Shown: one piece after another, positions 1-64,000 of the stretch
How positions within the stretch are numbered: position 1 is the first letter of the stretch
Layout of the letters: every line of letters starts with the position of its first letter
Source: Bacteroidia bacterium
GTDB lineage: Bacteria; Bacteroidota; Bacteroidia; SpSt-205
Direction: 5' to 3'
DNA: 64,000 nucleotides
NCBI GenBank assembly: GCA_026003215.1
Contig: BPGV01000001.1
Location: 2,202,466 to 2,266,465 of the forward strand
Translations under genes and position numbers: made by a program
The notes under the pieces: generated by a model
Database searches by the model: none
What the model was told of the DNA's origin: nothing
The model's input: only the letters and a program-made list of their open reading frames with translations

Positions 1-106
1 CGACCAGGGGGCTTTCTTAGCCACAGGTATGCGCTGTATGAGGCCTATGCCCCCTTCCGCTACGAGCTGGGTCTGCCCCCAGAGTATAGCCCATAGCCCT
101 ATCCAG
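1..106 (+). CDS. 3' end of an unidentified upstream CDS (partial; reads RPGGFLSHRYALYEAYAPFRYELGLPPEYSP*)
   Basis: Open frame from the window edge to TAG at 104-106. Nothing further supports it. Confidence 0.2.
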
Positions 107-166
107 AGATGCTTTGGCTTCACGCTTCCCAAAGATACAACGGGCACCTTTTCGTAGCTTTGTTGG

Positions 167-865
167 GTGCGTAAGATAGGCTTCATACTTATCCTGTGGT
201 GGCTGGGGCTGAGCTGTGAGCCCGCCCCCACCGGCGAACTGACCCTCTCGGAAGCAGCGCTCTTGCGTATCTCCCCTACTGCCGGGGCACAGGTAATAGA
301 TACCTTAGAAGCAGGGCTTACCGTGTCCCTCCTAAAAACTTCAGGGGCTTGGGCTTATGTGTGTTATCGGGGGCAAAGGGGCTGGATCCTCACCCAAGGC
401 CAAGCCCTTGCAGAAGCCCCGGACCTCGAGGTCCAGCCCTCAGACCAAAGCCTCCTCCTGGCGCGCGACGATAGCGTGCTCGTAGGGATAGCCATAGACG
501 GCGGAGAACCCCAATATGCTCGGCTGAGCGAGTTTGCTCCATGGGTGCCAAGAGATAGCCTCGCTTATGCAGGCTTTTACGAAGGCCTGCCCGGGGAGGA
601 GATTAGCCTCATCATCGTCAATTTTGCGCCCCGCATAGCGCTTTTGGTCAAGCTTAGCACGCTTGACCCCGAGACTATGGAGGTACGCGAAGAGCAGGTC
701 ATTCTCGGTGCAGAAGTGCGCAGGGAGGGAAATGTAGCTTTGATAGAAAGCATAGAAGAAGTGCCTTTCCGTCGGGCAGAGTTTGTGCGTATGAATGGGC
801 GATATGCCCTGTTGGTGGAAAAAGCCCCCCATCAATATGTGATTTTGTGGCGTAGAGCTGTATAG
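167..865 (+). CDS. Lipoprotein with an SH3b-like domain
   Basis: N-terminal hydrophobic segment ending in the lipobox LGLSC. The GAWAYVCYRGQRGWI stretch resembles bacterial SH3 folds. It sits 4 bp upstream of der. Confidence 0.45.
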   Translation: MRKIGFILILWWLGLSCEPAPTGELTLSEAALLRISPTAGAQVIDTLEAGLTVSLLKTSGAWAYVCYRGQRGWILTQGQALAEAPDLEVQPSDQSLLLARDDSVLVGIAIDGGEPQYARLSEFAPWVPRDSLAYAGFYEGLPGEEISLIIVNFAPRIALLVKLSTLDPETMEVREEQVILGAEVRREGNVALIESIEEVPFRRAEFVRMNGRYALLVEKAPHQYVILWRRAV

Positions 866-868
866 TCC

Positions 869-2191
869 ATGCGGAAAGTAGCCCTTATCGGCCGGCCGAA
901 TGTCGGCAAGTCCAGCCTTTTTAATCGACTCTTAGGCCAGCGTAAGGCAATCGTAGAAGCTGTGCCAGGCGTGACGCGTGACCGGCATTACGGCCTTTTG
1001 CGCTTAGGAGAGGCGGACACGGCCCCGCTTCTTCTATTGATAGACACGGGGGGATTTTTGGGGGAAAAAGAAGGCTTAGAGGCGCAGGTAGCTCAGCAGA
1101 TTCGTTTCGCCGTAGAAGAAGCCGACCTCCTCCTCTGGGTAGTAGAGGCCTCAGGGGCCCATCCCGAAGACCAAACCTTTGCCGAATGGCTGCGTCGCTA
1201 TCGCCGCCCCGAGACGCCCCTCTGGCTGGTCGTCAATAAAACCGACAACGAACAGCGCCTCCAAGAAGCAGCAGACCTCTACCGCTTAGGCGTCGAGCCT
1301 GTCTTTTTTGTATCCGCTACCAGTGGTCGCGGGATTGCTGCTCTCAAAGAAGCGCTGCGTCAGCTTGCGGAGGAGGCCTCCCCCGAGAAGCCCCCTTCTG
1401 AAGGGCCGCGTTTTGCCCTCATAGGCCGTCCAAATGCCGGCAAGTCCAGCCTCCTCAATGCACTGCTTCGGGCCCCCAGAGCCGTGGTAAGTGATGTGCC
1501 TGGCACCACGCGGGACACCCTCTCCGAAGCGGCAGAGTGGCAAGGACGCCCTTTTTTCTGGGTAGATACCGCCGGCCTGCGCCGCAAAACCCATATTCCC
1601 CCCCACTCCATAGAACGCTACGCAGCCCTCCGCTCTTTAGAAGCCCTCTTTACCGCAGATGTAGTCCTCCTCACCATAGATGCTACCGAACCCCTCACCC
1701 AGCAGGAGATGACCCTCCTCCGACAAGCAGAAAGACACGGTAGGGGCATCGTGCTCCTCCTCAACAAGATGGACCTCCTGAGTAAGAAAGAAGAGGCAGC
1801 TTTACTGGACTGGGCTACACGCAAAGTACAACCGCTGGAACCTGTGCCCATTTTGGCGGTGTCGGCGCTTACAGGCCGGGGCGTGCGGGATATACCTGCA
1901 GCGGCTTTTCAAGTATATGAGGCAGGGCAGTACCGCATCCCTACCCGCACGCTCAACGATACCCTCCTCCCCATCCTTCGGCAGCATCCTCACCCTATGG
2001 TGGGTACGGTGCACCCCTCCGTGCGTTTTATCCAGCAGGTGGGCACAGCGCCGCCTACCTTCCTGCTGCACGTACGCCACGGGGATAAGCTGCGTAAAAG
2101 CTATTTAGACTTCGTGCGTAGGCAAATACGCGCTATTTATCCTTTCCCCGGCTGGTGGCTGAACCTTCGGTTGAAGGAAGAGAATGCTTGA
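869..2191 (+). CDS. der: Ribosome-biogenesis GTPase Der (EngA), with two tandem GTPase domains
   Basis: Two P-loops (GRPNVGKSSLFNRL and GRPNAGKSSLLNAL), DTGG/DTAG and NKxD motifs, and a KH-like C-terminus. 440 aa. Confidence 0.9.
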   Translation: MRKVALIGRPNVGKSSLFNRLLGQRKAIVEAVPGVTRDRHYGLLRLGEADTAPLLLLIDTGGFLGEKEGLEAQVAQQIRFAVEEADLLLWVVEASGAHPEDQTFAEWLRRYRRPETPLWLVVNKTDNEQRLQEAADLYRLGVEPVFFVSATSGRGIAALKEALRQLAEEASPEKPPSEGPRFALIGRPNAGKSSLLNALLRAPRAVVSDVPGTTRDTLSEAAEWQGRPFFWVDTAGLRRKTHIPPHSIERYAALRSLEALFTADVVLLTIDATEPLTQQEMTLLRQAERHGRGIVLLLNKMDLLSKKEEAALLDWATRKVQPLEPVPILAVSALTGRGVRDIPAAAFQVYEAGQYRIPTRTLNDTLLPILRQHPHPMVGTVHPSVRFIQQVGTAPPTFLLHVRHGDKLRKSYLDFVRRQIRAIYPFPGWWLNLRLKEENA

Positions 2192-2211
2192 GACTTTTTC
2201 TGGACAGGTGA

Positions 2212-5200
2212 ATGTGTTTGTATTTTTGCTCCATGAGCAAGTTACTTACAGTTTTTTGCGGACTATTAGGGAGTGTATATGCCCAATTGGTGCTCCTTCG
2301 GCAGGCAGACAGCCTACGCGCTGCGGGTAAGTATGCAGTAGCTTACAGCTTGTATGACTCGCTCGTACGGCAGCCAGGTATAGCAGATACATTACGGCTG
2401 CGAGTTTACATTGGAGGGGCCGAGTGTTTGGCAGGGCAGCGGAAGGTGTCTGAGTTAGAAGCTTGGACAGCTAAGGGAGCACAGCTGGCTTTGAGTCTGC
2501 GAGATACAAATAGTTGGGCAAGCGTGCTCTTATGGCGAGGGCAAGCATACCTTTTAGTGGGAGCTCTATCGGAGGGAAAAGAGCTCATAGATACGCTGCT
2601 CAGGGCATTAGTAGGATTGAGGCAAGTGGATTCCGTGGTCTATGCTCAAGTGGTTGATGTACTTGCTCAGCAATATTGGGATCAAGGGGAATATGCGGAG
2701 GCGGAAAGCCTACTTAAGGTAGTGATGGGCGTCAGGTATCGGTTGCTGGGCAAGGACCACCCAGCATATCTGAGTGCACTTAATAACTTGGCATCGGTAT
2801 ATTGGATCCAAGGGGAATACGCAGAAGCGGAGAGGCTATATAAGGCTGTGGTGGAAATACAATATCGGATATTGGGCGTAGAACATCCGCGACGGTTATC
2901 TTCGCTGAATAACTTGGCGGTTGTATATCAGGACCAAGGGCGGTATGTAGAGGCAGAGAGTCTACATAAGGCCGTCGCGGAAATGCGATATCGGGTACTG
3001 GGCGCAGAACATCCGCAGTACTTGGCTTCGCTAAATAATCTCGCGAATGTGTATGAAGATGAAGGGCGGTATGTGGAGGCGGAAAGCTTGCATAAGTTAG
3101 TCGCTGGGGTGATGTCGCGAGTATTGGGTGCAGAACATCCACGGTATTTGTATTCGCTGAATAATCTCGCAAATGTGTATCATGAGCAAGGGCGGTATGC
3201 GGAAGCGGAGAGTTTGCACAAGGTAGTGGCTGGGGCGAGGTATAGGATATTAGGTCCAGAGCATCCGGATTATTTGCTTTCGCTTTATAATCTGGCGAGT
3301 GTATATCGCGATCAGGGGCGGTATATGGAGGCAGAGAGCTTGTATAAGGCAGTGGTTGAAGCAAGATATAGGATATTAGGTGCAGAGCATAGAGATTATT
3401 TAGCTTCCGTAGATAATCTCGCGAATGTATATCATGAGCAAGGGCGGTATGGGGAAGCGGAAAGCTTGCATAAAGTGGTAGCAGAAGTTAGTCATCGTGT
3501 GTTAGGCAGCGAGCATCCGCTCTACATGGCTTCGCTGGGTAATTTGGCCAATGTATATCATGATGCAGGGCGGTATGCGGAAGCGGAGAGTTTGCATAGA
3601 GCTGTGGCAGTGATGCGATATCACCTATTGAGCGCAGAACACCCGCACTACTTAGTTTCACTAAATAACTTGGCGTGGTCATACGCAGCACAGGGGAAAT
3701 ACCTATTGGCGGATAGTGTATGGCCGGAGGTCATGTATGGAACTTTTCGTTTGATACGGCGAGAGTTTGTGGGGTTGGCTGGGGCGCATCAGCTGGCATT
3801 TTTAGAGAACAATCTCATGGGGCGTTTTATAGGCTTTCAGCGCTATGTAGGGGTTCGTGGAGGAGCTAATGCTGCGCTTTTACGGCTGGGGTATCGTGCG
3901 GCTCGGAGCGTGAAAGGCCTAGTGCTGAGTTCGGTGGAAGGGCTGCGGTATTTAGCGGAGCAGAGTAGGGATAGTGTGACGCAGGCGTTGTATCAGCGGT
4001 GGCTGCGGCTGACGCAGCAGTATGCGGCGCTCATGCTACGGGAGGACTACGAGCAGGCGAGGCGGGTACAGAAAGAGGCGGAAGCAGTGGAGGGGGAGCT
4101 GGCGCGGCGGTTGCCGGAGGTGCGGAGTTTTTTGCCGGACATAGAGGGGGAGGGGGAGCCTGAGCTGCGGAGCGGGGAGGCGGTGGTGGAGATAGTGCGC
4201 GTAGCGGATAAGGACACGGTATGGTATCTGTACTATATCTTGACGCCGAGGAGGCGAGGGGTGGATATACGACTTTTAGTGCGGCGGATAGGACGAGCGG
4301 AAGAGGAGCGGTGGGAGCGGGTGTATGAGCTCCTGCGTTCTCCTGGTGCGCAGGTGAGCGGGAAAGCATACGAGGGGCTATGGGCGTCGGTGGATAGCGT
4401 GCTCCCGGGGGGTATAAAGCGGGTGTATGTGTCGCCGGACGGGGTATATTATCGGGTGAATGTAGGTACGCTGTATGATGGGCGGCGGTATGTGATAGAG
4501 CGGTATGGAGTGAACTATGTAGCAAGCAGCCGTCGTCTGATAGTGCGTAAGCGGCGTGGGGAGGGCCGGCGGTCAGTGGTGGTGGGCGGTCCTGAGTTTG
4601 GGGGGGAGTCGCCTGCTGGGCAGCCTGTGCGCGGTAGTCGTTTTTTCCTGTATGGGATACCACCGCTTGCTGGTGCAGAGGCAGAAGCGCAGGAGGTAGC
4701 TCGGCTATTGGGTGTGGAGGCGGTGACAGGTTCGGCTGCGCGGGAGGAGGCCGTGAAGGGGGCCGTATCGCCGAGGGTGCTACACATAGCGACGCATGGG
4801 TATTATGATGCTGGGGCGCCGACGGGCTTGTTGGGATCGGGTTTGTTATTTGCGCAGGCGGCGGTGTGGGATAGCGTGTATCCACCAGCGGGGGTAGAGG
4901 ACGGCCGTTTGACGGCCAAAGAGGTGAGTGGCATGAATCTGCTGGGGACGGAGCTGGTGGTATTGTCGGCGTGTGAGACGGGTCTTGGGGAGGTGAGGGG
5001 GGAGGGCTTGTATGGGTTGCAGCGGGCGTTTTTGGAGGCGGGGGCTTCTCGGGTGATGGCGGCGTTATGGCAGGTGGATGATGCGGCGACACGGGCGTTT
5101 ATGGAGCGGTTTTATCAGCGGTGGGGCCAGGCCGGCTGGAAAGCCGAGACGATAGACCAGGCATACGAGGCGGTAGTGCGGGAGTTTAAGAAGCGGTACA

Positions 5201-5241
5201 GGCAGCCGTACTATTGGGGAGCGTTTGTGCTGATGCGGTGA
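2212..5241 (+). CDS. Secreted/periplasmic TPR-repeat protein with a C-terminal CHAT (caspase-like) protease domain
   Basis: N-terminal signal-like segment (MSKLLTVFCGLLGSVYAQ). Nine 42-aa TPR_10/12-type repeats (YLxSLNNLANVYxxQGRYxEAESLHK). The C-terminus has the CHAT His-Cys dyad context (HIATHGYYD ... LVVLSACETG). Confidence 0.8.
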   Translation: MCLYFCSMSKLLTVFCGLLGSVYAQLVLLRQADSLRAAGKYAVAYSLYDSLVRQPGIADTLRLRVYIGGAECLAGQRKVSELEAWTAKGAQLALSLRDTNSWASVLLWRGQAYLLVGALSEGKELIDTLLRALVGLRQVDSVVYAQVVDVLAQQYWDQGEYAEAESLLKVVMGVRYRLLGKDHPAYLSALNNLASVYWIQGEYAEAERLYKAVVEIQYRILGVEHPRRLSSLNNLAVVYQDQGRYVEAESLHKAVAEMRYRVLGAEHPQYLASLNNLANVYEDEGRYVEAESLHKLVAGVMSRVLGAEHPRYLYSLNNLANVYHEQGRYAEAESLHKVVAGARYRILGPEHPDYLLSLYNLASVYRDQGRYMEAESLYKAVVEARYRILGAEHRDYLASVDNLANVYHEQGRYGEAESLHKVVAEVSHRVLGSEHPLYMASLGNLANVYHDAGRYAEAESLHRAVAVMRYHLLSAEHPHYLVSLNNLAWSYAAQGKYLLADSVWPEVMYGTFRLIRREFVGLAGAHQLAFLENNLMGRFIGFQRYVGVRGGANAALLRLGYRAARSVKGLVLSSVEGLRYLAEQSRDSVTQALYQRWLRLTQQYAALMLREDYEQARRVQKEAEAVEGELARRLPEVRSFLPDIEGEGEPELRSGEAVVEIVRVADKDTVWYLYYILTPRRRGVDIRLLVRRIGRAEEERWERVYELLRSPGAQVSGKAYEGLWASVDSVLPGGIKRVYVSPDGVYYRVNVGTLYDGRRYVIERYGVNYVASSRRLIVRKRRGEGRRSVVVGGPEFGGESPAGQPVRGSRFFLYGIPPLAGAEAEAQEVARLLGVEAVTGSAAREEAVKGAVSPRVLHIATHGYYDAGAPTGLLGSGLLFAQAAVWDSVYPPAGVEDGRLTAKEVSGMNLLGTELVVLSACETGLGEVRGEGLYGLQRAFLEAGASRVMAALWQVDDAATRAFMERFYQRWGQAGWKAETIDQAYEAVVREFKKRYRQPYYWGAFVLMR
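2650..3720 (+). repeat. Nine tandem 126-bp near-identical coding repeats (TPR units) inside the TPR-CHAT gene
   Basis: Repeated DNA blocks (ggcggtatg[c/t]ggaagcggagag[c/t]ttgcataa...) are visible directly. The encoded peptide repeats are highly similar. Confidence 0.6.
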
Positions 5242-5275
5242 TAGGTACCTCGGCTTTTGCGTTAACTTCGTCGGG

Positions 5276-8086
5276 ATGAATATCGTGCTCCGGGGCGCCC
5301 GTACCCACACGCTGAAAAATATCACCGTCGCCTTTCCCCGCTATAAGTTTATCGTGGTGACGGGTGTGAGCGGCTCGGGAAAAAGTTCCCTGGTCTATGA
5401 TACGCTCTATGCAGAGGGGCAGCGCCGCTATGCGGAGACTTTCTCGGCTTATGCCCGGCAGTTCCTCCAGACCGTAGAACGCCCCGATTTAGACAGCTTA
5501 GAGGGCCTTAGCCCCGTGATAGCCATGGACCAGCACCGCTATACCCACAATCCCCGCTCCACCCTGGGCACTACCACGCAGATATACGATTACCTGCGCC
5601 TCCTGTACAGCCGTATTGCCGAACCGCACAGTTTAGTGACCGGCGAAAAGCTCGTCCGCTACACTGAAGAAGAACTTATGGCCCTTCTCCGACATCGATT
5701 CAGCGGCCGGCGCATCCACATACTCGCTCCGATCGTCCGTGCCCGTAAAGGCCACTACCGCGAGGAGCTCTCAGCCCTCCTCAAAAAAGGCTTTGACCAT
5801 GTGCGCATAGATGGGGAATGGTACGACCTTTCCACCGGCATCCCTACCCTCCAGCGCAATAAAATCCACGATATTGAGGTCCTCATAGATACGTTGGATC
5901 CCGCCCATCAGCATGAAGCCCTTCAGCGAGCGGTACAGCTGGCCCTCAGAAAGGGGAATCGTTCCCTCTTCGTGATTGAAAAAGGCAAGCCCGAGGTATG
6001 GGCGTATTCCTTGGATTATGTCGACCCTACTACCGGGACGAGCTTTGATGAGCCCCAGCCTAATACCTTTTCCCATAATAGCCGTTATGGGGCCTGTCCT
6101 ACATGTAAGGGCATGGGTACGGTACGGGTGCTGGCAGTAGAAGCGCTTTTCCCAGAGGAGGATTGGCCAGCAAGGGAGGCCTTGGCCCCCACGCGAGAGG
6201 ATGATAAGGTACTTTTTTTCTGGCAAGAACTTTTGCGCAGACACCACATAGACGTGGCTTTGCCTTGGCGGGAGGTGTCCGAGAATGTCAAAAAAAAGCT
6301 CGTATGGGGCACCGCAGAGGAAGGGCAGTTTTTTGTGGAGCGGGAGCCGGAAGGTGACCTTCCTTTGCTTCACTGGCAGCGGCCGTCTTCGGTATGGGAG
6401 TATATGCAAGCAGCCTATTATGAAGACCGTCCGCCCACATGGATAGATAAGTATGTGGTGCCTAAGACCTGTCCTACTTGCGAAGGACGTCGTCTCAAAA
6501 AAGAATCTTTGGCTTTTCGTTTGGGGGGCCTTTCTATCGGAGAAGTGGGACTTATGGAGTTAGCTGAGGTAGGGCGCTGGCTGGAAAGGCTTCCAGAAGA
6601 GCTGTCTCCCACCGCTCGGGCTATCGGGGGGGACCTCATCCGGGAGATACGCAAAAGAGTGGGATTCTTAGAGCGGGTGGGACTGGGCTATCTCTCCCTT
6701 TTCCGGCCTATGGCTTCGCTCTCAGGGGGGGAAGCCCAGCGGGTGCGTTTGGCCGCCCAGCTCGGCGTAGGACTTACCGAGGTGCTCTACATCTTAGACG
6801 AACCCAGCATAGGCCTGCATCCGAGGGATAACCGCTTCCTCTTAGAGGCGCTTAAGGGCTTGCGCGACCAAGGCGCTACGGTCATCGTGATAGAGCATGA
6901 TGAGGAAACCATGCGGGCTGCGGATTGGCTGATAGAGATTGGACCAGTCGGCGGGAGAAAAGGGGGCTACTTAGTGGCCGAGGGGAGCTATGAGGCATTT
7001 ATCCAGCAGCCCAGCCTCACGGCAGACTACCTTACCGGACGCAAACAGGTACCTCTTCCACCTCCACGCCAGGGCCCTTGGGAATGCCTCACTTTACACG
7101 GTGCCCGTGGCCATAACCTGAAAAAACTCACCCTACGCCTGCCCTTGGGGCGTCTCATCGTAGTGGCCGGCGTAAGCGGCTCCGGTAAGAGTAGCCTTAT
7201 TTTAGAGACGCTGTATCCCGCGCTTTTGCGGGCTAAGCGGGCAGAGTATCGCCCCAGCTTACCGTATGAACGTATAGAAGGGGCCGACAAAGTAGATAAG
7301 GTCATTTTGGTGGACCAAGACCCTATCGGGCGTACGCCCCGCAGCAATCCCGCCACTTATACCGGACTGATGGATGAGATACGGCGATGGTTTGCGGAGC
7401 TGCCGCTTTCCCGAGCCCGAGGGTATAAGCCCGGCCGATTTTCCTTCAATGTAAAGAATGCGGGGCGCTGCGAAACCTGCCAAGGCGCCGGCGTCCAAAC
7501 CATAGAAATGGGCTTCTTACCCCCCGTCTATGTGACCTGTCCGGCGTGCCACGGCCAGCGCTACAACCCCGAAACCTTAGAGGTCCGCTACAAAGGAAAA
7601 AACATTAGCGACGTGCTGCGCATGAGTGTAAGTGAGGCCCTCGAGTTTTTTTCCGCCCATCCGAAGGTTACGCGCTATTTAGCCGTAATGGAGGAGATAG
7701 GTTTAGGGTATTTGCCTTTGGGGCAACCTTCGCCTACGCTGTCGGGGGGGGAGGCCCAGCGGGTCAAGCTGGCGGAGCAGCTGGCCCGGCCAGATACCCA
7801 CCGTACCCTCTATATTTTAGACGAACCCACCACGGGCTTGCATATAGACGATATTGGGAAGCTCCTTGCTGCGTTGAATCGGCTGGTGGATAGAGGCAAT
7901 ACGGTGATTATCATTGAGCATAACTTGGATGTGATACGGCGGGCCGACTGGGTGATTGAACTCGGGCCTGAGGGCGGAGAGAAAGGCGGCTATTTGATTG
8001 CAGAGGGGCCCCCAGCTGTAATAGCTGAGAGCGACACCCCCACCGGGCGGGCTTTGCGAGAAGTTTTGGTGGGGCAAGTAGTATAA
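5276..8086 (+). CDS. uvrA: Excinuclease ABC subunit A
   Basis: The N-terminus MNIVLRGARTHTLKNI...VVTGVSGSGKSSLVYDTLYAEGQRRY is canonical UvrA. It has two ABC ATPase modules (LSGGEAQR signatures twice), zinc-finger Cys pairs, and is 936 aa long. Confidence 0.92.
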   Translation: MNIVLRGARTHTLKNITVAFPRYKFIVVTGVSGSGKSSLVYDTLYAEGQRRYAETFSAYARQFLQTVERPDLDSLEGLSPVIAMDQHRYTHNPRSTLGTTTQIYDYLRLLYSRIAEPHSLVTGEKLVRYTEEELMALLRHRFSGRRIHILAPIVRARKGHYREELSALLKKGFDHVRIDGEWYDLSTGIPTLQRNKIHDIEVLIDTLDPAHQHEALQRAVQLALRKGNRSLFVIEKGKPEVWAYSLDYVDPTTGTSFDEPQPNTFSHNSRYGACPTCKGMGTVRVLAVEALFPEEDWPAREALAPTREDDKVLFFWQELLRRHHIDVALPWREVSENVKKKLVWGTAEEGQFFVEREPEGDLPLLHWQRPSSVWEYMQAAYYEDRPPTWIDKYVVPKTCPTCEGRRLKKESLAFRLGGLSIGEVGLMELAEVGRWLERLPEELSPTARAIGGDLIREIRKRVGFLERVGLGYLSLFRPMASLSGGEAQRVRLAAQLGVGLTEVLYILDEPSIGLHPRDNRFLLEALKGLRDQGATVIVIEHDEETMRAADWLIEIGPVGGRKGGYLVAEGSYEAFIQQPSLTADYLTGRKQVPLPPPRQGPWECLTLHGARGHNLKKLTLRLPLGRLIVVAGVSGSGKSSLILETLYPALLRAKRAEYRPSLPYERIEGADKVDKVILVDQDPIGRTPRSNPATYTGLMDEIRRWFAELPLSRARGYKPGRFSFNVKNAGRCETCQGAGVQTIEMGFLPPVYVTCPACHGQRYNPETLEVRYKGKNISDVLRMSVSEALEFFSAHPKVTRYLAVMEEIGLGYLPLGQPSPTLSGGEAQRVKLAEQLARPDTHRTLYILDEPTTGLHIDDIGKLLAALNRLVDRGNTVIIIEHNLDVIRRADWVIELGPEGGEKGGYLIAEGPPAVIAESDTPTGRALREVLVGQVV

Positions 8087-8143
8087 GGGCGCTTTCCGGC
8101 CCTACGAAGCCTTATTTTCATCCAAGTAGTTTGGTTCGGTAAT

Positions 8144-8172
8144 AAAAAAGCCCCTCTCTGTTCGAGAGGGGC
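8144..8172 (-). terminator. Rho-independent terminator downstream of groEL, also positioned to stop uvrA on the other strand
   Basis: The hairpin gcccctctc-tgttc-gagaggggc (9-bp stem) is followed by a T-run on the minus strand, which is the A-run 8144-8149 on plus. It lies between convergent uvrA and groEL. Confidence 0.55.
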
Positions 8173-8197
8173 TTGAGGAGGCAAGAGGAGCTCTGGC

Positions 8198-9844
8198 TTA
8201 GAAGTCCATGTCGCCGCCGCCCGGCCGAGCAGGGGCTTTTTCTTCTTCCGGCTCCTCTACGACCACGCATTCCGTGGTAAGGAGGAGGGAAGCGATGGAA
8301 GCGGCGTTTTCCAGCGCGGTACGCGCTACCTTAGTCGGGTCTACCACGCCGTTTTCAAAGAGGTTTTCAAACTGCTCGGTACGGGCATTCCACCCAAAGT
8401 CGCCTTGCCCTTCCTTGACTTTTTCTACGATGATGGCGCCTTCTTTCCCGGCGTTGTAGGCGATTTGGCGGAGGGGTTCTTCCAGCGCACGGCGCACAAT
8501 CTCTACGCCGATGCCCATATCTCCTTTGAGGAACTTGTCATTGATGCCGCCTTTGCCGGGGAGAAGGGCAGGGATGCAGCGCAGGTAAGCCACGCCACCG
8601 CCTGGCACGATGCCTTCTTCTACGGCTGCGCGGGTTGCATGGAGCGCATCTTCTACCCGGGCTTTCTTTTCTTTCATGGCGACTTCGGTGGCTGCGCCTA
8701 CATAGAGCACAGCTACACCGCCAGAGAGCTTGGCCAGCCGTTCTTGGAGTTTTTCGCGATCATAATCAGAGGTGGTGGTTTCTATTTGCGCTTTGATTTG
8801 GTTGATTCGGGCTTTGATGCGTTCCGGATCACCTTGGCCACCGACGATGGTAGTATTGTCTTTATCTACCGAGATTTTCTTGGCTTTGCCCAGGTAATCC
8901 AGGGTAGCGTGTTCCAGCTTGTACCCTTGTTCTTCGGAGATGACCGTACCACCCGTGAGGATGGCGATATCTTCGAGCATGGCTTTACGGCGATCGCCGA
9001 AGCCAGGCGCCTTCACCGCCACCACCCGCAACGTACCACGCAGCTTATTCACCACGAGGGTAGCCAGCGCTTCTCCTTCCACATCCTCGGCTATAATCAA
9101 GAGCGGCTTATTGACACGCACCACTTGCTCGAGGATGGGGAGGAGGTCCTTCATGCTGGAGATCTTCTTGTCGTGGATGAGGATGAGCGCATCTTCCAGT
9201 TCCGCCACCATTTTATCGGTGTTGGTGACGAAGTGCGGGGAGATATAGCCCCGGTCAAACTGCATCCCTTCCACGACTTCCAGATAGGTTTCAATGTTGC
9301 GCGATTCTTCCACGGTAATAACGCCGTCCTTGCCCACCTTATCCATGGCGTCGGCGATGAGCTTGCCGATTTCTTCATCGCCGTTAGCGGAGAGAGTAGC
9401 TACTTGAGCTATCTCTTTGGAACTGGTAATGGGACGGCTGATTTTCTTCAGCTCTTCTACGACTACCTTGACCGCTTCGTCAATGCCACGCTTGATTTCC
9501 ATGGGGTTAGCGCCGGCCGTGACATTCTTAAGCCCTTCGCGGAAAATGGCTTGGGCCAGCACTGTAGCGGTAGTGGTTCCATCGCCGGCGACATCCGCCG
9601 TCTTAGAAGCCACTTCTTTTACCATCTGGGCGCCTAAGTTTTCCATGGGGTCTTTGAGGGTGATTTCTTTGGCTACGGTGACCCCGTCCTTGGTCACAAG
9701 CGGGGCGCCAAACTTCTTTTCAATCGCTACGTTCCGACCACGAGGGCCTAAGGTCACTTTTACGGCATTGGCCAGCGCATCTACCCCGGCTAAGAGTTTT
9801 GCGCGGGCTTCTGCATTGTACCGGATGATCTTTCCTGTCGCCAT
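8198..9844 (-). CDS. groL: Chaperonin GroEL (60 kDa)
   Basis: 548 aa. Characteristic GroEL motifs are present ([24 protein letters not shown], and a Gly-rich C-terminus ...GGGDMDF). The groES gene is immediately upstream. Confidence 0.93.
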
Positions 9845-9864
9845 AGTTTTTTCAGTTTGGGTTT

Positions 9865-10143
9865 TTAGCTGATAATAGCATAAATGTCCGACTCACGCAT
9901 AATCAAGTACTCTTTCCCGTCAATTGTAATCTCGGTACCGGCGTACTTACCGTACAGGACTTTGTCTCCGACCTTGACGGTGAGGGGTTCATCTTTTTTG
10001 CCGGGACCGACGGCTACGATGGTGCCCTTTTGGGGCTTTTCCTTAGCGGTGTCTGGAATGATGATGCCGGCTGCAGTTTTTTCTTCGGCAGGCGCCGGCT
10101 CTACTACCACGCGATCGGCTAAAGGCTTGATGTTCACCGACAT
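9865..10143 (-). CDS. groS: Co-chaperonin GroES (10 kDa)
   Basis: The track ORF carries a 40-aa non-homologous N-terminal extension. The protein from the internal Met ([16 protein letters not shown]...[16 protein letters not shown]) is a typical 92-aa GroES. The ATG was verified at 10141-10143 on the complement strand. Confidence 0.85.
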
Positions 10144-10240
10144 AGTGCTTTTTGGATTAGGTTTGGGGGAAAGAAGAGCAAAGGGCGTGCCAGTGCATGC
10201 GAAGGCCTCTTTTCTGACAAAGTGTGCGTCTTTTTGACAA

Positions 10241-10272
10241 AAAGAAAAGCGGCGAGCTGACAAGCCCGCCGC
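10241..10272 (-). terminator. Putative rho-independent terminator of icd
   Basis: Hairpin gcggcg-agctgacaagc-cgccgc is followed on the minus strand by ttttcttt. A pair of TTTGTCA direct repeats sits just downstream, in the groES leader. Confidence 0.4.
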
Positions 10273-10299
10273 TTCGGGTGCATAGTTTGACAGGGTACG

Positions 10300-11754
10300 T
10301 TACTCGCCTTGCCCCTTAGAAAAGCCCTCTATTCCGTCAAAACGGCAGAGGTGTTCAGTTTTGATAAAGTCCAGGCCTGCTTGCTTGTATGCTTGGAGGG
10401 CCGCAATCACATCGTCGTGGGTGATAGGCTGGCCGGTGGCCGAGAGCAGGCGGGTACGCCAGTGGTCTGTGAGAAAAGTCTCTTCTACGGTGTTGGGCCA
10501 TACGGCTGTACCTCTATTAGAAATCATTGTCAGCTTAAGCGTGGGGGGGATGGCTTTTTGGATTTTCTCTGCCAGTTCTTTGGGGTGCCCAGGTAGCCAC
10601 TCAACAAACACATCTACGCCGATGAGCTCTTTCTTCGGACGGTTTTTGCGCTCGTAAGGGGGGATATGAATGGCCTTGGAGGCGCCGCCTTCTTGGGTAT
10701 AGCGCACGACTCTAAGCTGCTCGGGTAGTTTCCCAAGGTTGCGTACCACTGCCTCCGCAAACTCTTTGGTACCTACTTTTTCGCGGGAGACCCCTTCTCG
10801 GTAGATGTCGTAGGTATGGTAGCCTTCTTCGATTGTACGAAGCCAGGCATTATGAACGCGCTCCGCTACTTCGGCTTGGCCGATATGCACCAGCATCATA
10901 ATACCCGCATGAAGGAGGCCGGAGGGATTGGCTAAGTTTTGGCCTGCACGGCGGGGGGCAGAACCGTGGATAGCTTCAAACATGGCCACATTCGGGCCAA
11001 TGTTTGCGGAGCCGGCCAGCCCCACAGAGCCGGCAATCTGGGCTACCATATCCGACAAAATGTCCCCGTATAAATTAAGGGTTACCACTACATCAAACTG
11101 TTCTGGCGTATCTGCCAGCTTAGCTGTGCCGATGTCTATAATCCAGTGTTCTTTTTCTATGTCGGGGTATTCGGCGCCGATTTCATCAAAGATTTTATGA
11201 AAAAGCCCGTCGGTAAGCTTCATAATGTTGTCCTTGGTCATGCACGTGACTTTTTTTCGATTGTAGGCCCGTGCGTATTCGAAGGCGTACCGAATGATTT
11301 TTTCAGTGCCGGGCCGTGTGATGATTTTGAGCACTTGGTAAACTTCGGGGGTTTGGCGATGTTCTATGCCCGCGTACAAGTCTTCTTCGTTTTCCCGCAC
11401 AATCACCACATCTAAGCCGGGGTATTTTGTCTCAATAAAAGGATGATAAGACACACAAGGGCGCACGTTAGCAAAGAGATTGAAGAGCTTACGAGTGGTT
11501 ACATTGAGGCTTTTAAAGCCGCCCCCCTGTGGGGTAGTAATAGGAGCTTTATAGAAGACACGGGTTTGCCGTATCACATCAATCGCCTCCGGGGTGATGC
11601 CGGCGGTATGCCCTTGGAGGTAGATTTTTTCCCCGATTTCAATCACATGAGGCTCTATTTGGGCGCCTGCTTCATTCAGAATGTGCAAACAGGCCGACAT
11701 AATCTCGGGGCCGATGCCGTCCCCGTACGCTACAGCTATGGGTACTTTGGCCAT
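10300..11754 (-). CDS. icd: Isocitrate dehydrogenase (NADP-type, isocitrate/isopropylmalate dehydrogenase family) with a C-terminal extension
   Basis: MAKVPIAVAYGDGIGPEI..., the substrate-binding region, and the NLYGDILSD metal/substrate loop typical of the IDH/IMDH family. 484 aa. Confidence 0.75.
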   Translation of the reverse strand: MAKVPIAVAYGDGIGPEIMSACLHILNEAGAQIEPHVIEIGEKIYLQGHTAGITPEAIDVIRQTRVFYKAPITTPQGGGFKSLNVTTRKLFNLFANVRPCVSYHPFIETKYPGLDVVIVRENEEDLYAGIEHRQTPEVYQVLKIITRPGTEKIIRYAFEYARAYNRKKVTCMTKDNIMKLTDGLFHKIFDEIGAEYPDIEKEHWIIDIGTAKLADTPEQFDVVVTLNLYGDILSDMVAQIAGSVGLAGSANIGPNVAMFEAIHGSAPRRAGQNLANPSGLLHAGIMMLVHIGQAEVAERVHNAWLRTIEEGYHTYDIYREGVSREKVGTKEFAEAVVRNLGKLPEQLRVVRYTQEGGASKAIHIPPYERKNRPKKELIGVDVFVEWLPGHPKELAEKIQKAIPPTLKLTMISNRGTAVWPNTVEETFLTDHWRTRLLSATGQPITHDDVIAALQAYKQAGLDFIKTEHLCRFDGIEGFSKGQGE

Positions 11755-11766
11755 ATCGCCGCAAAC

Positions 11767-12336
11767 CTACGAACTTTTTAAGGCTATCTGCAGGAGGTCT
11801 TCGGCGGTGCCTTCGGGCAGGGTAGAGAGGGCTTTTTCTAAGCGCGTGTGGGCTTCAGCGGCAGTGAATCCCAGAGCCAGCATAGCTTCGTACGCTTCTT
11901 GATAGGCAGGCGGAAGGGAAGCCGAAGGCAGGGCCTTTAAAGCAGAACGCAGCTCTAAAAGCAGGTGTTGGGCCAGTTTGGGGCCGATACCTTTTATGCT
12001 GCTAATCGTCTTAGCGTCGTTTGCTTGTATCAGGTGCATAAGCTGGGAAGGGCTGAAATGGGATAATAGCGCCAAGGCTTTTTGGGGGCCTACCCGCGGG
12101 ACTTTCTTAAGAAGAAGGAAAAAGTGCCGTTCTTCTTCCGTAAGAAACCCGTACAGGAGCGGCTCTCCTTCCTCCCGGGGGAGCCAAAGTACCGTAAAGA
12201 GGGTACAGCTCTGCCCCACGGACAAGCGTTTGCTCACGGATAGGGGCACTTGCAGCGTGATACCCAACGGGCCTACCTTCATGAGGATTTGGTGGGGTTT
12301 TAGGGCGAGCACTTCCCCGGCGAGGTAGGCGACCAT
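11767..12336 (-). CDS. ruvA: Holliday junction DNA helicase RuvA
   Basis: The internal start MVAYLAGEVLALKPHQILMKVGPLGITLQVP matches the RuvA N-terminal OB domain. HhH motifs are present (ISSIKGIGPKLAQHLLLEL) and a C-terminal domain III. The track ORF has a spurious 66-aa upstream extension. ATG confirmed at 12334-12336 on the complement strand. Confidence 0.8.
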   Translation of the reverse strand: MVAYLAGEVLALKPHQILMKVGPLGITLQVPLSVSKRLSVGQSCTLFTVLWLPREEGEPLLYGFLTEEERHFFLLLKKVPRVGPQKALALLSHFSPSQLMHLIQANDAKTISSIKGIGPKLAQHLLLELRSALKALPSASLPPAYQEAYEAMLALGFTAAEAHTRLEKALSTLPEGTAEDLLQIALKSS

Positions 12337-12388
12337 ACTTGCAAATGTGCCGGAAAATCTCCGTACCTTTGCGGCAAACACACACACT

Positions 12389-12931
12389 ATGCGGTACGCA
12401 CAGTACATCGCCGGAGTCGCCCTTTTATGGGCGGTAGTGGCCTGCAGCAGTGGGCCCAGCAAAGAGTTCGTAGAACAAGCCACAAAAGAACTCACAGACC
12501 TCAAGGGCGCATCAGAGAAGCTGAATGCTCTCAAGGGGGATGTGGCCAGTCTTCAGGATCCCTTCGCTGCCGTTAAGCAGGAGCTGGGTAAAGTTTGGAC
12601 AGAGAAGGTAGAAAAGGACAAAGAGCTGGTGGATAAAGCGAATGCCCTTACGGAGCAAGCGAAGAAGCTCTCTGAAGAAGTGGCTTCTGTCGAAGGACAG
12701 CTTAATAGCGCCCTGAGTGAAGCCCAAAGCTTTGTAGACGGCTTGGCTACGCAAAAGAAGGGAGACGAAGAGCTTAAGAAAGAATGGGAAGCTATCAAGA
12801 CCAAGATTACCGAAGCAGCAGGCAAGGTGGATCAGCTTGCTGGCCAAGTAGCTCAGCTCAAGCAAGAAGTGCAGGCGCACACCGAGGCTATTAAGGCGAA
12901 GTATGCGCCTAAGCCGGCGGCTAAGAAGTAA
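12389..12931 (+). CDS. Coiled-coil lipoprotein (hypothetical)
   Basis: Start MRYAQYIAGVALLWAVVACSS gives a signal peptide plus lipobox. The remainder is a K/E/A-rich coiled coil (apolipoprotein-like heptads). It is divergent from ruvA. Confidence 0.45.
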   Translation: MRYAQYIAGVALLWAVVACSSGPSKEFVEQATKELTDLKGASEKLNALKGDVASLQDPFAAVKQELGKVWTEKVEKDKELVDKANALTEQAKKLSEEVASVEGQLNSALSEAQSFVDGLATQKKGDEELKKEWEAIKTKITEAAGKVDQLAGQVAQLKQEVQAHTEAIKAKYAPKPAAKK

Positions 12932-12996
12932 GGAGTAGTAGAGCTTCCAGTAAGTCGAGGCGCAGGTCGTCCAGGCCTGCGCCTTTTTTCTTAACC

Positions 12997-13803
12997 TTGC
13001 GGTGGATGTGGCGTAGCTTCTACTGGAGCTTAGGGGGCATAGTTTTCCTGGGTGTTATGAGTGGATGTGTCTCTAAGTCGCAGCTTTTTCGTACGCCCTA
13101 TGATAAAGACCTTCGGAGAGCCCTCCGCAAACAAAAGCAGGGATGGGTGACCGCGGGGCCTTCGGCAAACATAGCTCCTGCGCCTACTACCCCGGTCTTG
13201 ATGGCCGGGCAGTTTTTGCGCATGGTATTAGAAACACCGAGGCCTATAGTAGAAGAAGGTAGCTTTTGGCAGGTCGTGCATGTGGATACCTTACGTATTC
13301 TGGAAGATAGCTTGGTGTATATTCCTTGGCTGGGGAGTATCCGGGTGGGGGGGGTGCCCCTGGATTCGGCTCAGAAGCTTTTAGAGGGGGTAGCCCAACG
13401 GGTATTTACAGGGGCACGTGTACGCCTTTATCCTTTGTATCCCTATTATATTTTTGGATATACTTCTCTGCCTGGGCGTATTTTTCTGGAAAAAAGCCGG
13501 ATAAGCTTGGTTGAAATTCTGTCTGTGTTGGCGGCAAATCCTTCTTTCTCAGCTTTAGACTTAGATTTTAGCAAGGTAAAGGTACTAAGGGGAGATCTCG
13601 GCAATCCTCAGGTTTTTCTCATAGATATCCGTGACGCTTATATGATGGATGGGGACTTTTATTTCTATGCCGGGGATATTTTGGTTATAGAACCTCGGCA
13701 AATGGTCAGATTGCGTTTGGAGGCTCAAAACTACCTGGCCTTTATAGGCATGACTCAAGTACTAAACCTCCTTTTGTTGGTTGCTTTTAGATTAGGGCTG
13801 TAG
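12997..13803 (+). CDS. Polysaccharide export protein (Wza/Poly_export-like with an SLBB-type domain)
   Basis: Signal/TM segment, then regions resembling Poly_export and SLBB beta-grasp domains. It lies directly upstream of a Wzc-like BY-kinase. Homology is only moderately clear by eye. Confidence 0.5.
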   Translation: MRWMWRSFYWSLGGIVFLGVMSGCVSKSQLFRTPYDKDLRRALRKQKQGWVTAGPSANIAPAPTTPVLMAGQFLRMVLETPRPIVEEGSFWQVVHVDTLRILEDSLVYIPWLGSIRVGGVPLDSAQKLLEGVAQRVFTGARVRLYPLYPYYIFGYTSLPGRIFLEKSRISLVEILSVLAANPSFSALDLDFSKVKVLRGDLGNPQVFLIDIRDAYMMDGDFYFYAGDILVIEPRQMVRLRLEAQNYLAFIGMTQVLNLLLLVAFRLGL

Positions 13804-13804
13804 T

Positions 13805-16186
13805 ATGGAAGCGACTGAAGTAAAAGATATATGGGACATTCGACGCATTCTTATTATTATTACTCGGAAGTGGTGGTGGCCTTTTCTTTCTCTTGTATTG
13901 GCCTTAGGGGCGGCGTGGGCTTACTTGCGGTATGTAGAGCCTACCTATAAAAGCGATGCTACTATACAAGTGGATTTATCTATTCCTTCTATATTGTCAG
14001 ACAAAAGAGAACATAGTACTTTTCCTACCGAACTATTTTTTGAGGGTTATATGGAAATTTTTACATTACATGAAGTTGTAAAACAGGTAGTAGATACACT
14101 GCATCTGGATTGGGAGATTTATTCAAGGGGAAAGGTGGGTAGAACGTTGATTTTTCCTCTTCCTTTCTATATTGAGCTGAGCCCATATACTTTGGACTCA
14201 ATATTTTGGCATAGATACAAAAGTGTAAGTGTTAGATTTTATGAGGATAAAAGTTATATGATTTATGCGGGAGATTCATTGTCTTTTTCTGGGGAGGTTG
14301 ACAAATGGGTTGCTATACAAGGCGGAAGGTGTAGGATACGTTGGGCAGAGGGCAGCAGGGTAGCCCCCGGTGAGTATGAGATTTATCATTTCCCTCGGCC
14401 ACAGGTGATTACTTCATGGCAGCAGCGGATAAGTATTGTGCCTAAACGTGGTCTTACTGTTTTGCAAGTCAGTATAATGGATAAATCGCCTACTCGGGCA
14501 GCTTATGTACTTAATATGCTTTTACATGTGGCTCGGGATTACGAGAAGTCTTTGAAACAAATCCAATATGAAAGAGCTATAAAATATATTGATACCCTTC
14601 TTGCATTTGTTGGCCGAGAGATTGGTAAAGTGCAGGATACTTTGGCTATCATAGAACGGCAAGCAGATGCCCCATTTATGCAAGCAAGGCGTGAATATGC
14701 ATTAAGAGCTTTTACTACAATACTTGATCAATCTGAATGGAATCAAAGGAAAGAAGTCCTAAATGATTTGCTATCACAAGTGCAATCTCTTATAACTATT
14801 CTGAAAGAAGGCCGAAAGAGTCCCCTTACTCCTATTACTTCGTCTCTTGATGACAAAGAGCTGGGGGCTGATATAGTAAATAAAGCTAATGATCTCATAC
14901 AAAAGTGGAATCAGTCCTTGCGTATTTATCATGAAAATGCCTATCCGCTAAATAAATTGCGAGAAGATTTGATACAATGGCTAACTTATGCGTATAGTGT
15001 GTTTTCTGTCCAAATTAAATATATTGATATGCTTTCTTTGCAAATTCAGAAGAGCTTTTTCAGTCAAAGAGGAAAGATGTTTCGTGATATATCAATGGAA
15101 AGGGATTTTTCTATACTTATGGAAAATCTAAATCTTAGCAGAGAAATATATAAGATGCTCTTGGAAAAGAAAATACAATTTTCTATTGATAAAGAAGCTA
15201 TTGTTTCTTCCATACGTATTACGCAGCCTTCTATCGTACCCATAGTGCCTTTATATCCAAATCCTTTTCAAGTGTATGTTATTGCATTAGCTTTTGGGCT
15301 AATATCAGGTGTCGGCGGTATTATATTGTGGTATGCTTTTACCCAGACTGTCTCTTATCGAGTAGATTTAGAGGGATTAGCACCGGTCTCTATTTTGGGC
15401 GAGCTACCGTATGCTTCGGCGGATAGGTCTGCTACTGTACCTATTTCTGGGATTCAGTTGGAGGTGCTTCGTAGTCTGCGTAGTGCGTTGAGTTTTGTGT
15501 GGGATGCGGAGGGCACGCCTACTTTGATTGTAAGTTCTACTGTAAGTGGCGAGGGCAAAACGTATGTGACCCGCAGTTTAGCTTATGTGTATGCCTTGGC
15601 GGGGCATAAAGTGCTTCTTATAGATGCGGATTTGCGGCGTGCTTCTCTTTCCCAAGAAACCGGCTTGCGGGGAAATGGCCTCACCCTCCTTTTGGCTAAT
15701 CCGCACCTTTCCGATTCGGATATAGAACAAGCGATAGTTTCGTATGGACGAGATAATTTCTTCTTCCTCTCGGCAGGTCCCTCCGCCCCTAATCCACCAG
15801 AGTTACTTGAAAGTCCCAATATGAAAAATATTATTGCGTATGTTCAAAAAAATTTTGACTTTATATTTATAGATACCGCTCCGCTTGGTCTTGTATCAGA
15901 TACCTTGTCTATAGTTCGTCATACATATAACTCAGTTATTTTGTATGTGTTTCGTGCAGATTATTCAAAAATCTCTTTTCTTAAGCATTTATATGATTTG
16001 GTGCAAAAAAACCACTTAAGGAAAGTATATCTTCTTTTCAATGGTACCAAGCTCTCAAAGCCGCGCTATGGGTATGGGTATGGCTATGGCTATTATGGGA
16101 AAGAGTATGAGCGAAAGTATTACTTCTCTCCCTCGGACCGGAAGGGGGCTACTTGGGCCAAACTTCGGGAGTGGCTTCCGCTATGA
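13805..16186 (+). CDS. Chain-length determinant / tyrosine autokinase (Wzc-like BY-kinase)
   Basis: Two TM segments flank a large periplasmic coiled-coil domain. Walker A (SSTVSGEGKTYVTRSLA), Walker A' (LLIDADLRR) and Walker B (FIFIDTAPLG) are present. The C-terminus carries the Tyr cluster YGYGYGYGYYGKEYERKYY. Confidence 0.75.
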   Translation: MEATEVKDIWDIRRILIIITRKWWWPFLSLVLALGAAWAYLRYVEPTYKSDATIQVDLSIPSILSDKREHSTFPTELFFEGYMEIFTLHEVVKQVVDTLHLDWEIYSRGKVGRTLIFPLPFYIELSPYTLDSIFWHRYKSVSVRFYEDKSYMIYAGDSLSFSGEVDKWVAIQGGRCRIRWAEGSRVAPGEYEIYHFPRPQVITSWQQRISIVPKRGLTVLQVSIMDKSPTRAAYVLNMLLHVARDYEKSLKQIQYERAIKYIDTLLAFVGREIGKVQDTLAIIERQADAPFMQARREYALRAFTTILDQSEWNQRKEVLNDLLSQVQSLITILKEGRKSPLTPITSSLDDKELGADIVNKANDLIQKWNQSLRIYHENAYPLNKLREDLIQWLTYAYSVFSVQIKYIDMLSLQIQKSFFSQRGKMFRDISMERDFSILMENLNLSREIYKMLLEKKIQFSIDKEAIVSSIRITQPSIVPIVPLYPNPFQVYVIALAFGLISGVGGIILWYAFTQTVSYRVDLEGLAPVSILGELPYASADRSATVPISGIQLEVLRSLRSALSFVWDAEGTPTLIVSSTVSGEGKTYVTRSLAYVYALAGHKVLLIDADLRRASLSQETGLRGNGLTLLLANPHLSDSDIEQAIVSYGRDNFFFLSAGPSAPNPPELLESPNMKNIIAYVQKNFDFIFIDTAPLGLVSDTLSIVRHTYNSVILYVFRADYSKISFLKHLYDLVQKNHLRKVYLLFNGTKLSKPRYGYGYGYGYYGKEYERKYYFSPSDRKGATWAKLREWLPL

Positions 16187-16209
16187 GCTGGTGGCCTTTG
16201 GGGAAAAAA

Positions 16210-16905
16210 ATGCCGGAAATTAATCTCGGGGTGGAGCTGGGGGTGGAGGTCCATAATCATGTGCTGCCTGGGGTAGATGATGGGGCTCGTACTATGGAAG
16301 AAGCCCTTCAAATGCTTTTCTTCTGGGCAGAAATGGGCTACCAGAAAGTCATCGCTACCCCACATCAAAATACGTATATGCGTCCTTCTTATACGGATAT
16401 CATTCAGGCGCATGAGCGCTTGCAGAAGCAGGCCCAGGAACAAGAACTCCCCATTTTGCTCACTTTTGCCGCAGAATACCTCCTTGAGCCAGAACTGCGC
16501 ATGGAGCTCCCCCAGCTTCTTACTTTTGGCCCCCAAAAATACCTCCTCGTAGAAATGGGGTTTTGGAGTCTGCCCGCCTCGTGGCAAGCCTTTTTCTTCG
16601 AACTCCAACGCGCCGGCTATACCCTCGTCATCGCCCATCCCGAACGGTATGAGTTTGCTGATGCAGCCCTCCTCAAAACTTGGTATGAACAAGGGCTTTA
16701 CCTTCAGATAAACTTACTCTCCTTAGGCGGATTATATGGAAAAAAAATACAAGAAAAAGCCGAATATCTCTTAGAAAAAGGATGGGTACATTTTGTAGGC
16801 AGTGATCTTCATCGGGTAGAACATATCCCTCTTGTACGGAGGGCGCTCATGCACAAGCTTTTGCGAAAGCGAATTGCTTCTTTCCTCAATCCTACACTCC
16901 TATGA
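16210..16905 (+). CDS. PHP-family manganese-dependent protein-tyrosine phosphatase (CpsB/YwqE-like)
   Basis: VEVHNHVLPGVDDGA is the CpsB N-terminal motif (HxH...DDG), with further His/Asp metal ligands. It overlaps the BY-kinase end, the typical Wzc-CpsB pairing. ATG verified at 16210. Confidence 0.65.
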   Translation: MPEINLGVELGVEVHNHVLPGVDDGARTMEEALQMLFFWAEMGYQKVIATPHQNTYMRPSYTDIIQAHERLQKQAQEQELPILLTFAAEYLLEPELRMELPQLLTFGPQKYLLVEMGFWSLPASWQAFFFELQRAGYTLVIAHPERYEFADAALLKTWYEQGLYLQINLLSLGGLYGKKIQEKAEYLLEKGWVHFVGSDLHRVEHIPLVRRALMHKLLRKRIASFLNPTLL

Positions 16906-17381
16906 AAGACTATTGGGGTCGAATCTGGATTATAGCTATTTTTATAGCTATTGTGGGGCTAAGCAGCTTCTTATGGTGGAAGGGTAGGCAGATTGTAGAG
17001 CCGGCGCGGGAAACTTACCTGCTGGCAGAATCGCAGCGCCTTTTAGGCTGTTCTCCTTATATGCTGAATAAAGGCATTATTATTGACCAAAATGATAATG
17101 GCATACCGGAATATATTTTTTCCTGTGACTCCACTTTGAGTGAAGCCCACCAGCGTTTTGTCTGGATAGAGGTGGAGCATAAGAAAGTACAAGTGCTCTT
17201 GCATTATACCGAGCAAGGCTGGCAGGTAGGCGGGGGTACAATCCGGGGCCCTTTTTCCTGGCTCATAGATAGAAGGAAAGGCCAGCTGCTGCTGGTGCCT
17301 GAAGAGGAGGGTACTGCTACTGAACCTATCGAACTCATATGGGATCCCGAGCAAAAATGCTTAACGTTAGGAGAGCTGTAG
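16902..17381 (+). CDS. Hypothetical membrane-anchored protein
   Basis: A single N-terminal TM segment (IWIIAIFIAIVGLSSFLWW). No recognisable motif. Has a 4-bp overlap with the upstream gene. Confidence 0.3.
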   Translation: MKDYWGRIWIIAIFIAIVGLSSFLWWKGRQIVEPARETYLLAESQRLLGCSPYMLNKGIIIDQNDNGIPEYIFSCDSTLSEAHQRFVWIEVEHKKVQVLLHYTEQGWQVGGGTIRGPFSWLIDRRKGQLLLVPEEEGTATEPIELIWDPEQKCLTLGEL

Positions 17382-17719
17382 GCCTGCATGGCGTAGAAGT
17401 ATATGGGCATGTAGGCTTTTTCCCTGAAGAACGTAAAATGGGACGCCTCTTTCGTATAGACGTGGAGGCTGAGTATGGGGTAGAGGAAGTGCAGGCTATC
17501 CCCCCCATAGATTATCGAGAAGTAGCCCAGCTTATCCGAGAGGCCTTTACGCAAGAAGGGGTGCTCATAGAGCATATCGCGCAATCGCTCGCGGAGGCTA
17601 TTTTGGCTCGGTGGGAAGCTGTGGATAAGGTATGGATACGCGTACATAAGGTTCATCCACCTATAGGTATCTTAGCGGAGAGTGCTTATGCGTATGTGGA
17701 AATGGTGCGTTCTGCTTAG
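17357..17719 (+). CDS. folB: Dihydroneopterin aldolase
   Basis: LHGVEVYGHVGFFPEERKMGRLFRIDVEAEY matches the FolB core (an E/K catalytic pair context). About 120 aa. Confidence 0.6.
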   Translation: MLNVRRAVGLHGVEVYGHVGFFPEERKMGRLFRIDVEAEYGVEEVQAIPPIDYREVAQLIREAFTQEGVLIEHIAQSLAEAILARWEAVDKVWIRVHKVHPPIGILAESAYAYVEMVRSA

Positions 17720-18287
17720 TCTATTGTGGGCGCAAGGGCGCGATACCCTCGTCGTGATAGAAACACCGAAGGGGGTCATGCGCCTCCAACTGTATCGCCA
17801 GACGCCCCAGCATCGGGCAAATTTTTTCAAGCTGGCCCAGCAAGGTTTTTTTGATGGGACTACTTTCCATCGGGTAATCCCAGGATTTGTTATTCAGGGC
17901 GGAGATCCTAACTCAAAAGACTCAGACCCTGCCAATGATGGGATGGGGGGGCCGGGCTATACTATTCCGGCGGAGATTCGTCCCGAGCTAAAACACACGC
18001 GAGGAGCCGTCGGAGCTGCGCGCTTAGGGGATGCTGTCAATCCGAGCCGAGCTTCCAGTGGGAGTCAGTTTTATATCGTAGTAGCTGAAAAAGGGACGCC
18101 TTTTTTAGACGGAAGTTATACGGTGTTTGGTAAGGTTTTGGAGGGTATAGCGGTGGCGGATAGCCTTGCGCAGGTGCCCCGAGATACGCGGGATAGGCCC
18201 CTTATGGATATGCCCATGAAGGTTCGGCTGGAAGTGGTCAAGGTGAAAAGACTGCGCAAGCGCTACGGCGATGCCTATCAGCCATAG
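17682..18287 (+). CDS. Cyclophilin-type peptidyl-prolyl cis-trans isomerase (secreted)
   Basis: Signal peptide, then cyclophilin motifs FHRVIPGFVIQGGDP, MGGPGYTIPAE, GSQFYIVV and YTVFGKVLEG. Confidence 0.8.
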   Translation: MLMRMWKWCVLLSLLWAQGRDTLVVIETPKGVMRLQLYRQTPQHRANFFKLAQQGFFDGTTFHRVIPGFVIQGGDPNSKDSDPANDGMGGPGYTIPAEIRPELKHTRGAVGAARLGDAVNPSRASSGSQFYIVVAEKGTPFLDGSYTVFGKVLEGIAVADSLAQVPRDTRDRPLMDMPMKVRLEVVKVKRLRKRYGDAYQP

Positions 18288-19008
18288 AACGGCTGCGCTC
18301 TCGGACCCAGGGCGGTTGAGAGAAAATAATGAGGATAGGGTGGCCTACCTTACCACCCGTTATGGGGCGGTGTGGATGGTATGTGATGGGATGGGTGGCC
18401 ATGCGGCGGGCGAAAAAGCCGCAGAACTGGCGGTGCAAGCCGTAGTGGATTTCTTTTCACGAGTTTCTGAAAGTTTGTCTCCTTTTTTGCTATTAGAGCA
18501 GGCCTTGTACGAAGCTAATGAGGCTATTTATAAAATAGCGCAGCTACACCCCCAGTATCGCAAGATGGGTACTACTTGTGTGATAGCTTTATATCAAGAG
18601 GGGCTCTTGTATTATGCGCATGTAGGGGATAGCCGGCTGTATTTATTTCGGGAGGGGCAGCTGGAACAAAAAACGCAGGACCATTCGTATGTGCAGTTTT
18701 TGATAGCGCAGGGGCTTTTGACGCCGGAGGAAGCGGAGTTTCATCCGCGCCGACATGTGATTTTGCGGGCGCTGGGCCTTACATCTCGGCCAGAGCCAGA
18801 GGTAGCACCGGAGCCGATTATTATACAACCGGGAGATTGGGCGCTTTTATGCACCGATGGCTTGAATACGATGCTCTCGGACAAGGAGATTCAAGCCATC
18901 TTATCGGCTCCAGTTTCTGTGGAGGAAAAAGCTCGGCGCCTCGTAGAGGAAGCCAACGCTGGGGGAGGCATGGACAATGTCAGCGTGGTCCTCGTGGAGT
19001 TTTTCTGA
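18271..19008 (+). CDS. PP2C-family Ser/Thr protein phosphatase
   Basis: LSDPGRLRENNEDR, VCDGMGGHAAGE, and a C-terminal DG...DN metal-binding motif (GGGMDNVSVV). Confidence 0.75.
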   Translation: MPISHRTAALSDPGRLRENNEDRVAYLTTRYGAVWMVCDGMGGHAAGEKAAELAVQAVVDFFSRVSESLSPFLLLEQALYEANEAIYKIAQLHPQYRKMGTTCVIALYQEGLLYYAHVGDSRLYLFREGQLEQKTQDHSYVQFLIAQGLLTPEEAEFHPRRHVILRALGLTSRPEPEVAPEPIIIQPGDWALLCTDGLNTMLSDKEIQAILSAPVSVEEKARRLVEEANAGGGMDNVSVVLVEFF

Positions 19009-19028
19009 TTTTCTTACCTTTGGGGGGG

Positions 19029-22000
19029 ATGAAAGCTTTGCTATATGTCTGTCTATGGGGTACCCTTTTATGGGCACAGGAGGAGCGGGAGCGCCCCACA
19101 GATCCGACGGGTAAGCCAGAGAAACCAGCTGCTGCTCGTCCTACGGCTATCACCCTTCAAGGGAAGGTTGTTTCGGCAGAAGGTGAGCCTTTGCCTGGGG
19201 CCTATGTTAAGGTTGTAGGTACCGTACAGGGTTCTGTCGCTGGAATAGAGGGGACCTTCAAGCTGGTGTTGCTTTCGCCGAGTGACCCTATTGAGTTGGA
19301 GGCGTCTTTTGTAGGGTATGAGGCGGCTCGGCTCTCTATACCGCTATCGCGTGCGGGTCAGCCGATAACTTTTACGCTTCAAGAGACAGGGGTACGGGCG
19401 CAGGAGGTGGTTATCTCAGCCAGCCGCGTGAGTGAGACCGTAATGCAGTCGCCTGTCACGGTGCTCAAAATGAGCGCTCGGGAGATTCAGGAAGCCCCGG
19501 GTGTCAATCTTTTTCAAAATATCACTTTTGTCAAGGGCGTAGAGCAGGTCTCTTCCAGCCTAACCTTTCAAGTAGTCAATACCCGGGGATTTAATGCAAC
19601 TACGAATGTGCGTTTTGTACAGCGTTTGGATGGAATAGAGATGCAGGCTCCTGCGCTGAACTTTCCTATCGGGGCTATTTCTAATACAGGAGATTTAGAT
19701 ATAGAGAGTGTAGAACTTTTGCCGGGGCCTGCATCAGCGTTGTATGGGCCTAATGCTTTTAGCGGGATAATGAATGTCTATACAAAGGATCCTTTCCGTT
19801 TTCCGGGGCTTTCGGCTTCGGTACGGCTGGGGGTGAATCATTTAGATAGGATAGACACTACGCCGCAGCCCCTATATGATATTTCTGTGCGCTATGCCAA
19901 AGCTTGGAACAACCGTTTGGGTATCAAGGTTTTTGCTAACTGGTTTGATGCGCATGACTGGATAGCGCAAGACCCTACCGATAGAGGTGTATATGCGGGA
20001 GCTGTAGGTCGGTATGCTATACCCGGTCTCCAAAATCCCGGCTACGATGCTGTAAATGTGTATGGTGATGAAGCGCGAGTGGACCCTACTACCGTGAGGA
20101 ATATTGCCTTAGGACTGGGTCCGAGCTTAGGCGGCGGATTGCCTAATGATACCAATGACCTGGGTTTTTATTTAGCCCGCACAGGGTATTGGGAACGCGA
20201 GGTGATTCGCTACAATGCTCGGGTAGGCAAAGCCAATTTTAGCGCGTATTATCGCCTCACAGATAAATTACAGCTAAGCTATACAGGTTTCGTCTCCACG
20301 GGGGCGACAGTATATCAAGGCGTGAATCGGTACAGCTTGCGGGAGTTTATCTTTAACGTGAATAAGGTAGAGTTAGCGGGCCCCGATTTTAGGGTATGGG
20401 CGTATGCAGCCTTAGAAAACTCTGGCAATAGCTATGATAGCCGCTTTGCAGCGCTCAACCTGCTGAATAGTGTCAAGCCCCATACCAACTGGATGGTGCA
20501 ATATACCCTGGCTTATACGGGGCAGTTGTGGCGGATGATGCAGGGATTAGGCGAAAATCCGGCTGATTATGGTGTGCCGGCTGGGGGGGATCACGCGGCG
20601 GCGCGGGCATTTGCGGACTCGGATAAGGCTAAGGCTATTCAGCAGGTGCTTCGCCAATATGGGTATCCGGACCAGATAGTGACGCTTTTTGGCGGAGATG
20701 CTCGGCCGGTGCCGGGTAGCTCGGCCTTTAAGGAAGCCTTGGATAGGGTGATAGGTCAGCCTAACTTTGCTCAAGGAGGCGCTAAGTTTTTTGATAGGAG
20801 CTCTTTTTATCACGCAGAGGGTCAGTATGATTTATCCAGGCGGATTCGCTGGGTAAATCTCTTAGTAGGCGGTAACTTTCGGTATTATATGATGAACTCA
20901 CGCGGTACCATTTTTTCGGATACCAGTGGTCCGATAGGCGTGTGGGAATATGGCGCTTTCGCGCAAATGAAGAAAGCGCTATGGCAGGAACGGCTCCAGC
21001 TCTTAGGCTCCCTGCGCTACGATAAGAATGTCAACTTTCAAGGGCGCTTCACGCCGAGGGTAGGGTTTATTTTAGCGGTGGATAAAGAGAAGAATCATAA
21101 TCTGCGTGCTTCGTATCAGACAGGCTTTCGCATGCCTACGCTACAAGCGCAGTACTTAGACTTGGATGTAGGACCTTTCAAGCTGATAGGCGGTTTGCGT
21201 TCGTCAGATGAGTACTATGGGATTGTTGGGAATAACTACTCGGGGGAGTCGGTGCAGGCCTTTCGGGACTCCTTGGCGGCTCGGACGCGGGGCTCGTCTA
21301 ATCCGGCCGATTATGCGGACCTTTTGCGGGTATTACCTATTGAAAATGTCAAACCCGAACGCGTAGCCGCGATAGAAGTGGGTTCTCGCCACCTGATTGC
21401 CAATAGGATTTACATAGACTTAGATTATGCGTATTCGCGCTTTACGGACTTTTTAGGGAGCATAGATTTTGTGGGCCCGCGTCGGTATTTGCAACCAGAT
21501 GGCACTTGGTATATAGGACGCCTTACGCCGGATTCCGCTGCCGTGGGCGCATACGCGCCGTATCGCCGCTATTATAACACCTCTTCCGTCGTTTTTACGC
21601 ACCATTTTGCTACTACAATACAATATACTATTAGCAGAAGCTTTTTTGTAAGTGGTAACTTCACTTATGCAGAGATAATCCTTAGTGAGGAAGCTAAACT
21701 GGATAAACTTATAGCGCAGTTCAATACCCCTAAATATAAAGCTTCGGCGTACTTCTCTGGCAGGGAGCTTCTCAAGAATAAACGTCTGAGCTTTACGGTG
21801 GGTTACCGCTGGATGAATGCTTATCTTTTTGAAGAGTCTTTTCATTCGCGCGTTATACCGACGTATCAACTGGTAGATGCGCAGGTAAGTTATAAGTTTC
21901 CTAAGCTAAAGAGCCAGTTTCGTATAGGCGGGCAAAATATCTTAAATAATCGGCATGTAGAAGTGCCGGGCGGACCTACCTTGGGGGCGTTGTATTATGT

Positions 22001-22031
22001 GCAGTGGATTTATGATCCGTTCCTTCCGTGA
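19029..22031 (+). CDS. TonB-dependent outer-membrane receptor with an N-terminal carboxypeptidase-regulatory-like domain
   Basis: Signal peptide MKALLYVCLWGTLLWAQ, with ATG verified at 19029. It has a CarbopepD_reg-like segment, a plug domain (SPVTVLKMSAREIQEAPGVNLFQNI), a long beta-barrel and a C-terminal aromatic residue. The track ORF start at 18837 is an artefactual extension into the PP2C gene. Confidence 0.7.
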   Translation: MKALLYVCLWGTLLWAQEERERPTDPTGKPEKPAAARPTAITLQGKVVSAEGEPLPGAYVKVVGTVQGSVAGIEGTFKLVLLSPSDPIELEASFVGYEAARLSIPLSRAGQPITFTLQETGVRAQEVVISASRVSETVMQSPVTVLKMSAREIQEAPGVNLFQNITFVKGVEQVSSSLTFQVVNTRGFNATTNVRFVQRLDGIEMQAPALNFPIGAISNTGDLDIESVELLPGPASALYGPNAFSGIMNVYTKDPFRFPGLSASVRLGVNHLDRIDTTPQPLYDISVRYAKAWNNRLGIKVFANWFDAHDWIAQDPTDRGVYAGAVGRYAIPGLQNPGYDAVNVYGDEARVDPTTVRNIALGLGPSLGGGLPNDTNDLGFYLARTGYWEREVIRYNARVGKANFSAYYRLTDKLQLSYTGFVSTGATVYQGVNRYSLREFIFNVNKVELAGPDFRVWAYAALENSGNSYDSRFAALNLLNSVKPHTNWMVQYTLAYTGQLWRMMQGLGENPADYGVPAGGDHAAARAFADSDKAKAIQQVLRQYGYPDQIVTLFGGDARPVPGSSAFKEALDRVIGQPNFAQGGAKFFDRSSFYHAEGQYDLSRRIRWVNLLVGGNFRYYMMNSRGTIFSDTSGPIGVWEYGAFAQMKKALWQERLQLLGSLRYDKNVNFQGRFTPRVGFILAVDKEKNHNLRASYQTGFRMPTLQAQYLDLDVGPFKLIGGLRSSDEYYGIVGNNYSGESVQAFRDSLAARTRGSSNPADYADLLRVLPIENVKPERVAAIEVGSRHLIANRIYIDLDYAYSRFTDFLGSIDFVGPRRYLQPDGTWYIGRLTPDSAAVGAYAPYRRYYNTSSVVFTHHFATTIQYTISRSFFVSGNFTYAEIILSEEAKLDKLIAQFNTPKYKASAYFSGRELLKNKRLSFTVGYRWMNAYLFEESFHSRVIPTYQLVDAQVSYKFPKLKSQFRIGGQNILNNRHVEVPGGPTLGALYYVQWIYDPFLP

Positions 22032-22801
22032 GGGAGGGCGAAGAGGGCCCGGGCATTCTCGGTGGTGCGTTCTATGAGGGTAGAGAGGGGGAGTTGGCGG
22101 AGTTCGGCTAAGGTGCGGGCGGTGTAGAGCAGGTAGCTACTTTCATTGCGGCGGCCCCGGAAAGGGGTAGGGGTAAGGTAGGGGCTGTCCGTCTCCAGAA
22201 GGAGGCGGTCCAGCGGGAGTTTCTTGACAGCTTCTTGTAAAGCCGTGGCTTTTTTGTAGGTAAGTACGCCGCCGATTCCTAAGTAAAAGCCTTGGTCAAT
22301 AATCTTTTTTCCTTCTTCGTACGAGCCGGTGAAGCAGTGGAATACCCCTTTAAGTCTCCCAATAAAAGGCCTAAGGACCTCAAGGGATTCGTCTAACGCA
22401 TTGCGAAAGTGAATAGAAACGGGCAAGTTATACTGGATGGCCCATTCGGCCTGACGGAAAAGCGCTTCTTCTTGCCAGGCGCGGGTGGAGGTTTCATGGT
22501 AAAGGTCTAAGCCTATTTCCCCGATGGCTATCCACGGATACGTAGAGAGGTGTTGTTCTAAGAGGGTCAGCTCTTCTGGAAAGTTTTCTTTTACGTGGTT
22601 AGGATGTAGCCCTATCATGCCAAAGTAAAAATCGGGGGCCAGCTGTATGAGTTTTTTCAAGTCAGGCAGGGTATGGCTGTCTAAGTTAGGCAAAAGCACG
22701 GCCTCGCATATGCTGCGGGCACGATGGGTAACGGCCTCTTCTTCACCAGCAAAATCTTTCAGAAACAAGTGCGCGTGCGTGTCAATGAGACGGGCTTCCA
22801 T
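22010..22801 (-). CDS. tatD: TatD-family metal-dependent hydrolase/DNase
   Basis: IDTHAHL at the N-terminus and a conserved His/Glu/Asp ligand pattern. 263 aa. Confidence 0.85.
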   Translation of the reverse strand: MEARLIDTHAHLFLKDFAGEEEAVTHRARSICEAVLLPNLDSHTLPDLKKLIQLAPDFYFGMIGLHPNHVKENFPEELTLLEQHLSTYPWIAIGEIGLDLYHETSTRAWQEEALFRQAEWAIQYNLPVSIHFRNALDESLEVLRPFIGRLKGVFHCFTGSYEEGKKIIDQGFYLGIGGVLTYKKATALQEAVKKLPLDRLLLETDSPYLTPTPFRGRRNESSYLLYTARTLAELRQLPLSTLIERTTENARALFALPHGRNGS

Positions 22802-23370
22802 GTGATAGTGGGATATATTTTGTGGAGTTCGTAGCGCATTCTATCTATAATAGGGGCTAAAGAGTCTTCGGCTCCAGCTACTTTGAAGTAAGAGGCTATC
22901 ATCACAGCATAGCGCGTCGAGTCGGTAAAAAATAAAAGCGCATGGGTAGGTACATCGCCATAGAGCTCGTAGAAAAACCCTTTACCTGTTTGGCTACGGA
23001 CAGGTTTTTCGCTGATATCGGTGGCCCTAATGGCGTGTTTATAGATGAGCTTTCGGTAGATTTCTAAGGCTTTGGCTGGGGTAGTATGGAGCTGGGCCAG
23101 ATCATGGGCTGTAATATGCCAGTAAGCATCTAAATCAGGAAAGTATAAATCAAACCAGCACGAGTCTTTGGGCACATAATGCAAGCGAGCATAAGCCGGG
23201 TAAGCAAAGCGTATAGGACATATTTCACAGGCGAGCGTATCATACCGTCCGGTATCAGGTAGCAGGAGCCTGGGGTAGGTCTTGGGGCGAGGAAACGGCT
23301 GACTCTGGCAGCCGATAAGCCCGAATACGCTCAATCCGATGAGGGCTTCTATCCACCACTTCAAAGGCAT
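22759..23370 (-). CDS. gldD: Lipoprotein, candidate gliding-motility GldD
   Basis: The lipobox (GLIGC), a ~200-aa length, and a position immediately downstream of a gldE-like gene match the gldE-gldD arrangement described in Flavobacterium. Sequence similarity cannot be verified by eye. Confidence 0.4.
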   Translation of the reverse strand: MPLKWWIEALIGLSVFGLIGCQSQPFPRPKTYPRLLLPDTGRYDTLACEICPIRFAYPAYARLHYVPKDSCWFDLYFPDLDAYWHITAHDLAQLHTTPAKALEIYRKLIYKHAIRATDISEKPVRSQTGKGFFYELYGDVPTHALLFFTDSTRYAVMIASYFKVAGAEDSLAPIIDRMRYELHKIYPTITWKPVSLTRTRTCF

Positions 23371-24592
23371 AGTTGCGGTAATATATGGTTTCTCCTTTCT
23401 CCGGGATGTCTTCTGCGAGCGAGAGTAGAAACTCAGCCAGGTTTTCGGCGTTTCTGGCGGCTTCTTCTTGGAAAAAGTCTGATGGCAGCTGAAGTACTTC
23501 TTGAACGATTACCAAAGGAGTATGCGCTTGAAAATATACGCTACCCTCGGACTGGATCTCGTAAAGGAAAGAGGTAGGATGTTCCTCTTCTCTGTATCCA
23601 AACACTACCTCTAACAAGCGCTGGAGTGAAATAATCCCCGCCACAGAACCAAACTCATCCACCACAATAGCTACATGCTGGCGCTGGTTTTTGAGTTCTA
23701 TCAAAAGCTCGTAGGCATTTTTATTTTCCGGCACAAAATAGGCGGGCCTGATAAGCGCCTGCCAGTTTGAAACTTCTTCTTTTGGCCAGTGCGGCAAGAT
23801 ATCCTTTACCATTAATATGCCTCGTATATCGTCTAAACTTTCTTGATAGATAGGGATGCGTATGTATGGAAGCGAGCTTAGGGTAGCTTTGAGCTCTTGC
23901 CAAGAAAGTGATATCGGGATAGCCTTCATGTCCATGCGAGATATCATAAAAGACTTTATCGGCAAGCGGCGTAAGAGAAGGAGATTCTTAAGAACTTTCT
24001 TTTCAATAGGAGGGGATAGCTCTGTGGGAAGGAGTTCTACGAGGTCGGAGAGGCTTTCTGGGGAAGAGGTGGGCTTCCAGTAGCGTTCTATCTGGTGGCG
24101 GAGTGTAGTCAGTTTTTGCGTAAGAGGATATACCAGCCAAAAAATGAGCTGCACAAGCGGAGTTCCCCAGCGAAGAAATACCCTCGGCCGCGTGAGGGCC
24201 AGCGTTTTAGGGAGGATCTCTCCTAATAGTACAATAATTGCCAACGCCATGAGCGCAGATAGCCCCTCGCCATAAGGAAGCCCCCACGCTTGGGCCGTAT
24301 AAAAGAGGAGGAGGGTAAGGCCGAGATTGGCTAAAGTATTGCCTACAAGGAGCACACTCAGGAGCACCTCGGGCTGCTCTGCAAAGTATCTGACCCAATA
24401 GGCCCATGGGCGGTGCTTGTAGGAGCTGAGAAGCTTATGTATGTCTCCTCCACTTAGGCTAAAAAAGGCCGTCTCGTATCCCGAGAAAGTGGCTGAGAGT
24501 AAAAGGAAAGCGACTGTGCCTACAAGGGGTACTGGGTCCAACGCAGGACAAAGGTAAGAAGATTCCGAAAGAGTGGTCCCTGCAACCGCCAA
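23255..24592 (-). CDS. gldE: CNNM/HlyC-CorC family membrane protein (DUF21 + CBS pair + CorC_HlyC), candidate gliding-motility GldE
   Basis: Four N-terminal TM helices, tandem CBS-like regions, and a C-terminal transporter-associated domain. It is 445 aa and followed by a lipoprotein, as expected for GldE. Confidence 0.65.
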   Translation of the reverse strand: MAVAGTTLSESSYLCPALDPVPLVGTVAFLLLSATFSGYETAFFSLSGGDIHKLLSSYKHRPWAYWVRYFAEQPEVLLSVLLVGNTLANLGLTLLLFYTAQAWGLPYGEGLSALMALAIIVLLGEILPKTLALTRPRVFLRWGTPLVQLIFWLVYPLTQKLTTLRHQIERYWKPTSSPESLSDLVELLPTELSPPIEKKVLKNLLLLRRLPIKSFMISRMDMKAIPISLSWQELKATLSSLPYIRIPIYQESLDDIRGILMVKDILPHWPKEEVSNWQALIRPAYFVPENKNAYELLIELKNQRQHVAIVVDEFGSVAGIISLQRLLEVVFGYREEEHPTSFLYEIQSEGSVYFQAHTPLVIVQEVLQLPSDFFQEEAARNAENLAEFLLSLAEDIPEKGETIYYRNYAFEVVDRSPHRIERIRAYRLPESAVSSPQDLPQAPAT

Positions 24593-24617
24593 GGTGTCGT
24601 GTGCGTATAAATAATGT

Positions 24618-24818
24618 ATGAAAAAGATAGCGTTAGTCGTGGTTCCCCTGCTGGGGGTGGCGCTGGCGAAAGCCGAAGCGCAAGTAGAAGTAGAAAAGGT
24701 GCACGAACGGGTGACGGTGACTGTGGGTCCGGGGAAGAACTATCGGGCGAAGCTGGCGCAGTCGTATTTTGGGGGGCGAGGGAAGTGTCGGAACTGGAAA
24801 CGTTTTTGTGGTCGGTGA
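24618..24818 (+). CDS. Small secreted cationic Cys-containing peptide (hypothetical)
   Basis: 66 aa. It has a clear signal peptide (MKKIALVVVPLLGVALAKA) and a basic C-terminus (GGRGKCRNWKRFCGR). GC-rich hairpins follow it directly. Confidence 0.3.
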   Translation: MKKIALVVVPLLGVALAKAEAQVEVEKVHERVTVTVGPGKNYRAKLAQSYFGGRGKCRNWKRFCGR

Positions 24819-24825
24819 GTGGAGG

Positions 24826-24880
24826 CCTGCTTAGGCAGGCCTTTTTGTGGGGCGGTGCAGCCGCCTGTGGCGGCTGCACC
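24826..24880. terminator. Two consecutive GC-rich perfect hairpins (ggcctgc-ttag-gcaggcc; ggcggtgcagccgcc-tgt-ggcggctgcaccgcc)
   Basis: Inverted repeats read directly from the sequence, with a T-run (ctttttgtgg) between them. They belong to a hairpin family seen elsewhere in the window. Confidence 0.45.
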
Positions 24881-25355
24881 GCCCCCTGCTTTTTACTAAA
24901 CTTGTCCTGGGCAAACATGTCCCCCTTTTTCTGGCTCCAACTCTGGGGCACCCCTCTCGCCCTGGCTTCAGAGGTTGCCCCCCGCTATACCTACCTACCG
25001 CTACGGTAGGCGCTCATAGACTGCGACTCGCTTCTGCGGCACGCCGGGCTGAAGGATACCATAACCTCCTTATGGGAGCCGTGAGAGGGCTATCGTTTAG
25101 CGCAGACTGCTAACGGAGTTACTCTCTCTGCAGGCGACACCCTCGGGTGGATATATGGTTTGTATGCCCTTCTGCAAGAGAAGTGGGGTTTTGTCTTCAT
25201 GCATCCGCAGGTCACGGTGCGCACGGATCATTTGCCCTGCTGGCGGGTACTGGAAGCGGTCCCTCGTTTCTCTTGGCGAGGATTGCATTTGCGTACGCAG
25301 CACCCTATCGAGCTTACCGAACCTTTACTGATCCTTCTTTTCCCGAGGGAGAGCG

Positions 25356-26339
25356 GTGGGTACAAGCGTATATAAATTGGCTTATTCGGAACGGGCAAAA
25401 CTATTTTGCGTTTTGTCTCTTGCGGACAGTAGATATTCAGCGGTGGTTACCTTACTTTCGGCGTATCGTAGCGTATGCTCGGGCTCGAGGGGGTTGAAGT
25501 GGGGGCTTGCCCTTTCCCTGCGCATGCAGCAGCAGCGCGCTTTCCCACTCTTGCCCCGATATGCTTTAAGGGCGAAGAATCGGGTGCTAAAAGAGCGGCT
25601 AATGCTTCTTGCTTCTACGGGTATTTCTCGGCTGAATGTAAACCTAAATGCCGCAGAGTTTGTAGGCAGAGACTGGGGAGGGGGGATAGATAGTCTGACT
25701 CAGTACGCTCGGGCATTAGGGATTGTTGTAATGTCTCGGCAGCATGTAGTGCCTGCGCATACGGTAGGTCGCTTTCAGCCTGCAGAACTGCCCCCAGCGC
25801 TTATCTTATGTGTGCATTCGGTAATGTGTTATGGGCTGCGCGATACGCTCGCACCCGTGTATAGGTGCAAAGATTTTTCGCATCTTGTACAAGCGCTCCG
25901 AGTAGAAAGGCAGCGGCGGAAAGTATGGTGTTATCCAGAGACGGCGTATTGGGTGACTTTTGATAATAGGGTGCCGGTGTGGCTTCTTTCGTACTTGTGC
26001 AGCCGCTGGGAAGATATGCAAGAAGTGGAGAGCCTGGTGGAAGGGCATCTTACTTTCTCTTCAGGCTGGGATGTTAGGTATGGGCTTTTTGATTGGAGTG
26101 CGGCGCGCTGGAGCGGGCGCTACCACCACGATGGGCGGCCGGCTTACACAGGCCGGGAGGAAGGCTTGCTCAGGCTATGTGGCGGGGATACTGCGGTGTG
26201 GAGGCAGCTTGTCCGTTTCCAAGACAGTGTCCTGGTAGGTAAGGATGTTTTGAGCTATATAACGCCTACCACGCCCATAGATGAAATAAGTTGGAGGTGG
26301 CTGCCGGCTTTCCAACCCCGCTTGGCTATACCCCCTTAG
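25356..26339 (+). CDS. Hypothetical protein with W/R/C-rich composition and no recognisable motif
   Basis: A 327-codon stop-free frame in ~55% GC DNA is unlikely by chance. It has no signal peptide. Composition is atypical compared with neighbouring genes. Confidence 0.3.
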   Translation: MGTSVYKLAYSERAKLFCVLSLADSRYSAVVTLLSAYRSVCSGSRGLKWGLALSLRMQQQRAFPLLPRYALRAKNRVLKERLMLLASTGISRLNVNLNAAEFVGRDWGGGIDSLTQYARALGIVVMSRQHVVPAHTVGRFQPAELPPALILCVHSVMCYGLRDTLAPVYRCKDFSHLVQALRVERQRRKVWCYPETAYWVTFDNRVPVWLLSYLCSRWEDMQEVESLVEGHLTFSSGWDVRYGLFDWSAARWSGRYHHDGRPAYTGREEGLLRLCGGDTAVWRQLVRFQDSVLVGKDVLSYITPTTPIDEISWRWLPAFQPRLAIPP

Positions 26340-26457
26340 CACATATATCGCCGGCCTGCGGCTCATCGGACTATGTTCCTGCCTAAGTTAGAAGGGATAA
26401 AAAACGGCTTTAGAACGCTGGCCTTCATGGCCGACGTGCCAGCCTCAGGATAGGACT

Positions 26458-26847
26458 TTGGCTATTTTGTGGCAGGAGTGCCGAGCCGCTTGGGAACTAA
26501 CCCGTCTGCGAGTGGCATTTCGGTACCACTGGCTTGCTGGGCTGCTTAGTGAGCGGAATAGCCCGGAGGAAAAAAAGTACATAGACATGCTGGAACAGCT
26601 ACTCCAGAAAGCTGCTTACTGGGTAAAACAACTGCCGGCGCGCTATTCTGTTTGTGCGGCCGGGCGGCTCTGTCGGGCGGGGCGACGAGGGTGCAAGCCT
26701 CCGCATCCCAGTTACCGGTTCGGGTATTTGTATCCTGCAGTGAGCTTACACTTCTGGCGGCGGGAATCGGGCCAGCTCAAAGAAGGGCGTTGGGCGGTGT
26801 GGTACCAAAATACCTGGGATATACCTCGTATCAAGGGGCTTTGGTGA
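26458..26847 (+). CDS. Hypothetical protein (129 aa, W/R-rich)
   Basis: ORF only. It is convergent with and slightly overlaps the rdgB end. Support is low. Confidence 0.2.
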   Translation: MAILWQECRAAWELTRLRVAFRYHWLAGLLSERNSPEEKKYIDMLEQLLQKAAYWVKQLPARYSVCAAGRLCRAGRRGCKPPHPSYRFGYLYPAVSLHFWRRESGQLKEGRWAVWYQNTWDIPRIKGLW

Positions 26848-27397
26848 AACGTGTAACTGATTGGAGGAACTTTTGAAAAGCTTGGGCGCGATGAGAATAG
26901 CTATTTTTCCACGTCGGACCCAGCTCAGCTAAGGTGCGGGTTTCCCCCAGCGGAATAAAAACGGGGTCATAGCCAAAGCCGGCCTCACCCCGCAGTTCGT
27001 AGGCGATATGCCCTGCGCAATAACCCGTATAAAAGCGATACGCATTCGGTCCCCAGTAGGCTACTATCACCGCAGCAAAATAAGCTCGGCGTTCGTGTTG
27101 GCCTTGGAGGGTTTCGAGGAGGCGTACAGGTCCGCCGTATCGGGCTGCCTTTGCCCCCGGCGATCCCCTTAAGGCTACCACAAAAAGCCCACTGTCTTCG
27201 GCGATTACTGGCTCTTGGAGCTTACCGTAATAAAAAGAAGCTTTCGCCAGCGCGTTCTCGTATAAGGTGTTGTAGGGCTCTGGTGCTTCAGGCAAGTCTG
27301 CCGCCAAGCCCTCTAAAATAAGCTTGCCTTCACATATTTGGAGAGCTTCTTCGAGTTTATGGCTATTCTTTGTGGCGAATACCCACTTAGCCACCAC
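26831..27397 (-). CDS. rdgB: Non-canonical purine NTP pyrophosphatase (dITP/XTP pyrophosphatase, Ham1 family)
   Basis: VFATKNSHKLEE, then the EDSGL and FGYDPVF motifs typical of RdgB/Ham1. Confidence 0.8.
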   Translation of the reverse strand: MVAKWVFATKNSHKLEEALQICEGKLILEGLAADLPEAPEPYNTLYENALAKASFYYGKLQEPVIAEDSGLFVVALRGSPGAKAARYGGPVRLLETLQGQHERRAYFAAVIVAYWGPNAYRFYTGYCAGHIAYELRGEAGFGYDPVFIPLGETRTLAELGPTWKNSYSHRAQAFQKFLQSVTRFTKAP

Positions 27398-27698
27398 TTT
27401 TTTTGGCGATATGTCCCTCTTTTTGGAGGAAAGCCAGCACCTTATCTATACAGTTTCCTTGGAGCAGGATAGTATTTTCTTGGATGCTGCCGCCTGTGGC
27501 ACATAGTTGACGCAGGCGTTTAGCGAAGGCTTCCAGGTCTTCCTTTCGGCCCACAAAGCCCGTGATTTCGGTCACTTCTCGGGTGCCGGCGATGCGGCGG
27601 CGCTGCACCCGTAAGTTTTGGCGGGGGGGCGTTGGTAGCTCCTCAGGAGGCTTAGCTGGGGAGGAACGGGTGGAAAAGACGAGTTTCTCCTCTGCCAT
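27387..27698 (-). CDS. yciH: SUI1/YciH-family translation initiation factor
   Basis: 103 aa. The conserved RQNLRVQRRRIAGTREVTEITGF ... ILLQGNCIDKVLAFLQKEGH matches the SUI1 fold. Confidence 0.7.
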   Translation of the reverse strand: MAEEKLVFSTRSSPAKPPEELPTPPRQNLRVQRRRIAGTREVTEITGFVGRKEDLEAFAKRLRQLCATGGSIQENTILLQGNCIDKVLAFLQKEGHIAKKSGG

Positions 27699-27776
27699 AA
27701 GTCAAAGGTAGTACAAGCCTTGGGAAGGTACAGTTTTTACATACAGTTTATCTCGGGTGCAGAGCTTTGACCTGAC

Positions 27777-30521
27777 ATGGGGATTCGGTATGGTTTAGCC
27801 TGCGTGGCGTTATTGGCAGCGCAGCAACCTTTTCGCTTCTTGGTCATGGATGGACAGACGCAGGAGCCGTTAGCGGGGGCTGCGGTGGTGCTGCTGGGGG
27901 CTGAGCCTAAGGGCGTGCTTACCGACAGCACCGGCGTAGCCACTCTCTCGGTGCGTTTTCTTTCCGATACCCTCAAAGTAGAAGTGCGCTATATGGGCTA
28001 TGAAAAAGTGGAGGTGGCCCTGACAGCCCGTTCAGCGCCTGGGGTAGAGGTACGCTTATGGCCTGAGGGGGTGCAGCAGCAGGAAGTAGTCATCACGGCC
28101 CATCAGGAGACACGCACAGAGGTAGCCCTGCTCTCGGCGCTTCAGCAGATGCCCCAGATAGCCACAGGCCTCTCTGCCCAAGCTATCCAGCGTACCCCCG
28201 ATAGGACCGCTGCTGCGGTATTGACGCGTATAACAGGGGTGACTGTAAACGAGGGCCGCTTCCTTGTCATACGTGGCATGAACGAGCGCTACAATGCCGT
28301 ACTCCTGAATAGACTGCCCGTGTTTAGCACAGAGCCGGAATCCCGCGCCTTTGACCTGGAGATCTTACCTGCGGGGATTATAGATCAAGTACGCGTGTAT
28401 AAAACGCCCGCAGCTTATCAAACGGGGGAGTTTGGGGGGGGAGTGGTAGAGGTGCTTACTCGGCGCAGCCAAGAGACGCCTACCTTTCACCTTCAGCTGC
28501 GTAGCGGCTATTTGGTGGGTACTACTTTCCGCCCTGGCCTGGCAAGTGTCTCTTATCCGGCGGATATATGGGGCAGCGGGGTGGTTTCTCGGGCCCTCCC
28601 TGGAGGGTTTCCTGAAGACCTTAACGCCCTTTCCCCCGCTGAAGCCCGCGCTTGGGCTCAAAAGCTACCCAATACTTTTCGTCTTCGTTCTATAAGCGCG
28701 CTGCCACCTAATACCCAGGGGTCTCTCACCTATGGGGTACCGCTTACTAAGAAACTATGGTTTTTATCCGGCCTCTCGTATGGACGCAGCTTTCAAAACC
28801 TGCTCGTAGAGCGAAATAGATATGAAGTTCGTGTATTGCAAGCCGGCGCTAATCCTAAGCTTTTTTCTTACATAGACCGGCAGACGACAGAGATGGTTCG
28901 GCTGATGGGTTTTACGAACTTTCTTTGGGCACCCGCGCCCGGCCAGCAGGTAGAGCTAAATCTTTTTGCTGCACGGCTTACTGAAAATGAAACTATCCTC
29001 CGAGAGGGCTATTCTTTCTATCAAAGGGGTACGGATGCTTTCTTTCGCAACTACAGCATGCAATATTTGGCGCGTACTTTGTCTTTCCTGCAAATAGGTG
29101 GGATGCATCGCTTGTCTGAGGGGATAGCCCTTCGGTGGGATGTGGGCGGCCATGCTACCTTACGCGATGAGCCGGATTATCGCCGAGTGCGTACTGTACG
29201 AGAGGCGGGCGACTCCGTTTTTCGGATAATCCTGCCGCCCGGGCCAACAACTTTTGATGCGGCGCGTTTTTATAGTCAGTTGCGTCAATACGGGGCGGAT
29301 GCCCAGCTCTCCCTACTTACAGAGCTATGGCGCTGGCGCATAGTGACGGGGATGCAGGTCGGGGCTATCACCCGTACTTTTTCAGCCCGGTGGTTTTCTT
29401 ATACCGTACCTTCCACGGCCTCGCCAAGCTTCGTAGCTTTTTGGACGGCCTTGCCCATAGAAGAGGCCTTTTCTGAGGAGTATCTACCCCAGCTGCGTTT
29501 GCGGGAGGGAACTAATCCCACGGACCGCTATGAGGCGCAACAAGCCGTAGCTGCGGCTTTCTTTTCCGCAGAACGGACTATGGGGCGCTTTTCTATACAG
29601 GCAGGCTTGCGGTATGAATACAGCGAGCAACGCCTCCAATCGGCTACGGCCACGCAGGCCCTCTCTGTCCAACCCCCTTTTCCTTTGCTGATGCCTTTTG
29701 TGAGTGCAGGGTGGGCGCTCAGTCCTACCCAAAAGCTCCGTTGGGCTTATAGCCGTACGCTCAACCGGCCAGCCCTGCGCGAGCTGGCCCCCTTCCTCTA
29801 CTATAACTTCGCTTTAGAGGTTCAGCAGGCCGGCAATCCTGCATTGCGTCCCGCTACCCTACACAATGTAGATATACGTTATGAACTTAGCCCATCCTTG
29901 GGGCAGCTTTTGGCTATTGGGTTATTTTATAAAAAACTTATCCAGCCTATTGAAACCTACATTTTGCGTGGGGCAGATCAACCTACCATACGGTTTGGGA
30001 ATGCGCCTTCGGCTCAGCTTGTCGGTGCTGAAATAGAGCTACGGGTGCGCCTTTCGCAGACCCTCTCTTTAATAGCTAATGGTGCCTATGTATGGAGCCA
30101 GGTAGATATGGGCTCAGCCGTATATGGCAGCAGTGGCGGGCAATCTGCCAGTCAAGCGCGTTTCCGTCCCCTCCAAGGCCAGGCGCCTTTCCTCGGTAAC
30201 CTCCTGCTTTCCTACACCTCCCGAAGTGGACGGTGGGAAGTTAGTACAGCAGGCCAGCTCACAGGGCCTCGTCTCTGGTGGGTGGGCGATAACTTCAACC
30301 CCAGCGTCTATGAAATGCCTCGCCCCATTTGGGATGCGACATTCCGCCATAAGCTGGGTAAAGCTTTCTATATTCAACTCCAGGCCCGAGATATCCTCAA
30401 TACCCCTTTTGTGTATAGGCAAGACTCAGACTTGAATGGGCGTATTAGCCGAAAAGAAGATGTAATCTTCCGCTACGTACGGGGTTCGGAGTGGAGCGTA
30501 GCGATGGGGTGGCAGTGGTAA
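27777..30521 (+). CDS. TonB-dependent outer-membrane receptor (CarbopepD_reg-like + plug + barrel)
   Basis: Signal peptide, then an N-terminal beta-sandwich. The plug region is VLTRITGVTVNEGRFLVIRGMNERYNAVLLNRLPV. The barrel ends in ...WSVAMGWQW. Confidence 0.7.
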   Translation: MGIRYGLACVALLAAQQPFRFLVMDGQTQEPLAGAAVVLLGAEPKGVLTDSTGVATLSVRFLSDTLKVEVRYMGYEKVEVALTARSAPGVEVRLWPEGVQQQEVVITAHQETRTEVALLSALQQMPQIATGLSAQAIQRTPDRTAAAVLTRITGVTVNEGRFLVIRGMNERYNAVLLNRLPVFSTEPESRAFDLEILPAGIIDQVRVYKTPAAYQTGEFGGGVVEVLTRRSQETPTFHLQLRSGYLVGTTFRPGLASVSYPADIWGSGVVSRALPGGFPEDLNALSPAEARAWAQKLPNTFRLRSISALPPNTQGSLTYGVPLTKKLWFLSGLSYGRSFQNLLVERNRYEVRVLQAGANPKLFSYIDRQTTEMVRLMGFTNFLWAPAPGQQVELNLFAARLTENETILREGYSFYQRGTDAFFRNYSMQYLARTLSFLQIGGMHRLSEGIALRWDVGGHATLRDEPDYRRVRTVREAGDSVFRIILPPGPTTFDAARFYSQLRQYGADAQLSLLTELWRWRIVTGMQVGAITRTFSARWFSYTVPSTASPSFVAFWTALPIEEAFSEEYLPQLRLREGTNPTDRYEAQQAVAAAFFSAERTMGRFSIQAGLRYEYSEQRLQSATATQALSVQPPFPLLMPFVSAGWALSPTQKLRWAYSRTLNRPALRELAPFLYYNFALEVQQAGNPALRPATLHNVDIRYELSPSLGQLLAIGLFYKKLIQPIETYILRGADQPTIRFGNAPSAQLVGAEIELRVRLSQTLSLIANGAYVWSQVDMGSAVYGSSGGQSASQARFRPLQGQAPFLGNLLLSYTSRSGRWEVSTAGQLTGPRLWWVGDNFNPSVYEMPRPIWDATFRHKLGKAFYIQLQARDILNTPFVYRQDSDLNGRISRKEDVIFRYVRGSEWSVAMGWQW

Positions 30522-30545
30522 GGGGCTCCAAGCTACCTTTGCTTT

Positions 30546-31166
30546 ATGCCCTACTGGGTAGGGATTACGGGGGGAAGTGCCTCAGGAAAAACCTTCTTGC
30601 TGGAAGCTCTGCGCCGCTCTCTCCCCTCAGAAAAAGTTACCTTCATCTCCATGGACCATTATTATAAAGATTTGCAGTTACAACCTCGAGATGCGGAGGG
30701 TAAGGTTAACTTTGACTTGCCAGATGCGATAGATAGCCAAAGATTTTATGAGCATCTTTTGGCTTTACGGCGGGGAGAGGCCGTAACACAGCGAGAATAC
30801 ACCTTCAACCAGCCCGGGGTAGTACCGCGGCTCCTGACTTTTCAGCCGGCGCCGCTTGTGATTGTAGAGGGACTCTTTCTCTTTTACTGGCCGCATATTC
30901 GGGCGCTTTTTGACCTGCGCTTATTCATAGAAGCGGATGAGCCCTATAGATTTATCCGCCGGCTTCAACGGGACCAAAGAGAGCGGGGGTATACGGTAGA
31001 CAGTATCATCCACCAATACTTGACACAGGTCCTGCCTGCGTATCGGCAGTTTGTGGAACCGCTGCGGATGTATGCGCACCTGGTCATCCAGAATCACTAC
31101 GGCGAGCTCACGCCGATTTTACGGGTGCTTTTGGACCACCTTCAAGCAGCCCTGAGAGATGTCTAA
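30546..31166 (+). CDS. udk: Uridine kinase
   Basis: P-loop GITGGSASGKTF, DHYYKD, and lid-region similarity. 206 aa. Confidence 0.85.
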   Translation: MPYWVGITGGSASGKTFLLEALRRSLPSEKVTFISMDHYYKDLQLQPRDAEGKVNFDLPDAIDSQRFYEHLLALRRGEAVTQREYTFNQPGVVPRLLTFQPAPLVIVEGLFLFYWPHIRALFDLRLFIEADEPYRFIRRLQRDQRERGYTVDSIIHQYLTQVLPAYRQFVEPLRMYAHLVIQNHYGELTPILRVLLDHLQAALRDV

Positions 31167-33126
31167 CTTTGTGCCCATGCGATGGGGAGTAACCCTACTA
31201 CTGGGGGTGGTGAGTCTATGGGCCCAGGATTGGAGCAAGCGACAAGGCGAGCTGGCCCGTTTAGGAAAGAGCGTAAAAGTCACTCAAGCAGAGTTTGAGT
31301 ATGCGTACGCCAAAGCTCATGGGGGCTGGTCTCAAGCGGCTACCCATACGCCTGACCAATATCGGGCGTACTTGGAGGCATACTTAGATTTCCGTCGGAA
31401 GGTAGCCGAAGCCTTAGACCGCAAGCTGGATACCGCCCGTACCTTCCGGGAAGAATACGAAAACTATCTGCGACAGCTGGCCAAACCGTATCTGTTGGAG
31501 AAGGAAGTCTTGGATACCCTCCTCCGCCAGCTGTATGGTCGGATGAAGGAAGAGATTCGGGCCTCCCATATTTTGGTCACTATCAAGGAAGGGGATACAG
31601 TAAAAGCCTATGAGCGGGCCTTAGCGCTGCGGGACTCGGTGGTCAAGGGCGGAAAAAGTTTTGCGGAGATAGCTCGGCTGTATTCGGATGACCCCAGTGC
31701 CTCTCAGAATGAAGGGGACCTGGGGTACTTCAGCGCATTTGACATGGTAGCACCCTTTGAAGATGCGGCGTATGCTACGCCGGTGGGTTCGGTTTCGCAG
31801 CCGGTCCTCACGCGGTTTGGGTACCACCTTATCTACGTGCGCGAGCGGGTGCCAAATGCTGGGCGCCGCAGGGTCGCCCATATTTTGGTGCGGTGGGGGC
31901 CTACCTATGCGGCTAAAGACAGCGTGGAAGCTGAGCGGCGCATTCGGGAGGTGTATGCCCGCTTAGCGAAGGGAGAAAAATGGGAAGACCTGGCGCGGGA
32001 TTTTTCGGATGACCCAATGACGGCCAGCCGAGGGGGGGAGTTAGGCTGGATGCGCCTCATGCCCCAAATGGAAGCTGTCAAGCGCACCCTTCGTGAAGGT
32101 GCCTATAGTGAGCCTTTCCGTACCCGCTTTGGATGGCATATCCTCAAAGTCTTGGAGGTTAAGCCAGTGGGCTCTTTTGAGGAAATGCGCGGCGAACTCA
32201 AAACCCGCCTCCAACGAGATGAACGGTACAAGGCTGCCGAGCGTGCCTACTTTGAGCGTCGCCTGCGCCACTATGCTTTCCAAGAAAACCCTGTCATGCG
32301 CCAAAATCTTTACGCAGCGCTGGATACGCTCTATCCCAATATAGATGTAGCTTTGGAAAAACTTTCACCAACGCTGCTGGGCAGCACGCTCTTTACCCTG
32401 GCTAAGCGCAAGTATGCGGTGCGGGACTTTCTCACCTATTGGAGTGGAAACCGGGGGCTTCTCCTTGCCCGCAGACTCACCCCAGAGGTTTTTGACGAGG
32501 CCCTTCGCAGCTTTGCTCATGAAAAGGTATTAGACATAGAGCTACCAGAGCTACCTAAGCGGTATCCAGAGTTTGAGCTTTTGCGCAGGGAGTATTACTA
32601 TGGTGTGCTTTTTTTCAACATAAGCGAGCAGGAAGTGTGGCGAAAGGCAGTGGAAGATACGGCTGGCTTACGGAAGTTTTATGAAGAACGTAAGACACAG
32701 TTTCCCGCGGGCGAAAGGTTAGAGGTGATAGAGATTACGGGTACAGACTCCGCCTCGCTGGCGGAGGTGCCTAAGCGTCTCCCGGAAGTCTCGCTGGCAG
32801 CGATAGACTCCCTCAATCGGGCTGGCCGCTATGGGTGGCGGATAGTACCTCAGTTTGTGGAGAAAGATAAAGCCCCCGAGCTTTACCGAGCGTATGGCGC
32901 TAACGGCCAGACTCCGGGCTGGACCCCTTTGGAAGGAAAGGGCCGAGAATGGCGCAGGGCGTATGTGCTGCGCCGCCTGCCCGCAGGATATAAAACCTTT
33001 GAAGAAGTACGCGTAGAACTCATCCAGAAGTATCAAGAAGACCTTGAGCGCAAGTGGTTAGAGCGCTTGCGGGCCAAGTATCCGGCAAAAGTCAATGAAA
33101 AGGTTTTTGCTCGTCTCTTTCGTTAG
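31159..33126 (+). CDS. Periplasmic parvulin-type (PpiC) peptidyl-prolyl isomerase with two rotamase domains
   Basis: Signal peptide, then two ASHILV/VAHILV parvulin cores (GDLGYFSAFDMV, GELGWMRLM) separated by chaperone-like helices. Confidence 0.7.
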   Translation: MSNFVPMRWGVTLLLGVVSLWAQDWSKRQGELARLGKSVKVTQAEFEYAYAKAHGGWSQAATHTPDQYRAYLEAYLDFRRKVAEALDRKLDTARTFREEYENYLRQLAKPYLLEKEVLDTLLRQLYGRMKEEIRASHILVTIKEGDTVKAYERALALRDSVVKGGKSFAEIARLYSDDPSASQNEGDLGYFSAFDMVAPFEDAAYATPVGSVSQPVLTRFGYHLIYVRERVPNAGRRRVAHILVRWGPTYAAKDSVEAERRIREVYARLAKGEKWEDLARDFSDDPMTASRGGELGWMRLMPQMEAVKRTLREGAYSEPFRTRFGWHILKVLEVKPVGSFEEMRGELKTRLQRDERYKAAERAYFERRLRHYAFQENPVMRQNLYAALDTLYPNIDVALEKLSPTLLGSTLFTLAKRKYAVRDFLTYWSGNRGLLLARRLTPEVFDEALRSFAHEKVLDIELPELPKRYPEFELLRREYYYGVLFFNISEQEVWRKAVEDTAGLRKFYEERKTQFPAGERLEVIEITGTDSASLAEVPKRLPEVSLAAIDSLNRAGRYGWRIVPQFVEKDKAPELYRAYGANGQTPGWTPLEGKGREWRRAYVLRRLPAGYKTFEEVRVELIQKYQEDLERKWLERLRAKYPAKVNEKVFARLFR

Positions 33127-33922
33127 TCTGGTAATCGGGTGTAAAAAGCAGCCGGCCGAACCGATTATAGCGCAGTATAAAGACAAGTACCTTACACGTT
33201 CGGAGGCGCTGGCGCGCGTGGTGATACCTGCAGGAGAAGATACCCATCTTATTTTACATGCGTATGGGCGGGAATGGATACGGCAGCAGGCGCTGGCAGA
33301 TACCGCGTATGCGCTTTTACCTCAGCTTCGGTCTCATATAGAAAGTCAAGTACAGGCCTACCGCACGAAGCTCTTAATTGCGTACCTTTCTCGGCTATTG
33401 TCTGAACAGATTGTAGGACAAGCGCACATATCTGATAGCGTATTACAGGCTGAATACATGCGTCAGCCAGAGGCCTTTCGTGCTTTGCAACCTTTTTATC
33501 AATATCGGTGGGTGAAACTGCCAGACACATGGACTAACCGTCGTGAAGTAGCCCGGAAACTGTATCAGCCGGATAGTGTCTGGATAGCGTGGCTGCAAGA
33601 AAACAAATATGTAGGGGAAGTAGTGCGGGAGTGGGTGCCTCGTAACCGATTAGATAGCCTGCAAGCATTTTTTTCTACTTCATTGGTAGGGTTAAGTATC
33701 CGAGGGGCAGCCCAGGCCAGTCGCATGGAAGGCGGCCAGCCATACCTGTTGGTGTTTCAGCTTACGGGGCTAATCTTACCGGGGCAAGTCCTCCCTTTGG
33801 AGCTTGTCCATAATCAGGTGCAAGATGTTGTCTTACAACAAAAAATACATGCGTGGTTGTCCGCTTTTGAAGATACCGTTTATCAGCGGGCTATGGCCCG
33901 TCCTGATGTGCGGCTCTATTAG
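33095..33922 (+). CDS. Hypothetical lipoprotein, possibly SurA-N-like chaperone
   Basis: Lipobox (LVIGC). It sits in the operon between two PPIase genes. No catalytic motif. Confidence 0.35.
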   Translation: MKRFLLVSFVSLVIGCKKQPAEPIIAQYKDKYLTRSEALARVVIPAGEDTHLILHAYGREWIRQQALADTAYALLPQLRSHIESQVQAYRTKLLIAYLSRLLSEQIVGQAHISDSVLQAEYMRQPEAFRALQPFYQYRWVKLPDTWTNRREVARKLYQPDSVWIAWLQENKYVGEVVREWVPRNRLDSLQAFFSTSLVGLSIRGAAQASRMEGGQPYLLVFQLTGLILPGQVLPLELVHNQVQDVVLQQKIHAWLSAFEDTVYQRAMARPDVRLY

Positions 33923-35216
33923 CTTGGCCCAGATTCGCGTAGAAGGTATAGCCGCTGTGGTAGGGGATGAGATTATTTTAGAGTCCCAAGTAGCGCAGCA
34001 GTATGCTTATCTTAAGCAGATGGGCCATGCCGATGATGGGGGCTTATACTGTGAGGTACTGGAGCAGTTGATTGTCCAAAAACTTTTGCTGGTACGAGCC
34101 CGGTTAGACAGCCTTAAGGTCTCTGACGAACAGGTGGAAAGGGAGTTAGAACGGCGCTTGCAGATTCTTACAGCGCAGTTGGGTTCCCCAGAAGCCATCG
34201 TAGAAATTTACGGAAGGCCACTTCCTGTCCTGAAACAAGATCTACGAGCTGAGGTCCGTAATCAGATTTTAGCTGAGGAAATGCGCCAAAAGATCCTCCA
34301 AGAGGTGAAGGTAACCCCCCAAGAAGTGCGGGACTTCTTTCGCAGTATTCCGCCGGACAGCCTGCCGTACGTGCCCGCAGAAGTAGAGCTGAGTCAGATT
34401 GTGGTATGGGCGAAGCCTTCCGCCGCTGAAAAGGAGGCTACCCGGAGCCGGTTAGAACAGATTCGGCAAGAGATCGTGGCTGGTAAGATGGATTTTGCTT
34501 CTGCGGCGCGGGCTTTCTCGCAGGATGTGGGTTCGGCGCGGCAAGGCGGGGCCCTCGGCGAGTTTAGCCGCGGCCAGATGGTTCCCGAATTTGAACGCAT
34601 GGCTTTTTCTGTGCCTATCGGTGAGGTCTCCCCCGTGTTTGAAACGCCGTACGGCTTCCATATCCTCCTGGTAGAGAAGCGGGTAGGCAATAAAGTGCAA
34701 GCTCGGCATATCCTCTTGCAACCAGCGATTACGGAGGCAGATGTAGAGACGGCTCGACACCAGTTAGAGGACCTGCGCGAGCGTATTTTACGAGATAGTA
34801 TCACCTTCGCTCGGGCGGTGGTGGAGTTTTCTGAGGATATTCCTACCAAGCAGGCAGGGGGTAGGCTCATGGATGAAGAAACAGGCAGTTATAGACTGCC
34901 GCTGGATAAACTGGATGCAGAGCTGTATTTTATTGTGGATGGCCTGCGACCAGGGGATATCTCCCCGGCGCATGCTTTCACAGCCAAGGATGGACGTAAA
35001 GGCGTGCGGATTGTTTGGCTTCAGCGGCGCTATCCGCCGCATAGAGCTTCCTTGGAGCTGGATTATGAGCGGTTTGCGGAGGCAGCCCTCGAGTTGAAGA
35101 AACAAGAAGCAGTAGCCCGGTGGTTAGAGAAAGCACGTAAAAATGTGCCCGTAGAAATACGGGCGGAGCGGTGCGCCGAGGCCCTTTCAGAGTGGGAACG
35201 GGGAAGGGAAAAGTAG
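33849..35216 (+). CDS. SurA-like periplasmic chaperone/PPIase (SurA_N + two parvulin domains)
   Basis: Parvulin cores (QGGALGEFSRGQMVPEF, ARHILLQP..., GGRLMDEE...), with the start chosen at a signal-like Met (ATG at 33849). The upstream alternative at 33804 is also possible. Confidence 0.6.
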   Translation: MRGCPLLKIPFISGLWPVLMCGSISLAQIRVEGIAAVVGDEIILESQVAQQYAYLKQMGHADDGGLYCEVLEQLIVQKLLLVRARLDSLKVSDEQVERELERRLQILTAQLGSPEAIVEIYGRPLPVLKQDLRAEVRNQILAEEMRQKILQEVKVTPQEVRDFFRSIPPDSLPYVPAEVELSQIVVWAKPSAAEKEATRSRLEQIRQEIVAGKMDFASAARAFSQDVGSARQGGALGEFSRGQMVPEFERMAFSVPIGEVSPVFETPYGFHILLVEKRVGNKVQARHILLQPAITEADVETARHQLEDLRERILRDSITFARAVVEFSEDIPTKQAGGRLMDEETGSYRLPLDKLDAELYFIVDGLRPGDISPAHAFTAKDGRKGVRIVWLQRRYPPHRASLELDYERFAEAALELKKQEAVARWLEKARKNVPVEIRAERCAEALSEWERGREK

Positions 35217-35220
35217 GGGG

Positions 35221-35297
35221 GCGGGCGGCGGCGCCGCCACAGCGGCGCCGCCGCCCGCATAAAAAAGGGGCGGGGCGGCCGTAGGCCGCCCCGCCCC
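35221..35297. terminator. Bidirectional terminator region made of two GC-only perfect hairpins between convergent genes
   Basis: gcgggcggcggcgccgcc-acag-cggcgccgccgcccgc and ggggcggggcggcc-gtag-gccgccccgcccc, flanked by A/T runs (ataaaaaa, caaaaaatc). Confidence 0.55.
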
Positions 35298-35321
35298 GTC
35301 AGCCAAAAAATCTCAGCCGCC

Positions 35322-37256
35322 TTATCGAGCCATGTCCGCCTTGATGAGCCGTATCGTTCGGACTTCTCCGCCATAGCTTACCACCGCATTATAGTTGCCC
35401 GCCGCTACTTGACTTAGGATACCGCTCAAATCCAGCGTATGTGTACCGGCGGCGAGGGTATAGTCACTTTTTACGACCAGCTTACCTGCGGCGTCATACA
35501 GCTGGAAGGACATAGGGCCTTCGGCGGGGAGAGAGACAAGCAGTTGGGCTTCGGTAACCACGGGGTTCGGTTGGAGCTGTACGGAGAAGCTTTCGCCTGC
35601 GCCGGGAAGCATCGCTTCCACAGTATTAGAATAGCGGATATTGCCGAAGATGTCGTGCTGTTCTACGCGGTAGAAGTAGCGGGTGAGGGGTTTCACGTAT
35701 TCATCTCGGTGGGTATAGCGGGTGCGTCCTTGCTTATCTACTTGGGCGATGCGGGTGAAGGCTACGCCGTCTGTACTACGGTAGAGTTCATACCCTAAGA
35801 TTTCGGGTCTTTCGGGGGAGACTTCCCAGGTGAGGGCGATAGCCGCGCCGGTAGGGGCAGCCGCTAATCGTATATCCTCGGAGGGGAGGGGGGCATTATT
35901 AGCAATCACCGTGGCGTAGAAGTAGGTACCGTTTTGGTTGTATGAGGTGAAGCCGGTACGCGTCACATCCCAGCCGGTGGAGTTGCCCTCACAGTTATTG
36001 GGGGGGGTAAGGAGGCCGCTAGTTGGGGCTTGGTTGTACCCTACATAGCAAAGATTAGTGGGGTAGTTGTTCCAGACGGGGTCGGAGCCGCCGGGAAGGC
36101 CGGTGCTGGTGCCTGCGGCGGGGCAGTTGCCAGTAGTGGTGGCGTTAGTGACGGTGCGGTTATACATGCGTACGCTGCTGGGACCGGAAGGAGTAGAGGG
36201 AGTTGTCGCATCTACGGCTGCAAAAGGCATGATTTCCCAGCGTCCGTTGTTGAGAGGGTTGTATTGACGGGAGGCGCCGGGGTCGCCCGGTCGGCAATAG
36301 GGAGGCTGAGTGAAGGGAGCTTGTACGGTAGGGTCAAACCGTACGCGCACATAATGGGCTGCGGCTGGGGTGACTTCTACGCCTTGCAGGCCATAGCCAT
36401 TGGGGGGAGTACCTATGGGAGCTGCTCCTACGGCAAAGGGATAGGCGGTGGCCGCAGCTACATTCCGCCGGAGGTAGCCGTATACGTAGCGGTCTTGGTT
36501 ATCGGGGTCCAAGGTAGCAAAGGAAGCGGGCTGGGCAGGCGCCCATGGAGTCCGGACTACGGCGTTAGCAGCTGGGTTGAGGACGCGCACTTCCAGCTGC
36601 GTGCCAAGACCAGCACCTGTGGTATGAATGCGCCCACTGACAAAGGTGAGGGTATTTCCTACCCAGATGTCTATGTAAGTTTCTCCTACGGGGATGGTAC
36701 AGATACCAGGACCAGTGTATGTCCCATCGGACGCATAGTCCGATCCCTCACAATCAATCGTGACGAAGCGCCCAGCCAGATTGGTATTGGTATTGTTGAT
36801 GCGGACATCATAAAAGGTCCAATCTTGTGAGTTACCCGAGCCATTCCGGATAGCAACGAGCTGGGGGGCATTTGCCCCGTTGAACTCTATGGTACCCCCG
36901 AGGGTAGTATTCCCGTTGGCATTCCATGTGCCTGTGGAGCGATGGGCACCTGAGATATTGTGGTAATGGCCTTGGAGGTAAATCCACGAGTTTGGGCGGG
37001 AGTTGACTTCGGCGCCTTGTCCAATCTTGAAGTGGCCGCGGTAGCCGCCGCTTCCATCCACGCAGCGGATGGTGCCGAGGTTTTCCAGGACGCCGTTATT
37101 GGTTCCGTTATCGTTGGTCTGCATGCCGCCCTGGACATATACCAGCGCACCGGATTGGACATAGACCAGTGCGCCTTGGTTGAAAAAGAGGTCCGGTTGT
37201 GCCCAGAGCAGCGCACCTGCCCAGCAAGCCAAATGGATAAGTGTCTGTCGTCTCAT
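35322..37256 (-). CDS. T9SS-secreted protein (fibronectin-III-like domain + C-terminal type-A sorting domain)
   Basis: Signal peptide (LIHLACWAGALLWAQ) and a C-terminal ~80-aa Por_Secre_tail-like domain (...FQLYDAAGKLVVKS...YNAVVSYGGEVRTIRLIK). Confidence 0.65.
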   Translation of the reverse strand: MRRQTLIHLACWAGALLWAQPDLFFNQGALVYVQSGALVYVQGGMQTNDNGTNNGVLENLGTIRCVDGSGGYRGHFKIGQGAEVNSRPNSWIYLQGHYHNISGAHRSTGTWNANGNTTLGGTIEFNGANAPQLVAIRNGSGNSQDWTFYDVRINNTNTNLAGRFVTIDCEGSDYASDGTYTGPGICTIPVGETYIDIWVGNTLTFVSGRIHTTGAGLGTQLEVRVLNPAANAVVRTPWAPAQPASFATLDPDNQDRYVYGYLRRNVAAATAYPFAVGAAPIGTPPNGYGLQGVEVTPAAAHYVRVRFDPTVQAPFTQPPYCRPGDPGASRQYNPLNNGRWEIMPFAAVDATTPSTPSGPSSVRMYNRTVTNATTTGNCPAAGTSTGLPGGSDPVWNNYPTNLCYVGYNQAPTSGLLTPPNNCEGNSTGWDVTRTGFTSYNQNGTYFYATVIANNAPLPSEDIRLAAAPTGAAIALTWEVSPERPEILGYELYRSTDGVAFTRIAQVDKQGRTRYTHRDEYVKPLTRYFYRVEQHDIFGNIRYSNTVEAMLPGAGESFSVQLQPNPVVTEAQLLVSLPAEGPMSFQLYDAAGKLVVKSDYTLAAGTHTLDLSGILSQVAAGNYNAVVSYGGEVRTIRLIKADMAR

Positions 37257-37274
37257 AGGTATCGCGAATTTAGA

Positions 37275-38222
37275 CTAAGGTACGGCGACTTTTTGAAACT
37301 TCCAAATGGGGTAGGTAGGTCGGCATAGGGCGTAGGCTTGCGGCTGGCCGGCCGGCGAGATTTTCCACAATCCTACTACAGCTCGGGCCCAGGTAGCCTT
37401 GCGCCGAGCGACGGGTTCGGTTTTGCAGCCGCTGCCGCTCACTACCACCCACTTATTAGAGGCAAGCTGGTGGATTTGTAGGTTATGGTCATGTCCAGAG
37501 AGGAGCAGTACGGGGCCCTGGGCCCCTTCTACATGCCGAAGTAAGCTATCCGCTAAGCGAGCATACCCCGGAAAGGCTAAGTCTGTGGGGTGCTTGCGGG
37601 CTTTCCGAGCTACGATAAAGAGAGTACCTATGCCGGGAAGGGGTATCCACAGGTATTTACTCAGCACCCGCAAGGGAAAAAGGTGAGCTATTAGCGGAAA
37701 ATAGCCTCCATGCGCGCCGGCGGTTTTAGGGGGGTGATGTAGGATGATTACGCACAGACGCTTGTCTAAAAGCAGGCTGTCTATGAGGCGCCAGTGGAAA
37801 GCTTGCGCGCGGGCGGAGTCTCGGATGAGCCGTTCAGAGTCTAAAAAAATGAGGAGCCAGTCGGGTCGGGAGAGGGTATCTGGGCCCACACGCCCAGGCA
37901 GGGGTTTGTGAGGGAGGGTTTCGGCTTGGTAGGAAAGTCCGGTGAGGCCGGCCTTCCAGTCGTGGTTACCTGGCGTGGCCCACACCTCACCGGGAAAAGC
38001 ATGCGCTACTTGGAGGAGCCTTTCCCAGCGTTTTTTATCTCTTTTTCGGCCACGATAGCCTGCAGGATAAAGGTTATCCCCTAAAAAGAGAAGGATATCC
38101 CCTTTTTGTGCGTGCTTCTGCCAGAAGTGCTTATATAGCTGCACTTGCCGAGCTGTAAGGGCTCCGGCGTCTCCTACGGCAAAAAGGGTTTGTAGCCAAA
38201 GATACGTTGCTACTAAGAGCAC
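37275..38222 (-). CDS. Calcineurin-like metallophosphoesterase
   Basis: GDNLYP, ATPGNHDW and GHDH motifs, with a signal peptide. Confidence 0.75.
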   Translation of the reverse strand: MLLVATYLWLQTLFAVGDAGALTARQVQLYKHFWQKHAQKGDILLFLGDNLYPAGYRGRKRDKKRWERLLQVAHAFPGEVWATPGNHDWKAGLTGLSYQAETLPHKPLPGRVGPDTLSRPDWLLIFLDSERLIRDSARAQAFHWRLIDSLLLDKRLCVIILHHPPKTAGAHGGYFPLIAHLFPLRVLSKYLWIPLPGIGTLFIVARKARKHPTDLAFPGYARLADSLLRHVEGAQGPVLLLSGHDHNLQIHQLASNKWVVVSGSGCKTEPVARRKATWARAVVGLWKISPAGQPQAYALCRPTYPIWKFQKVAVP

Positions 38223-38225
38223 GGA

Positions 38226-38867
38226 TTACTGAGTTCCCTCGCCGCGAGCTAACATTTCTTTGGCTTCTTTCATGGTGATGCGTACGCCGTCTTTGAAGGG
38301 CACTATCCACGCATCCCGGATACCCAGGCGCTTGATATCTTTTTGGAAGGCTTCCGCCAGCTCTAAGCTGCGGAATCGGCCTACCGTATAGCGGTTGATA
38401 TCGCCTAAGGCTTCCGCCTCAAAGAAGGGGTTATCCTGCGCGTACTTGCGCATGTCAAAAAGGCGAAAAGCCCCTATCTGCACTTTGAACACCAGCCCGG
38501 GCATCACATCCAAGCGAGCTTGCTTTTTTTCCGCTTCATAGGCGGCTTTGAGCCGTAGCACTTCACTTTGCAATGAGTCAAACGAATACTGCCGAGCCCG
38601 CAGTTGGTCCTCTAACTGGGCCACCTGCTCGGCCAGCTCCCGATTGCGTCGCTGGAGTTCTTCTATTTGCCTGTCTCTATCTTGTACTTGTTTTTGGAAG
38701 CTTTCTTCCCGAGCCTTGAGAGCTAAGGGGTTTTTTACATAACTTTTAGCTTTTTTCTTCCACTCCTTTTTGAGCTGCTTCTGAGGGTCGCCTCCTTTCT
38801 TTTTTTGCTGGGCTGGAAGGAGATTTATCCCCAGAAAAAGGCTTAGGACAAGTAATGGCCAGCGCAT
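38226..38867 (-). CDS. Secreted coiled-coil protein with a C-terminal SPOR-like peptidoglycan-binding domain
   Basis: Signal peptide, a long charged coiled coil, and a C-terminal FKVQIGAFRL...RYTVGRFRS...DAWIV pattern typical of SPOR repeats. Confidence 0.45.
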   Translation of the reverse strand: MRWPLLVLSLFLGINLLPAQQKKKGGDPQKQLKKEWKKKAKSYVKNPLALKAREESFQKQVQDRDRQIEELQRRNRELAEQVAQLEDQLRARQYSFDSLQSEVLRLKAAYEAEKKQARLDVMPGLVFKVQIGAFRLFDMRKYAQDNPFFEAEALGDINRYTVGRFRSLELAEAFQKDIKRLGIRDAWIVPFKDGVRITMKEAKEMLARGEGTQ

Positions 38868-38885
38868 GCTACAAAGTAAGTAGAT

Positions 38886-41030
38886 TTGTCTGGTATGGCT
38901 CGGCTGCTTTTACTGGGATTGGGGATAATCTGGGCACAAGTGGGCTTGCGGCGGATTGCTCCGCCGGTCGTAATGGCCCAGGAAACCCTACTTAATCCTT
39001 GGACAGGCGGGTGGAATGCACCGCAGTTTTCTACTATAGATGGCGATGGGGATGGGATAGCAGAGCTCTTTGTGTTTGACCGAGCCGATAACCGAGCTTT
39101 TCTTTTCCAAGCTACGCCTCAGGGCTGGCGATGGATGCCTCAGGGAGATACCCTTTTCCCCACCGAAAAGCTTTCCGCTTGGGTGCTTCTGCGGGATTAT
39201 GACGGGGATGGAGATAAAGACCTCTTTACAGCGGTAGGGTCAAATATCCGAGTGTTCCAAAATATAGCTTCAGCCGGGGCTCCCCCCCGGTGGCGTCTGG
39301 CTTATGATACCCTTAGCTCGGTGTATTATGGGAGTTCTACTTATCTCTACTGCGGCTCCATAGACATACCCACCCTCACCGACATAGATAACGACGGCGA
39401 TACAGACCTCTTAGTTTATGAGGTACTGGGGAGCCTGATAGAATGGCACCGTAACCAAGCGCAAGAGCTTTTCGGTCGGGCAGATACCCTTATCTTCGTG
39501 CTTCAGTCGGGCTGCTGGGGCCATGTGTTTGAAAACTACGACTACAACACCAATCAGTTTTCGTTTGTTTCGTATACCTGCGGTGCGGGACAAAGAACCT
39601 CAGGCGAGGGCCGTACCTATCATAGTGGAGGCACCATTTTAGCCATAGACCTTAATAAAGATGGTCTAAAAGACCTGATTGTAGGGGATGATGGACCGCC
39701 TTATTTGATTACCGGCTTCAATAGCGGCTCGCTCCAAGTCGCGCATATAGACCCGGCTACGGCTATCTCGCCGTATCCGCCTTTGGCGCCGGCGTATATG
39801 CCGAGTTTTCCTGCCACCTATTATGAAGATGGAACAGGGGATGGTTTGCCCGATCTAATAGTCGCCAATAACAGCCCGTTGGCGGGACGCGACACTTGGA
39901 GCGTGTGGCTGTATCCCAATACGGCGCGAGCTGACTCCCCCCACTGGGCTATGCCCATAGGGGGATGGCTCCACCGCAGCCAGATAGACATCGGTACAGC
40001 GGCTCATCCTACTTTGGCGGACCTCAATCGCGATGGGTATCCCGACCTGCTCCTAAGCTGCGAAGGCTTCTACACCGATACCGGCCAAAAGGCGCGAGCC
40101 TACCTTTTCTGGGGTTCTGCCACAGGCTTTACGCTGGCCGACTCTAACTGGCTGAGCCTGCCTACCTACACCTTGCGCAATCCTGTTTTTACGGTCGGAG
40201 ATATAGACGCGAATGGGCGTACAGACCTTTTGATGGGTACCAGTACGGGGGCTTTATGGCGCTGGGAAGAAAACAGCCCGGGCAGCGCCAGCTTTTCGCT
40301 CCTTACCCAGAACTTCGCTGGGATTAGCGGGCCAGCCTTTGCGGCGCCGCTCCTCTATGACTACGACCAAGACGGCGACCTGGACCTCGTCATAGGCGGA
40401 CGGCCCGGCCGCCTCTCCCTCTATCGGCAAGAAGCCGGCGGCACCTTCACCCACATAACCGACTCCTTGGGCCAAATCTTCATGAATGATACCCTCAGTA
40501 CTTTCTTAGGTTTTACCCGGCCAGCCCTAATAGACCTTAATAAGGACGGCACCTTAGAGCTACTGGTAGGGAACCTGACGGGTTTTTTGTGGGTGTACCT
40601 CCCGGACTGGAATACTCCCACAGCCCCTTGGCCTAAGGTGGCAGAGCTACCTTATGCCGGAGGCAAGCGGGCCAGCCCCACCGTATGGATGACACCTGAC
40701 TCGGTACTCTTACTGGTAGGTACCTTGCGCGGTGGAGTGCAAGCTTTTACCCTTGCGCCAGGAGGGCCGACGGCGAATGTCCTCCCCGCTGCCCAGCCTA
40801 AACCCTATGCCGTGTCTGTGCAGGGGCCAGGGCTGCACTTCGTAGCCAATGCGCCTTTGGAAGTGGAGGTATACACGCTTTTGGGAGAGCGGTTGCAGCG
40901 GTTTAGCGGCGTGGGGGAATTAAAGTGGGCTGTGCCAGGGCCAGGGGTATATGTCCTGCGGGTTTGGAGTGGGGTAGGGTTATGGGTGGAGAAGGTGTGG
41001 GTGGGGGGGGAGGGGGTGCCAGCGCCGTAG
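38886..41030 (+). CDS. FG-GAP/VCBS-repeat secreted protein with a T9SS C-terminal sorting domain
   Basis: Repeated DxDGDGxxDL calcium-binding FG-GAP motifs (DGDGDKDLF, DNDGDTDLLV, DANGRTDLL, DQDGDLDLV). The C-terminal ~80 aa are CTD-like (VEVYTLLGERL...VYVLRVWSG). Confidence 0.65.
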   Translation: MSGMARLLLLGLGIIWAQVGLRRIAPPVVMAQETLLNPWTGGWNAPQFSTIDGDGDGIAELFVFDRADNRAFLFQATPQGWRWMPQGDTLFPTEKLSAWVLLRDYDGDGDKDLFTAVGSNIRVFQNIASAGAPPRWRLAYDTLSSVYYGSSTYLYCGSIDIPTLTDIDNDGDTDLLVYEVLGSLIEWHRNQAQELFGRADTLIFVLQSGCWGHVFENYDYNTNQFSFVSYTCGAGQRTSGEGRTYHSGGTILAIDLNKDGLKDLIVGDDGPPYLITGFNSGSLQVAHIDPATAISPYPPLAPAYMPSFPATYYEDGTGDGLPDLIVANNSPLAGRDTWSVWLYPNTARADSPHWAMPIGGWLHRSQIDIGTAAHPTLADLNRDGYPDLLLSCEGFYTDTGQKARAYLFWGSATGFTLADSNWLSLPTYTLRNPVFTVGDIDANGRTDLLMGTSTGALWRWEENSPGSASFSLLTQNFAGISGPAFAAPLLYDYDQDGDLDLVIGGRPGRLSLYRQEAGGTFTHITDSLGQIFMNDTLSTFLGFTRPALIDLNKDGTLELLVGNLTGFLWVYLPDWNTPTAPWPKVAELPYAGGKRASPTVWMTPDSVLLLVGTLRGGVQAFTLAPGGPTANVLPAAQPKPYAVSVQGPGLHFVANAPLEVEVYTLLGERLQRFSGVGELKWAVPGPGVYVLRVWSGVGLWVEKVWVGGEGVPAP

Positions 41031-41118
41031 GCGCTGGCACCCCGTATGGGGCCGGGCGGGCCGCAGGCCCGGCCGGCCCAGCGGCGGCCGCTGCCGCAGG
41101 CAGCGGCCGCCGCTCCCT
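41015..41118. repeat. GC-rich triple-hairpin element, copy 1 (paralogous to 45786-45886)
   Basis: Three consecutive perfect palindromes: ggtgccagcgcc-gtag-gcgctggcacc, gggccgggcgggcc-gcag-gcccggccggccc and gcggcggccgctgcc-gca-ggcagcggccgccgc. It overlaps the stop codon of the FG-GAP gene. Confidence 0.65.
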
Positions 41119-41153
41119 TAGTTCTTTGTAAGAAACTTTTCTTTAACTTCGCT

Positions 41154-41513
41154 ATGATGCGCACTCTACCCTTTCTCTTCGTAGCTTGCTTTGTAAATGT
41201 CGGATGGGCCCAGCAATCGGCCGTTCCCCCGGCCGAGAAACTTGCCCATTATGAAGTCGTAGCTATCTGCCAGGACTGTAAGCCGGGGGCACCCGTAGAG
41301 CCGTACTTTGCGCAGGTACGGCAGCGTATGCTCCAGAAGGTGGGCATTTATGCGGTGCAGCTGGTGCGGGCAGAGGGGGACCAGCTAACCTTCCGCATCA
41401 GCGTAGCGCCAGACTTTCCTCAGGCCGACCTGTACGAAGTGTGCCGTTGGACCGGCTTAGCCGTACGAAGCCTCCTCCCTGCCCCACCCGAAAAACCTAC
41501 TAAAACCGAATAA
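41154..41513 (+). CDS. Small secreted protein (hypothetical, 119 aa)
   Basis: Signal peptide MMRTLPFLFVACFVNVGWAQ, with ATG at 41154. The longer track ORF starting at 41046 begins inside the hairpin repeat and is an artefact. Confidence 0.35.
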   Translation: MMRTLPFLFVACFVNVGWAQQSAVPPAEKLAHYEVVAICQDCKPGAPVEPYFAQVRQRMLQKVGIYAVQLVRAEGDQLTFRISVAPDFPQADLYEVCRWTGLAVRSLLPAPPEKPTKTE

Positions 41514-41516
41514 CCT

Positions 41517-44500
41517 ATGCGTCTCGTAGGCATATATGGGCTTGCTTCGCTTCTATGGGCACAGACTATCTTAGTGAACGGTACAGGTGCGGGTTCCTTT
41601 GAAGGGGGCACGGGTTGTACTGGTAACTCTTATACTGTGGATGGCTGGACCATCGTTAATGGCACGCAGACCAACCGCTGGGCTGTCAATACCGGCGCTG
41701 GGGCCCAGCATGGCAGCCGGGCTATCTATATCACGAATAACTGTGGCGCTACCCCCCCCTCCTAATTCGTATACTATAACTTCTTCCTCCGTTGTACATT
41801 TTTATCGGGATGTGGCGCTGCCAGCAGGAGAGCCTTACATGACTATTTCGTTTTATGTAAAGGTCGAGGGAGAAGGCACTACTACTCAGTATGATTATTT
41901 GGATGTTTTGGTGGCCCCGACGAGTGTAACGCCTGCGGCAGGTACTGAGGTGAGTAGCACCTATCGGCTGGCGCGGTATAACCTACTGGGGAGTAGTTGG
42001 GTGCAGCGGACAGTGCGCTTTTGTGGGACAGGAGGGCAGACCTACCGGGTGATATTTTCTTGGCGGAATGATGCATCGGCGGGCACGCAGCCGCCCGCTG
42101 CCGTAGATCAAGTGCATATCACCAGTTCGGCTACGCCGCCTCCTACGCCCTGGATTGTGAATGTTTCTGCCCTCCCCTACAGCCACGGCGCTGATAATAC
42201 CTGTGGGAAAGGGAATAACCTCACCAGCAGCAATGTGTCTCCTACTTGCGGGAGTACTTCCTATTATGGTGGGGAGGATATGGTATGGGTTTTCACGCCG
42301 AACAGCTCTGGTATGGTTACGATTACGCTGAATGCTTCTACTACCTATACGGGTCTTAAGTTGTATCAGGGGGGGACGCTCAATCCGTGTGGCGGGCTCA
42401 CGGGGGCCACCTGCGTAGGCGAGGCAAACTCGGGGTCGAGCACCGCCAGTAACCTTACCCTCACTGCCTGTGTTCAGCCCGGGCAGACCTACTACCTGCA
42501 AGTAGATTATTGGCCTTCTCCTACGTGCGGTGCGATTACGAATCTCACTATTTCGGCGCCAACGCCCCTGGAGCCTGTACAGGCTTGGGTACGGGCGTGA
42601 CGACCGTCACCGCGCTTCCCTACAATAGCGGAGCCGGCACTACGTGTGGCGCTGTGGATGACATCACCTCCAGTAACGCGTGGAGCTGTGGGAGTAGCAG
42701 CTACTTTACCGGGGAGGATAGGGTATGGGTCTTCACGCCTACCACCTCGGGCGCCGTAACGATTACCCTGACCCACAGTAATGCCAGCTCGCCCTGGTTT
42801 GGTCTGAAGGTGTATGAGGGCTGCCCGCGTACTTCCAGTTGCGGGGTATGTGTAGGCTCTTGTGAAAGTAGTAGTGGGCCTTATTCCTTTAATGTAAATG
42901 TCACAGCGGGGAAGACCTATTATGTGGTATTGGATCATTATGCCTCGCCTGCTTGCGCTTCGTATGACAATCTGTCCATCTCTGCCCCAGTGAGTGGGGG
43001 AGGCGGAGCCTGTGGGTCGCCGGTCCTCTCCAGCTTTCCGGTGATTACGACGGGCACGACTGCTGGGGCGCCGCCGTTGGGGGTCTCGCCGAGTTGTGCC
43101 GTAGGGGGTAGCTGTGGAGGGGGTGGCGCTGTCGGACGGTGGTATCAGTTTATCCCTACGGCTTCCAATATGACTATTCATGTAGCGCCGGGCACCCTTA
43201 CCGACCCCGCCGTGGTTGTATTCAGCGCGCCTTCGTGTGGTGGGCCTTTCACAGAGATAGCCTGTCAGCAGGATGGTAGCAACACGGGGAATGACTGTGA
43301 GAGTTTTCCCTACTATGCCCATTTAGACCTTACCGGGCTTACCGTGGGGCAGACCTACTACATAGCAGTTTTTGGGGCGTCAGGCAGTGGGGATTATACC
43401 TTGGCGATATGGGAGACGGCCGCGCAGCCTCCTTCGCAGTTTGGGCAGGACTGTAACGCGATATCGGGCAACCCCGCCACCGGTCCGCTCCCCGTATGTA
43501 GTTCTACCTTTTCGGTGGGTGCACCGGGTTTTTTGGGGTCTGGTTTTACCTGTGACCTGCCGTATCCTGCCTCAGGTTGTCCAGGAAGTTGCCTGACCAG
43601 TGGAGAACGGAATATTGTTTGGCTCCGCCTCCCGATTGCCAGTAGTGGTAACCTCTCCTTTGCCATCACCCCCGCTCAAAATGTAGACTACGACTGGACC
43701 TTGTACCGTATAGATAATGTGTCTAACCCCTGCCAAGCTATACGTAATGGCACATTGCAGCCTGTAAGGTGTAGTTATGATGCGCCTACCTCGTGCGATG
43801 GCACCTATGGTACAGGGGTAGCGTGTGGTACGCCGGGGTGTGCTTCCGGCACCTGTGAAGGATCAAGCGGGCAAGGGTGGCTGCAGTGCCTACCCGTAAA
43901 TGCCGGCGAGGTGTATCTTTTAGGGATTTCTAACTTTAGCACGAGTACCTTTCCCGGGTTTAGTGTAGATTTTGGGACATCGCCGATTGATTATGGAGCG
44001 GCGAGTGCAGGACCGGCGGTGTGGACGGGCGGCGGCGGCACCACCGCCTGGAATAACAACGCCAACTGGGGTGGGTGCGCCTTTCCAGATAACTGTGCCA
44101 AGGATGTGGTAATCTACGGCGGCGCCGCTAACCAGCCGGTGATTGCTGCTGCAGAGACCTGGACGGTACAAAATATCACCATTCCTGCTGGGGCTAAGCT
44201 CACCGTCAATGGCACCCTCAACGTCTGCGGTCACCTCACCGTAAATGGGGAGCTGGACGGCACCGGCTGGATTGTGTTTGTTGGGGGGGCTGCTTACCCG
44301 GTGCAGGAGATACGCGGCGTGCTCACAGGGCCTACCCAATACATCCCCAACCTGCGCATAAACCGTGCTGCCGCCGGGACGGTGCGCCTCATGACCAACG
44401 TCCAAGTGCGTGGCCATGTGCAAATAGACAATAGCGCCAATAACACCCTGAACCTCAACAGCTATACCTTATTCGTAGGGGGGAACTTCGTAAATGTGGG

Positions 44501-45782
44501 GGCAGCTGGGACCTTTACCCATGGCAATGGTAGGGTTGTCTTCAACGGCACTGGCCCACAGACCTATACCGACCCCGGCATAGACCCCTTCTATACCGTA
44601 GAGATGAACCAAAATCCCCCCTCCACCCTCACACTCAATAATCGCATGGACATCACGAATCAGCTTACGCTCACTTCGGGGGTGATTGTTACGGGCACAA
44701 ATGAGGTTCGGGTAACCAATACCGCCACTACGGCTGTGACCCCCGGCAACACCAATAGCTATGTGCGAGGATACCTTCGGCGGTATATTGGAGGTATGGG
44801 CGGGTATGACTTTCCGGTGGGTACTGCCTCGTACCAGCGGGCAAATGTGAACTTCACTGCGGCACCGGGGGTACATAACCTCTTAGCGTGGTTCAACGAT
44901 TGGGCTCCTTCTCCGCCGACCCCGCCTAATCCCACTGCGGAGTGCGGCGCTCAATACCACGCTTGTCCCATGCTGAATAACGGCTACTGGACTATCAATG
45001 CCTATAATAGCAGCTTTGCGCAGGTGACTTCCAGTGGTACTTACACGATGACGCTCTACAATACGGCCTATACGGCGTGTGCGGGAGCTGTACAATTCGG
45101 GGTATTGAAGAATACGGGCGCTGGGTGGTTCATTCAAAACCCGGGCTGTTATGCCAATGCCAGTGCAGCGACGGTTCAGCGGCCGGGCATGAGCGGCTTC
45201 TCTAACTTTGGTACGGGACAAAGCCTCACCCCTCTGCCGGTGTATCTCACCCGCTGGGAAGGGGAGGTTCGGCCGGATGAGTCGCACCTGCTGCGGTGGG
45301 ATGTGGTGGCGGAGGAGACGCGGGTTTCTCGCTTTGTGGTAGAGACAGGCGCTGCGCCGGAGGCACTCTCTCCATGGCGTACCTTCGGCCCCGAAGTACG
45401 GCAAGCTGTGCGGGAAAATCCGCCGTTTGGCAGCTCCTTCTATCGGCTGCGTATTTACACGGTGGAAGGGGCCGAGTTTGCGAGTTCGGTGATAGAGCTG
45501 CAGCGGGGAGTGGGGAGTATCAATCCCTTGCAAAGTCTGGAAGCCTTCCCGAATCCTACGACGGGAGAACTTACGGTGCGCTTTATGGTAGGTGAGCTGA
45601 CTCCGGTGCATTTGTCGCTGGTGAATGCGCTGGGGCAGCGCGTATGGGAAAAGGTAGTGGAGCCTGCGGCTAAGGGATGGGTGGAGGTGCCGGTGGATAT
45701 GCGGGCTTTGCCGGTGGGGCCGTATCTATTGCGGGTAGAGGGCGAAGGGGTAGTGCGGACGCGGGTGGTAGTGCGTGAGTGA
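41517..45782 (+). pseudogene. Giant T9SS-secreted adhesin-like protein split into three frames (41517-41765, 41587-42600, 42510-45782). Domains: Cys-rich domains, PPC-like, right-handed beta-helix, type-A CTD
   Basis: Signal peptide at 41517. The first frame change is exactly at a C8 tract (41752-41759), where C7 would give a continuous reading. A second frame change lies between 42556 and 42600, near a cccc run. Two tandem ~130-aa Cys-containing domains (ALPY..TCG..GED.VWVFTP..VTITL..GLK.Y.G..YY..NL.ISAP) bridge the breaks in the correct order. The CTD is ...HLSLVNALGQRVWEK...YLLRVEGEGVVRTRVVV. Confidence 0.6.
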
Positions 45783-45785
45783 GTA

Positions 45786-45886
45786 GGGGCGCCAGCGCCT
45801 GCGGCGCTGGCGCCCCGTATGGGGCCGGGCGGGCCTGCGGCCCGCCCGGCCCCGCGGCGGCCGCTGCCACAGGCAGCGGCCGCCGC
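45786..45886. repeat. GC-rich triple-hairpin element, copy 2 (about 90% identical to copy 1)
   Basis: ggggcgccagcgcc-tgc-ggcgctggcgcccc, ggggccgggcgggcc-tgc-ggcccgcccggcccc and gcggcggccgctgcc-aca-ggcagcggccgccgc. It lies immediately after the stop of the giant T9SS gene. Confidence 0.65.
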
Positions 45887-45891
45887 CCCCT

Positions 45892-46248
45892 TTATAACTG
45901 CACTTGCCCCGTGTAGTCTATCCCCTTATACGTTATCCGATACCGATAGCTGCCCGCTAACCCCTTTGCCCCAGGCAAACGCCGCTCCCGCTTCCCATTC
46001 AGACTGGGCCACTGGAAAAAATACACCACTGAATCCCCTTTCCCCAAAAGCCGCAGTTCTACCATCCCGTCAAAGGGGATTTCATAGCGTATGCTCAGCG
46101 CATCTTCACCTTCTTTTGTCAAAGCTTCCAGTTTGAAGGTGTTTTGTTTTTTGAGCGGCTGGGGGGGTTGGGCGTAGGTTATCCCGCCCCACACGCACAG
46201 AGCTATTATTTGAGCTTGGATAAAAGCAGGTAATCGCAATCGGTCCAT
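45892..46248 (-). CDS. Small secreted hypothetical protein (118 aa)
   Basis: Signal-like N-terminus (AFIQAQIIALCVWGGITYAQ). ORF only. Confidence 0.3.
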   Translation of the reverse strand: MDRLRLPAFIQAQIIALCVWGGITYAQPPQPLKKQNTFKLEALTKEGEDALSIRYEIPFDGMVELRLLGKGDSVVYFFQWPSLNGKRERRLPGAKGLAGSYRYRITYKGIDYTGQVQL

Positions 46249-46772
46249 ATTTGGCTGATTTTTTGAGTCAAGGCGACCATGCGGTCTAAGTAGCTTCGGT
46301 ATGCGGCCAACGTCTCCCGCACCGAAGGGGTGAGCTTATGTACGACTTTCAGCTCGCCAAAGCGGGTGTAGACGGCCATAAGCGCGTATTGGTGCGGAAG
46401 CCATTCATAATGCAGGTCTTTGAGCTGCTGGAGGGTGGCTTCGCTGCCGGCTCGGATGCGACCTGTGACCACCCGAAAAGAATCCACATAAAAAGGCAGC
46501 CGCTTCGGATACCGCGCTATCTCCATCATCTGGTTGAGGGTGTCACGGTAGGCTGTGAGGAGAGCTTCTATGGTATCCAGCGTCGGACGGTGGTACGCTA
46601 TTAGCCGGAGGATGGTGTGTTGATGGCTTTCAAAGGGGGTTATGGCGCTGTCTATCGGGGGTAAAGAGTCTTGGGGGGGAGAAGCGGCTGGGCCGGCCTT
46701 TTTGGGGGGAGACTGGCCCCACAGGCTAAGCCAAGCCAGGGCCCCCCAAAGATACAGGCGGAAGCCAATCAT
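46206..46772 (-). CDS. Hypothetical secreted protein (188 aa)
   Basis: Signal peptide (MIGFRLYLWGALAWLSLWGQ). Overlaps its neighbours by short stretches, suggesting an operon. Confidence 0.3.
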   Translation of the reverse strand: MIGFRLYLWGALAWLSLWGQSPPKKAGPAASPPQDSLPPIDSAITPFESHQHTILRLIAYHRPTLDTIEALLTAYRDTLNQMMEIARYPKRLPFYVDSFRVVTGRIRAGSEATLQQLKDLHYEWLPHQYALMAVYTRFGELKVVHKLTPSVRETLAAYRSYLDRMVALTQKISQIWTDCDYLLLSKLK

Positions 46773-47040
46773 CTTGGGCCGAGATTTCCCCGAAACGGCT
46801 CTCGTACTTGGCTAAGTTGTCCTGCATGGCCAGCAAAAGCCGCTTGTAGTGGTACGGAGAGAGGATGATGCGGGAACGCACCTTAGCCTTGGGCAGACCC
46901 GGCAAAACTTGGAGAAAGTCAATCACAAACTCCGCGGGCGTATGCGAAATTATCGCTAAGTTTGAGTAGGTGCCGCTGGCTACATCATCGGTGAGTTCCA
47001 CATTTAGGACGTTGCCTTCTTGGGGCGCTTCAGAATTCAT
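46726..47040 (-). CDS. DUF3467-like small protein
   Basis: The internal start MNSEAPQEGNVLNVELTDDVASGTYSNLAIISHTPAEFVIDF matches the DUF3467 family signature. ATG at 47038-47040 on the complement strand, preceded by ggaggt. The longer track ORF is an upstream extension. Confidence 0.5.
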   Translation of the reverse strand: MNSEAPQEGNVLNVELTDDVASGTYSNLAIISHTPAEFVIDFLQVLPGLPKAKVRSRIILSPYHYKRLLLAMQDNLAKYESRFGEISAQDDWLPPVSLGGPGLA

Positions 47041-47062
47041 ACCTCCACAAAGGTAGGTTTTT

Positions 47063-50008
47063 ATGCGAAAGGCACTCGGGCTGGCAATAGCTATTTTGGT
47101 AGGGGTAGGGGTGGGGATAAGCTTATACCGTAAAGCCCTTGTACGATGGGCTGCAGAGCAGGCGTTGAGTTTCTTTACAGGTACCTTGGTAAAGGTAGAA
47201 TCGCTCCAAGGCTGGAACTGGCACTGGGATGGACGCTGGAGCGTCTCCTTGCAGGGAGTGCGACTATCCAGTTCCCTCCCCGGCGACACTGCGGCTGCTG
47301 CCTACGTAGCAGAACTCCGCCTTGTTGGCCAGGGAAAGGCCATAGACACGGTGCTTGTGCGGGGCGCTGCACTCTCTTTTGTACGGCTTAGCAAGAGTCA
47401 AAAAAACTTTCGCTTTTTTCCGCGCAGGGGCACAGGCCAAACCCACCAGTCCTTTGTGGTACAAGCCGAAGGAATCCAGCTTCGGTTGGATAACTTGCCG
47501 CCAAGGGTGTCACTTTCGGTGGAGGCATCTCAGGTACGAGGATGTGTCTTTGTAGATACGGCTCAGGTGCGCATCAGCGAGGGAGAAGCCTCTCTCTCTC
47601 TCCGCGAGCTGTGTGTGCGCGACAAACTGTGGCCGTTTCCTCATTACCTAACCCTGCGCTTGGAGGGTGCTTACAAAAAAGGCCAAGATTTATGGGAGGA
47701 CTTACGACTCTATCTGCAGGGAGAGGGGGCCTCTCTCGCTTTTGAAGGAAGCTTGGCTGCTTGGGAGAAGCCGACCGGCTGGCTCTACGCGCATTTAGAC
47801 TCCACCCAGACCCAAGCTGTGGCTCAATCCCTGTCTCTTTCTCCGAAAGTATCCGAAGTCTCAGTCGCAGCATGGATCCACGAACGCTCTTACGCAGGCA
47901 TGCTTTGGGGCCGCTGGGAAGGAAGACCCTATGAGATATGCCTCCAAGGCCACGAAGCCACCCTCCATGCGGTAGAGGGGCGGCTTGCTCTGTCTTTTGC
48001 CCAGGTGCATTTCCGGGGCAAGCCCCCCTGGTTTGCGGTAGACGGGGCTTTTCACCATGAGGGCTTATCCGGCTGGGGAGAGGGCCTAATAAACCTCCGA
48101 CAGCAAACGGGGCGCCTGCGACTTCGTACAGCTTCGGGTGATGCTGTATGGGTATCGGGTTCGGTGGACAGCCTGCGAGGGACAGGCTACATAAAAGGCA
48201 TCCCGTTCAAGCTGGCTTGGAAAAAACCGAAGGGCCTTATCCTCTATTTAGACACTGTCGTGAAGGATACTCTGCTGCAAGCGTTCTCCTCGTATAGATT
48301 TCTTGTAGAAGGGAAAGGGCCCACCCCGCCCATAGAGGCGCATTGCCAGCGACTTATATGGGACTCGCTCACTGCTGCGCGGGAGGTTCGGCTTTGGCTT
48401 AGGGATACGCTTCTCTGGGCTGAGGGAAGGATAGGGTATCGGGATTTTCCTCCTTTTGCTCTCCGCATAGGGACTACCTCACGCTTGCAGCGTGGCTGGG
48501 TAGCTGCAGAAAATGAGCTGGGGTATGCCTTTGGCGAGTGGAAGGGAGATAGCCTCCGCCTCAGTGGCACAGGCAAGTGGGCAGATATTTTATGGACAGT
48601 TGCAGGCGAAGGTTCCTTAGTAGAAAAACGGCTTTGGCTCTACCAGGGCGTAGCGGAATCCCCTCGCGGGGATTGGGCCTCTGTAAGGGGAGCTTTCTCC
48701 CTTCAGGGGGCTGACGCCTCTCTCTCCGCCGAAATCGACCTTCCATGGCTTTTGCAGTTTCTCCCGCTGGAGGGTCTTACCCTTTCCCAAGGGAAAATAG
48801 CTTTACACCTGTGCGCTCAAGGCTCGTGGGATACCCTCCTCCGGTGGGATAACCCCACCGAAGGCGAGGCCACCCTCACCCAGATAAAGGGTTTTTTCCC
48901 GCGTATAGGCCTACCCCTGGAAAACCTTTCGTTACGGCTCACGTATAGCCCCGAAGAGACCAGAGTAGCAACCCTCTCTGCTCAAATCGGCCCTACGGTA
49001 ATCCATGCTTCTGGGCACCTCCAAGGGACCCTCAGTTACTTATACACCGATTGGTATCGGCTGAAAGGTCACTTGCAAGTGACTGCTGACGGGCTACCCT
49101 TAGACGCCTTTTGGCGACAAGTGGAAACCAAAGGTGCTCGTCGGCGCGTGCGCTTGCCTCAGCAGATGGACCTCCAGCTTGCTGCCCGCCTCTCTTCCAT
49201 AGATGTATATGGGCTGAACTTTCCCTACGCTTATCTAACGGGGGGGATCCAGGGAGGGCTTATCACCGTAGATACGCTCCTGCTTAACTATGCAGAGGGC
49301 CGTATACAAGCCCAAGGGACCTTAGATGCGCAAGATACGGCCTGCTATATGCTTGTGGGCCGACTCCAGCCAGAAGGGGTAGAGATAGCCCATATTTTGC
49401 GGGACTTTGGTTTAGATACCATAGAAACCTTGCGTAGGCTTCGTTTGAGAGGGCGATTTTCAGGGCAGGGGCAGGTAGCCCTAAGGTTTGCGCCTTCCGT
49501 CCAATGGCGGGACCAAAGTAGCTTTTGGGCCGGTGGGCGTATCTATGAGGGTTCTTTTAAGACGCCTCGCTTTTTGCGGTGGTTTCGTCCCTACTACTTA
49601 GCTGCTTATAAAGATAGCATGGATTTTCTTGCGGAGATCCCCACTTTTCAGCTTACGGATGGTTTCTTACGCATAGAAGATGCGCTCCTCCTTACACGGG
49701 TGGCGGCGTTTCGGATGTATGGATACCATTATTTAGCTGCGGATAGATTTTTTTATCGCCTGCAAGGGGCCCGACTCTATCGTCGGGTGCAGCGTCAGCC
49801 CACACTTGCCAGCTTGCCTACCTATGTGATAGACTTAGTGGATCGAAGCTTATTTCTCCTCTACGTGGAGAAATCGGGGAAAAAAGTCCGCTGGTACTAT
49901 CCTTGGCGATACCTTCTGCGGCGGCTTTTGCAACTCAGGTGGGCAGAACCGCGCCTCAGACCCGCAAAAAAGGCTCTCAGTACGCCTTCGCTTGAGCTAT
50001 TCCCCTGA
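47063..50008 (+). CDS. AsmA-family / TamB-like large membrane-anchored protein
   Basis: A single N-terminal TM segment (LGLAIAILVGVGVGISLY) followed by ~950 aa of predicted beta-rich repeat structure, typical of AsmA-like proteins. 981 aa. Confidence 0.5.
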   Translation: MRKALGLAIAILVGVGVGISLYRKALVRWAAEQALSFFTGTLVKVESLQGWNWHWDGRWSVSLQGVRLSSSLPGDTAAAAYVAELRLVGQGKAIDTVLVRGAALSFVRLSKSQKNFRFFPRRGTGQTHQSFVVQAEGIQLRLDNLPPRVSLSVEASQVRGCVFVDTAQVRISEGEASLSLRELCVRDKLWPFPHYLTLRLEGAYKKGQDLWEDLRLYLQGEGASLAFEGSLAAWEKPTGWLYAHLDSTQTQAVAQSLSLSPKVSEVSVAAWIHERSYAGMLWGRWEGRPYEICLQGHEATLHAVEGRLALSFAQVHFRGKPPWFAVDGAFHHEGLSGWGEGLINLRQQTGRLRLRTASGDAVWVSGSVDSLRGTGYIKGIPFKLAWKKPKGLILYLDTVVKDTLLQAFSSYRFLVEGKGPTPPIEAHCQRLIWDSLTAAREVRLWLRDTLLWAEGRIGYRDFPPFALRIGTTSRLQRGWVAAENELGYAFGEWKGDSLRLSGTGKWADILWTVAGEGSLVEKRLWLYQGVAESPRGDWASVRGAFSLQGADASLSAEIDLPWLLQFLPLEGLTLSQGKIALHLCAQGSWDTLLRWDNPTEGEATLTQIKGFFPRIGLPLENLSLRLTYSPEETRVATLSAQIGPTVIHASGHLQGTLSYLYTDWYRLKGHLQVTADGLPLDAFWRQVETKGARRRVRLPQQMDLQLAARLSSIDVYGLNFPYAYLTGGIQGGLITVDTLLLNYAEGRIQAQGTLDAQDTACYMLVGRLQPEGVEIAHILRDFGLDTIETLRRLRLRGRFSGQGQVALRFAPSVQWRDQSSFWAGGRIYEGSFKTPRFLRWFRPYYLAAYKDSMDFLAEIPTFQLTDGFLRIEDALLLTRVAAFRMYGYHYLAADRFFYRLQGARLYRRVQRQPTLASLPTYVIDLVDRSLFLLYVEKSGKKVRWYYPWRYLLRRLLQLRWAEPRLRPAKKALSTPSLELFP

Positions 50009-50026
50009 GTCCTGTACATTTGCCTC

Positions 50027-53000
50027 ATGGGCCGACTTTTGCTAAGGCTGCTATGGATAGGCGGGCTACTCGCACAAGAATGCGATATCATTTATGTCAC
50101 CCCGAATGGTGCCACCGGGCCTGGCGCCGGGACCCGCGATAATCCCGCCGAGCTCAACTATGCTATTGCTAACCTCCTCACGCCTACTATCCGCCGCATC
50201 TACCTGGGCTATGGGATTTACACCTTGACGCAGCCCCTCCCCCTCCATAACGGTCTACAACTGGAAGGGGGCTTTGACCCCAGCCAAGCCTGGGTAAAAA
50301 CCAACCTTTACCCTACTATCCTCTTCCGAGCAGCAGTGAATCCCCAGTCTAACCCCAGCCGGCTCGTGGCTATAGAGGGTATAAATGTGAACGGCTTCCG
50401 CATACAAGACCTGGAGGTGTATGTGGAGGATGCGACGGCCTTGGGGGCAGGTACTACTACCTATGCCCTCTATTTGAATGGGTGCAGCAACTATGTGGTG
50501 AATCGCTGTCGGTTTTCGGCGGGGGCGGGGGCGAATGGCGACCCTGGTCAAAATGGCGCTGCAGGCCGCAATGGGGCGGCTGGACAGATAGGCCAGCAAG
50601 GGGATGAAGATGCCGGCTGCTGCCGAGCCGGGGGCGCAGGCGGCAATAGCTGGTCGGGCGGTCTCGTAGCCGGCGGCCGCGGCGGCGACGGCGGCCAACG
50701 TGGCACCTGTGGCCCTGGTGGCCAAGCTTATAATGGCGCGCCGGGCCAACAAGGTATCCCTCCCTCTCCCCAGCCGTATGCACCCGCAGGCGGCGCCGGA
50801 GGGGCTGGCGGCGTAGGAAATAGCTCTATCATTTCTTTGGGGTGTGACAACTTCGCTGCTCAGAATGGCGCCGATGGACAGCCTGGCCAAGATGGAACCA
50901 ATGGCGCTGCTGGGGGGCCCGGTACGCCTACCCATGCCGGCGGCTTCTTTCGCCCAGGCGATGGGCAGGACGGCCAAGATGGCCAGCATGGCTCCGGCGG
51001 CGGGGGCGGCGGTGGTGGCGGTAGCCAAGGTAATCTGCTATGTTTTCCGTCTAATCTTAACGGGACAGGTGCCGGCGGCGGCGGCGGTGGAGAAGGCGGC
51101 GAAGGGGGCAAAGGCGGCAAAGGCGGCGGGGGCGGCGGCGGCTCCTTCGGCATCTACCTCTGGAATAACGGCGCTAATGCCCTCTTTGTGGATGTAATAG
51201 CCGCATCCAGCTTGCCGGGAGCCGGCGCCCCAGGAGGATTTGGCGGCATCGGCGGCATAGGGGGCAGTGGCGGCTGCGGTGGCGCTCGCGGCTGCGCCGG
51301 CCAGCCTAACGCTTGCGATATTGGCTATGGCGGTAACGGCGGCCGTGGGGGCAACGGGGGGAACGGCGGCAACGGCGGCCCAGGCGTCGCCGGCCTCGCC
51401 CAAGACGTCTATATCTCTGCGGGTAGCACAGCGCCTACCCTCTCGTCCTTCCGCAGTCCCGACGAACCTAAAATCTTTGTGCGTTACACTGGCTGCACCG
51501 AGCGTACCGTGAAACTTTGGACCGATGCGGCGGGCTACATCGTCTGGTTCTTCGGGCCAGGGAGTACCCCCCCTACAGCTATCGGCGATACCGTCACTAC
51601 CCGCTATACGACCCTCGGCCGTAAAAGCCTTTCCCTCATCGTCAATGGCCAGACCTACACCTATTACGAGTTTTTGGACATTCGGGATGATGGGACGGGT
51701 ACTAATCCTACCTTCACGCAAAGTGCCGATACGGTATGCTTAGGCGGGCAAGTCACCTTCACCAGCAGCTTAGCTGGTGCCGCTAACTACCTCTGGGACT
51801 TCGGCGGAGGCGCCCCGCCTGTCTCTGGCCCCCTCAATAACATAGCCCAGCCGACCTTCAATACCCCAGGTACTTTTGTGGTGACCCACCAGACCTATTC
51901 GCCCTGCTGCGGCTGGTCTGACCCCTACCAGGATACCATAGTGGTTTTGCCCACGCCCGCTCCTACGCTGACTATACAAACCTCTACGGGTTCTACGGAA
52001 ACGTGCGAGGGTACGCCTGTTATCTTTACCGCTCAGCTCCAAAACTTTGCGCCCAATCCGACCATCACTTGGCAGGTGAATGGTACCCCCCGCAGGCACG
52101 GGCCAGACCTTTATCCTCACCAATCCCCAGCCGGGCGACCAAGTGCAAGCCATCGCCATCGGCAATACCGCCTGTTCCCGAGGACAGCCCATTTCGTCTA
52201 ATACGATCACCCTTACTGTCCATCCCCGTCCTGTTATTCAGCCGCTGGCAGTGGGCTGCTTCCAAATCACAGGGAACCTTGTGCCCGGAGACCTGATTAC
52301 GCTCTCGGCTTCGGTCTCGGGCGGGAGCGTGCCCTATCAGTTTTATTGGGACTTAGGGGATGGGCGCGGCGCTACAGGCAATCCCGCTACCGTCATGTAT
52401 CCTACTGCGGGTACTTACCGCTTGCGGCTTACAGTAGTAGATGCCAACGGCTGTACCAGCAGTAATACCGCTGCTTGCGAGACTACCTTGGTGATTGCTT
52501 ATCGGCCGGTGGCGGCCTTCTCGGCCACGCCTCTCCAGGGCTGCCCACCCCTCACGGTCTCCTTCACGAACCAGAGCATCTACGCAAACGCTTACCTCTG
52601 GGACTTTGGCGATGGCTCTCCCACTACCACTCAGCTTAACCCCATGCATACTTACACTACCTCAGGCGAATACACGGTTACTTTATACGCCATCTCGGCA
52701 GGAAACAACGATACGGCCACCGTGCAAAATCAAGTGGTGGTCTATCCCGTACCGGTGGCAGATTTCTCGGTATTCCCGCCCGTACTTTATGAAGCCGATA
52801 CTGCCTATTTTGTCTCTCAGGCGCAAGGGGCAAGTAGCTGGCTGTGGTTCTTTGGCGACCCTGCTAACCCTAACGCCTCGTCCACCGACCCGAACCCCTC
52901 GTACTTTTACGCACAACCGGGCAGCTATACGGTCACCCTCATCGTAACCAACCTCTACGGCTGTAAAGATACTTTGGTCAAGACGGATGCCGTTATAAAA

Positions 53001-53258
53001 CTCCCCAATCCAGCGCCTACGGCTTTGGGTACGTTCCCCCGAGAAGCCGTGCAGGTGTGGCCTAATCCCTTCACAGACAAGCTCTATGTGCGCTTACCGG
53101 AGGAAGCCTCTCTCGTGATGTACGATGCGCATGGGGTCTTGATATGGGAAGGGCAGTTGTCCCGGGGCATGCAGGCTTTGTCTTTCATGCAGCTGCCGAC
53201 GGGATTATACTTTTTACGGATAGGCCCTTGGACAATCAAAGTACATAAACTCGGCTAA
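50027..53258 (+). pseudogene. Giant Gly-rich/collagen-like PKD-domain T9SS cargo protein, split at a C6 tract (fragments 50027-52201 and 52080-53258)
   Basis: Signal peptide, an N-terminal domain paralogous to the 53263 gene, and collagen-like GXY runs (GDPGQNGAAGRNGAAGQIGQQG). It also has poly-Gly, PKD-like WDFGGG/WDFGDGS units and a C-terminal CTD. The frame switches at the cccccc run 52086-52091, where C5 would read ...VNGTPAGTGQTFILT continuously. Confidence 0.6.
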
Positions 53259-53262
53259 TCTT

Positions 53263-56200
53263 ATGGCAAAAATATACGCTTTCTGGCTGGCTTCGTTATA
53301 TGTATATGGCCAGGCCTGTGGCTATTTGTATGTGTCTCCCATGGGTACAGCCACGGCTGCGGGTACGCCGGCGGATCCGCTTTCGCTGTCCGCGGCCATA
53401 GCCCAGGCAGCTGCAGGTCCGATAAAGCACATTCGGCTGGCGATAGGGGATTATCCGCTGACTGCGCCGCTCTCCTTGGAGGATAACCTTATTTTAGAGG
53501 GGGGCTTTGACCTAAGCAATCCCGCCCAACCGGTCAAGCGCAGTGGGGGCATCACGCGCCTACGTAGGCTCAGTGGTACGCCGGAGCCTAACCCCTGCCG
53601 CCTTGTAGCCGTTCAAGCTGTCAGCAAGACTGGCTTTGAGCTCCATGACCTCTATATAGAGGTAGAAAATGCCAGCTCGACGGCGGATGGGCCCAGCTGC
53701 TCTACCTATGGCTTGTACTTGAATGGCTGCGCTAACTATCAGATTGTGCGGTGTCGGATTCATGCGGGGAATGCTACGGATGGAAAGCCCGGCGATCCTG
53801 TGCCTAATGGCCGCGATGGGGCTCCCGGCACCAAGGGTGAAGATGGCTGCCGTCAGTGCCAGCCTGGGGTAGATGATCCCAATAACGACGGGGGGGGAGG
53901 CGGCAGTAGCTGGTCAGGGGGCGCCCAAGCGGGGGGTAATGGCGGTAATGGTGCTCCCATTGGTACAGGACGCGGTCCTGCTGGGTGTTTTGACCTTAAC
54001 TTTTGTAACGGCGCTTCAGCTCCTAATGGGCAGCCCGGCCAAAACGGTGCTACCACTGTCATGGGGCAGCCCGTAGGACTGGGCGGCGGGTCGGGTCAAG
54101 GCCAAAATATCTGTGCTAACTTCACTGATGCAGCGGGCTTTATCGGAGCCTTAGGGGGATGTCCGTCGGATGATCCGTTGCGCGGGGGCCAGCCTGGCAC
54201 GGATGGGGCTAATGGCCGGGACGGAGCGGATGGTCAGCCCGGTAGCCCCGCTTTTACAGGAGGGTGGTTTATCCCTGGGAATGGGCAGGATGGCCAGCCT
54301 GGGGAGCATGGCGCGGGTGGAGGTGGGGGGGGGGGGGAGGGGGTGCGCTCGGCGGAATCCCTTATGATATTGCCTGCTTTCGCATAGACGATGGCTACAC
54401 GAATAGTTCCGGTGGGGGCGGTGGTGGGGGTGGGGAAGGTGGGGAAGGTGGCCCTGGGGGCAAAGGCGGCGGTGGGGGCGGTGGGGCTTTTGCGCTCTTC
54501 CTCTGGAATAACGGCGCAAATGGGGTCATCCGAGACTGTCCCCTCACGGTGGGCCAGCCCGGCCAAGGGGCCCCCGGCTCGCCGGGGGGTTTAGGCGGAC
54601 AAGGAGGGGCCGGCGGCTGCGGTGGTGGATGGATTGGCTCACCTTGTACCCGCTTCTGTGGCTCGCCGCCCCTTCCCAACAATAGCTGTGGGGCCGGCTG
54701 CCAAGGGGGATGGGGCGGCAACGGCGGAAAAGGCGGCAACGGCGGCAAAGGCGGAAAAGGCGGCGATGGCGCTGCAGGTATTGCTCAGCCCTTCTATCAA
54801 AACCTTGCCGGCCAACCCCCTACCCAAACCAACAGCTTCGTTCCCACCGAAACGCCTATTGCCGTGTCGGGCCTCGTCTGTACCCACTCGGAGGTCACCT
54901 TCACTGTGGAGAATGCCGACCCTCTCACTCAATATGAGTGGGGCTTCGGCGCTAATGCGCAGCCCATCTTCGGCTATGGTCCTACCGCTACTACGGCTTT
55001 TACTTCGGCCGGCTTTCATACTATCCTGCTGCGCGTGAATGCCGTGCCCTTCCGATACACCCTTTTTGCCTCCCCGCTCCAACCGGGGGTTATTCCCGAT
55101 ATTCAACCAGTGGGCAGTCTTCCCGTGTGTTTAGGCGCTACTGCTACCTTCCAAGCTAACCTCACCAATCCCGCCAACCGCTCCATTCTGGAATACCACT
55201 GGCAGCTTACAGGCCCTGTCTCGGATAATGTTTCATCGGCGACGGCTTCCACTTATACTACGCCCGCTTTGACCCAAACAGGTACTTATACCCTGTACTT
55301 GCGGGTACGCTCCGAGTGCTGCGGGTGGTCCTTACGCGATTCGCTCACTTTTCAGGTAGTGCCTTCGCAGACGATGACGGCGCAGCTTATCGCCGCGCCG
55401 CCTGCCGTATGTGCAGGCGAGCCTATCACCCTTACGGTAGTAGGCGGAAACCTTGGCGCTACGCCTACCTTCGTATGGCGTAAAAACGGCAGTCCCATTG
55501 CAGGCGCACCTAATGCCCCCACTTACACCGACCCTGCCCCCCAAAACGGCGATGTATATGAAGTCCAGGTCACTTCCAGCCTGGCCTGTATCAGCAATAA
55601 CCCCCTCACTACTAACACGGTTACGGTGGTAGTGCATCCTCGTCCGCAGCTCGCTTGCACCTCGCCCCTGAGTGGGTATTTGGGGGCACCCGTAACCTTT
55701 ACTATTGATGCTTCCAATGCTGGGCAGCTCCAAGGGCCTTTCTCTTACCAGATTGATTTAGGTAATGGCTTTTCGGTGACAGGTCAGTCGGCTACTTTGC
55801 CCGCCTCAGCTGCGGCTTCGTACGGAGGCGCAGGAACTTATACGGCTACTATTACCATGACCGACGCCAATGGCTGCTCGGCCTCTTGCCAGGTCACGGT
55901 GAATATCTCTGCGGCCCCGCCTCCTACGGCAGACTTTACTGCTGACAGGCAGGAGGGCTGTGACCAGCTCACGGTTACCTTCACCGCTACCCCCCCAGCA
56001 GACGAATACCGATGGGATTTTGGCGATGGCACCCCACCCCTTACCACTACCCAAAATCCCGTCCAGCATACTTACGCCCAGGTAGGCTTCTACACCGTGC
56101 GGCTGGAAGCCCGCTTCGGAGCTACCTGGGTCCCCGTGGAAAAGGTGCATTATATCCGAGTGTATCGTACCCCTTCCCCCCAGATTGGCGTGCTAAGCGC

Positions 56201-57185
56201 TATTTGTGAAAACCAGCCCGTGCAGTTTGGCGATATCGGTTCGGATGGATATAGCTGGCTGTGGGACTTTGGAGATGGAACCACCAGTACAGCCCCGGGC
56301 CCCCAGCATGTGTATGCTACCTCGGGTACCTATACCGTGACGCTTACTGCGTGGAGCCATAACCGCGTGTGTTCTACCACTGTGCAGACGCAGGTAGTAG
56401 TAGCTCGCCAGCCCCAAGCCAGTTTCAACCTCTCTCCTACGGAGGGGTGTCCTCCCTTTACGGTCACGCCGGAAAATACGTCTAATCCCTCGGGTGCGCC
56501 GGGCGTGTATTATATCTGGGTCTGGGGTGATGGCAGCCGGGATACGGTTTCTGCGCTTACGGCGCCCAGTCATACCTATACGCAGAGTGGTACCTTTACG
56601 CTGCAGCTGGTAGCGGTAAGCTCGGAAGGCTGCCGCGATACGGCGCAGGCGCAGGTGGTGGTACGTCCTCGGCCGCAGGCGGCTTTCTCGCCGCAGCAGG
56701 TGACCCAAACCCAGCCCAATACGCAAGTCTCCTTTACCAACCAATCCCAAGGCGCTGCCTCGTACTTGTGGGACTTTGGGAATGGCCAGACTACCACCGA
56801 AGCCCAGCCGGGGCCGGTGGATTTCCCCAATCCAGGCACTTATACGGTGCTGCTTATTGCCTACTCGGCCCAAGGTTGCCCTGACACGGCCCGAGGTATC
56901 GTCGTCATAGAGCCCGGCCTGGATATCTTCATCCCGAATATCTTTACCCCTAACGGCGATGGTATCAACGATGTATGGCAGATTCGTGCCACCCTATCCT
57001 ATCAAGTATGGGTGTATGACCGCTGGGGCAACTTAGTCTTTGAGGGGGATAATACCCGGCTCTGGGATGGGCGCAAGCGCGGCGGAGGCGACTGCCCGGA
57101 GGGCGCCTATACCTACAAGCTTATTGCCAGGCTGCCGAACGGCCAGACCTTTACCCGTTCGGGTACCGTAACCCTTCTCCGCTGA
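53263..57185 (+). pseudogene. Giant Gly-rich/collagen-like PKD-domain protein with a T9SS type-B (CHU_C-like) sorting domain, split at a G13 tract (fragments 53263-54387 and 54264-57185)
   Basis: Paralogous N-terminal domain (YLNGCANYQIVRCRIHAGNA versus YLNGCSNYVVNRCRFSAGAG in the upstream gene), GXY collagen-like triplets and multiple PKD-like WDFGDGT units. The C-terminus FIPNIFTPNGDGINDVWQI...YDRWGNLVFEG is the type-B sorting domain. The reading frame changes exactly at the 13-G run 54325-54337. Confidence 0.6.
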
Positions 57186-57189
57186 GGCT

Positions 57190-57651
57190 ATGGGCGCTGC
57201 ACGAAGAGAGCCTGAGGGCTTATCGCCCGAGGAGAAGGCGGCTTTGCGCGAGACCATAGCAGAGCGCCGACAGGCTCGCCACTGGCAGAAAAATCCCGCT
57301 GCTGCCCAGGAGGCGGTAGAGTCGTATATCCGAACCTTGCCCCCTGCTGACCAGCAGCTCGCATGGAAGCTACATACCCTGGTGCAGCAGGTAGCCCCCG
57401 CCTTTCGGCCGCGCCTATGGTACGGCATGCCCGCTTATACCGATGTGCAGGGGCGAGTGGTGTGCTTTTTCCAGCCGGCCAGTAAGTTCAAAACGCGGTA
57501 TGCAACGATAGGCTTTACGGATGCGGCCTTGCTGGATGAAGGGAACCTTTGGTCCGTAAGCTATGCGGTGCGTGAGATAGGGGACTCGGAAGAGATTTTC
57601 TTCCGAGAGAAGCTACAACGAGCGTTCAGCAGCGCCTCTCTTAAAAAGTAG
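57190..57651 (+). CDS. Hypothetical protein (153 aa; possibly a YdhG/DUF1801-like alpha/beta domain)
   Basis: ORF lying 4 bp downstream of the giant gene. No secretion signal. Similarity is uncertain. Confidence 0.35.
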   Translation: MGAARREPEGLSPEEKAALRETIAERRQARHWQKNPAAAQEAVESYIRTLPPADQQLAWKLHTLVQQVAPAFRPRLWYGMPAYTDVQGRVVCFFQPASKFKTRYATIGFTDAALLDEGNLWSVSYAVREIGDSEEIFFREKLQRAFSSASLKK

Positions 57652-57682
57652 GTTTAGAGAAAACCGTAACTTTGTCCCAGTT

Positions 57683-58867
57683 ATGACCAATAGGGTACAA
57701 ATTTTGGTTTTGAGACTTGCTCTGGTACTAAGTAATCTTTTGGCGCAGAATGTAGGTATCGGCACGAGCACACCTGTTTCCCGGTTGCATGTAGCAGGAA
57801 CGAATGCTACCCTTACCGTAGGCCCCTTTGGTATAGGCCAGAGTGAGGGGCGGATCGTAGCCACAGGAAGTGCAGCAGAGATTTCATTTGTGAGGAGAAC
57901 TCTTACCACTTGGCCTACTTCCCCTCAGCCTGGAGATAGATTCGCTTGGCATAATCCTGACGGTACTGCTCGCCTGTGGTCCAATGCCGACTTGGTATGG
58001 GTAACTGCGGGGGGTTATGTGGGCATAGGGACTTCGCCTGGGGTGCCGTTGCACGTGCGGAAGGATGCACCTGCTTCTCAGCCTACCGCAGCTTTCTTGA
58101 ATGCGAGCGGCGTAGGAGTATACATAGGCCACATAAGTGGCACAGGTACCTATGGCTCTGTACAAGGTAGGAATGGCGGTTCCTCCGCAAACCTTATTCT
58201 CCAAGAAAATGGAGGGCTTGTAGGCATAGGAATCAATACCCCCCAAGTAAAGCTCCATGTTGTAGATGTGATTGAGGCTTCCGCACCTGACTATAATCAA
58301 AAATCGGCTTCTATTACTGGAGACGGATCCGTGGAGCTTCTGCGTAACCCAAACTCGGGTGCATTGCCTTGTACTGGTGTATGGGGTTATATTGATTTTA
58401 AGAACCTTCGTTCAGATGACCATGATGGGCGTATCCTATATGGGGATGGCCCCTGTTCCCCGAGCACTCCTCCGACAGAGGGTTTTTACTTTCTGAGAGG
58501 GCTAAATGGGCAATCCTCCATAGGGACCTACACCAGCACAGGCTGGGGACATTCCTCGGATGGTCGTCTTAAGACAGATGTACATCCCCTCTCTGGCGCC
58601 TTAGAGCGGGTTATGCGTTTGCGTCCTGTGTATTTCCGGTGGAAAAATGAACCTCATCAACGACAAGTGGGATTTATTGCGCAAGAGGTAGCCGACGTTT
58701 TTCCGGAGGTAGTTTCGCAGGTGGAGGATACCTATGTGCTCTACCACGGAAGCTTGACAGCGCCATTAGCGGGCGCCATTCAGGAGCTATATCAGATTAT
58801 CGAAGCCCAGCGTGAGGAGATCCGGCAACTCAAAGCGCGCATAGAAGCTTTGGAGCGGAGTAGATAA
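57683..58867 (+). CDS. Tail-fibre-like secreted protein with a C-terminal peptidase-S74 intramolecular chaperone domain
   Basis: Signal peptide, then repeated (N/Y/L)VGIGT..P...LHV motifs (x3+). The C-terminus SSDGRLKTDVHPLSGALERVMRLRPVYFRWK...VGFIAQEVADVFPEVV is followed by a coiled coil, which is the endosialidase-chaperone (S74) signature. Confidence 0.6.
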   Translation: MTNRVQILVLRLALVLSNLLAQNVGIGTSTPVSRLHVAGTNATLTVGPFGIGQSEGRIVATGSAAEISFVRRTLTTWPTSPQPGDRFAWHNPDGTARLWSNADLVWVTAGGYVGIGTSPGVPLHVRKDAPASQPTAAFLNASGVGVYIGHISGTGTYGSVQGRNGGSSANLILQENGGLVGIGINTPQVKLHVVDVIEASAPDYNQKSASITGDGSVELLRNPNSGALPCTGVWGYIDFKNLRSDDHDGRILYGDGPCSPSTPPTEGFYFLRGLNGQSSIGTYTSTGWGHSSDGRLKTDVHPLSGALERVMRLRPVYFRWKNEPHQRQVGFIAQEVADVFPEVVSQVEDTYVLYHGSLTAPLAGAIQELYQIIEAQREEIRQLKARIEALERSR

Positions 58868-58895
58868 GAGCTCCCGCTTTTGGGGTTGAAGGCTT

Positions 58896-59705
58896 TTACA
58901 CCGCCACCGGTGCAGGTAGCGCCGGATGATGCTGGTAGTTCAGGAGGGTAACATCTTCCGGGGTAAAATCATCCAGCTCTCGCTTGAAGGGATTTAGAGC
59001 GATTTGAGGGAGAGGATACGGTGTGCGACTAAGCTGAATGCGCGCCTGCTCCTCATGGTTTCGGTACAAATGCACATCCCCTAAGGCAAATACCACCCGA
59101 TGCGGCGTATAGCCTGTACAGTGAGCTACCAGATGAAGCAGGAGGGCATACGAGGCCACGTTGAACGGTAGGCCCAAAAACACATCGGCGCTGCGTTGAT
59201 ACACTTGGATAGATAGCCGCTGGCTGTCTGGCTCAGCATAAAACTGGAAGAGCACATGACAAGGGGGCAGTTTCATCTCTGGCAGCTGGGCTACGTTCCA
59301 TGCGGAGACGAGGAGGCGGCGGCTGTAGGGGTTTTCGCGCAGGCTCCGAATCACAGCACCCAGTTGGTCGTAGGCTTCGCCCTTGTAGCCGGGCCAGCGC
59401 CGCCATTGATACCCATAAATCGGCCCTAATTCCCCCGCTTCATCCGCCCACTCATCCCAAATCGTCACCTGGTGCTCATGAAGATAACGAATATTCGTTT
59501 CCCCCCGCAAAAACCAAAAAAGCTCAAACAAAATGGACTTGAAATGCACCTTCTTGGTGGTCAAAAGCGGAAATCCCTCCGACAGATCCACATCCAGCTG
59601 TACCCCAAAAAGCCCACGGGTACCTACGCCGGTCCTATCCATGCGGACGGGGGCGCTAAGGAGACGCTCCAGCAGAGAGAGATAGGCCCTTTCGTAGCGG
59701 CTCAT
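58896..59705 (-). CDS. thyA: Thymidylate synthase
   Basis: RTGVGT, LLTTKKVHFKSI, the catalytic Cys context (LPPCH), and a length of 269 aa. Confidence 0.9.
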   Translation of the reverse strand: MSRYERAYLSLLERLLSAPVRMDRTGVGTRGLFGVQLDVDLSEGFPLLTTKKVHFKSILFELFWFLRGETNIRYLHEHQVTIWDEWADEAGELGPIYGYQWRRWPGYKGEAYDQLGAVIRSLRENPYSRRLLVSAWNVAQLPEMKLPPCHVLFQFYAEPDSQRLSIQVYQRSADVFLGLPFNVASYALLLHLVAHCTGYTPHRVVFALGDVHLYRNHEEQARIQLSRTPYPLPQIALNPFKRELDDFTPEDVTLLNYQHHPALPAPVAV

Positions 59706-59751
59706 ATGTCAATAGTACAACAAATCTTGTGCCATTTTTTCCGCTATTTTT

Positions 59752-61287
59752 TCACAGGCCTCGCAGCCATTCAGGCACGCTGAGCTTTTCCCCCAAATAG
59801 AAGCGCACTTGGCTCATAGGAAGCCGAATCTGCTCCAGCGTATCGCGGTCTCGCACCGTCACGGTTTCCTCTTCAAGGGTCTGGCCATCTATGGTGAGGC
59901 AAAAAGGCGTACCCTTGGCATCATAGCGCCGATACCGCCGCCCGATGGAGTCTTTTTCTTCATAGGCTACCATAAAGTAAAACCGCAGCTCTTCATACAG
60001 CTTGCGGGCTTTTTCTATAAACTCGTCTTTACGCACCAGCGGGAAAATCGCCACAGGAATCGGCGCCAAAATAGGGTGTATTTTCAGTACGGTGCGCAGT
60101 TCTTGGCCGCCTTCGGCGGTGGGCGCCATCTCTTCGGTATATCCTTGCGCTAAGTGAGCCAGGACCAACCTATCCAAGCCCACAGAGGTCTCTATCACAT
60201 AGGGGATGTACGATTCGCCCAAGGCTTCGTCGTAGTACTCCAGTTTTTTGCCGCTGTATTGGGCGTGGCGGGAGAGGTCGTAGTTGGTGCGGGAATGGAT
60301 GCCTTCCAGCTCTTTGAAGCCGAAGGGAAACGCAAACTCAATATCGGTAGCCGCGCGGGCATAATGGGCCAGGTGTTCGTGGTCTTTGAAACGGAGGTTT
60401 TCGGGGCGCAGGCCCAAGTGCTGGTGCCAGCGCATGCGTTTTTCCTTCCAGTACGCGTACCATTCGTCTTCGGTGCCCGGCCGCACGAAAAACTGCATCT
60501 CCATCTGCTCAAACTCCCGCATCCGAAAAATAAACTGCCGCGCCACAATCTCATTCCGAAAAGCCTTACCTATCTGAGCAATCCCGAAGGGTATTTTTTG
60601 CCGGGCCGTTTTGAGTACCAGGGGGAAATCTACGAAAATGCCTTGGGCGGTCTCGGGTCTTAGGTAGATTTCTAAGGCTTCGTCGGCGATGGCGCCCAGC
60701 TGCGTGGAAAACATGAGGTTGAACTGGCGTACAGGGGTCCATTCGGTGGCTCCGCTTTCGGGACAAGGGATTTTTTCTTCTTGGAGCAGGGTAGTGAGGG
60801 CTGCCCAATCCCGCGCAGAAAGGGCCGCAGCGAGTTTTTGGCGCAGGGTCTGGGCGCGCACATAATCTTTGTGCGCCTGCAACTGCTCTTCTATGGCCTC
60901 GGGGGGAAGGCCTGCTTTGCGGGCTTTCTTCTCTACTTCCTTGCGCGCGCGCTCTTCTAATCGCTGGGCGTAGTCTTCTATAAGGGTATCTACCCGGTAG
61001 CGCTTTTTGGAAACTTTATTATCCACAAGCGGGTCATGAAAGGCTTCTACATGGCCGGAAGCCTCCCATACGCGCGGATGCATGAGTATAGCGGCATCTA
61101 AGCCTACGATATTTTCATGCAGCTGCACCATCGCCCGCCACCACAGTTCTGCGATTCGCCGTTTTAGTTCTACGCCTAAGGGACCATAGTCGTAGATGCC
61201 CCCTATCCCTTCGTAAAGCTCACTCCCGGGATAAATAAAGCCTTGCTCCTTAGCAAAGGCTGCCAGTTTGGTCAGGTCTATGGCCAT
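59752..61287 (-). CDS. glyQS: Glycine--tRNA ligase (dimeric class II, GlyQS type)
   Basis: MAIDLTKLAAFAKEQGFIYPGSELYEGIGGIYDYGPLG is the canonical N-terminus. Class II motifs and a C-terminal anticodon-binding domain are present. 511 aa. Confidence 0.9.
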   Translation of the reverse strand: MAIDLTKLAAFAKEQGFIYPGSELYEGIGGIYDYGPLGVELKRRIAELWWRAMVQLHENIVGLDAAILMHPRVWEASGHVEAFHDPLVDNKVSKKRYRVDTLIEDYAQRLEERARKEVEKKARKAGLPPEAIEEQLQAHKDYVRAQTLRQKLAAALSARDWAALTTLLQEEKIPCPESGATEWTPVRQFNLMFSTQLGAIADEALEIYLRPETAQGIFVDFPLVLKTARQKIPFGIAQIGKAFRNEIVARQFIFRMREFEQMEMQFFVRPGTEDEWYAYWKEKRMRWHQHLGLRPENLRFKDHEHLAHYARAATDIEFAFPFGFKELEGIHSRTNYDLSRHAQYSGKKLEYYDEALGESYIPYVIETSVGLDRLVLAHLAQGYTEEMAPTAEGGQELRTVLKIHPILAPIPVAIFPLVRKDEFIEKARKLYEELRFYFMVAYEEKDSIGRRYRRYDAKGTPFCLTIDGQTLEEETVTVRDRDTLEQIRLPMSQVRFYLGEKLSVPEWLRGL

Positions 61288-61296
61288 AAATGTGTG

Positions 61297-62565
61297 TTAT
61301 AGGTAAGCTTTTCGTAGGTAGGGTTGTAAGACTTCGGGCACGCGAATGCGTCCATCGGGCAGTTGATGGGTTTCTAAAATAGCCGCGACGATGCGCGGCA
61401 GCGCCAGCGCACTCCCATTGAGGGTATGCACCAGCTCGGTACTTTTACCTTTGCGGTAGCGAAGTTTCATGCGGTTAGACTGGAAAGTCTCAAAGTTGCT
61501 GATAGAACTCACTTCCAGCCAGCGCTGCTGGGCAGGACTCCACACCTCCACATCATACGTCTTGGCCGAAGCAAAACTCATATCCCCCCCACATAAAAGC
61601 ACCGTCCTAAAGCTAAGCTCTAACTTTTCCACCAGCCCTTGTACGTAGTGACGCATTTCTTCCAGCACGGTGTACGAATCTTCGGGCTTGACTATTTGCA
61701 CAATCTCCACTTTGTCAAACTGATGCAGGCGGTTGAGCCCCCGCACGTCCTTCCCATACGAACCCGCTTCGCGCCGAAAACACGGCGAGTACCCGCAAAT
61801 CTTTATAGGGAGTTGGCTTTCTTCCAGGATCTCCCCGCGGAAGTAGTTGGTAAGGGGCACTTCGGCGGTGGGGATAAGGTAAAGTTCGTCTAAGGGGATG
61901 TAATACATCTGGGCGTCCTTGTCGGGGAGCTGTCCTGTGCCAAAAGCAGTATCGGTATTCACCAGGAAGGGGGCCTCCATCTCTATGTAGCCGGCTTTTT
62001 CGGCTTCCTCCAAGAAAAACTGAATGAGGGCGCGTTGGAGCTTCGCGCCATCGCCTACATAAAAGGGAAAGCCCGACCCCGTGACCTTAGCGCCCCGTTC
62101 AAAGTCGATAAGTCTGCGCTTTTCGGCCAGCTCCCAGTGAGGCAGGCGCCCATCGGGTGGCAAAGGCGGACGGTCATTTTGATAAACGACTACATTATCT
62201 GCTGCTGAACGCCCCTCTGGTACTGAGGGATGGGGTGGATTAGGCAGGCGTATGAGAATCTCTTCCAGTTTAGCTTCGGCATCCTTGAGCTTTTGTTCGG
62301 TGGATTGGAGCTCTTCTTTGAGGGCAGCGCTTTGGGCTTTGAGGGCTTCGGCTGGGTGGGGGTTTTGGGTACGCATGGCTTCGCCGATAGCGCGGGCAAG
62401 CTGGTTGAGTTGGGCGCGGGTGTTGTCTATGGCTTTTTGCAGGCGGCGCCGCTCCTCATCGTAAAATAATACCTGCTGCACCAGCGGGCCCGCATCCATG
62501 CCTTTCTTGGCTAAAGCCGCGATAACCTCCTCCGGTGCTTCCCGCAAGCGAGGCAACGGTATCAT
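61297..62565 (-). CDS. serS: Serine--tRNA ligase
   Basis: N-terminal coiled-coil arm, class II motifs (FRREAGSYGKDVRGLNRLHQFDKVE, GSALALPRIVAAILE). Start set at MIPLPRLRE, with ATG at 62563-62565 on the complement strand. The track ORF carries 22 extra codons. Confidence 0.88.
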   Translation of the reverse strand: MIPLPRLREAPEEVIAALAKKGMDAGPLVQQVLFYDEERRRLQKAIDNTRAQLNQLARAIGEAMRTQNPHPAEALKAQSAALKEELQSTEQKLKDAEAKLEEILIRLPNPPHPSVPEGRSAADNVVVYQNDRPPLPPDGRLPHWELAEKRRLIDFERGAKVTGSGFPFYVGDGAKLQRALIQFFLEEAEKAGYIEMEAPFLVNTDTAFGTGQLPDKDAQMYYIPLDELYLIPTAEVPLTNYFRGEILEESQLPIKICGYSPCFRREAGSYGKDVRGLNRLHQFDKVEIVQIVKPEDSYTVLEEMRHYVQGLVEKLELSFRTVLLCGGDMSFASAKTYDVEVWSPAQQRWLEVSSISNFETFQSNRMKLRYRKGKSTELVHTLNGSALALPRIVAAILETHQLPDGRIRVPEVLQPYLRKAYL

Positions 62566-62623
62566 GGGCTGCAAAGTTAGCGCCGGGGCCCGCACCCTTG
62601 GAGAGAAGGTGTATTTTTGCTTT

Positions 62624-64000
62624 ATGGCCAAAAGTGGGTGGGTAATAGGGGGCCTTATAAGCTTCTTCGGGCTCTGGGCGCAGGAGGTTTTTTATGGGGA
62701 TTTGCGGTTTCGGGTGGCGCCGCCGGCCCGTACCTTAGCCGCTCAAGTAGAGTGGCACTTCCAAAACTTCCAGGGGCAGGAGATGGCCTGGGACTTGGGG
62801 CCCGGCTTAGAGATAGATACGCTGGCCGCCTCCGTGGGAGTAGATACCTTTTGGCGAGATACCGCCGCCCGCAAGGTATATGTGCGCTTCTCGGTGCCTT
62901 TGCAAGGCGAGCCGGCCTGGATACGCGTGACCTACCACGGAGAGCCGCGCAGCTCCGGCTTCGGTTCCTACGAAGTACAGAAACACGCCACAGGCTGGTG
63001 CCTCTGGACCCTCTCGCAACCTTATGGCGCGCCCGATTGGCTCTTTTGCCGAGATGGCCTCTCCGACAAAGTAGATTCTTTAGACATCCTTGTCAGCACG
63101 CCAGCGGAGTTATTGGGAGTAGCTAACGGCCGACTAATACAAGACAGCATAGACGTACAGGGGTGGCGCCATAGGAGCTTCCGACATCGGTACCCTATCG
63201 CGGTGTATCTTATTGCTTTTGCTGCTTCTAACTACGTAGTGCAGGAGTTTCCCGTGCAGACGCCTTATCATACTTTTACCCTGCGAAACTATGTTTTTCC
63301 ACAAGATACGGCCGCTGCTCGGCAGCTTTCGCAGCAGTTTATTCCGTACATATCTTGGTTAGAAGAACGCATAGGGCCTTATCCGTTTGCCTCGGAGGAT
63401 TATCAGCAGGTTCAGATAGGCTGGGGGGGCGGGATGGAACACCAGACGGTGACTTTTTTTTGGGCGTTATACGCTGGAGCTGTGGGCGCATGAACTGGCC
63501 CATCAGTGGTTTGGCGACTGGGTCACCTGTGGGAGCTGGCACGATATCTGGCTCAATGAATCTTTTGCGACTTACTTAGGGGCACTGGCTTACGAAGCCG
63601 TAGCTCCACAATGGTGGCCGGTGTGGCGTAAAGGAGCTATTCTGCGCGCTTGGCAAGACACTCTCCACACCATATGGGTCGACGACACCTCCGATTTCCG
63701 TCGTATCTTTCTATACGAGACCACTTACCTGAAAGGCGCGTTGGCCCTGTATACCCTGAGGCTGTATGTAGGCGATTCGCTCTTTTGGGGAGCCTTGCGT
63801 AGGTATTTGGACACCTATGCCCGTGGGTTTGCAAAAACTGGAGATTTTATCACAGCCACGGCCCCTATTTTGTCAGAAAGAATAGCTCAAAGCTTTGTAG
63901 AGAGCTGGATATATACGCCGCATTTTCCTCGCCTACGCATTACATGGATAGACGGTAAGAGCGCACAAGTAGAAAGCTTTACAGCTTATCCTATGCGAGT
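62624..64000 (+). pseudogene. M1-family aminopeptidase (aminopeptidase N-like), partial at the window end and frameshifted at a T8 tract
   Basis: Signal peptide MAKSGWVIGGLISFFGLWAQ. The GAMEN-like GGMEHQT motif is in one frame, and the zinc motif HELAHQWFGDW...WLNESFATY is in the +1 frame. The junction is the ttttttttt run 63454-63461, where T7 would read ...VTFFGRYTLELWAHELAHQWFG. Confidence 0.65.

Follow-up and report, generated by a model that had tools for sequence, protein, structure and literature searches.

The window, a 64,000-nucleotide (nt) stretch of a contig from a hot-spring Bacteroidia bacterium, carries a gene for a predicted caspase-like, clan-CD cysteine protease in which a TPR array precedes a CHAT domain. 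We hold with moderate confidence that the product is a soluble, Sec-exported periplasmic protease, and that a ligand in the groove of the TPR array selects the substrate or relieves a resting active site. The gene is a further member of a known, routinely annotated bacterial family; because it is already recognizable as encoding a "CHAT domain-containing protein," the annotation that its close relatives carry, the single gene matters little. Exported TPR-CHAT proteins abound in Bacteroidota; the only extracytoplasmic TPR-CHAT protein that has been characterized is, to our knowledge, DdvA, an anti-sigma factor of Myxococcus xanthus. A small genome with five close paralogues, which have one protease module in common and whose differences fall mainly at presumed ligand-contact positions, would be a convenient system for the function of periplasmic caspase-like proteases.

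The gene and its protease domain

The ORF is uninterrupted in the ORF list, and Pfam matches to TPR_10, TPR_12, and CHAT all fall within it (Table 1), which bears out the initial annotation of a stand-alone TPR-CHAT protein of 1,009 amino acids (aa). The real start is probably Met8 (nt 2233), where the NCBI call for the identical protein, of 1002 aa, begins. The protein is 100% identical to a JGI copy and to GIV24255.1 (KatS3mg025_1914), and the same protein was found in two JGI contigs and one NCBI metagenome-assembled genome (MAG).

Table 1. Features of the TPR-CHAT gene (positions within the window)
Feature	Position	Strand	Details and basis
TPR-CHAT ORF from first ATG, stop codon included	2212..5241	+	1009 aa; ORF list, Pfam
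Probable true start Met8 and predicted Sec/SPI signal peptide, MSKLLTVFCGLLGSVYA	2233..2283	+	Predicted cleavage before Gln25
N-terminal cap, degenerate TPR-like helix pairs	2284..2661	+	Residues 25-150; AlphaFold2 paired helices 41-157
Eight canonical 42-aa (126-bp) TPR_10/TPR_12 units	2662..3669	+	Residues 151-486; register, TRF, Pfam
Ninth, degenerate TPR unit capping the array	3670..3795	+	Residues 487-528; identities, modelled helices
Conserved helical linker (about residues 524-640), then three-stranded beta element and helix (656-708)	3796..4362	+	Modelled secondary structure, pLDDT
CHAT protease domain (predicted; caspase-fold, clan CD)	4363..5235	+	Residues 718-1008; Pfam PF12770, Foldseek
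Predicted catalytic His862 codon, motif HIATHG	4795..4797	+	Invariant in alignments
Predicted catalytic Cys921 codon, motif LSACETG	4972..4974	+	Invariant in alignments

The JGI gene caller, in contrast, chose a 905-aa version starting at GTG codon 105. If the protein did start downstream, or had a nonsignal N terminus, it would be a cytoplasmic effector resembling that of Craspase, but this is extremely unlikely. The 104 residues that the JGI call drops, which include the hydrophobic N terminus and Gln25, are conserved in the paralogues and in distant homologues, and the NCBI start is Met8. Nor is there a Cas7-11 or another cytoplasmic partner, and the Csx29 model NCBIfam NF041237 scored 16.1 bits against a cutoff of 300.

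When the C terminus was checked against Pfam, the CHAT domain expected from the initial annotation was recovered in full: PF12770 matched with an E value of 5.2e-60 and 203.8 bits (cutoff, 24) over profile positions 6 to 287 of 289. The His/Cys dyad was also intact as claimed. Neither residue varied in alignment A1, of 25 sequences, or in A2, of 14, and both motifs were present in 40 of 40 distant representatives. The mature protein has only two Cys residues, one of them the predicted catalytic one. In alignment, the Cys921 motif corresponds to VVLAACEGG in DdvA and VILGACETDL in Csx29, and we take the Cys in the DdvA sequence to be C907, which PMC11506125 names as the dyad cysteine. The region between the TPR array and CHAT was matched by no Pfam model, but across the family the linker is conserved together with CHAT, with full-length matches to query positions 1 to 515 in many representatives.

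The CHAT site of DdvA has been described as incomplete, without demonstrated cleavage (PMC11506125), and TPR proteins often serve as scaffolds. The protein here could likewise be a noncatalytic scaffold or adaptor in the envelope, with a CHAT domain that merely binds partners. We consider this very unlikely; the dyad and the motifs HIATHG and LSACETGLG...GEGxYGLxRAF are invariant, or nearly so, down to 37% identity, which is hard to explain without catalysis.

The protein runs from a predicted signal peptide through about 11 to 12 TPR pairs and a helical linker to CHAT. Its AlphaFold2 model (pLDDT 86.4; pTM 0.82) shows a fold of the separase/DdvA/Craspase type; the CHAT domain has a caspase/separase-type fold. 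The best Foldseek match was human separase (9hn0_B; E, 6e-12), across the whole chain, and the best bacterial match was DdvA (8rw5/8rot; E, 1e-11). Other matches were the TPR-CHAT protein of Craspase (7zoq, 8d9f, and 7xsq) and kinesin light chain (KLC) TPR structures, the latter with 30 to 36% identity over 240 to 290 residues. By sequence, phmmer ranked DdvA first in the PDB (E, 0.0096), with the match lying around the catalytic Cys, and a profile built from A2 matched Csx29 (E, 0.002) and DdvA near the Cys strand.

The TPR array

Eight canonical units are in register, spaced exactly 42 aa apart, as in TPRs of the KLC type. TPR_10 matched eight stretches (E, 7.7e-78; 255 bits), TPR_12 matched six (E, 1.5e-69; 230.6 bits), and TRF found a 126-bp period with 6.5 copies, 72% matches, and a score of 389. 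Of the nine 42-aa units proposed initially, these eight stand, but the ninth is only degenerate: its identity to the others is 24 to 31% in amino acids and 33 to 45% in DNA, and its helices in the model span residues 478 to 493 and 497 to 519. At the other end of the array, the N-terminal cap, measured from its ADS motif, has a constant length of 119 aa in five paralogues and is 59 to 63% identical to theirs.

The repeats had been described as near-identical in DNA, and this proved wrong. Compared in pairs, the eight canonical units were on average 66% identical in DNA (range, 56 to 76%), third-codon-position identity was 49%, and the longest exact run between two units was 30 nt (3189-3218 and 3567-3596). 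Because these identities are low, the repeats are maintained as protein, not as DNA; the units are old and diverged. The idea that repeat number is unstable by recombination falls with the premise of near-identity. One JGI contig differed from the window DNA by 3 mismatches in 9241 nt with zero indels, and the gene length was identical; since the samples are near-clonal, this comparison is weak evidence for stability. On the unit identities and this gene length we rejected repeat instability. Whole-unit gain or loss was seen only between the old paralogues, which have 7, 8, or 9 canonical units, and the array would evolve by such slow steps and not by rapid recombination. Regular repeats in a protein thus do not imply unstable repeats in its DNA.

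Among 40 units, the positions with the highest entropy were 6, 7, and 38. Together with positions 3 and 35 they lie on helix A with i+3/4 spacing, so that the variability is concentrated on one face of that helix. These positions could reflect relaxed constraint rather than specificity.

Like KLC, the protein has a 42-residue unit with the signature LNNLA...Y..QG.Y.EAE.L...AL.I....LG..HP. Cargo peptides are bound in the concave groove of KLC. However, KLC is a cytoplasmic protein with six repeats and no protease, whereas here eight canonical units with degenerate caps are fused to CHAT. The repeat arrays of fungal and bacterial NLR/STAND receptors (for example, PMC4986451) also have consensus-like TPR units with few hypervariable positions and unit numbers that differ between paralogues. 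In contrast to them, our protein has no NTPase domain and its units are only 66% identical in DNA, and because of the latter, rapid NLR-style repeat shuffling is not expected.

Other assignments were also rejected. A gasdermin-activating or NLR/STAND-linked CHAT protein does not fit, there being no NTPase domain, no PADLOC system protein, and der and uvrA as flanking genes. The FxSxx-COOH TPR protein model NF040586 scored 189.4 bits against a cutoff of 300 and matched the TPR region alone.

Export and relation to known TPR-CHAT proteins

The claim of a signal peptide held up when judged by sequence pattern. MSKLLTVFCGLLGSVYA, followed by Gln25, has a positive residue, a hydrophobic core, a small residue at -1, and Gln at +1, and the Ala24-Gln25 junction thereby agrees with the Q-rule described for SPI substrates of Bacteroidetes (PMC5837995). 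Among close homologues, 22 of 25 had an N terminus of the form M-(R/K), 10 to 14 hydrophobic residues, and a small residue followed by Gln, as did 34 of 40 distant representatives, and Gln25 was at least 90% conserved in the homologue alignment. Because this short signal peptide ending in Ala-Gln is conserved, the protein is likely exported and periplasmic. The segment could instead be an uncleaved membrane anchor. Among the other proteins encoded in the window are TonB-dependent receptors and one with two PPIC-type rotamase domains, which we take to be SurA-like; the host is therefore diderm.

The periplasmic domain of DdvA resembles our protein in that its CHAT domain comes after a TPR solenoid and has a His/Cys dyad; this periplasmic domain is in a resting state and has been proposed to sense a phage-associated protein (PMC11506125). 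DdvA, however, spans the membrane once, carries a zinc-binding anti-sigma domain on the cytoplasmic side, and has a partner ECF sigma factor, DdvS; it is also dimeric and lacks a three-helix motif (PMC11506125). The protein in the window has a predicted cleavable signal peptide and neither an anchor, a cytoplasmic domain, nor a sigma-factor neighbor; its repeats are regular, 42-residue, and KLC-like, and the sequence similarity is marginal. A DdvA-type anti-sigma identity was rejected, since the stretch before the TPR region is just 24 residues long (17 counted from Met8) and forms the predicted signal peptide; moreover, there was no sigma-factor gene beside this gene or at six related loci.

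Csx29, the protease of Craspase (type III-E CRISPR), likewise has TPRs followed by CHAT and a caspase-like dyad, and the Craspase protease is allosterically gated. But Csx29 works in the cytoplasm, where it binds Cas7-11-crRNA and cleaves Csx30, whereas the protein here has a signal peptide and no CRISPR genes with it. In addition to the low score of the Csx29 model, no Cas7-11/gRAMP, Csx30/31, or CRISPR array was nearby, and the paralogue loci had no cas genes either, so identity with Csx29 was rejected. Separase (eukaryotic C50) also has its caspase-fold protease after a solenoid of helical repeats, but it is eukaryotic, far larger, nuclear or cytoplasmic, and regulated by securin; identity was 11 to 13% and TM-scores were 0.2 to 0.3.

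These systems suggest how the periplasmic protease that we favor might work. After cleavage between Ala24 and Gln25, the TPR solenoid would bind an extended peptide or protein ligand in its concave groove. Binding would select the substrate, relieve a resting, misaligned active site (by analogy with separase, Craspase, and, as proposed, DdvA), or both, and the CHAT domain would then cleave a periplasmic or envelope protein.

Genomic context and paralogues

By domain content, the upstream neighbor is der/EngA, whose product has two MMR_HSR1 domains and a KH_dom-like domain, and the downstream neighbor is uvrA, which confirms the placement given initially. Genes for an SH3 lipoprotein, Der, UvrA, and GroEL/ES are nearby. 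The TPR-CHAT gene has the same orientation as der and uvrA and is separated from them by 20 to 41 nt and 34 nt, respectively; neither junction showed a convincing terminator. A sigma-70 scan gave 5 sites versus 4.6 expected, with a model that does not represent Bacteroidota promoters. This arrangement would suit an operon in which the TPR-CHAT protein works with Der and UvrA in ribosome assembly or DNA repair, but we give that idea almost no chance. The order der-TPR-CHAT-uvrA was found only in near-identical contigs; a relative whose Der is 73% identical retains the SH3-der pair, but pheT is next; the paralogues adjoin unrelated genes; and an exported protein cannot reach ribosomes or DNA. 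With synteny absent, operon logic was rejected.

As initially claimed, no NACHT, Cas, or other partner gene is adjacent, and this holds beside six related genes elsewhere as well. No neighbors were conserved across the seven loci. A contig scan with the C-terminal half yielded only distant matches, at four loci from cyanobacteria, Aureisphaera, and Thermoanaerobaculia, that were of no use for synteny, and tblastn across the window recovered no CHAT gene besides this one.

The family is very large and is abundant in Bacteroidota. The linker-plus-CHAT (non-TPR) half matched 56,939 clusters (50% identity) at E values of ≤1e-10. This number, the signal peptide in 34 of 40 sampled relatives, and the existing annotations mean that the rarity implied for exported TPR-CHAT proteins was overstated. 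Our literature search found no paper on such proteins of Bacteroidota. The 2.27-Mb host genome itself has at least five dispersed TPR-CHAT paralogues with 7 to 9 units, placed between an N-terminal cap and a C-terminal half that are both of fixed length. Their C-terminal 495 aa are 84 to 91% identical, versus 51 to 62% for the TPR array. In DNA, the protease half is 84 to 88% identical, with exact runs of up to 109 nt and synonymous sites far from saturation. A uniform protease half beside diverged arrays is consistent with gene conversion. Because the protease half is nearly identical and the groove-lining positions differ, each paralogue would probably recognize a different ligand.

We considered whether the paralogues, at least five in number, are a repertoire for periplasmic surveillance or defense. 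The arrays would detect a phage, predator, or competitor protein entering the envelope, and CHAT would then cleave an envelope or signaling protein and so set off a response, which is the sensor logic of DdvA minus the built-in anti-sigma module. DdvA is proposed to sense a phage-associated protein (PMC11506125), several paralogues join diverged, hypervariable arrays to a common protease half, and unit number differs between them; their foreign codon usage (see below) is as expected of horizontally acquired accessory genes. But PADLOC returned only a generic TPR match and a spurious Cas6d match, and the seven loci have housekeeping neighbors with no defense genes, ECF sigma/anti-sigma pair, gasdermin, or nuclease. 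The abundance of the family in Bacteroidota makes a general envelope function at least as likely. On balance, we regard surveillance as rather unlikely. A more elaborate version, which we offer as a long shot, is an NTPase-free periplasmic pattern-recognition repertoire that combines a protease module made uniform by gene conversion with TPR grooves that diversify to recognize different incoming proteins, in a horizontally acquired set. If true, this thermophilic Bacteroidia bacterium would have a counterpart of NLR-type immunity on the envelope side.

Codon usage in all the TPR-CHAT paralogues is foreign to the genome, with a GC3 skew of +0.62 and third positions that are rich in G and avoid C. 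On the pattern-recognition reading, this avoidance of C would point to horizontal acquisition of the whole paralogue set. The foreign usage could also reflect low or conditional expression. Transcription-linked deamination as the source of the G-rich third positions was set aside, as groEL has the opposite skew.

Domain architecture and active site

The TPR-CHAT gene of the window is a single uninterrupted ORF (2212..5241, forward strand, 1009 aa). From this ORF, the period detected by Tandem Repeats Finder (TRF), the in-register repeat units, and the Pfam domains, it follows that the initial annotation described the gene and its domains, the unit number, and the flanking genes correctly. The protein belongs to the Pfam CHAT class (PF12770), as had been called correctly, and to the TPR_10/12 repeat class (TPR_10, E 7.7e-78, eight stretches; TPR_12, E 1.5e-69).

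Features of the TPR-CHAT gene, its protein, and related loci (nucleotide positions are those of the window unless a locus, L, is named; loci have their own coordinates)
Feature	Location	Strand	Remarks
der/EngA	869-2191		Upstream of CHAT gene; two MMR_HSR1 GTPase domains, KH-like domain
uvrA	5276-8086		Downstream of CHAT gene (Pfam)
TPR region in model	residues 41-519		23 helices, about 11-12 TPR pairs (AlphaFold2)
Eight canonical 42-residue TPR units	residues 151-486, nt 2662-3669	+	Spacing exactly 42 residues
Ninth TPR unit, degenerate	residues 487-528	+	After the eight canonical units
126-bp period	2823-3646		6.5 copies, 72% matches, score 389 (TRF)
126-bp period, second stretch	2782-3016		TRF
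Helical linker	about residues 524-640		AlphaFold2 model
Three-stranded beta element and helix	residues 656-708		AlphaFold2 model
Alpha/beta domain	to C-terminus		AlphaFold2 model
CHAT PF12770	residues 718-1008	+	Pfam E 5.2e-60, 203.8 bits versus cut-off 24, nearly full length
Antisense ORF	4031-5092	-	353 aa, Pro-rich
ORFs without Pfam match	35322-37256; 42510-45782; 47063-50008	-; +; +	644, 1090, and 981 aa
SH3-domain gene and der	167-2191		Adjacent
SH3-domain gene and der, L012 and L013	7310-9305		Adjacent; metagenome contigs
Paralogs, L005	8001-11123; 11143-13770		Neighbors: PGI-like and cation-efflux genes
Paralog, L006	7797-10670		Neighbors: ileS and CHU_C gene
Paralog, L007	7317-10319		Neighbors: genes of unknown kind and carA
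CHAT C-terminus fossil, L007	7269-7295		YWTAFVLMR, then stop
L008			Neighbor: dnaG
L009/L010			Neighbors: his operon and HtrA-like protease
HtrA/DegP-like gene, L009/L010	8931-10367		Trypsin and PDZ
TPR-CHAT gene, L011	6001-9396		Neighbors: MBOAT and efflux genes

The proposed His/Cys dyad is intact. Neither His862 (HIATHG) nor Cys921 (LSACETG) varies among 25 aligned full-length homologs or among 14 CHAT domains down to 37% identity, and both motifs are kept in 40 of 40 distant representatives. This invariance speaks against a noncatalytic scaffold, which we consider very unlikely.

The 25-sequence alignment was used to build an AlphaFold2 model, which was confident (mean pLDDT, 86.4; pTM, 0.82). 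When the PDB was searched with Foldseek, the matches included human separase (E 6e-12), the Myxococcus xanthus anti-sigma factor DdvA (8rw5/8rot, E 1e-11), and the Craspase TPR-CHAT chains 7zoq, 7y8t, 8d9f, and 7xsq; the repeat region alone matched kinesin light chain (KLC) TPR domains (30-36% identity). The only solved relatives found by sequence were DdvA, with phmmer (E 0.0096), and Csx29, with a profile (E 0.002); both alignments span the catalytic-Cys strand. Thus, the protein is a bona fide CHAT member, although one distant from all solved structures.

Start codon and predicted export

Three starts have been called for this one gene: the first ATG at nt 2212 (1009 aa), Met8 at nt 2233 (NCBI, 1002 aa), and a GTG at codon 105, nt 2524 (JGI, 905 aa). 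The JGI call drops the signal peptide and the conserved N-cap, a degenerate TPR-like region before the repeat array that has a fixed length of 119 aa in five paralogs and is 59-63% identical to that of the window protein. The N-terminal pattern (Met, Arg/Lys, 10-14 hydrophobic residues, a small residue, and Gln) recurs in 22 of 25 close homologs and, across the wider family, in 34 of 40 cluster representatives; several of the six representatives that lack it resemble truncated gene calls. Gln25 is conserved in ≥90% of the 25-homolog alignment. Cleavage of Bacteroidetes signal-peptidase-I substrates that follow the Q-rule leaves an N-terminal Gln (PMC5837995). In the window protein, cleavage is predicted between the signal peptide MSKLLTVFCGLLGSVYA (nt 2233-2283) and QLV.

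The Cys in the signal peptide, which we read as lying outside a lipobox context, has no counterpart in the compared paralog N-termini, and the mature chain has only two Cys residues, one of them catalytic. Other products of the window include TonB-dependent receptors and a protein that has two PPIC-type rotamase domains and that we read as SurA-like; therefore, the host has an outer membrane. Because of the N-terminal pattern, the fit to the Q-rule, the Cys content, and the diderm host, the best reading, made from sequence patterns, is that the protein is exported to the periplasm, and the signal peptide predicted initially appears sound. A cytoplasmic protein is difficult to reconcile with the conserved N-terminus and is highly improbable.

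Divergence of the repeat array and the protease half

The units had been described as near-identical at the DNA level, but the eight canonical units have a mean pairwise DNA identity of 66% (56-76%) and an amino-acid identity of 64%, and the ninth unit is 33-45% identical in DNA to the others. By codon position, the identities of the canonical units are 71%, 77%, and 49%; thus, third positions are near saturation. The longest exact run common to two units is 30 nt (3189-3218 and 3567-3596). The units are old repeats kept alike by selection at the protein level, and as a poor substrate they offer little to homologous recombination. There was also no support for the claim that the repeat number is unstable: over 9241 nt, the near-identical JGI contig L015 and the window show 3 mismatches and zero indels. 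An identical protein is encoded by two JGI contigs and appears in an NCBI MAG as GIV24255.1 (KatS3mg025_1914). However, because the compared copies are near-clonal, they are weak evidence that the number is stable.

On the time scale of paralog divergence, units have been gained and lost. The N-cap and the C-terminal half (linker plus CHAT, 495 aa) are each of constant length, and between them are 7 canonical units in the paralog P0127, 8 in the window protein, P0003, and P0126, and 9 in P0002; therefore, the changes were of whole units. The units have no positional orthology between paralogs, being 64-76% identical to units elsewhere, about the same as to units of their own protein. Among 40 units compared, 24 of the 42 positions are nearly fixed, and the most variable are 6, 7, 38, 31, 35, 23, 3, and 12. 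By the helix boundaries of the model, positions 35, 38, 3, 6, and 7 have i+3/4 spacing and would share one face of helix A, the helix that in TPR proteins as a rule borders the concave groove for the ligand.

Protein identity between paralogs is 84-91% in the C-terminal half versus 51-62% in the array. In all six gene pairs, the DNA of the C-terminal 495 codons (window 3754-5238 and its counterparts in L005, L006, and L007) is 84-88% identical and contains exact runs of 44-109 nt, and identical residues have the same codon in 69-78% of cases versus the 50-54% expected from codon usage (z 10-16). In the N-cap, synonymous sites have reached saturation or nearly so, the recently split P0126/P0127 pair excepted. 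The simplest reading of these patterns is mosaic evolution, in which gene conversion would exchange or homogenize the protease module among the dispersed paralogs while the arrays diverge. The second tandem gene of L005 (JAOAFG010000011.1), at the contig end, matches P0003 with 100% identity over residues 1-650 and P0127 with 100% identity thereafter, which reflects either an assembly chimera arising from the similarity of the protease halves or true recombination. Because of this switch and the DNA similarity of the C-terminal half, the recombination-prone part, if there is any, would be the 1.5-kb protease half and not the TPR units.

Genomic setting, family, and likely role

At least four copies are on the 2.27-Mb KatS3mg025 contig: _1914 (the identical counterpart of the window protein), _0350, _0147, and _1843. 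A MAG from this population has a fifth type, P0002, arranged in tandem with the _0350 type. The neighbors of the TPR-CHAT genes differ from locus to locus (the window and L005 to L011), so the search for co-conserved neighbors in related genomes found none. In L012 and L013, where Der is 73% identical, pheT follows der instead of the CHAT gene and uvrA, and PADLOC found no defense-system protein. For these reasons the window gene stands alone without partner genes, as originally stated, and its position between der and uvrA is devoid of functional meaning. A function tied to der or uvrA, for which synteny is lacking, has almost no likelihood.

Some minor features of these loci were also seen. 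The N-terminus of the window SH3 protein, MRKIGFILILWWLGLSC, reads as a putative lipoprotein signal. The HtrA/DegP-like gene is directly downstream of a homolog, P0028, but since this occurs at one locus type only, the adjacency is probably coincidental. The CHAT fossil precedes the GTG start codon of the P0126-type paralog by 21 nt, and tblastn found no CHAT remnant of greater length there.

Although the initial annotation implied rarity, a search with the full protein, in which 8,000 candidates were scored, gave >7,800 proteins at E≤1e-10; the close matches came from Bacteroidia MAGs and bore the names "CHAT domain-containing protein" or "tetratricopeptide repeat protein." To remove the effect of the TPRs, the C-terminal 515 residues were searched against 1.84 billion 50%-identity representatives, yielding 96,849 matches at E≤0.001, 56,939 at E≤1e-10, and 4,837 at E≤1e-30. 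Proteins of 900-1100 aa aligned over the whole linker-plus-CHAT module were numerous among these matches. The architecture, including the export signal, is that of a very large family, known but uncharacterized. What is new is a further member of this functionally unknown family; the gene-conversion pattern and the codon anomaly described below are noteworthy, yet the locus is not exceptional.

The protein would work most like the DdvA sensor domain, Craspase, or separase, but is a member of none of these groups. Unlike DdvA, it has no anti-sigma domain, membrane anchor, or sigma partner; its score of 16 bits falls short of the 300 required by the Csx29 model, and cas genes are absent; and it differs from NTPase- and gasdermin-linked CHAT proteins in having neither an NTPase nor a gasdermin neighbor. 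Judged from sequence, it is very probably an exported member of the TPR-CHAT protease family. The export signal, the KLC-like TPR solenoid, the conserved linker, and the CHAT domain with its invariant dyad and separase/DdvA/Craspase-type fold suggest a mechanism that we rate as evenly balanced between right and wrong. The mature periplasmic protein would bind a peptide or protein in the TPR groove; binding would pick the substrate, turn on a resting active site, or both; and the activated protease would then cleave an envelope protein. The paralogs differ mainly at a few helix-A positions, and each may have its own ligand. A mechanism of this kind is already established for separase and Craspase, and it has been proposed for DdvA, in which the dyad residues are 11 Å apart in the resting state (PMC11506125). 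Identity and mechanism together are the best explanation overall, and a somewhat probable one.

The window CHAT gene avoids C-ending codons (ACC 0%, CCC 0%, GCC 8%, CGC 5%, ATC 10%), which account for 36-58% of their families when der, uvrA, and groEL are pooled. Of the Ile codons in the CHAT gene, 86% are ATA. Its third-position GC skew, +0.62, is the most extreme of 42 window ORFs (range, -0.50 to +0.37), and all paralogs have values of +0.50 to +0.66 versus about -0.05 for their neighbors. A 49%-identical homolog from another MAG is also atypical (+0.38 versus +0.07 for its genome), whereas more distant homologs match their hosts. A horizontal origin of the sub-clade, low or conditional expression, and a gene-specific bias are all possible causes. 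The foreign codons, the paralog pattern, and the DdvA precedent would suit a periplasmic defense or surveillance repertoire, which is without support from gene context or PADLOC and is unlikely.

The antisense ORF inside the CHAT region is no gene but an artifact of the G-rich, C-poor coding strand, a by-product of the codon composition of the CHAT gene. Three large window ORFs gave no Pfam match at E≤1e-6, and the one on the reverse strand has the most negative third-position GC skew, -0.50.

Follow-up and report, generated by a model that had tools for sequence, protein, structure and literature searches.

E. coli BIMEs are mixed arrays of palindromic units joined by short fixed linkers at operon 3' ends or between genes, with established roles in mRNA 3' stabilisation, weak termination and protein binding. 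Their units are imperfect palindromes that alternate in orientation. A close known type is the GTAG-tagged REPs (Di Nocera, De Gregorio & Rocco 2013, PMC3733652), short GC-rich extragenic palindromes with 2-4-nt loops that lie mostly between convergent or unidirectional ORFs, about 20 nt or less from ORF 3' ends, and whose GTAG termini often supply a TAG stop codon. They occur as singletons, dimers and groups, with several families per genome; stems measure 6-13 bp across the 24 GTAG families, of which the long-stem GTAG-24 is especially relevant here, and for the Bacteroidetes the survey lists CGTC-type but not GTAG-type repeats. In REPIN-RAYT systems (Bertels & Rainey 2011, PMC3116915; PMC6006769), inverted REP doublets with a spacer are proposed to move as ssDNA hairpins beside a conserved tetranucleotide with no target duplication, and TnpA-REP subclasses 2.4 and 2.6 are found in Bacteroidetes (PMC6006769). 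Hairpins of two other kinds are also comparable: Rho-independent terminators, which place a GC-rich stem-loop directly 3' of genes, and the template-switch hairpins of structured RNA genes (Monttinen & Loytynoja 2022, PMC8794818), in which stems are perfect and single events give rise to loop inversions and to compensatory or symmetric stem changes.

Here we describe two triple-hairpin arrays, copy 1 (41013-41114) and copy 2 (45786-45886), in a 64-kb stretch of Bacteroidia DNA (the window). On the best reading of their sequence, the elements most closely resemble known REP/BIME repeats. The features of the locus are as follows.

38886-41030, plus strand: FG-GAP/VCBS repeat protein gene, the 3' end of which extends into copy 1
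41009-41012, plus strand: tetranucleotide heading copy 1 (window sequence GGAG; three further strains have GTAG)
41013-41043: H1 of copy 1, perfect 14-bp stem, loop GTA
41048-41080: H2 of copy 1, loop GCA, stem with a single internal G.G mismatch; the linker GTAT (41044-41047) lies between H1 and H2
41080-41114: H3 of copy 1, perfect 16-bp stem, loop GCA, with a NotI-type GCGGCCGC core
41154-41513, plus strand: small secreted-protein gene, with copy 1 lying 43 nt upstream
41517-45782, plus strand: large adhesin-like gene, its ORF split in the window by frameshifts at C-runs
45783-45786, plus strand: GTAG head of copy 2, directly 3' of the adhesin stop codon TGA (45780-45782)
45786-45816: H1 of copy 2, perfect 14-bp stem, loop TGC
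45821-45853: H2 of copy 2, perfect 15-bp stem, loop TGC (the GCA loop of copy 1 H2, reverse-complemented)
45854-45886: H3 of copy 2, perfect 15-bp stem, loop ACA
45892-46248, minus strand: 118-aa ORF, convergent on copy 2

Each array consists of three GC-rich hairpins with stems of 14-16 bp and loops of 3 nt, in the constant unit order H1-GTAT-H2-H3. The original prediction had described two triple-hairpin copies of about 100 bp that are roughly 90% identical, and both the positions and the similarity hold: column identity is 90% in a MAFFT alignment and 89% over the repeat pair 41013-41119/45786-45892 (family D7 of an ungapped repeat finder). Patterns for H1, H2 and H3 matched at copies 1 and 2 alone within the window, where shuffles expect 0 matches. 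Folding, the proposed check, gave three adjacent hairpins for each copy, at -112 kcal/mol for copy 1 and -117 kcal/mol for copy 2 (z about -9 to -10), with equal values on the opposite strand. Other details needed adjustment. The three palindromes of each copy were said to be perfect, which is true of all but the mismatched H2 of copy 1; a GC content above 85% in a 57% GC genome fits copy 2 (89%), while copy 1 stands at 85% and the window at 54.3%. The elements were also said to start on or immediately after stop codons. The adhesin TGA ends 3 nt before H1 of copy 2, and the FG-GAP stop codon TAG (41028-41030) falls within the H1 loop of copy 1; in the three strains with GTAG at the head of that copy, the TAG of the head is the FG-GAP stop codon. 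At the other end of the locus, H3 of copy 2 ends 5 nt short of the TAA codon (45892-45894) that closes the convergent 118-aa ORF.

The arrays are not long-read assembly artefacts, because Illumina-only Logan contigs carry the whole of copy 1 (L046) and the whole of copy 2 (L048) with window-identical sequences and a second MAG, GCA_026416395.1, carries both. Rfam 15 gave no match at gathering score anywhere in the window, and between 40.9 and 46.1 kb it returned sub-threshold chance matches alone (18-25 bits against cut-offs of 50-110). No target duplication surrounds either copy, and the pairing of terminal inverted repeats with such a duplication that defines a MITE is thus absent. The attC and CRISPR readings were set aside on anatomy.

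The units belong to a class of their own in this genome. The window has nine GC hairpins of this class in four intergenic clusters, those outside the arrays being the following.

24849-24885: Ha, a lone GC palindrome, 17-bp stem, loop TGT
35213-35297: two-hairpin cluster between convergent genes
35221-35258: Hb, 17-bp stem, loop CACA
35267-35297: Hc, 14-bp stem, loop GTA, followed on the minus strand by TTTTTTAT

Eight perfect stems of at least 12 bp were observed against 0.01 expected from 100 dinucleotide shuffles, and sliding folds of 40 nt give -38 to -46 kcal/mol at the four clusters and never fall below -24.5 in the rest of the window. The units measure 31-38 nt, within the 20-40 bp of REP palindromes, with stems of 14-17 bp, Watson-Crick throughout and free of G.T pairs, and loops of 3-4 nt. 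All four clusters sit at gene 3' ends, 0-30 nt past the upstream stop codon, two of them between convergent and two between unidirectional genes; Ha lies directly 3' of the canonical terminator of a 66-aa gene (24618-24818). The tetranucleotide GTAG heads the first unit at 35213-35216, where it provides the TAG stop of a SurA-like gene, at 45783-45786 and, in L011, L043 and L049, also at copy 1. In this position the window has GGAG for copy 1 and GT+GG for Ha; among the inner units, H2 carries GTAT or ATAT, and H3, Hc and an inserted H0 are untagged. The sequences of H1, H2, H3, Ha, Hb and Hc are too divergent to show a common descent. Extending the flanks by about 9 kb and 7 kb via flanking proteins revealed no further GC palindromes in those ~16 kb. 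Over the ~80 kb of the source species covered out of its 2.27-Mb genome, the exact three-unit array occurs at two sites.

These units share with the GTAG-tagged REPs their short GC-rich palindromes and small loops, their extragenic position near the 3' ends of convergent or unidirectional genes, in some clusters a GTAG head that may give a TAG stop, and the occurrence of single, paired and grouped units of several kinds. They differ in that their stems are perfect and 14-17 bp long, their GC content is 84-97%, and a clean GTAG is limited to the first unit of a cluster. Mixed units, short fixed linkers and the placement of the arrays recall the BIMEs, although here three different palindromes follow one fixed order. 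Since the units are perfect palindromes, their orientation can be read from the loops alone, and the loops differ and flip between copies and strains. With REPIN-RAYT systems the units share the proposed mode of movement, but they are not arranged as inverted doublets. The REP/BIME-like character put forward in the original prediction is thus borne out by short, clustered, GTAG-headed extragenic palindromes at gene 3' ends and by related units elsewhere. If correctly placed, the repeats would make an uncultivated thermophilic Bacteroidia lineage one more carrier of the GTAG-headed REP/BIME type, in an extreme form whose perfect stems are nearly all G and C.

Comparisons between strains show the repeats in action: a unit has been inserted, loops have flipped and stems have undergone compensatory changes. 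In L043, a 38-nt Ha-like unit sits between GTAG and H1 without target duplication; it is absent from the window, L011, L046 and L049. Between strains, 5 of 88 stem columns vary, compared with 8 of 9 in the loops and 15 of 24 in linkers and flanks, and H1 shows a compensatory T-A to C-G replacement. Two loops are exactly inverted between strains of 99% identity, one at 24849 (TGT/ACA) and one at 35221 (CACA/TGTG). Ha and a hairpin of L021, a contig of a related species with Ha-like hairpins, differ by the symmetric loss of one T-A pair. H1 stems with the loop TTC start contigs L024 and L025, about 150-230 nt upstream of a PPIase gene; in the species concerned the PPIase is 74-75% identical, and this H1 locus differs from the window locus. 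At least three further units were found in ~190 kb from 13 related MAGs, a lower bound because short-read assemblies break at the hairpins. The H3 core had 0 matches in a genome-contig collection, which therefore does not hold the source species; four H3 matches in metagenome contigs were chance hits inside high-GC coding sequence. Scans of viral contigs for H1, H2 and H3 gave 0 matches, and a HMMER search of a two-sequence profile of the spurious translation against 1.84 billion protein representatives gave nothing.

We consider it somewhat better than an even bet that the triple-hairpin elements are BIME-like clusters of REP-like units, the first of them GTAG-headed, that arose and act as follows. 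The units are probably mobile as single-stranded hairpins: single units would spread as ssDNA, entering 3' of GTAG in the manner of IS200/IS605-type Y1 (RAYT/TnpA-REP) elements, without target duplication. In a compact genome, such insertions would survive solely behind stop codons, and clusters would therefore abut stops and grow by stacking. Intrastrand template switching during replication, for which loop inversion and stem repair are documented (PMC8794818), would keep the pairing perfect and flip the loops. The two arrays would owe their paralogy to the copying of all three units as one block. Transcription of the arrays is predicted to place RNA hairpins, each of -35 to -46 kcal/mol, 3' on the message of the upstream gene, where they could block 3' exonucleases or hinder the polymerase and the terminating ribosome; in this way they may insulate three parts of the locus from each other, namely the FG-GAP gene, the operon of small gene and adhesin, and the convergent genes. 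They would not be borders of a mobile adhesin cassette. A tblastn search of 437 kb of DNA with approximate E. coli RAYT and IS608 TnpA queries found no Y1/RAYT gene.

That the arrays might be strong terminators, as also put forward originally, is plausible given the extreme stability of the hairpins, but no T-run follows either triple array on either strand, as an intrinsic terminator would need within 0-2 nt of its hairpin. Unlike Rho-independent terminators, the arrays are moreover paralogous, with stems roughly double the length of those in the window's canonical terminators. Of the GC palindromes, a terminator scan of 34-48 kb listed Hc alone (35297-35267, minus strand). A wider version of this idea seems unlikely to us: each cluster would be no more than a selected RNA structure that arose in place (a terminator or insulator lacking a U-tract, or a 3' stabiliser fit for growth at about 52 C), one three-hairpin block would have been duplicated once, and nothing would be mobile. 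It would account well for very stable folds on both strands, for the position of each cluster downstream of a gene, for the textbook T-run of Hc on the minus strand and for loops that drift while stems are conserved, and the source is a hot spring at 52 C (PMC9671151). It fits poorly with the missing T-runs of both arrays, with an Ha that adds nothing obvious behind an ordinary terminator, and with the canonical terminators of 7-12-bp stems used by other genes of the window; identical stem sequences at non-orthologous loci of other species and a unit inserted in one strain alone also speak against it. Replication template switching could by itself make and copy palindromes, with foldbacks fixed where tolerated, behind stop codons, and neither transposase nor selected function involved; perfect Watson-Crick stems without G.T pairs, exact loop inversion, the symmetric T-A pair deletion between Ha and L021 and a documented mechanism (PMC8794818) all agree with this. 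Yet template switching alone, which we regard as improbable, leaves unexplained the identical stems at unlinked loci of different species, the recurrent GTAG head and the copying of a 100-nt array, linker included, to a site 4.7 kb distant; the published cases concern structured RNA genes and likewise leave dispersal to new loci unexplained.

Recombination of the bracketed adhesin cassette had been suggested as well, with the presence or absence of the 4.7-kb unit in strains as the comparison to make. The unit proved present in all assemblies that span the locus, together with both elements in GCA_026416395.1 and in JGI/Logan contigs, and the block of divergence between the two MAGs (~36.4-42.4 kb) has its right border at 42.4 kb, inside the adhesin gene and not at an element. 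Because each array is palindromic, the copies are inverted as well as direct repeats, so that an H2 crossover could invert the small-gene/adhesin segment (phase variation) and direct recombination could delete it. Over 32 nt the H2 units of the two copies are indeed 97% complementary (repeat I1), and the sole hint of rearrangement, the 939-nt contig L044 (JGI 3300038964), has the junction expected of an inversion: it links the reverse complement of the sequence just beyond copy 2, by way of H3, H2 and H3 of copy 1 in inverted form, to the small gene. L044 is a single contig, however, probably of low coverage, and could be an assembly chimera. Sharing a palindrome of 32 nt can lead a de Bruijn assembler astray or bring about PCR template switching. 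Five other assemblies (L011, L013, L046, L048 and the window) are in standard order, searches for the reciprocal junction via the adhesin, the 118-aa ORF and the FG-GAP proteins found standard arrangements only, and no recombinase, integrase or resolvase is among the Pfam matches of the genes called at 20-57 kb of the window. We therefore find it very unlikely that the arrays are recombination sites for this segment. Just as doubtful is the bolder combination in which they serve as a recombinase-free inversion switch of the small-gene/adhesin operon and the GC hairpins are a live mobile family in hot-spring Bacteroidia; if it were true, inverted H2-H2 pairing would flip the 4.7-kb segment, as L044 suggests, and mobile hairpins would insert 3' of GTAG stop contexts and remodel the 3' ends of surface-protein genes.

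The genes preceding the arrays had been taken for T9SS cargo, for which the adhesin offers a weak sorting-domain match (Pfam, 23.7 bits against a cut-off of 27), while no such domain was detected in the FG-GAP protein. Secreted or cargo-like genes precede three of the four hairpin clusters, and two further clear cargo genes in the window lack hairpins; the association of hairpins with T9SS cargo in the window is weak. The adhesin-like gene is a single 1421-aa ORF in GCA_026416395.1.

The hairpins are blind spots of short-read sequencing. More than ten Illumina contigs stop or become poly-G/poly-C exactly at hairpins, and because short-read contigs fail there, MAGs of this lineage fragment and the elements are under-reported in public assemblies. 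In annotation they also give rise to spurious ORFs and to false extensions at the N or C terminus: copy 1 lends the small secreted-protein gene a spurious N-terminal extension from 41046, and the spurious ORF beginning MGPGGP, anticipated in the original prediction, occurs in public protein sets as P0010.

By exact protein matches (GIV24254-GIV24295), the window derives from a metagenome-assembled genome (MAG KatS3mg025) recovered by long-read metagenomics from Katase hot spring at 52 C (PMC9671151). For comparison we used a second, conspecific MAG, which covers most of the window (GCA_026416395.1, contig JAOAFG010000019.1, loci L011 and L014), together with related hot-spring Bacteroidia MAGs that a search with the PPIase gene had retrieved (66-79% identity). 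The original prediction of two paralogous GC-rich triple-hairpin elements of about 100 bp was confirmed. Copy 1 lies at 41013-41114 and copy 2 at 45786-45886, they are 89-90% identical, and both have the layout H1 - GTAT - H2 - H3:

H1: GGGG(Y)GCCAGCGCC, loop, complement; 14-bp stem
H2: GGGGCCGGGCGGGCC, loop, complement; 15-bp stem, with one G.G mismatch in copy 1
H3: GCGGCGGCCGCTGCC, loop, complement; 15-16-bp stem

Copy 1 is reproduced base for base in an Illumina-only contig (L046, DRR290133), as is copy 2 in another (L048, DRR101366), and the second MAG has both. Most stems are the perfect palindromes that had been proposed, the H2 mismatch being the exception. GC content, described as over 85% in a 57% GC genome, is 85% in copy 1 and 89% in copy 2, against 54.3% for the window. 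Within the window, each of the three hairpin patterns matches its copy 1 and copy 2 sites only (0 expected). Folding the transcripts, as had been suggested, predicted three adjacent hairpins per array whichever strand is read, with energies of -106 to -117 kcal/mol and z from -8.5 to -9.8. The arrays had no match in Rfam. In one DRR290133 Illumina contig (L013:6228-6232), copy 2 carries a 36-nt deletion between 5-nt direct repeats (window 45828-45863) that removes H2; this may be a variant carried by part of the population, or the polymerase may have skipped the hairpin.

A perfect-hairpin scan found further GC palindromes of the same class in the window:

24849-24885: Ha, 17-bp stem, loop TGT
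35221-35258: Hb, 17-bp stem, loop CACA
35267-35297: Hc, 14-bp stem, loop GTA

In 100 dinucleotide shuffles the mean number was 0.01, compared with eight perfect stems of 12 bp or more in the window. When the 64 kb were folded in sliding 40-nt segments, four clusters (Ha, Hb/Hc, copy 1 and copy 2) reached -38 to -46 kcal/mol and everything else stayed at or above -24.5 kcal/mol, a gap that makes the GC hairpins a discrete class. Ordinary terminators are also present (8148, 12957 and 24826), with 7-12-bp stems, A/T flanks and T-runs; Ha lies directly 3' of one such terminator. The suggestion that the arrays are strong terminators is plausible in a loose sense, but no T-run follows either triple array; the one hairpin of the class that looks like a terminator is Hc, read on the minus strand.

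Many contigs of the lineage (L003, L004, L005, L012, L015, L016, L019, L024, L025 and L049) end at these hairpins or decay into poly-G/poly-C inside them. Short-read MAGs therefore fragment at the elements, which are under-counted in public assemblies, so that a database failure to find more copies is weak evidence of rarity; the H3 core had no match in the genome-contig collection that was searched. At window 35221-35297, two contigs (L001 and L015) likewise stop at the palindromes or have G and C runs in their place.

The arrays are closely fitted to the ends of genes:

38886-41030: FG-GAP/VCBS gene; its 3' end enters copy 1 and its TAG stop lies inside the H1 loop
41154: start of the small secreted-protein gene, 43 nt past H3 of copy 1, with the adhesin gene directly next
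45780-45782: TGA stop of the adhesin gene, with GTAG next
45783-45786: GTAG of copy 2, whose final G is the first base of H1
Past copy 2: convergent 118-aa ORF, its TAA 5 nt from the end of H3

Copy 2 thus occupies the entire gap between two convergent stop codons, and copy 1 stands between unidirectional genes. The tetranucleotide GTAG recurs at 35213-35216, where it is the source of the TAG stop of a SurA-like gene and is followed by Hb. At copy 1 the head reads GGAG in the window versus GTAG in the second MAG, L049 and a third strain (L043, SRR34265296), in all of which the FG-GAP stop is the TAG of the head. The window strain lost this stop through a T-to-G change, so its reading frame continues as far as the TAG of the H1 loop. 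In front of Ha stands GT, and the hairpin itself opens with GG. Of the 39 stops in the window only 10 are TAG, fewer than either alternative, and GTAG ends just two other genes; the GTAG head thus appears to be part of the element and not a matter of stop usage. The GTAG/GT head is on the plus strand in all four clusters, 3' of plus-strand genes; cumulative GC skew climbs throughout window 1-64000, the plus strand being G-rich.

The same link between a GTAG head and the stop codon is known from GTAG-tagged REPs, in which the TAG stop is often supplied by the end of the repeat itself (Di Nocera et al. 2013, PMC3733652). These REPs have loops of 2-3 nt and occur as single units, dimers or groups; convergent ones lie no more than 20 bp from both ORF ends, and unidirectional ones keep close to the upstream ORF (Di Nocera et al. 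2013, PMC3733652). The REP/BIME-like label that had been proposed holds, and the best classification of the elements is as GC palindromes of REP/BIME-like type with a GTAG head.

In a comparison of three alleles (window copy 1, copy 1 of the second MAG, and copy 2), the loops vary in 8 of 9 columns and the linkers or flanks in 15 of 24, compared with 5 of 88 columns for the stems, where one T-A pair has become C-G by compensatory change. G.T pairs are absent, which indicates that pairing is maintained on both strands. Most loops have the sequence GNA or the complementary one (GTA, GCA, TGC, TTC). C-GNA-G closes DNA mini-hairpins of unusual stability, and such loops would fit a DNA-level life of the elements. 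Between strains about 99% identical (L014, L016 and L017 compared), the Ha loop (24866-24868) is TGT or ACA and the Hb loop (35238-35241) CACA or TGTG, with unchanged stems. The H2 loops of copies 1 and 2, GCA and TGC, are related in the same way. Because these pairs are exact reverse complements on untouched stems, they represent inversions of the palindrome. Replication template switching is recognised by marks of this kind, with loop inversion, stem repair or symmetric changes each arising in a single event (PMC8794818).

From differences in placement between strains and related genomes we infer that single hairpin units move. Two contigs from the related MAGs (L024 and L025) start within an H1 hairpin (CCAGCGCC TTC GGCGCTGGCGCCCC) that precedes the PPIase gene by 150-230 nt; at the corresponding place the window has a uridine kinase gene. 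In L021, an Ha-like hairpin (GGGGGCGGCAGCCGCC TTT ...) that has symmetrically lost one T-A pair relative to Ha lies 120 nt past the SurA-like gene, approximately at the position of Hb/Hc in the window. The third strain (L043, 776-812) has a perfect Ha-like hairpin (GGGCGGCGCAGCCGCC GCA GGCGGCTGCGCCGCCC) in a 38-nt segment that separates H1 of copy 1 from the GTAG stop (window 41012/41013) and is missing in the window, L011, L046 and L049. No target duplication is visible at this insertion. H2 and H3 appear truncated in L043, possibly as an assembly effect. Y1 transposases of the IS200/IS605 type insert 3' of a fixed tetranucleotide without duplication. Bacteroidetes have RAYT/TnpA-REP subclasses 2.4 and 2.6 (PMC6006769); no RAYT/TnpA-REP gene was found in the 437 kb of DNA examined.

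The further proposal that the arrays mediate swapping or deletion of the bracketed small-gene/adhesin cassette found no support. The second MAG retains both elements and the 4.7-kb unit, as do JGI and Logan contigs spanning the locus. Its identity to the window is 99.3% up to 36.4 kb and 100% across 42.4-54.3 kb, versus 57-97% per 200-nt bin between 36.4 and 42.4 kb. This pattern suggests that a stretch of surface-protein genes at 36400-42400 has recombined or is a strain mosaic; neither of its borders falls at an element, one being in a 644-aa gene and the other within the adhesin gene. This 6-kb block comprises the N-terminus of the 644-aa protein, a metallophosphatase-like gene, a 213-aa gene, the FG-GAP gene, the small gene and the 5' part of the adhesin gene. 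Copies 1 and 2 share at most 23 nt of exact sequence, which makes them a poor substrate for homologous recombination.

One 939-nt contig (L044, JGI 3300038964) joins the reverse complement of 45822-45998 to 41048-41842 through H2, in the order reverse-complemented downstream flank of copy 2, inverted H3 (loop TGT), hybrid H2, H3 of copy 1, small gene. As the H2 copies are 97% complementary to each other over 32 nt, this is one of the two junctions predicted for segment inversion by exchange within H2. The reciprocal junction was looked for and not found; we consider a real inversion of the 4.7-kb segment improbable, and the contig could equally be an assembler or PCR chimera at the common 32-nt palindrome.

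In the second MAG the adhesin gene is one uninterrupted ORF of 1421 aa; in the window, indels at two C-runs break it up. Of these runs, 41745-41752 is C8 in the window versus C7 in the Illumina contig L046, and 42561-42564 is C4 in the window, confirmed by L013, versus C5 in GCA_026416395.1. The split may reflect any of three causes: a real frameshift, a slippage tract, or in part homopolymer error.

If transcribed, an array would place three hairpins of -35 to -46 kcal/mol each 0-5 nt past a stop codon and could shield the upstream message from 3' exonucleases. The arrays may also halt or slow the polymerase, and could impede the terminating ribosome. Liang, Rudd and Deutscher are said to have found in 2015 that E. 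coli REPs at about 15 nt or less from a stop codon hinder the terminating ribosome. Copy 1 would decouple FG-GAP expression from the small-gene/adhesin operon, and convergent genes would be shielded from one another by copy 2 and by the Hb/Hc cluster.

Repeats of other kinds also occur in the window. Long 9-nt-periodic GGN repeats at 50600-51400 and 54400-54800 correspond to glycine-rich tracts in two neighbouring PKD-domain T9SS cargo proteins, whose genes have several repeat families in common. Six tandem 126-nt repeats, 65-74% identical, lie at 2775-3704 within the gene for a 1009-aa TPR protein.

Follow-up and report, generated by a model that had tools for sequence, protein, structure and literature searches.

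The coding sequences deposited as KatS3mg025_1948 to _1950 are three fragments of one gene, which encodes a 1,421-residue protein of the T9SS-type secreted surface class and in which the reading frame is broken at two C runs. In our assessment, held with moderate confidence, the deposited sequence represents a genuine allele, of very recent origin, in which a conserved T9SS cargo gene of the Katase SpSt-205 population has lost its function.

The window analysed here is a stretch of 64,000 nucleotides from the metagenome-assembled genome (MAG) KatS3mg025, which the cluster members of the fragment proteins name as the source. This MAG is a single contig of 2,268,343 bp (BPGV01000001) of a Bacteroidota member of order SpSt-205, recovered from Katase hot-spring sediment at 52 °C and assembled with metaFlye 2.8.3 from the PacBio HiFi run DRR290133 at 10.4x, without short-read polishing (Kato et al. 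2022, PMC9671151). The HiFi reads behind it are above Q20. In the record, the pieces of the gene are entered as separate CDSs.

One gene interrupted at two C runs

The elements of the locus, in window coordinates, are the following:

41517..45782, + strand: whole gene, 1,421 codons, T9SS-type secreted surface protein, read in frames 0, 1 and 0 (from run-length repair and natural alleles)
41517..41765, + strand: fragment 1, 82 codons, putative signal peptide MRLVGIYGLASLLWA (followed by Q) and start of the N-terminal domain; GIV24289.1, KatS3mg025_1948 (from the ORF list and the 82-aa cluster member P0121)
41752..41759, + strand: C8 tract, break 1; C7 (ACC CCC CCT, T-P-P) in four near-identical intact alleles (from alignments)
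41760..42564, + strand: fragment 2, phase 1, rest of the choice-of-anchor-J-like domain and Cys-rich domain A; lies within ORF 41587-42600 (from NCBIfam and domain comparison)
42565..42568, + strand: C4 tract, break 2; C5 (CCC CCT, P-P) in all five intact alleles (from alignments and contig L008)
42570..45782, + strand: fragment 3, phase 0, Cys-rich domain B to the sorting domain; GIV24291.1, 1,061 aa (from AlphaFold2, Foldseek and cluster member P0123)
about 44097-44639, + strand: beta-solenoid-like region, residues ~861-1041 (from the AlphaFold2 model)
45546..45749, + strand: probable T9SS type A C-terminal sorting domain, residues 1344-1411 (from a Por_Secre_tail match below cut-off and from orthologues)
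41013..41119, no strand: triple-hairpin repeat, copy 1, 107 bp, G+C-rich, upstream of the locus (from palindromes and repeat comparison)
45786..45892, no strand: triple-hairpin repeat, copy 2, directly after the stop codon of the gene (from repeat comparison)

The C8 tract at 41752-41759 on the + strand is the only C run of at least eight in the window. The 82-codon ORF 41517-41765, in phase 0, reads 'ITNNCGATPPS*' at its end, with the stop TAA at 41763-41765, while the homologous reading continues from 41760 in phase 1 as PNSYTITSSSVVHFYRD..., including 'PNSYTITSSS', until the C4 run is reached. Removal of one C from the C8 tract yields ATPPPNSYTITSSS. The initial annotation had proposed that the 82-codon frame meets the next one precisely at C8 and that C7 restores the reading, which is borne out both by the sequence and by the intact alleles. 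It had also placed a second frame change between 42556 and 42600, near a cccc run, and this can now be pinned to the C4 run at 42565-42568 on the + strand, where 'NLTISAPTP' in phase 1 gives way to 'GACTGLGTG' in phase 0 from 42570; the phase-0 reading then continues as GACTGLGTGVTTVTALPY... to the stop at 45782. Since fragments 1 and 3 are in a common phase (positions 41517 and 42510 are each divisible by 3), one base is in surplus at the first site and one is missing at the second. With C8 shortened to C7 and C4 extended to C5, a single ORF of 1,421 aa runs from 41517 to 45782, and the repaired length of 4,266 nt is that of the intact alleles.

Intact alleles were found in four other samples, all with C7 at the first site and C5 at the second:

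SRR35365466 (L001): intact, C7 and C5, also a 21-bp in-frame deletion
SRR30649429 (L023): intact, C7 and C5
SRR23854656 (L024): intact, C7 and C5
JGI 3300044960 (L025): intact, C7 and C5

These are 99.3-99.9% identical to the window and have a single ORF of 1,414/1,421 aa. Within the gene they differ from the window by the two run lengths and by 1-11 SNPs, in addition to the 21-bp deletion in the first of them, and in base-by-base alignments with intact alleles the two C runs are the sole indels. The indels thus fall exactly at the C8 and C4 runs, and the coincidence of breaks and tracts is not a matter of chance. The repaired 1,421-aa ORF is the same as the natural alleles P0124/P0126, and the same as P0001 except for a 7-aa deletion. 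In a search with the repaired protein, P0001 came up at 100% identity, along with many full-length homologues. A fifth intact ORF of 1,421 codons is present in a relative of 97% identity (GCA_026416395.1), which has C5 at the second site and at the first encodes PPP as CCG CCA CCT, that is, with no homopolymer. A more distant orthologue, P0002 (67% identity, 1,427 aa, 100% query coverage), is likewise a single ORF.

The claim that this is one gene and not three is thereby established by five other assemblies with an intact single ORF, four of them carrying C7 and C5. Separate hits for the fragments, each with its own start, would have spoken for three genes; the full-length homologues instead span all three frames. 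The intact gene evolves under purifying selection, with a dN/dS of 0.14 in comparison with the 97% relative. With two frameshifts relative to intact alleles in five assemblies and this dN/dS, the allele as deposited carries the disabling mutations expected of a frameshift pseudogene.

Two other origins of the frame pattern were considered and ruled out. A compensating pair of frameshifts does not fit, because phase 0 reaches the TAA two codons past the C8 run. A mis-assembly between the tandem domains does not fit either, as these have a protein identity of only 48% and the differences from the intact alleles are clean one-base changes.

The searches for further alleles gave little. Protein-seeded scans of metagenome and GTDB genome collections returned orthologues of at most 79% identity and no further near-identical alleles, and an exact-pattern scan of JGI metagenomes that allowed the tract to vary in length (AACTGTGGCGCTA N{4,14} TCCTAATTCGTATAC) had 0 matches. 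Exact-protein look-ups found no match for the 82-aa fragment, the 714-aa neighbour or the 1,090-aa ORF, and for the 118-aa upstream gene the JGI contig only. A homology search with the middle fragment returned no fragment entry of 100% identity, and a literature search with the accessions of the other samples had no match.

Protein architecture and genomic surroundings

The N-terminus, MRLVGIYGLASLLWA followed by QT, resembles a Sec signal peptide when read by eye. Residues 38-199 match the NCBIfam model choice_anch_J with an E-value of 7e-4, which is below the cut-off of that model, and this domain spans break 1. It is followed by two tandem Cys-rich domains, A (residues 210-350) and B (352-492), which are 48% identical to each other (E 6e-33) and whose Cys columns are invariant; break 2 falls in the linker between them. 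The initial annotation had two tandem Cys-containing domains bridging the break points. They do flank break 2, but break 1 lies inside the N-terminal domain 38-199.

The C-terminal sorting domain Por_Secre_tail (PF18962) is detected in the repaired protein with an E-value of 8.6e-5 and 23.2 bits, compared with a cut-off of 27 bits. It scores 27.5 bits in P0002 and is present in 23 of the 25 aligned homologues, and the family profile matches the solved C-terminal domains 5jvk, 8glk_D and 8glj_D. Homology thus strongly suggests that the protein is a T9SS type A cargo. Of the T9SS machinery, the one gene seen in the window is the gliding/T9SS-associated gldD (PF25593, E 1.7e-28).

No match to PPC (PF04151) was obtained in the repaired protein, even at E <= 1. 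At equivalent positions, PPC is found in 9/25 homologues and GBD_T9SS_assoc (PF23759) in 13/25, and we infer that the Cys-rich modules are PPC-like. For fragment 3, an AlphaFold2 model based on a 40-sequence alignment has a mean pLDDT of 84 and is all-beta, with a C-terminal beta-sandwich. It contains further PPC-like beta-sandwiches before a solenoid-like region and more beta-sandwich domains after it. In a Foldseek search against the PDB, the hits are to proteins built of tandem beta-sandwiches, among them neuropilin (CUB/discoidin) and ColG (collagen-binding domains, 5iku); the ColG tandem domain is at rank 3, with a structural identity of 17% and with TM scores that are lowered by the multi-domain query. 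A parallel beta-helix was taken to consist of coils of ~22 residues with three short strands each, together with a match to a known beta-helix fold. In the model, residues ~861-1041 form short strands of regular spacing that are consistent with a beta-solenoid, and no fold match was obtained for this pattern.

It should be noted how the proposed 'T9SS / PPC / beta-helix adhesin' fares in the light of these results. The sorting tail in 23/25 homologues, PPC in 9/25 and the solenoid-like model speak for it, while the tail is sub-threshold in this protein and PPC gives no match here. The label is a reasonable one. The results support a surface protein of several domains that is secreted by the T9SS and carries PPC-like modules; a beta-helix region is plausible from the predicted model, and the protein may have the role of an adhesin.

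The gene is flanked by two copies of a repeat, at 41013-41119 and 45786-45892, which are 89% identical and each consist of three palindromic thirds. The first copy sits just 3' of the preceding gene, which encodes an FG-GAP surface protein, and this upstream copy is highly variable across assemblies. The contig L008, assembled from the same HiFi run as the MAG, lacks ~31 bp of the second copy. The triple-hairpin repeat is probably a terminator or a REP-like element. Rfam gave no RNA family match in the whole window, and a promoter and terminator scan around the gene gave none above the shuffled expectation.

Two neighbouring T9SS surface genes are likewise frame-broken, at 52086 and 54325. Other suspicious ORF overlaps in the window, namely the pairs 18271/18837, 33095/33804 and 46206/46726 and the chain 22010-24951, were considered as broken genes and turned out to be separate intact genes (PP2C, TonB receptor, TatD, GldD, CorC, SurA and DUF3467).

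Origin of the frame breaks

The question of whether the breaks exist in the organism was approached by two comparisons: one with contigs of at least 99% identity from other samples, which together cover 57,463 bp of the window, and one with the Logan k-mer assemblies L008 and L030 of the same HiFi run, DRR290133. In the first comparison, seven indels are specific to the window:

24842: T5, T6 in others; T-run of a terminator hairpin
24978: C6, C7 in others; doubtful 65-aa ORF
41752: C8, C7 in others; the present T9SS gene, break 1
42565: C4, C5 in others; the present T9SS gene, break 2
52086: C6, C5 in others; splits a 1,076-aa PKD/T9SS gene
54325: G13, G11 in others; splits a 1,306-aa PKD/CHU_C gene
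58015: TT versus TTT; gene 57683-58867, intact in the window and broken in SRR35365466

Five of the seven are in genes for large secreted proteins, and the other two are in the terminator T-run and the doubtful 65-aa ORF. In the remaining coding sequence of the 57,463 bp compared there are no indels, despite 32 runs of at least seven (four G/C runs of at least eight, twelve G/C 7-mers, two A/T 8-mers and fourteen A/T 7-mers). The enrichment of indels in the surface class has P 0.03-0.07, a post hoc value of modest significance only. As gene 57683-58867 is broken in SRR35365466, frameshift polymorphism in surface genes is not peculiar to the HiFi assembly. In the second comparison, L008 and L030 match the window at 100% identity along ~20.5 kb. 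L008 in particular is 100% identical over 42373-45827, a range that includes the C4 site, and the C4 is therefore not a polishing artefact of metaFlye. That most HiFi reads would miscall a 5-mer at 10x coverage is very unlikely.

A rather unlikely explanation, to which we nevertheless give real weight, is that the organism carries an unbroken gene and that one or both run lengths are residual HiFi indel errors of sequencing or consensus. The C8 would then be the likelier error, the G13 in the neighbouring gene could be another, and the three CDSs would be an annotation fallout. Several observations are of the kind expected from this, and have to be counted against a real allele. The four changes at 41752, 42565, 52086 and 54325, within a 16-kb stretch, are unique to one HiFi-only metaFlye assembly, of 10.4x coverage, with reads above Q20 and with no short-read polishing, and all other assemblies, from at least five samples, agree on C7/C5, on C5 at 52086 and on G11 at 54325. 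Every window-specific indel is a change in homopolymer length, and all four frame-breaking ones are in homopolymers, the characteristic error class of HiFi. Relative to its nearest relatives the allele has two frameshifts, one synonymous SNP and no non-synonymous change; the resulting indel-to-substitution ratio of 2:1 inside the gene fits an artefact, and two frameshifts with no amino-acid change are an unusual ratio for neutral decay. Furthermore, no DRR290133 contig was recovered across the C8 site, and two of the four ends of the Logan contigs of this run lie inside homopolymers (42373 in a G7 run and 52090 in a C6 run), which shows read-level disagreement at such runs. However, a k-mer assembly independent of the assembler also yields the C4 from the reads, and window and Logan contigs of the same run show zero discrepancy over the ~20.5 kb. 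None of the 32 runs of at least seven outside surface genes is changed and runs of 2-6 are, whereas HiFi errors depend on run length in the opposite way. The housekeeping genes in the window are all free of breaks. Taken together, the lack of indels in housekeeping genes and the preference for runs of 4-6 over runs of 7-8, neither of which errors should show, the intact state of the other suspicious ORFs, the surface enrichment and the identity with the Logan contigs favour real mutations filtered by selection.

A phase-variable locus was also considered, in which the C tract and the neighbouring G11/G13 would act as slipped-strand switches of T9SS surface proteins and the MAG would have captured the OFF state. 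Three adjacent large T9SS/PKD surface genes are indeed OFF through changes in G/C runs, including G11/G13, a fourth surface gene is OFF in another sample (SRR35365466), and G/C runs of at least six are about 1.4-2x denser in the surface-protein class. The fragmentation of the DRR290133 Logan contigs between 39541 and 42373 is the sole hint of heterogeneity in tract length. On the other hand, C7 is found in 4/4 other near-identical samples, with no series of other lengths (for example C6, C9 or C10), and the tract is not conserved, being CCG CCA CCT in the 97% relative and C4-C6 runs that encode a conserved PPP in distant orthologues. Since the tract is neither conserved nor variable among the other samples, evolved phase variation is unlikely. 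In addition, break 2 is in a C4/C5 run, which is too short for useful switching, so that C7 alone would not turn the gene on. Known phase variation in Bacteroidota proceeds mainly by invertible promoters, and the only feature resembling a contingency tract is the G11/G13 tract next door. We thus regard a phase-variable locus as improbable, and the same low standing applies to the broader idea of a T9SS surface-protein cluster in this uncultured thermophilic lineage that is toggled gene by gene via G/C-run slippage (C7/C8, C5/C6, G11/G13). If true, it would mean that natural populations differ in the adhesins they display, by homopolymer-based surface variation in a phylum whose known phase variation is driven mainly by invertases.

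Recoding is the least probable of these scenarios. Here, +1 ribosomal frameshifting or transcriptional slippage at C8, together with a second shift at C4, would still allow the deposited sequence to yield the full-length protein. The wild-type peptide ATPPPNS would result from a +1 shift at any point of CCC CCC (C), the stop lies two codons further on, and CCC-C is a known +1-prone tRNA-Pro context. A second event, of -1, would however be needed 813 nt downstream at 'ACG CCC CTG', which does not form a slippery heptamer. None of the orthologues requires recoding, the intact alleles all being plain ORFs, and only one assembly has this arrangement.

The preferred reading is that the allele is genuine and that its loss of function is very recent. 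According to it, slippage-type mutations in C runs of proline codons would have lengthened the C7 at 41752 to C8 and shortened the C5 at 42565 to C4, and we infer that the C8 is present in the DNA rather than being a consensus error. Translation from the native start would stop after 82 residues, so that at most a short secreted peptide would be made, and no product with the signal peptide would contain the tandem PPC-like domains, the beta-solenoid-like region or the T9SS sorting domain. Together with the breaks in the two neighbouring T9SS genes, the loss may reflect relaxed or diversifying selection on surface proteins.

Relation to known systems

For the annotation, the consequence is that KatS3mg025_1948 to _1950 should be annotated as a single frameshifted gene, and the same applies to the two neighbouring genes, which form with it a small group of similarly broken surface genes. 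The case can also serve as a worked example of how homopolymer breaks in a HiFi-only assembly can be weighed without the reads, by comparing near-identical assemblies of other samples, by consulting k-mer contigs of the same run and by asking whether the indels avoid housekeeping genes. If the breaks are real, the set of large surface proteins that can be made differs between closely related hot-spring populations that are >99.9% identical across the gene; this would fit a fast turnover of surface proteins and would involve no new principle.

The protein resembles T9SS type A cargo proteins in its putative signal peptide, its chain of beta-sandwiches and its probable C-terminal sorting domain of ~70 aa, and its homologues are so named by NCBI. 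It differs in that its C-terminal domain is below the Pfam cut-off and in that the deposited allele is split by two frameshifts. With PPC, the ColG s3a-s3b domains (5iku) and GBD_T9SS_assoc it shares tandem beta-sandwich modules of ~130-140 aa, although the modules here are Cys-rich, below Pfam significance and, in structural terms, only 17% identical. The poly-G/C switches of Neisseria, Haemophilus, Campylobacter and Helicobacter are similar in that a G/C run near the 5' end of a surface gene sets the frame. Unlike in those contingency loci, the tract here is short (7/8), not conserved and invariant in the other samples, and it is accompanied by a second, non-switchable break.

Parallels are also found in strain-specific frameshift pseudogenes, where one-base run changes hit dispensable surface proteins and the orthologues of sister strains are intact; the difference is that the present gene has two breaks and no amino-acid change, which, if real, makes it extremely recent. 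Residual homopolymer indels of long-read sequencing are likewise comparable, as this is a low-coverage, long-read-only MAG in which the discrepancies are all run-length changes that fragment gene calls. They differ from the present case in that the discrepancies here avoid housekeeping genes and the longest runs, and in that one of them is confirmed in the reads by k-mers. In comparison with these systems the feature is an ordinary one, being either a very recent strain-specific frameshifted allele or, with lower probability, a homopolymer error left in a long-read assembly.

Run-length differences inside and outside genes

The following genes of the window are considered here:
50027-53258, PKD/T9SS gene, neighbour of the T9SS surface protein gene at 41517-45782; broken, with C6 at 52086-52091
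53263-57185, PKD/CHU_C gene, next after the gene at 50027-53258; broken, with G13 at 54325-54337
57683-58867, gene whose secreted product of 394 aa has a C-terminal domain of the Peptidase_S74 type; not frameshifted in the window

In the PKD/T9SS gene, the C6 run breaks the reading frame into ORFs of 724 and 392 aa, while three other assemblies (the 97% relative L006, the SRR35365466 contig L007 and L009, a contig of another assembly) have C5 at this site and encode a 1,076-aa protein. The Logan k-mer contig from the window's own HiFi run terminates exactly within this C tract. The PKD/CHU_C gene is broken by G13, the longest homopolymer of the window, which codes for a portion of a poly-Gly stretch whose codons are nearly all GGG. 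The run is G11 in L007 and L009, and the protein is 1,306 aa long in L007. For the secreted-protein gene it is L007 that carries the frameshift, caused by an additional T (window 58015), and the gene there sits within a SNP-dense patch.

Two other window-specific differences, both beyond the bounds of well-supported genes, are T5 vs. T6 at 24842, where a terminator hairpin that follows a 66-aa ORF has its T-tail, and C6 vs. C7 at 24978, inside a doubtful 65-aa ORF.

Mosaic divergence

We now turn to the gene at 41517-45782. Compared to L006, the window's copy of this gene has 115 differences in its 5' 900 nt and just one across its last 3,366 nt, while the flanks diverge by about 3%. Since the divergence is thus mosaic, the sequences suggest that most of the gene was recently recombined between lineages.

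The SRR35365466 allele of this gene has a 21-bp in-frame deletion (window 45688-45708), located between 9-bp direct repeats TGCCGGTGG, by which DMRALPV is lost from the T9SS sorting domain. Elsewhere, a SurA-like gene has a dense cluster of about 15 SNPs at 34422-34487, at which several of the other assemblies differ from the window in the same way; the cluster looks like a short recombination tract.

A triple-hairpin element

A G+C-rich element of 107 bp, with three consecutive perfect-stem hairpins, is present in two copies that are 89% identical:
41013-41119, first copy
45786-45892, second copy

Each copy follows the stop codon of a surface-protein gene, the two genes being successive, and other G+C-rich palindromes resembling them are found at 24850-24886 and about 35216-35290. 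The element, which is hypervariable across assemblies and collapsed in part in a k-mer assembly, probably belongs to the REP-like elements or acts as a terminator.

Follow-up and report, generated by a model that had tools for sequence, protein, structure and literature searches.

A putative T9SS cargo gene interrupted at a run of cytosines

The window (the whole stretch of 64,000 nucleotides that we analysed) belongs to the MAG KatS3mg025, a member of the Bacteroidia, order SpSt-205, from the sediment of the Katase hot spring at 52 °C (Kato et al. 2022, PMC9671151). On its forward strand, at positions 50027-53258, lies one gene of 1076 aa for a putative cargo protein of the type IX secretion system (T9SS), hereafter gene 2, which is interrupted by one extra C and entered as KatS3mg025_1955 and KatS3mg025_1956. 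The interruption falls on a C6 tract at 52086-52091 (ACC CCC C on the forward strand), where all the other assemblies of the species carry C5. The sequence of the window at this place is GGTACCCCCCGCAGG, in the wider context ...CAGGTGAATGGTACCCCCCGCAGGC... The upstream frame, ORF A (50027-52201, forward strand; GIV24296.1 or KatS3mg025_1955, 724 aa), is sensible through ...ITWQVNGTP, that is over 688 real codons, and then runs through 36 out-of-frame and unconserved codons to a stop, its tail past the tract ending in ...WQVNGTPRRHGPDLYPHQSPAGRPSASHRHRQYRLFPRTAHFV. ORF B (52080-53258, forward strand, 392 aa) is a mechanical ORF whose start is an internal ATG at position 52080. It overlaps ORF A in a different frame; its sequence, AGTGQTFILTNPQPGDQVQAIAIGNTAC..., leads into the PKD domains and then into a putative C-terminal sorting domain. 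When one C is deleted, the joined frame continues as AGTGQTF... (52092-53258, forward strand) to the stop; the junction then reads ...ITWQVNGTPAGTGQTFILTNPQPGDQVQAIAIGNTAC... and the product is a protein of 1076 aa.

A preliminary description had proposed that the C6 tract at 52086-52091 splits a gene, that the frame starting at 52080 carries on with PKD and CTD sequence, and that C5 would join the two frames. We found the tract and the overlapping frames as described, identified the PKD domains and a putative sorting domain, and obtained the predicted join upon removal of one C. The description also had ORF A ending in nonsense: the coordinates that it gave are right, and the tail that it quoted stops 13 residues short of the true end. 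The C6 tract alone is unremarkable. Indeed, 14 C6 runs are observed in the window for 13.6 expected under a first-order Markov model that preserves the dinucleotide frequencies of the window. What is above chance is the coincidence of the frame break with the tract, since a correction of one base restores a protein that is identical to a database protein over its whole length.

Read from its N-terminus, the gene 2 protein appears to begin with a putative signal peptide and a beta-helix-like part, followed by a Gly-rich region, by Ig/PKD domains and, at the C-terminus, by a putative T9SS sorting domain; all these parts are encoded on the forward strand. The signal-peptide-like N-terminus (MGRLLLRLLWIGGLLAQ, 50027-50077) was judged by eye from the sequence. 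The Gly-rich region (50522-51436, residues 166-470) contains 39% Gly and short G-X-Y runs. An Ig/PKD-like domain spans the junction (51962-52232, with Ig_3 and PKD_3 matches at aa 646-704), and the PKD domains that come after it (52247-52997) all lie 3′ of the break. The latter exceed the Pfam threshold, with 133.6 bits over three stretches for PKD_4 (cutoff 27) and 114 bits for PKD. Finally, a putative type A T9SS C-terminal sorting domain, which is missing from the ORF A product, is found at 53055-53225. It corresponds to a PF18962 (Por_Secre_tail) match at aa 1010-1066 with 24.5 bits (E = 3.4e-5; cutoff 27) and to a TIGR04183 match with 19.9 bits (cutoff 23), and PF18962 is recorded for the orthologues P0001, P0002, P0004 and P0005.

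The gene had been presented as "collagen-like T9SS". The collagen part is loose, as a Pfam search found no Collagen domain (PF01391) in the gene 2 protein at E <= 0.1; no G-X-Y run exceeds 10 triplets, and the longest one is mostly poly-Gly. Gene 2 resembles the PKD-repeat cargo proteins of the Bacteroidota T9SS (type A Por_Secre_tail/TIGR04183) by its signal-peptide-like N-terminus, its tandem PKD/Ig domains and its putative C-terminal sorting domain. Moreover, a GldD lipoprotein (PF25593, E = 1.7e-28) and an adjacent CNNM/CorC GldE-like gene are encoded in the same window (22759-24592). Gene 2 differs from these cargo proteins in that its sorting-domain scores are just below the curated cutoffs and in that it is out of frame in the KatS3mg025 assembly.

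One gene in orthologues and near-identical strains

The C5-corrected gene 2 protein is identical at 1076/1076 residues to the NCBI protein MCX7981056.1 (P0122 in our set), so that the full-length alignment expected after removal of one C is indeed obtained. In a search of 5.8 billion proteins, we retrieved orthologues encoded as single ORFs of 1073-1077 aa, with 96, 83, 81, 76 and 72% identity and 99-100% coverage, together with hundreds more homologues of the same architecture. The alignment of 12 orthologues is unbroken and conserved on both sides of the junction (residue 688). GenBank keeps KatS3mg025_1955 and KatS3mg025_1956 apart, which would fit two true separate genes. However, the break falls inside a conserved Ig-like domain, ORF A finishes in 36 unconserved codons, and the same split occurs in no homologue that we found. 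The single-ORF orthologues, the alignment across the junction and the complete identity to MCX7981056.1 rule this reading out, and we give it practically no weight.

At the nucleotide level, C5 is present in four independent assemblies that share 98-99.95% identity with the window. The contigs that carry it are L003 (JGI 3300045136), L004/L088 (Logan SRR35365466), L090 (Logan SRR30649429, with 1 mismatch in 8.5 kb) and L089/L098 (NCBI GCA_026416395.1). A more distant syntenic relative, at 89% identity (contig L001), has GGC ACG CCC GCA at the site of the tract, which traces the C run back to a synonymous change from ACG to ACC and shows that it is not conserved. Thus, the check for C5 in orthologues that the preliminary description had called for gives C5 in the four near-identical data sets and ACG CCC in the 89% relative, all of them continuous. 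The matching JGI contigs were obtained via an exact-protein look-up; scans of JGI metagenomes with an AsmA-like protein query and with a DNA pattern allowing C4-C8 gave no matches. As a side observation, a GTDB genome scan with GlyRS had relatives at 55-60% identity among the matches listed. Altogether, these sequence comparisons show the gene 2 locus to be a single gene, with an additional C that is confined to the Katase data set and a break that is not conserved.

We also considered recoding, by which the C6 allele would still yield the whole protein, either by transcriptional slippage or by +1 ribosomal frameshifting on CCC-C. CCC-C is a +1-prone site for tRNA-Pro, which counts for such recoding, and the overlap of the two frames lies on a potentially slippery run, as in programmed +1 frameshifting of the prfB type. 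Nevertheless, the gene 2 break is not conserved, no orthologue or near-identical strain requires a frameshift at this site, and intact alleles exist with identical flanks. Since the flanks are the same in the C5 strains, there is no dedicated stimulator. Recoding is therefore very improbable, and programmed frameshifting is excluded in practice.

Homopolymer differences in the neighbouring genes

Gene 2 is not the only gene of the region with a broken frame. The preliminary description had counted it as the third adjacent giant gene with a homopolymer break, and we do find three such genes side by side on the forward strand. Gene 1 (41517-45782), a T9SS cargo gene of 1421 aa when intact, is broken at a C8 (41752-41759) where other assemblies have C7, and at a C4 (42565-42568) where they have C5. 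Gene 3 (53263-57185), of 1306 aa, is paralogous to gene 2 but carries a CHU_C type B sorting domain; it is broken at a G13 (54325-54337) for which other assemblies have G11. Genes 2 and 3 share 41% identity across their N-terminal 440 aa, while gene 1 has only the sorting domain in common with gene 2. Both genes 1 and 3 are whole (1421 and 1306 aa) in other assemblies. Further downstream, a T8 at 63454-63461 (forward strand) truncates an M1 peptidase gene that starts at 62498; the JGI contig L003 has T7 and a gene of 633 aa.

The reverse situation is seen for a gene with a tail-fibre domain (57683-58867, forward strand, 394 aa). This gene is intact in the window and in homologues at 59-63% identity, but four short-read assemblies carry TTT for the TT at 58015-58016, which is a genuine frameshift, and one of these four has a second indel at 58239. 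These short-read samples indicate that frameshift alleles do segregate in the accessory surface genes of the species.

To place these breaks in context, the window was compared with independent assemblies over 49.5 kb. There are 8 indel differences, all in homopolymers. Two are noncoding, at 24842 (T5 in the window, T6 in the others) and at 24978 (C6 for C7). The others lie in gene 1 (41752, C8 for C7; 42565, C4 for C5), in gene 2 (52086, C6 for C5), in gene 3 (54325, G13 for G11), in the tail-fibre-like gene (58015, TT for TTT) and in the M1 peptidase gene (63454, T8 for T7). None of the 8 is in an ordinary gene, although ordinary genes hold 70% of the homopolymer tracts (P about 6e-5). Indeed, the window encodes UvrA, GroEL, IDH, GlyRS, SerRS, ThyA and the TonB receptors at full length. 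The ORF pairs 18271/18837, 33095/33804, 22010/22759/23255 and 13805/16153 were also considered as frameshifts and rejected, since Pfam matches identify separate intact genes whose mechanical starts are over-extended. Rfam and tRNA scans found no RNA genes in the window.

Such a distribution raises the question of dedicated phase variation, in which the C run of gene 2, the G11/G13 of gene 3 and the C7/C8 of gene 1 would be contingency tracts that switch surface proteins. Four of the 8 indel differences are in the three adjacent surface-protein genes. The states are also reciprocal, Katase combining genes 1-3 in the off state with a tail-fibre-like gene in the on state and the other sites showing the opposite, and the length of the gene 2 tract is mixed within one sample (see below). 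As with the poly-G/C tracts of Neisseria, Haemophilus and Campylobacter, a one-base change in a homopolymer of a surface-protein gene removes the C-terminal part, and both lengths occur in one sample. By contrast with those tracts, however, that of gene 2 has 5-6 bases, is not near the 5′ end, is constantly C5 in other assemblies and is not conserved, as it derives from the synonymous ACG-to-ACC change. Contingency loci usually have 7 or more bases and are conserved in relatives; here we have C5/C6, and ACG CCC in the 89% relative. Moreover, tracts are no denser in these genes than elsewhere (6.0 and 7.1 per kb, respectively), none of the other assemblies shows the off allele, and G11 does not vary across three data sets. 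We thus regard dedicated phase variation as improbable. A broader proposal, that the whole cluster at 41.5-58.9 kb, made up of the tail-fibre-like gene and the three giant T9SS cargo genes, is a contingency set switched by slippage within and between hot-spring populations, appears only marginally less doubtful. Pressure from phages or grazers on surface structures might drive such switching in these uncultured thermophilic Bacteroidia (SpSt-205).

Segregating null allele or consensus error

The way in which the assembly was made bears directly on the status of C6. KatS3mg025 is a single contig of 2,268,343 bp with a coverage of 10.4, built with metaFlye 2.8.3 from PacBio Sequel II HiFi reads above Q20, with no short-read data (PMC9671151). 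The use of HiFi rather than Nanopore data lowers the prior for a random error. The run listed alongside the Kato paper for the Katase HiFi data is DRR290133 (PMC10928208). A k-mer assembly of the same reads, independent of the polisher, is available as the Logan contigs L096, L097, L100, L101, L103 and L104.

Four of these contigs (L096, L097, L100 and L101) match the window without a difference over about 41 kb (100% identity), and the k-mer assembly breaks exactly inside the C6 tract. Contig L100 ends at 52090 with ...TACCCCC (more fully ...GGTACCCCC), and L101 begins at 52087 with CCCCCGCAG (also given as CCCCCGCAGG). Contig ends of this geometry would be expected if the base that follows five Cs and the one that precedes the final five Cs were both ambiguous. 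The signature of the k-mer assembly shows that C5 and at least C6 are both present in the DRR290133 reads, that is, that the length of the tract is mixed there; in the four other data sets it is uniformly C5. A mixture of strains might by itself account for the branch in the C tract; L100 and L101 show no SNP branches over 18 kb.

At the other sites, the contigs from the same reads mostly reproduce the state of the MAG: C4 at 42565 in L100, G13 at 54325 and TT at 58015 in L101, and T8 at 63454 in L104. A bias of the metaFlye polisher as the sole cause of these four states is thus rejected. The exception is position 41752, where L103 has C7 and the MAG has C8, indicating that the MAG consensus is not always the majority of the reads. 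Contig L104 also carries 6 SNPs relative to the MAG, all within 600 bases. This implies that at least two strains occur together in the Katase reads, and a difference between the MAG and a k-mer contig need therefore not be an error.

These data can be read as a consensus artefact, in which all cells have C5, a few HiFi reads were miscalled as C6 and the consensus of metaFlye at about 10x fixed the wrong length, as it would also have done for the C8 at 41752. We consider this a serious possibility, although one that falls short of an even chance. The assembly is long-read-only, unpolished and of low coverage, and the errors that remain in such HiFi-only data are mainly in the length of homopolymers. 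Indeed, HiFi errors have been described as essentially homopolymer-length errors (PMC13087279; PMC9262707). Intact C5 k-mers are present among the Katase reads, every other assembly has C5, and the C8 of the MAG for a C7 in the k-mer contig from the same reads resembles an overcall of the consensus in a C run. Compared with the near-identical SRR30649429 strain, the MAG shows 4 homopolymer indels for 2 substitutions in 13 kb, a 4:2 ratio such as technical errors typically give, and a high one for neutral evolution. The case is close to the homopolymer indel errors known from long-read-only assemblies (the IDEEL-type problem), with a 10x long-read-only MAG, a break at a homopolymer and intact near-identical strains from short reads. 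It departs from them in that the breaks avoid ordinary genes and that most are reproduced by the k-mer assembly of the same reads.

Several observations do not sit well with an error. Errors are expected irrespective of gene function, whereas there are 0 frameshifts in the about 33 kb of ordinary genes, which contain 238 tracts of 5 or more bases. Both sites at which the MAG and the k-mer assembly are discordant or branching are in the giant genes (P about 0.04 for random placement among tracts). A C5 should rarely be miscalled in enough HiFi reads to carry a consensus. Furthermore, the C4, G13 and T8 breaks are supported by the reads.

We therefore lean slightly towards a real allele rather than a consensus artefact, and give a probability of little more than one half (about 0.52) to C6 being a slipped-strand null allele that segregates beside the intact C5 in the Katase population. 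In this scenario, C5 (ACC CCC) would be the functional and ancestral state, giving the full cargo protein, and would have grown to C6 in the Katase population by slipped-strand mispairing. The C6 allele would be a null: translation would stop 36 codons past residue 688, with loss of three PKD domains and of the sorting domain, and, judging from the loss of the sorting signal, the type IX system could neither export nor anchor its product. Both alleles would be present in the population, the consensus having happened to take the null length. The C6 molecules would then exist in the cells and not merely in the reads. The variant is probably unprogrammed, because the C run is short, arose recently and is not shared by relatives. 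It would be one piece of a broader mosaic of homopolymer frameshifts that differ between strains and affect the accessory surface-protein genes of the species.

This null-allele reading draws on the absence of indel differences from ordinary genes and the full-length housekeeping genes of the window, on the reproduction of C4, G13, T8 and TT by the polisher-independent k-mer assembly, on the presence of at least two strains in the Katase reads and on the tail-fibre frameshift of the short-read samples. Against it, in addition to the nature of the MAG (HiFi only, unpolished, 10.4x), C5/C6 is short for a hypermutable tract, and all five frame breaks are in one long-read data set, with 0 in six other assemblies.

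Whichever of the two holds, the gene 2 break is an ordinary slippage variant or a consensus error, both of them phenomena that are already well known, and it reveals no new mechanism. A first consequence concerns the databases: GIV24296.1 and GIV24297.1 are fragments of one gene, and GIV24289-91 and the entries from GIV24298 onwards likewise derive from single genes. These fragments should be neither treated as separate proteins nor used in gene-content counts. Moreover, read-level hints can be obtained cheaply, without access to the reads, by setting a long-read MAG against both a k-mer assembly made from the same run and short-read assemblies of near-identical strains. Finally, if the null alleles are real, they would point to a rapid, strain-specific loss of accessory surface proteins in hot-spring Bacteroidia, which would be a familiar form of microdiversity.

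Homopolymer differences in the giant surface-protein genes

Among the three adjacent giant surface-protein genes, the first (gene 1, 41517-45782; 1421 aa if intact) carries two opposing frameshifts in the window, at C8 at 41752 (+1) and at C4 at 42565 (-1), which puts the intervening 271 codons out of frame. In the k-mer assembly made from the same HiFi reads, the two tracts are C7 (41752) and C4 (42565). In the glycine-rich part of gene 3, the window has G13 at 54325-54337 where three other data sets have G11, which amounts to a +2 shift. G13 is also present in a k-mer contig from the same reads (L101), and the corresponding run of the 89% identical relative is interrupted (GGGGGTGGAGGCGGGGG).

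The JGI contig L003 (data set 3300045136), from a near-identical strain, contains intact genes 2 and 3 in the region corresponding to 50027-57185, called there as proteins of 592 and 759 aa. The translation of its gene 2 has no internal stop and, at all differences in the two genes, L003 agrees with the intact Logan contig L004. These shortened calls are probably an effect of the gene caller or of masking in the glycine-rich part.

Frame breaks in neighbouring genes

The gene of an M1 aminopeptidase (62498-64000) is cut off at a T8 run at 63454, where L003 has T7 and encodes a protein of 633 aa. T8 was also found in a k-mer contig from the same reads, and the frame break of this non-surface gene thus looks to be backed by reads.

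The opposite pattern to that of genes 1-3, intact in the window and broken elsewhere, was observed for a tail-fibre-domain gene (57683-58867) that encodes a 394-aa protein with a signal peptide and a C-terminal Peptidase_S74 domain. Its reading frame is intact in the window and in homologues of 59-63% identity, but it is frameshifted in four short-read assemblies of other samples, in which TTT replaces TT at 58015-58016. One short-read contig (L005) has a second indel in this gene, C5 versus C6 at 58239. The segment 57582-58892 is missing from the 89% relative.

Intergenic hairpins and noncoding indels

The intergenic spacers contain arrays of perfect, extremely GC-rich hairpins, with stems of 13-17 bp and loops of 3 nt (24849-24885, 35221-35297, 41013-41114 and 45786-45886), of which up to three stand in tandem downstream of gene 1. 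They could represent REP-like elements or terminators. For the arrays at 24849 and 45786, several short-read and k-mer contigs have their ends no more than about 100 bases away. One hairpin (45828-45858) is missing from the same-read contig L100, and at 41019-41106 the sequence of the JGI contig L102 is garbled. Noncoding homopolymer indels also distinguish the window from other strains at 24842 (T5 versus T6) and 24978 (C6 versus C7), on either side of a GC-rich hairpin, both sites lying outside the span of the same-read k-mer contigs.

Strain mixture and a cluster of substitutions

Between 62596 and 63189, the MAG differs by six SNPs from L104, a Logan contig of the same run, and two of the six match L003. 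The Katase sample therefore contains a minimum of two co-occurring, closely related strains, of which the MAG is a consensus. Substitutions relative to otherwise near-identical strains are concentrated at 57918-59583, in the tail-fibre-like gene and thyA; this stretch holds 18 of the approximately 20 differences from the strain of data set SRR30649429 and, from the distribution of these substitutions, looks like a recombination tract.
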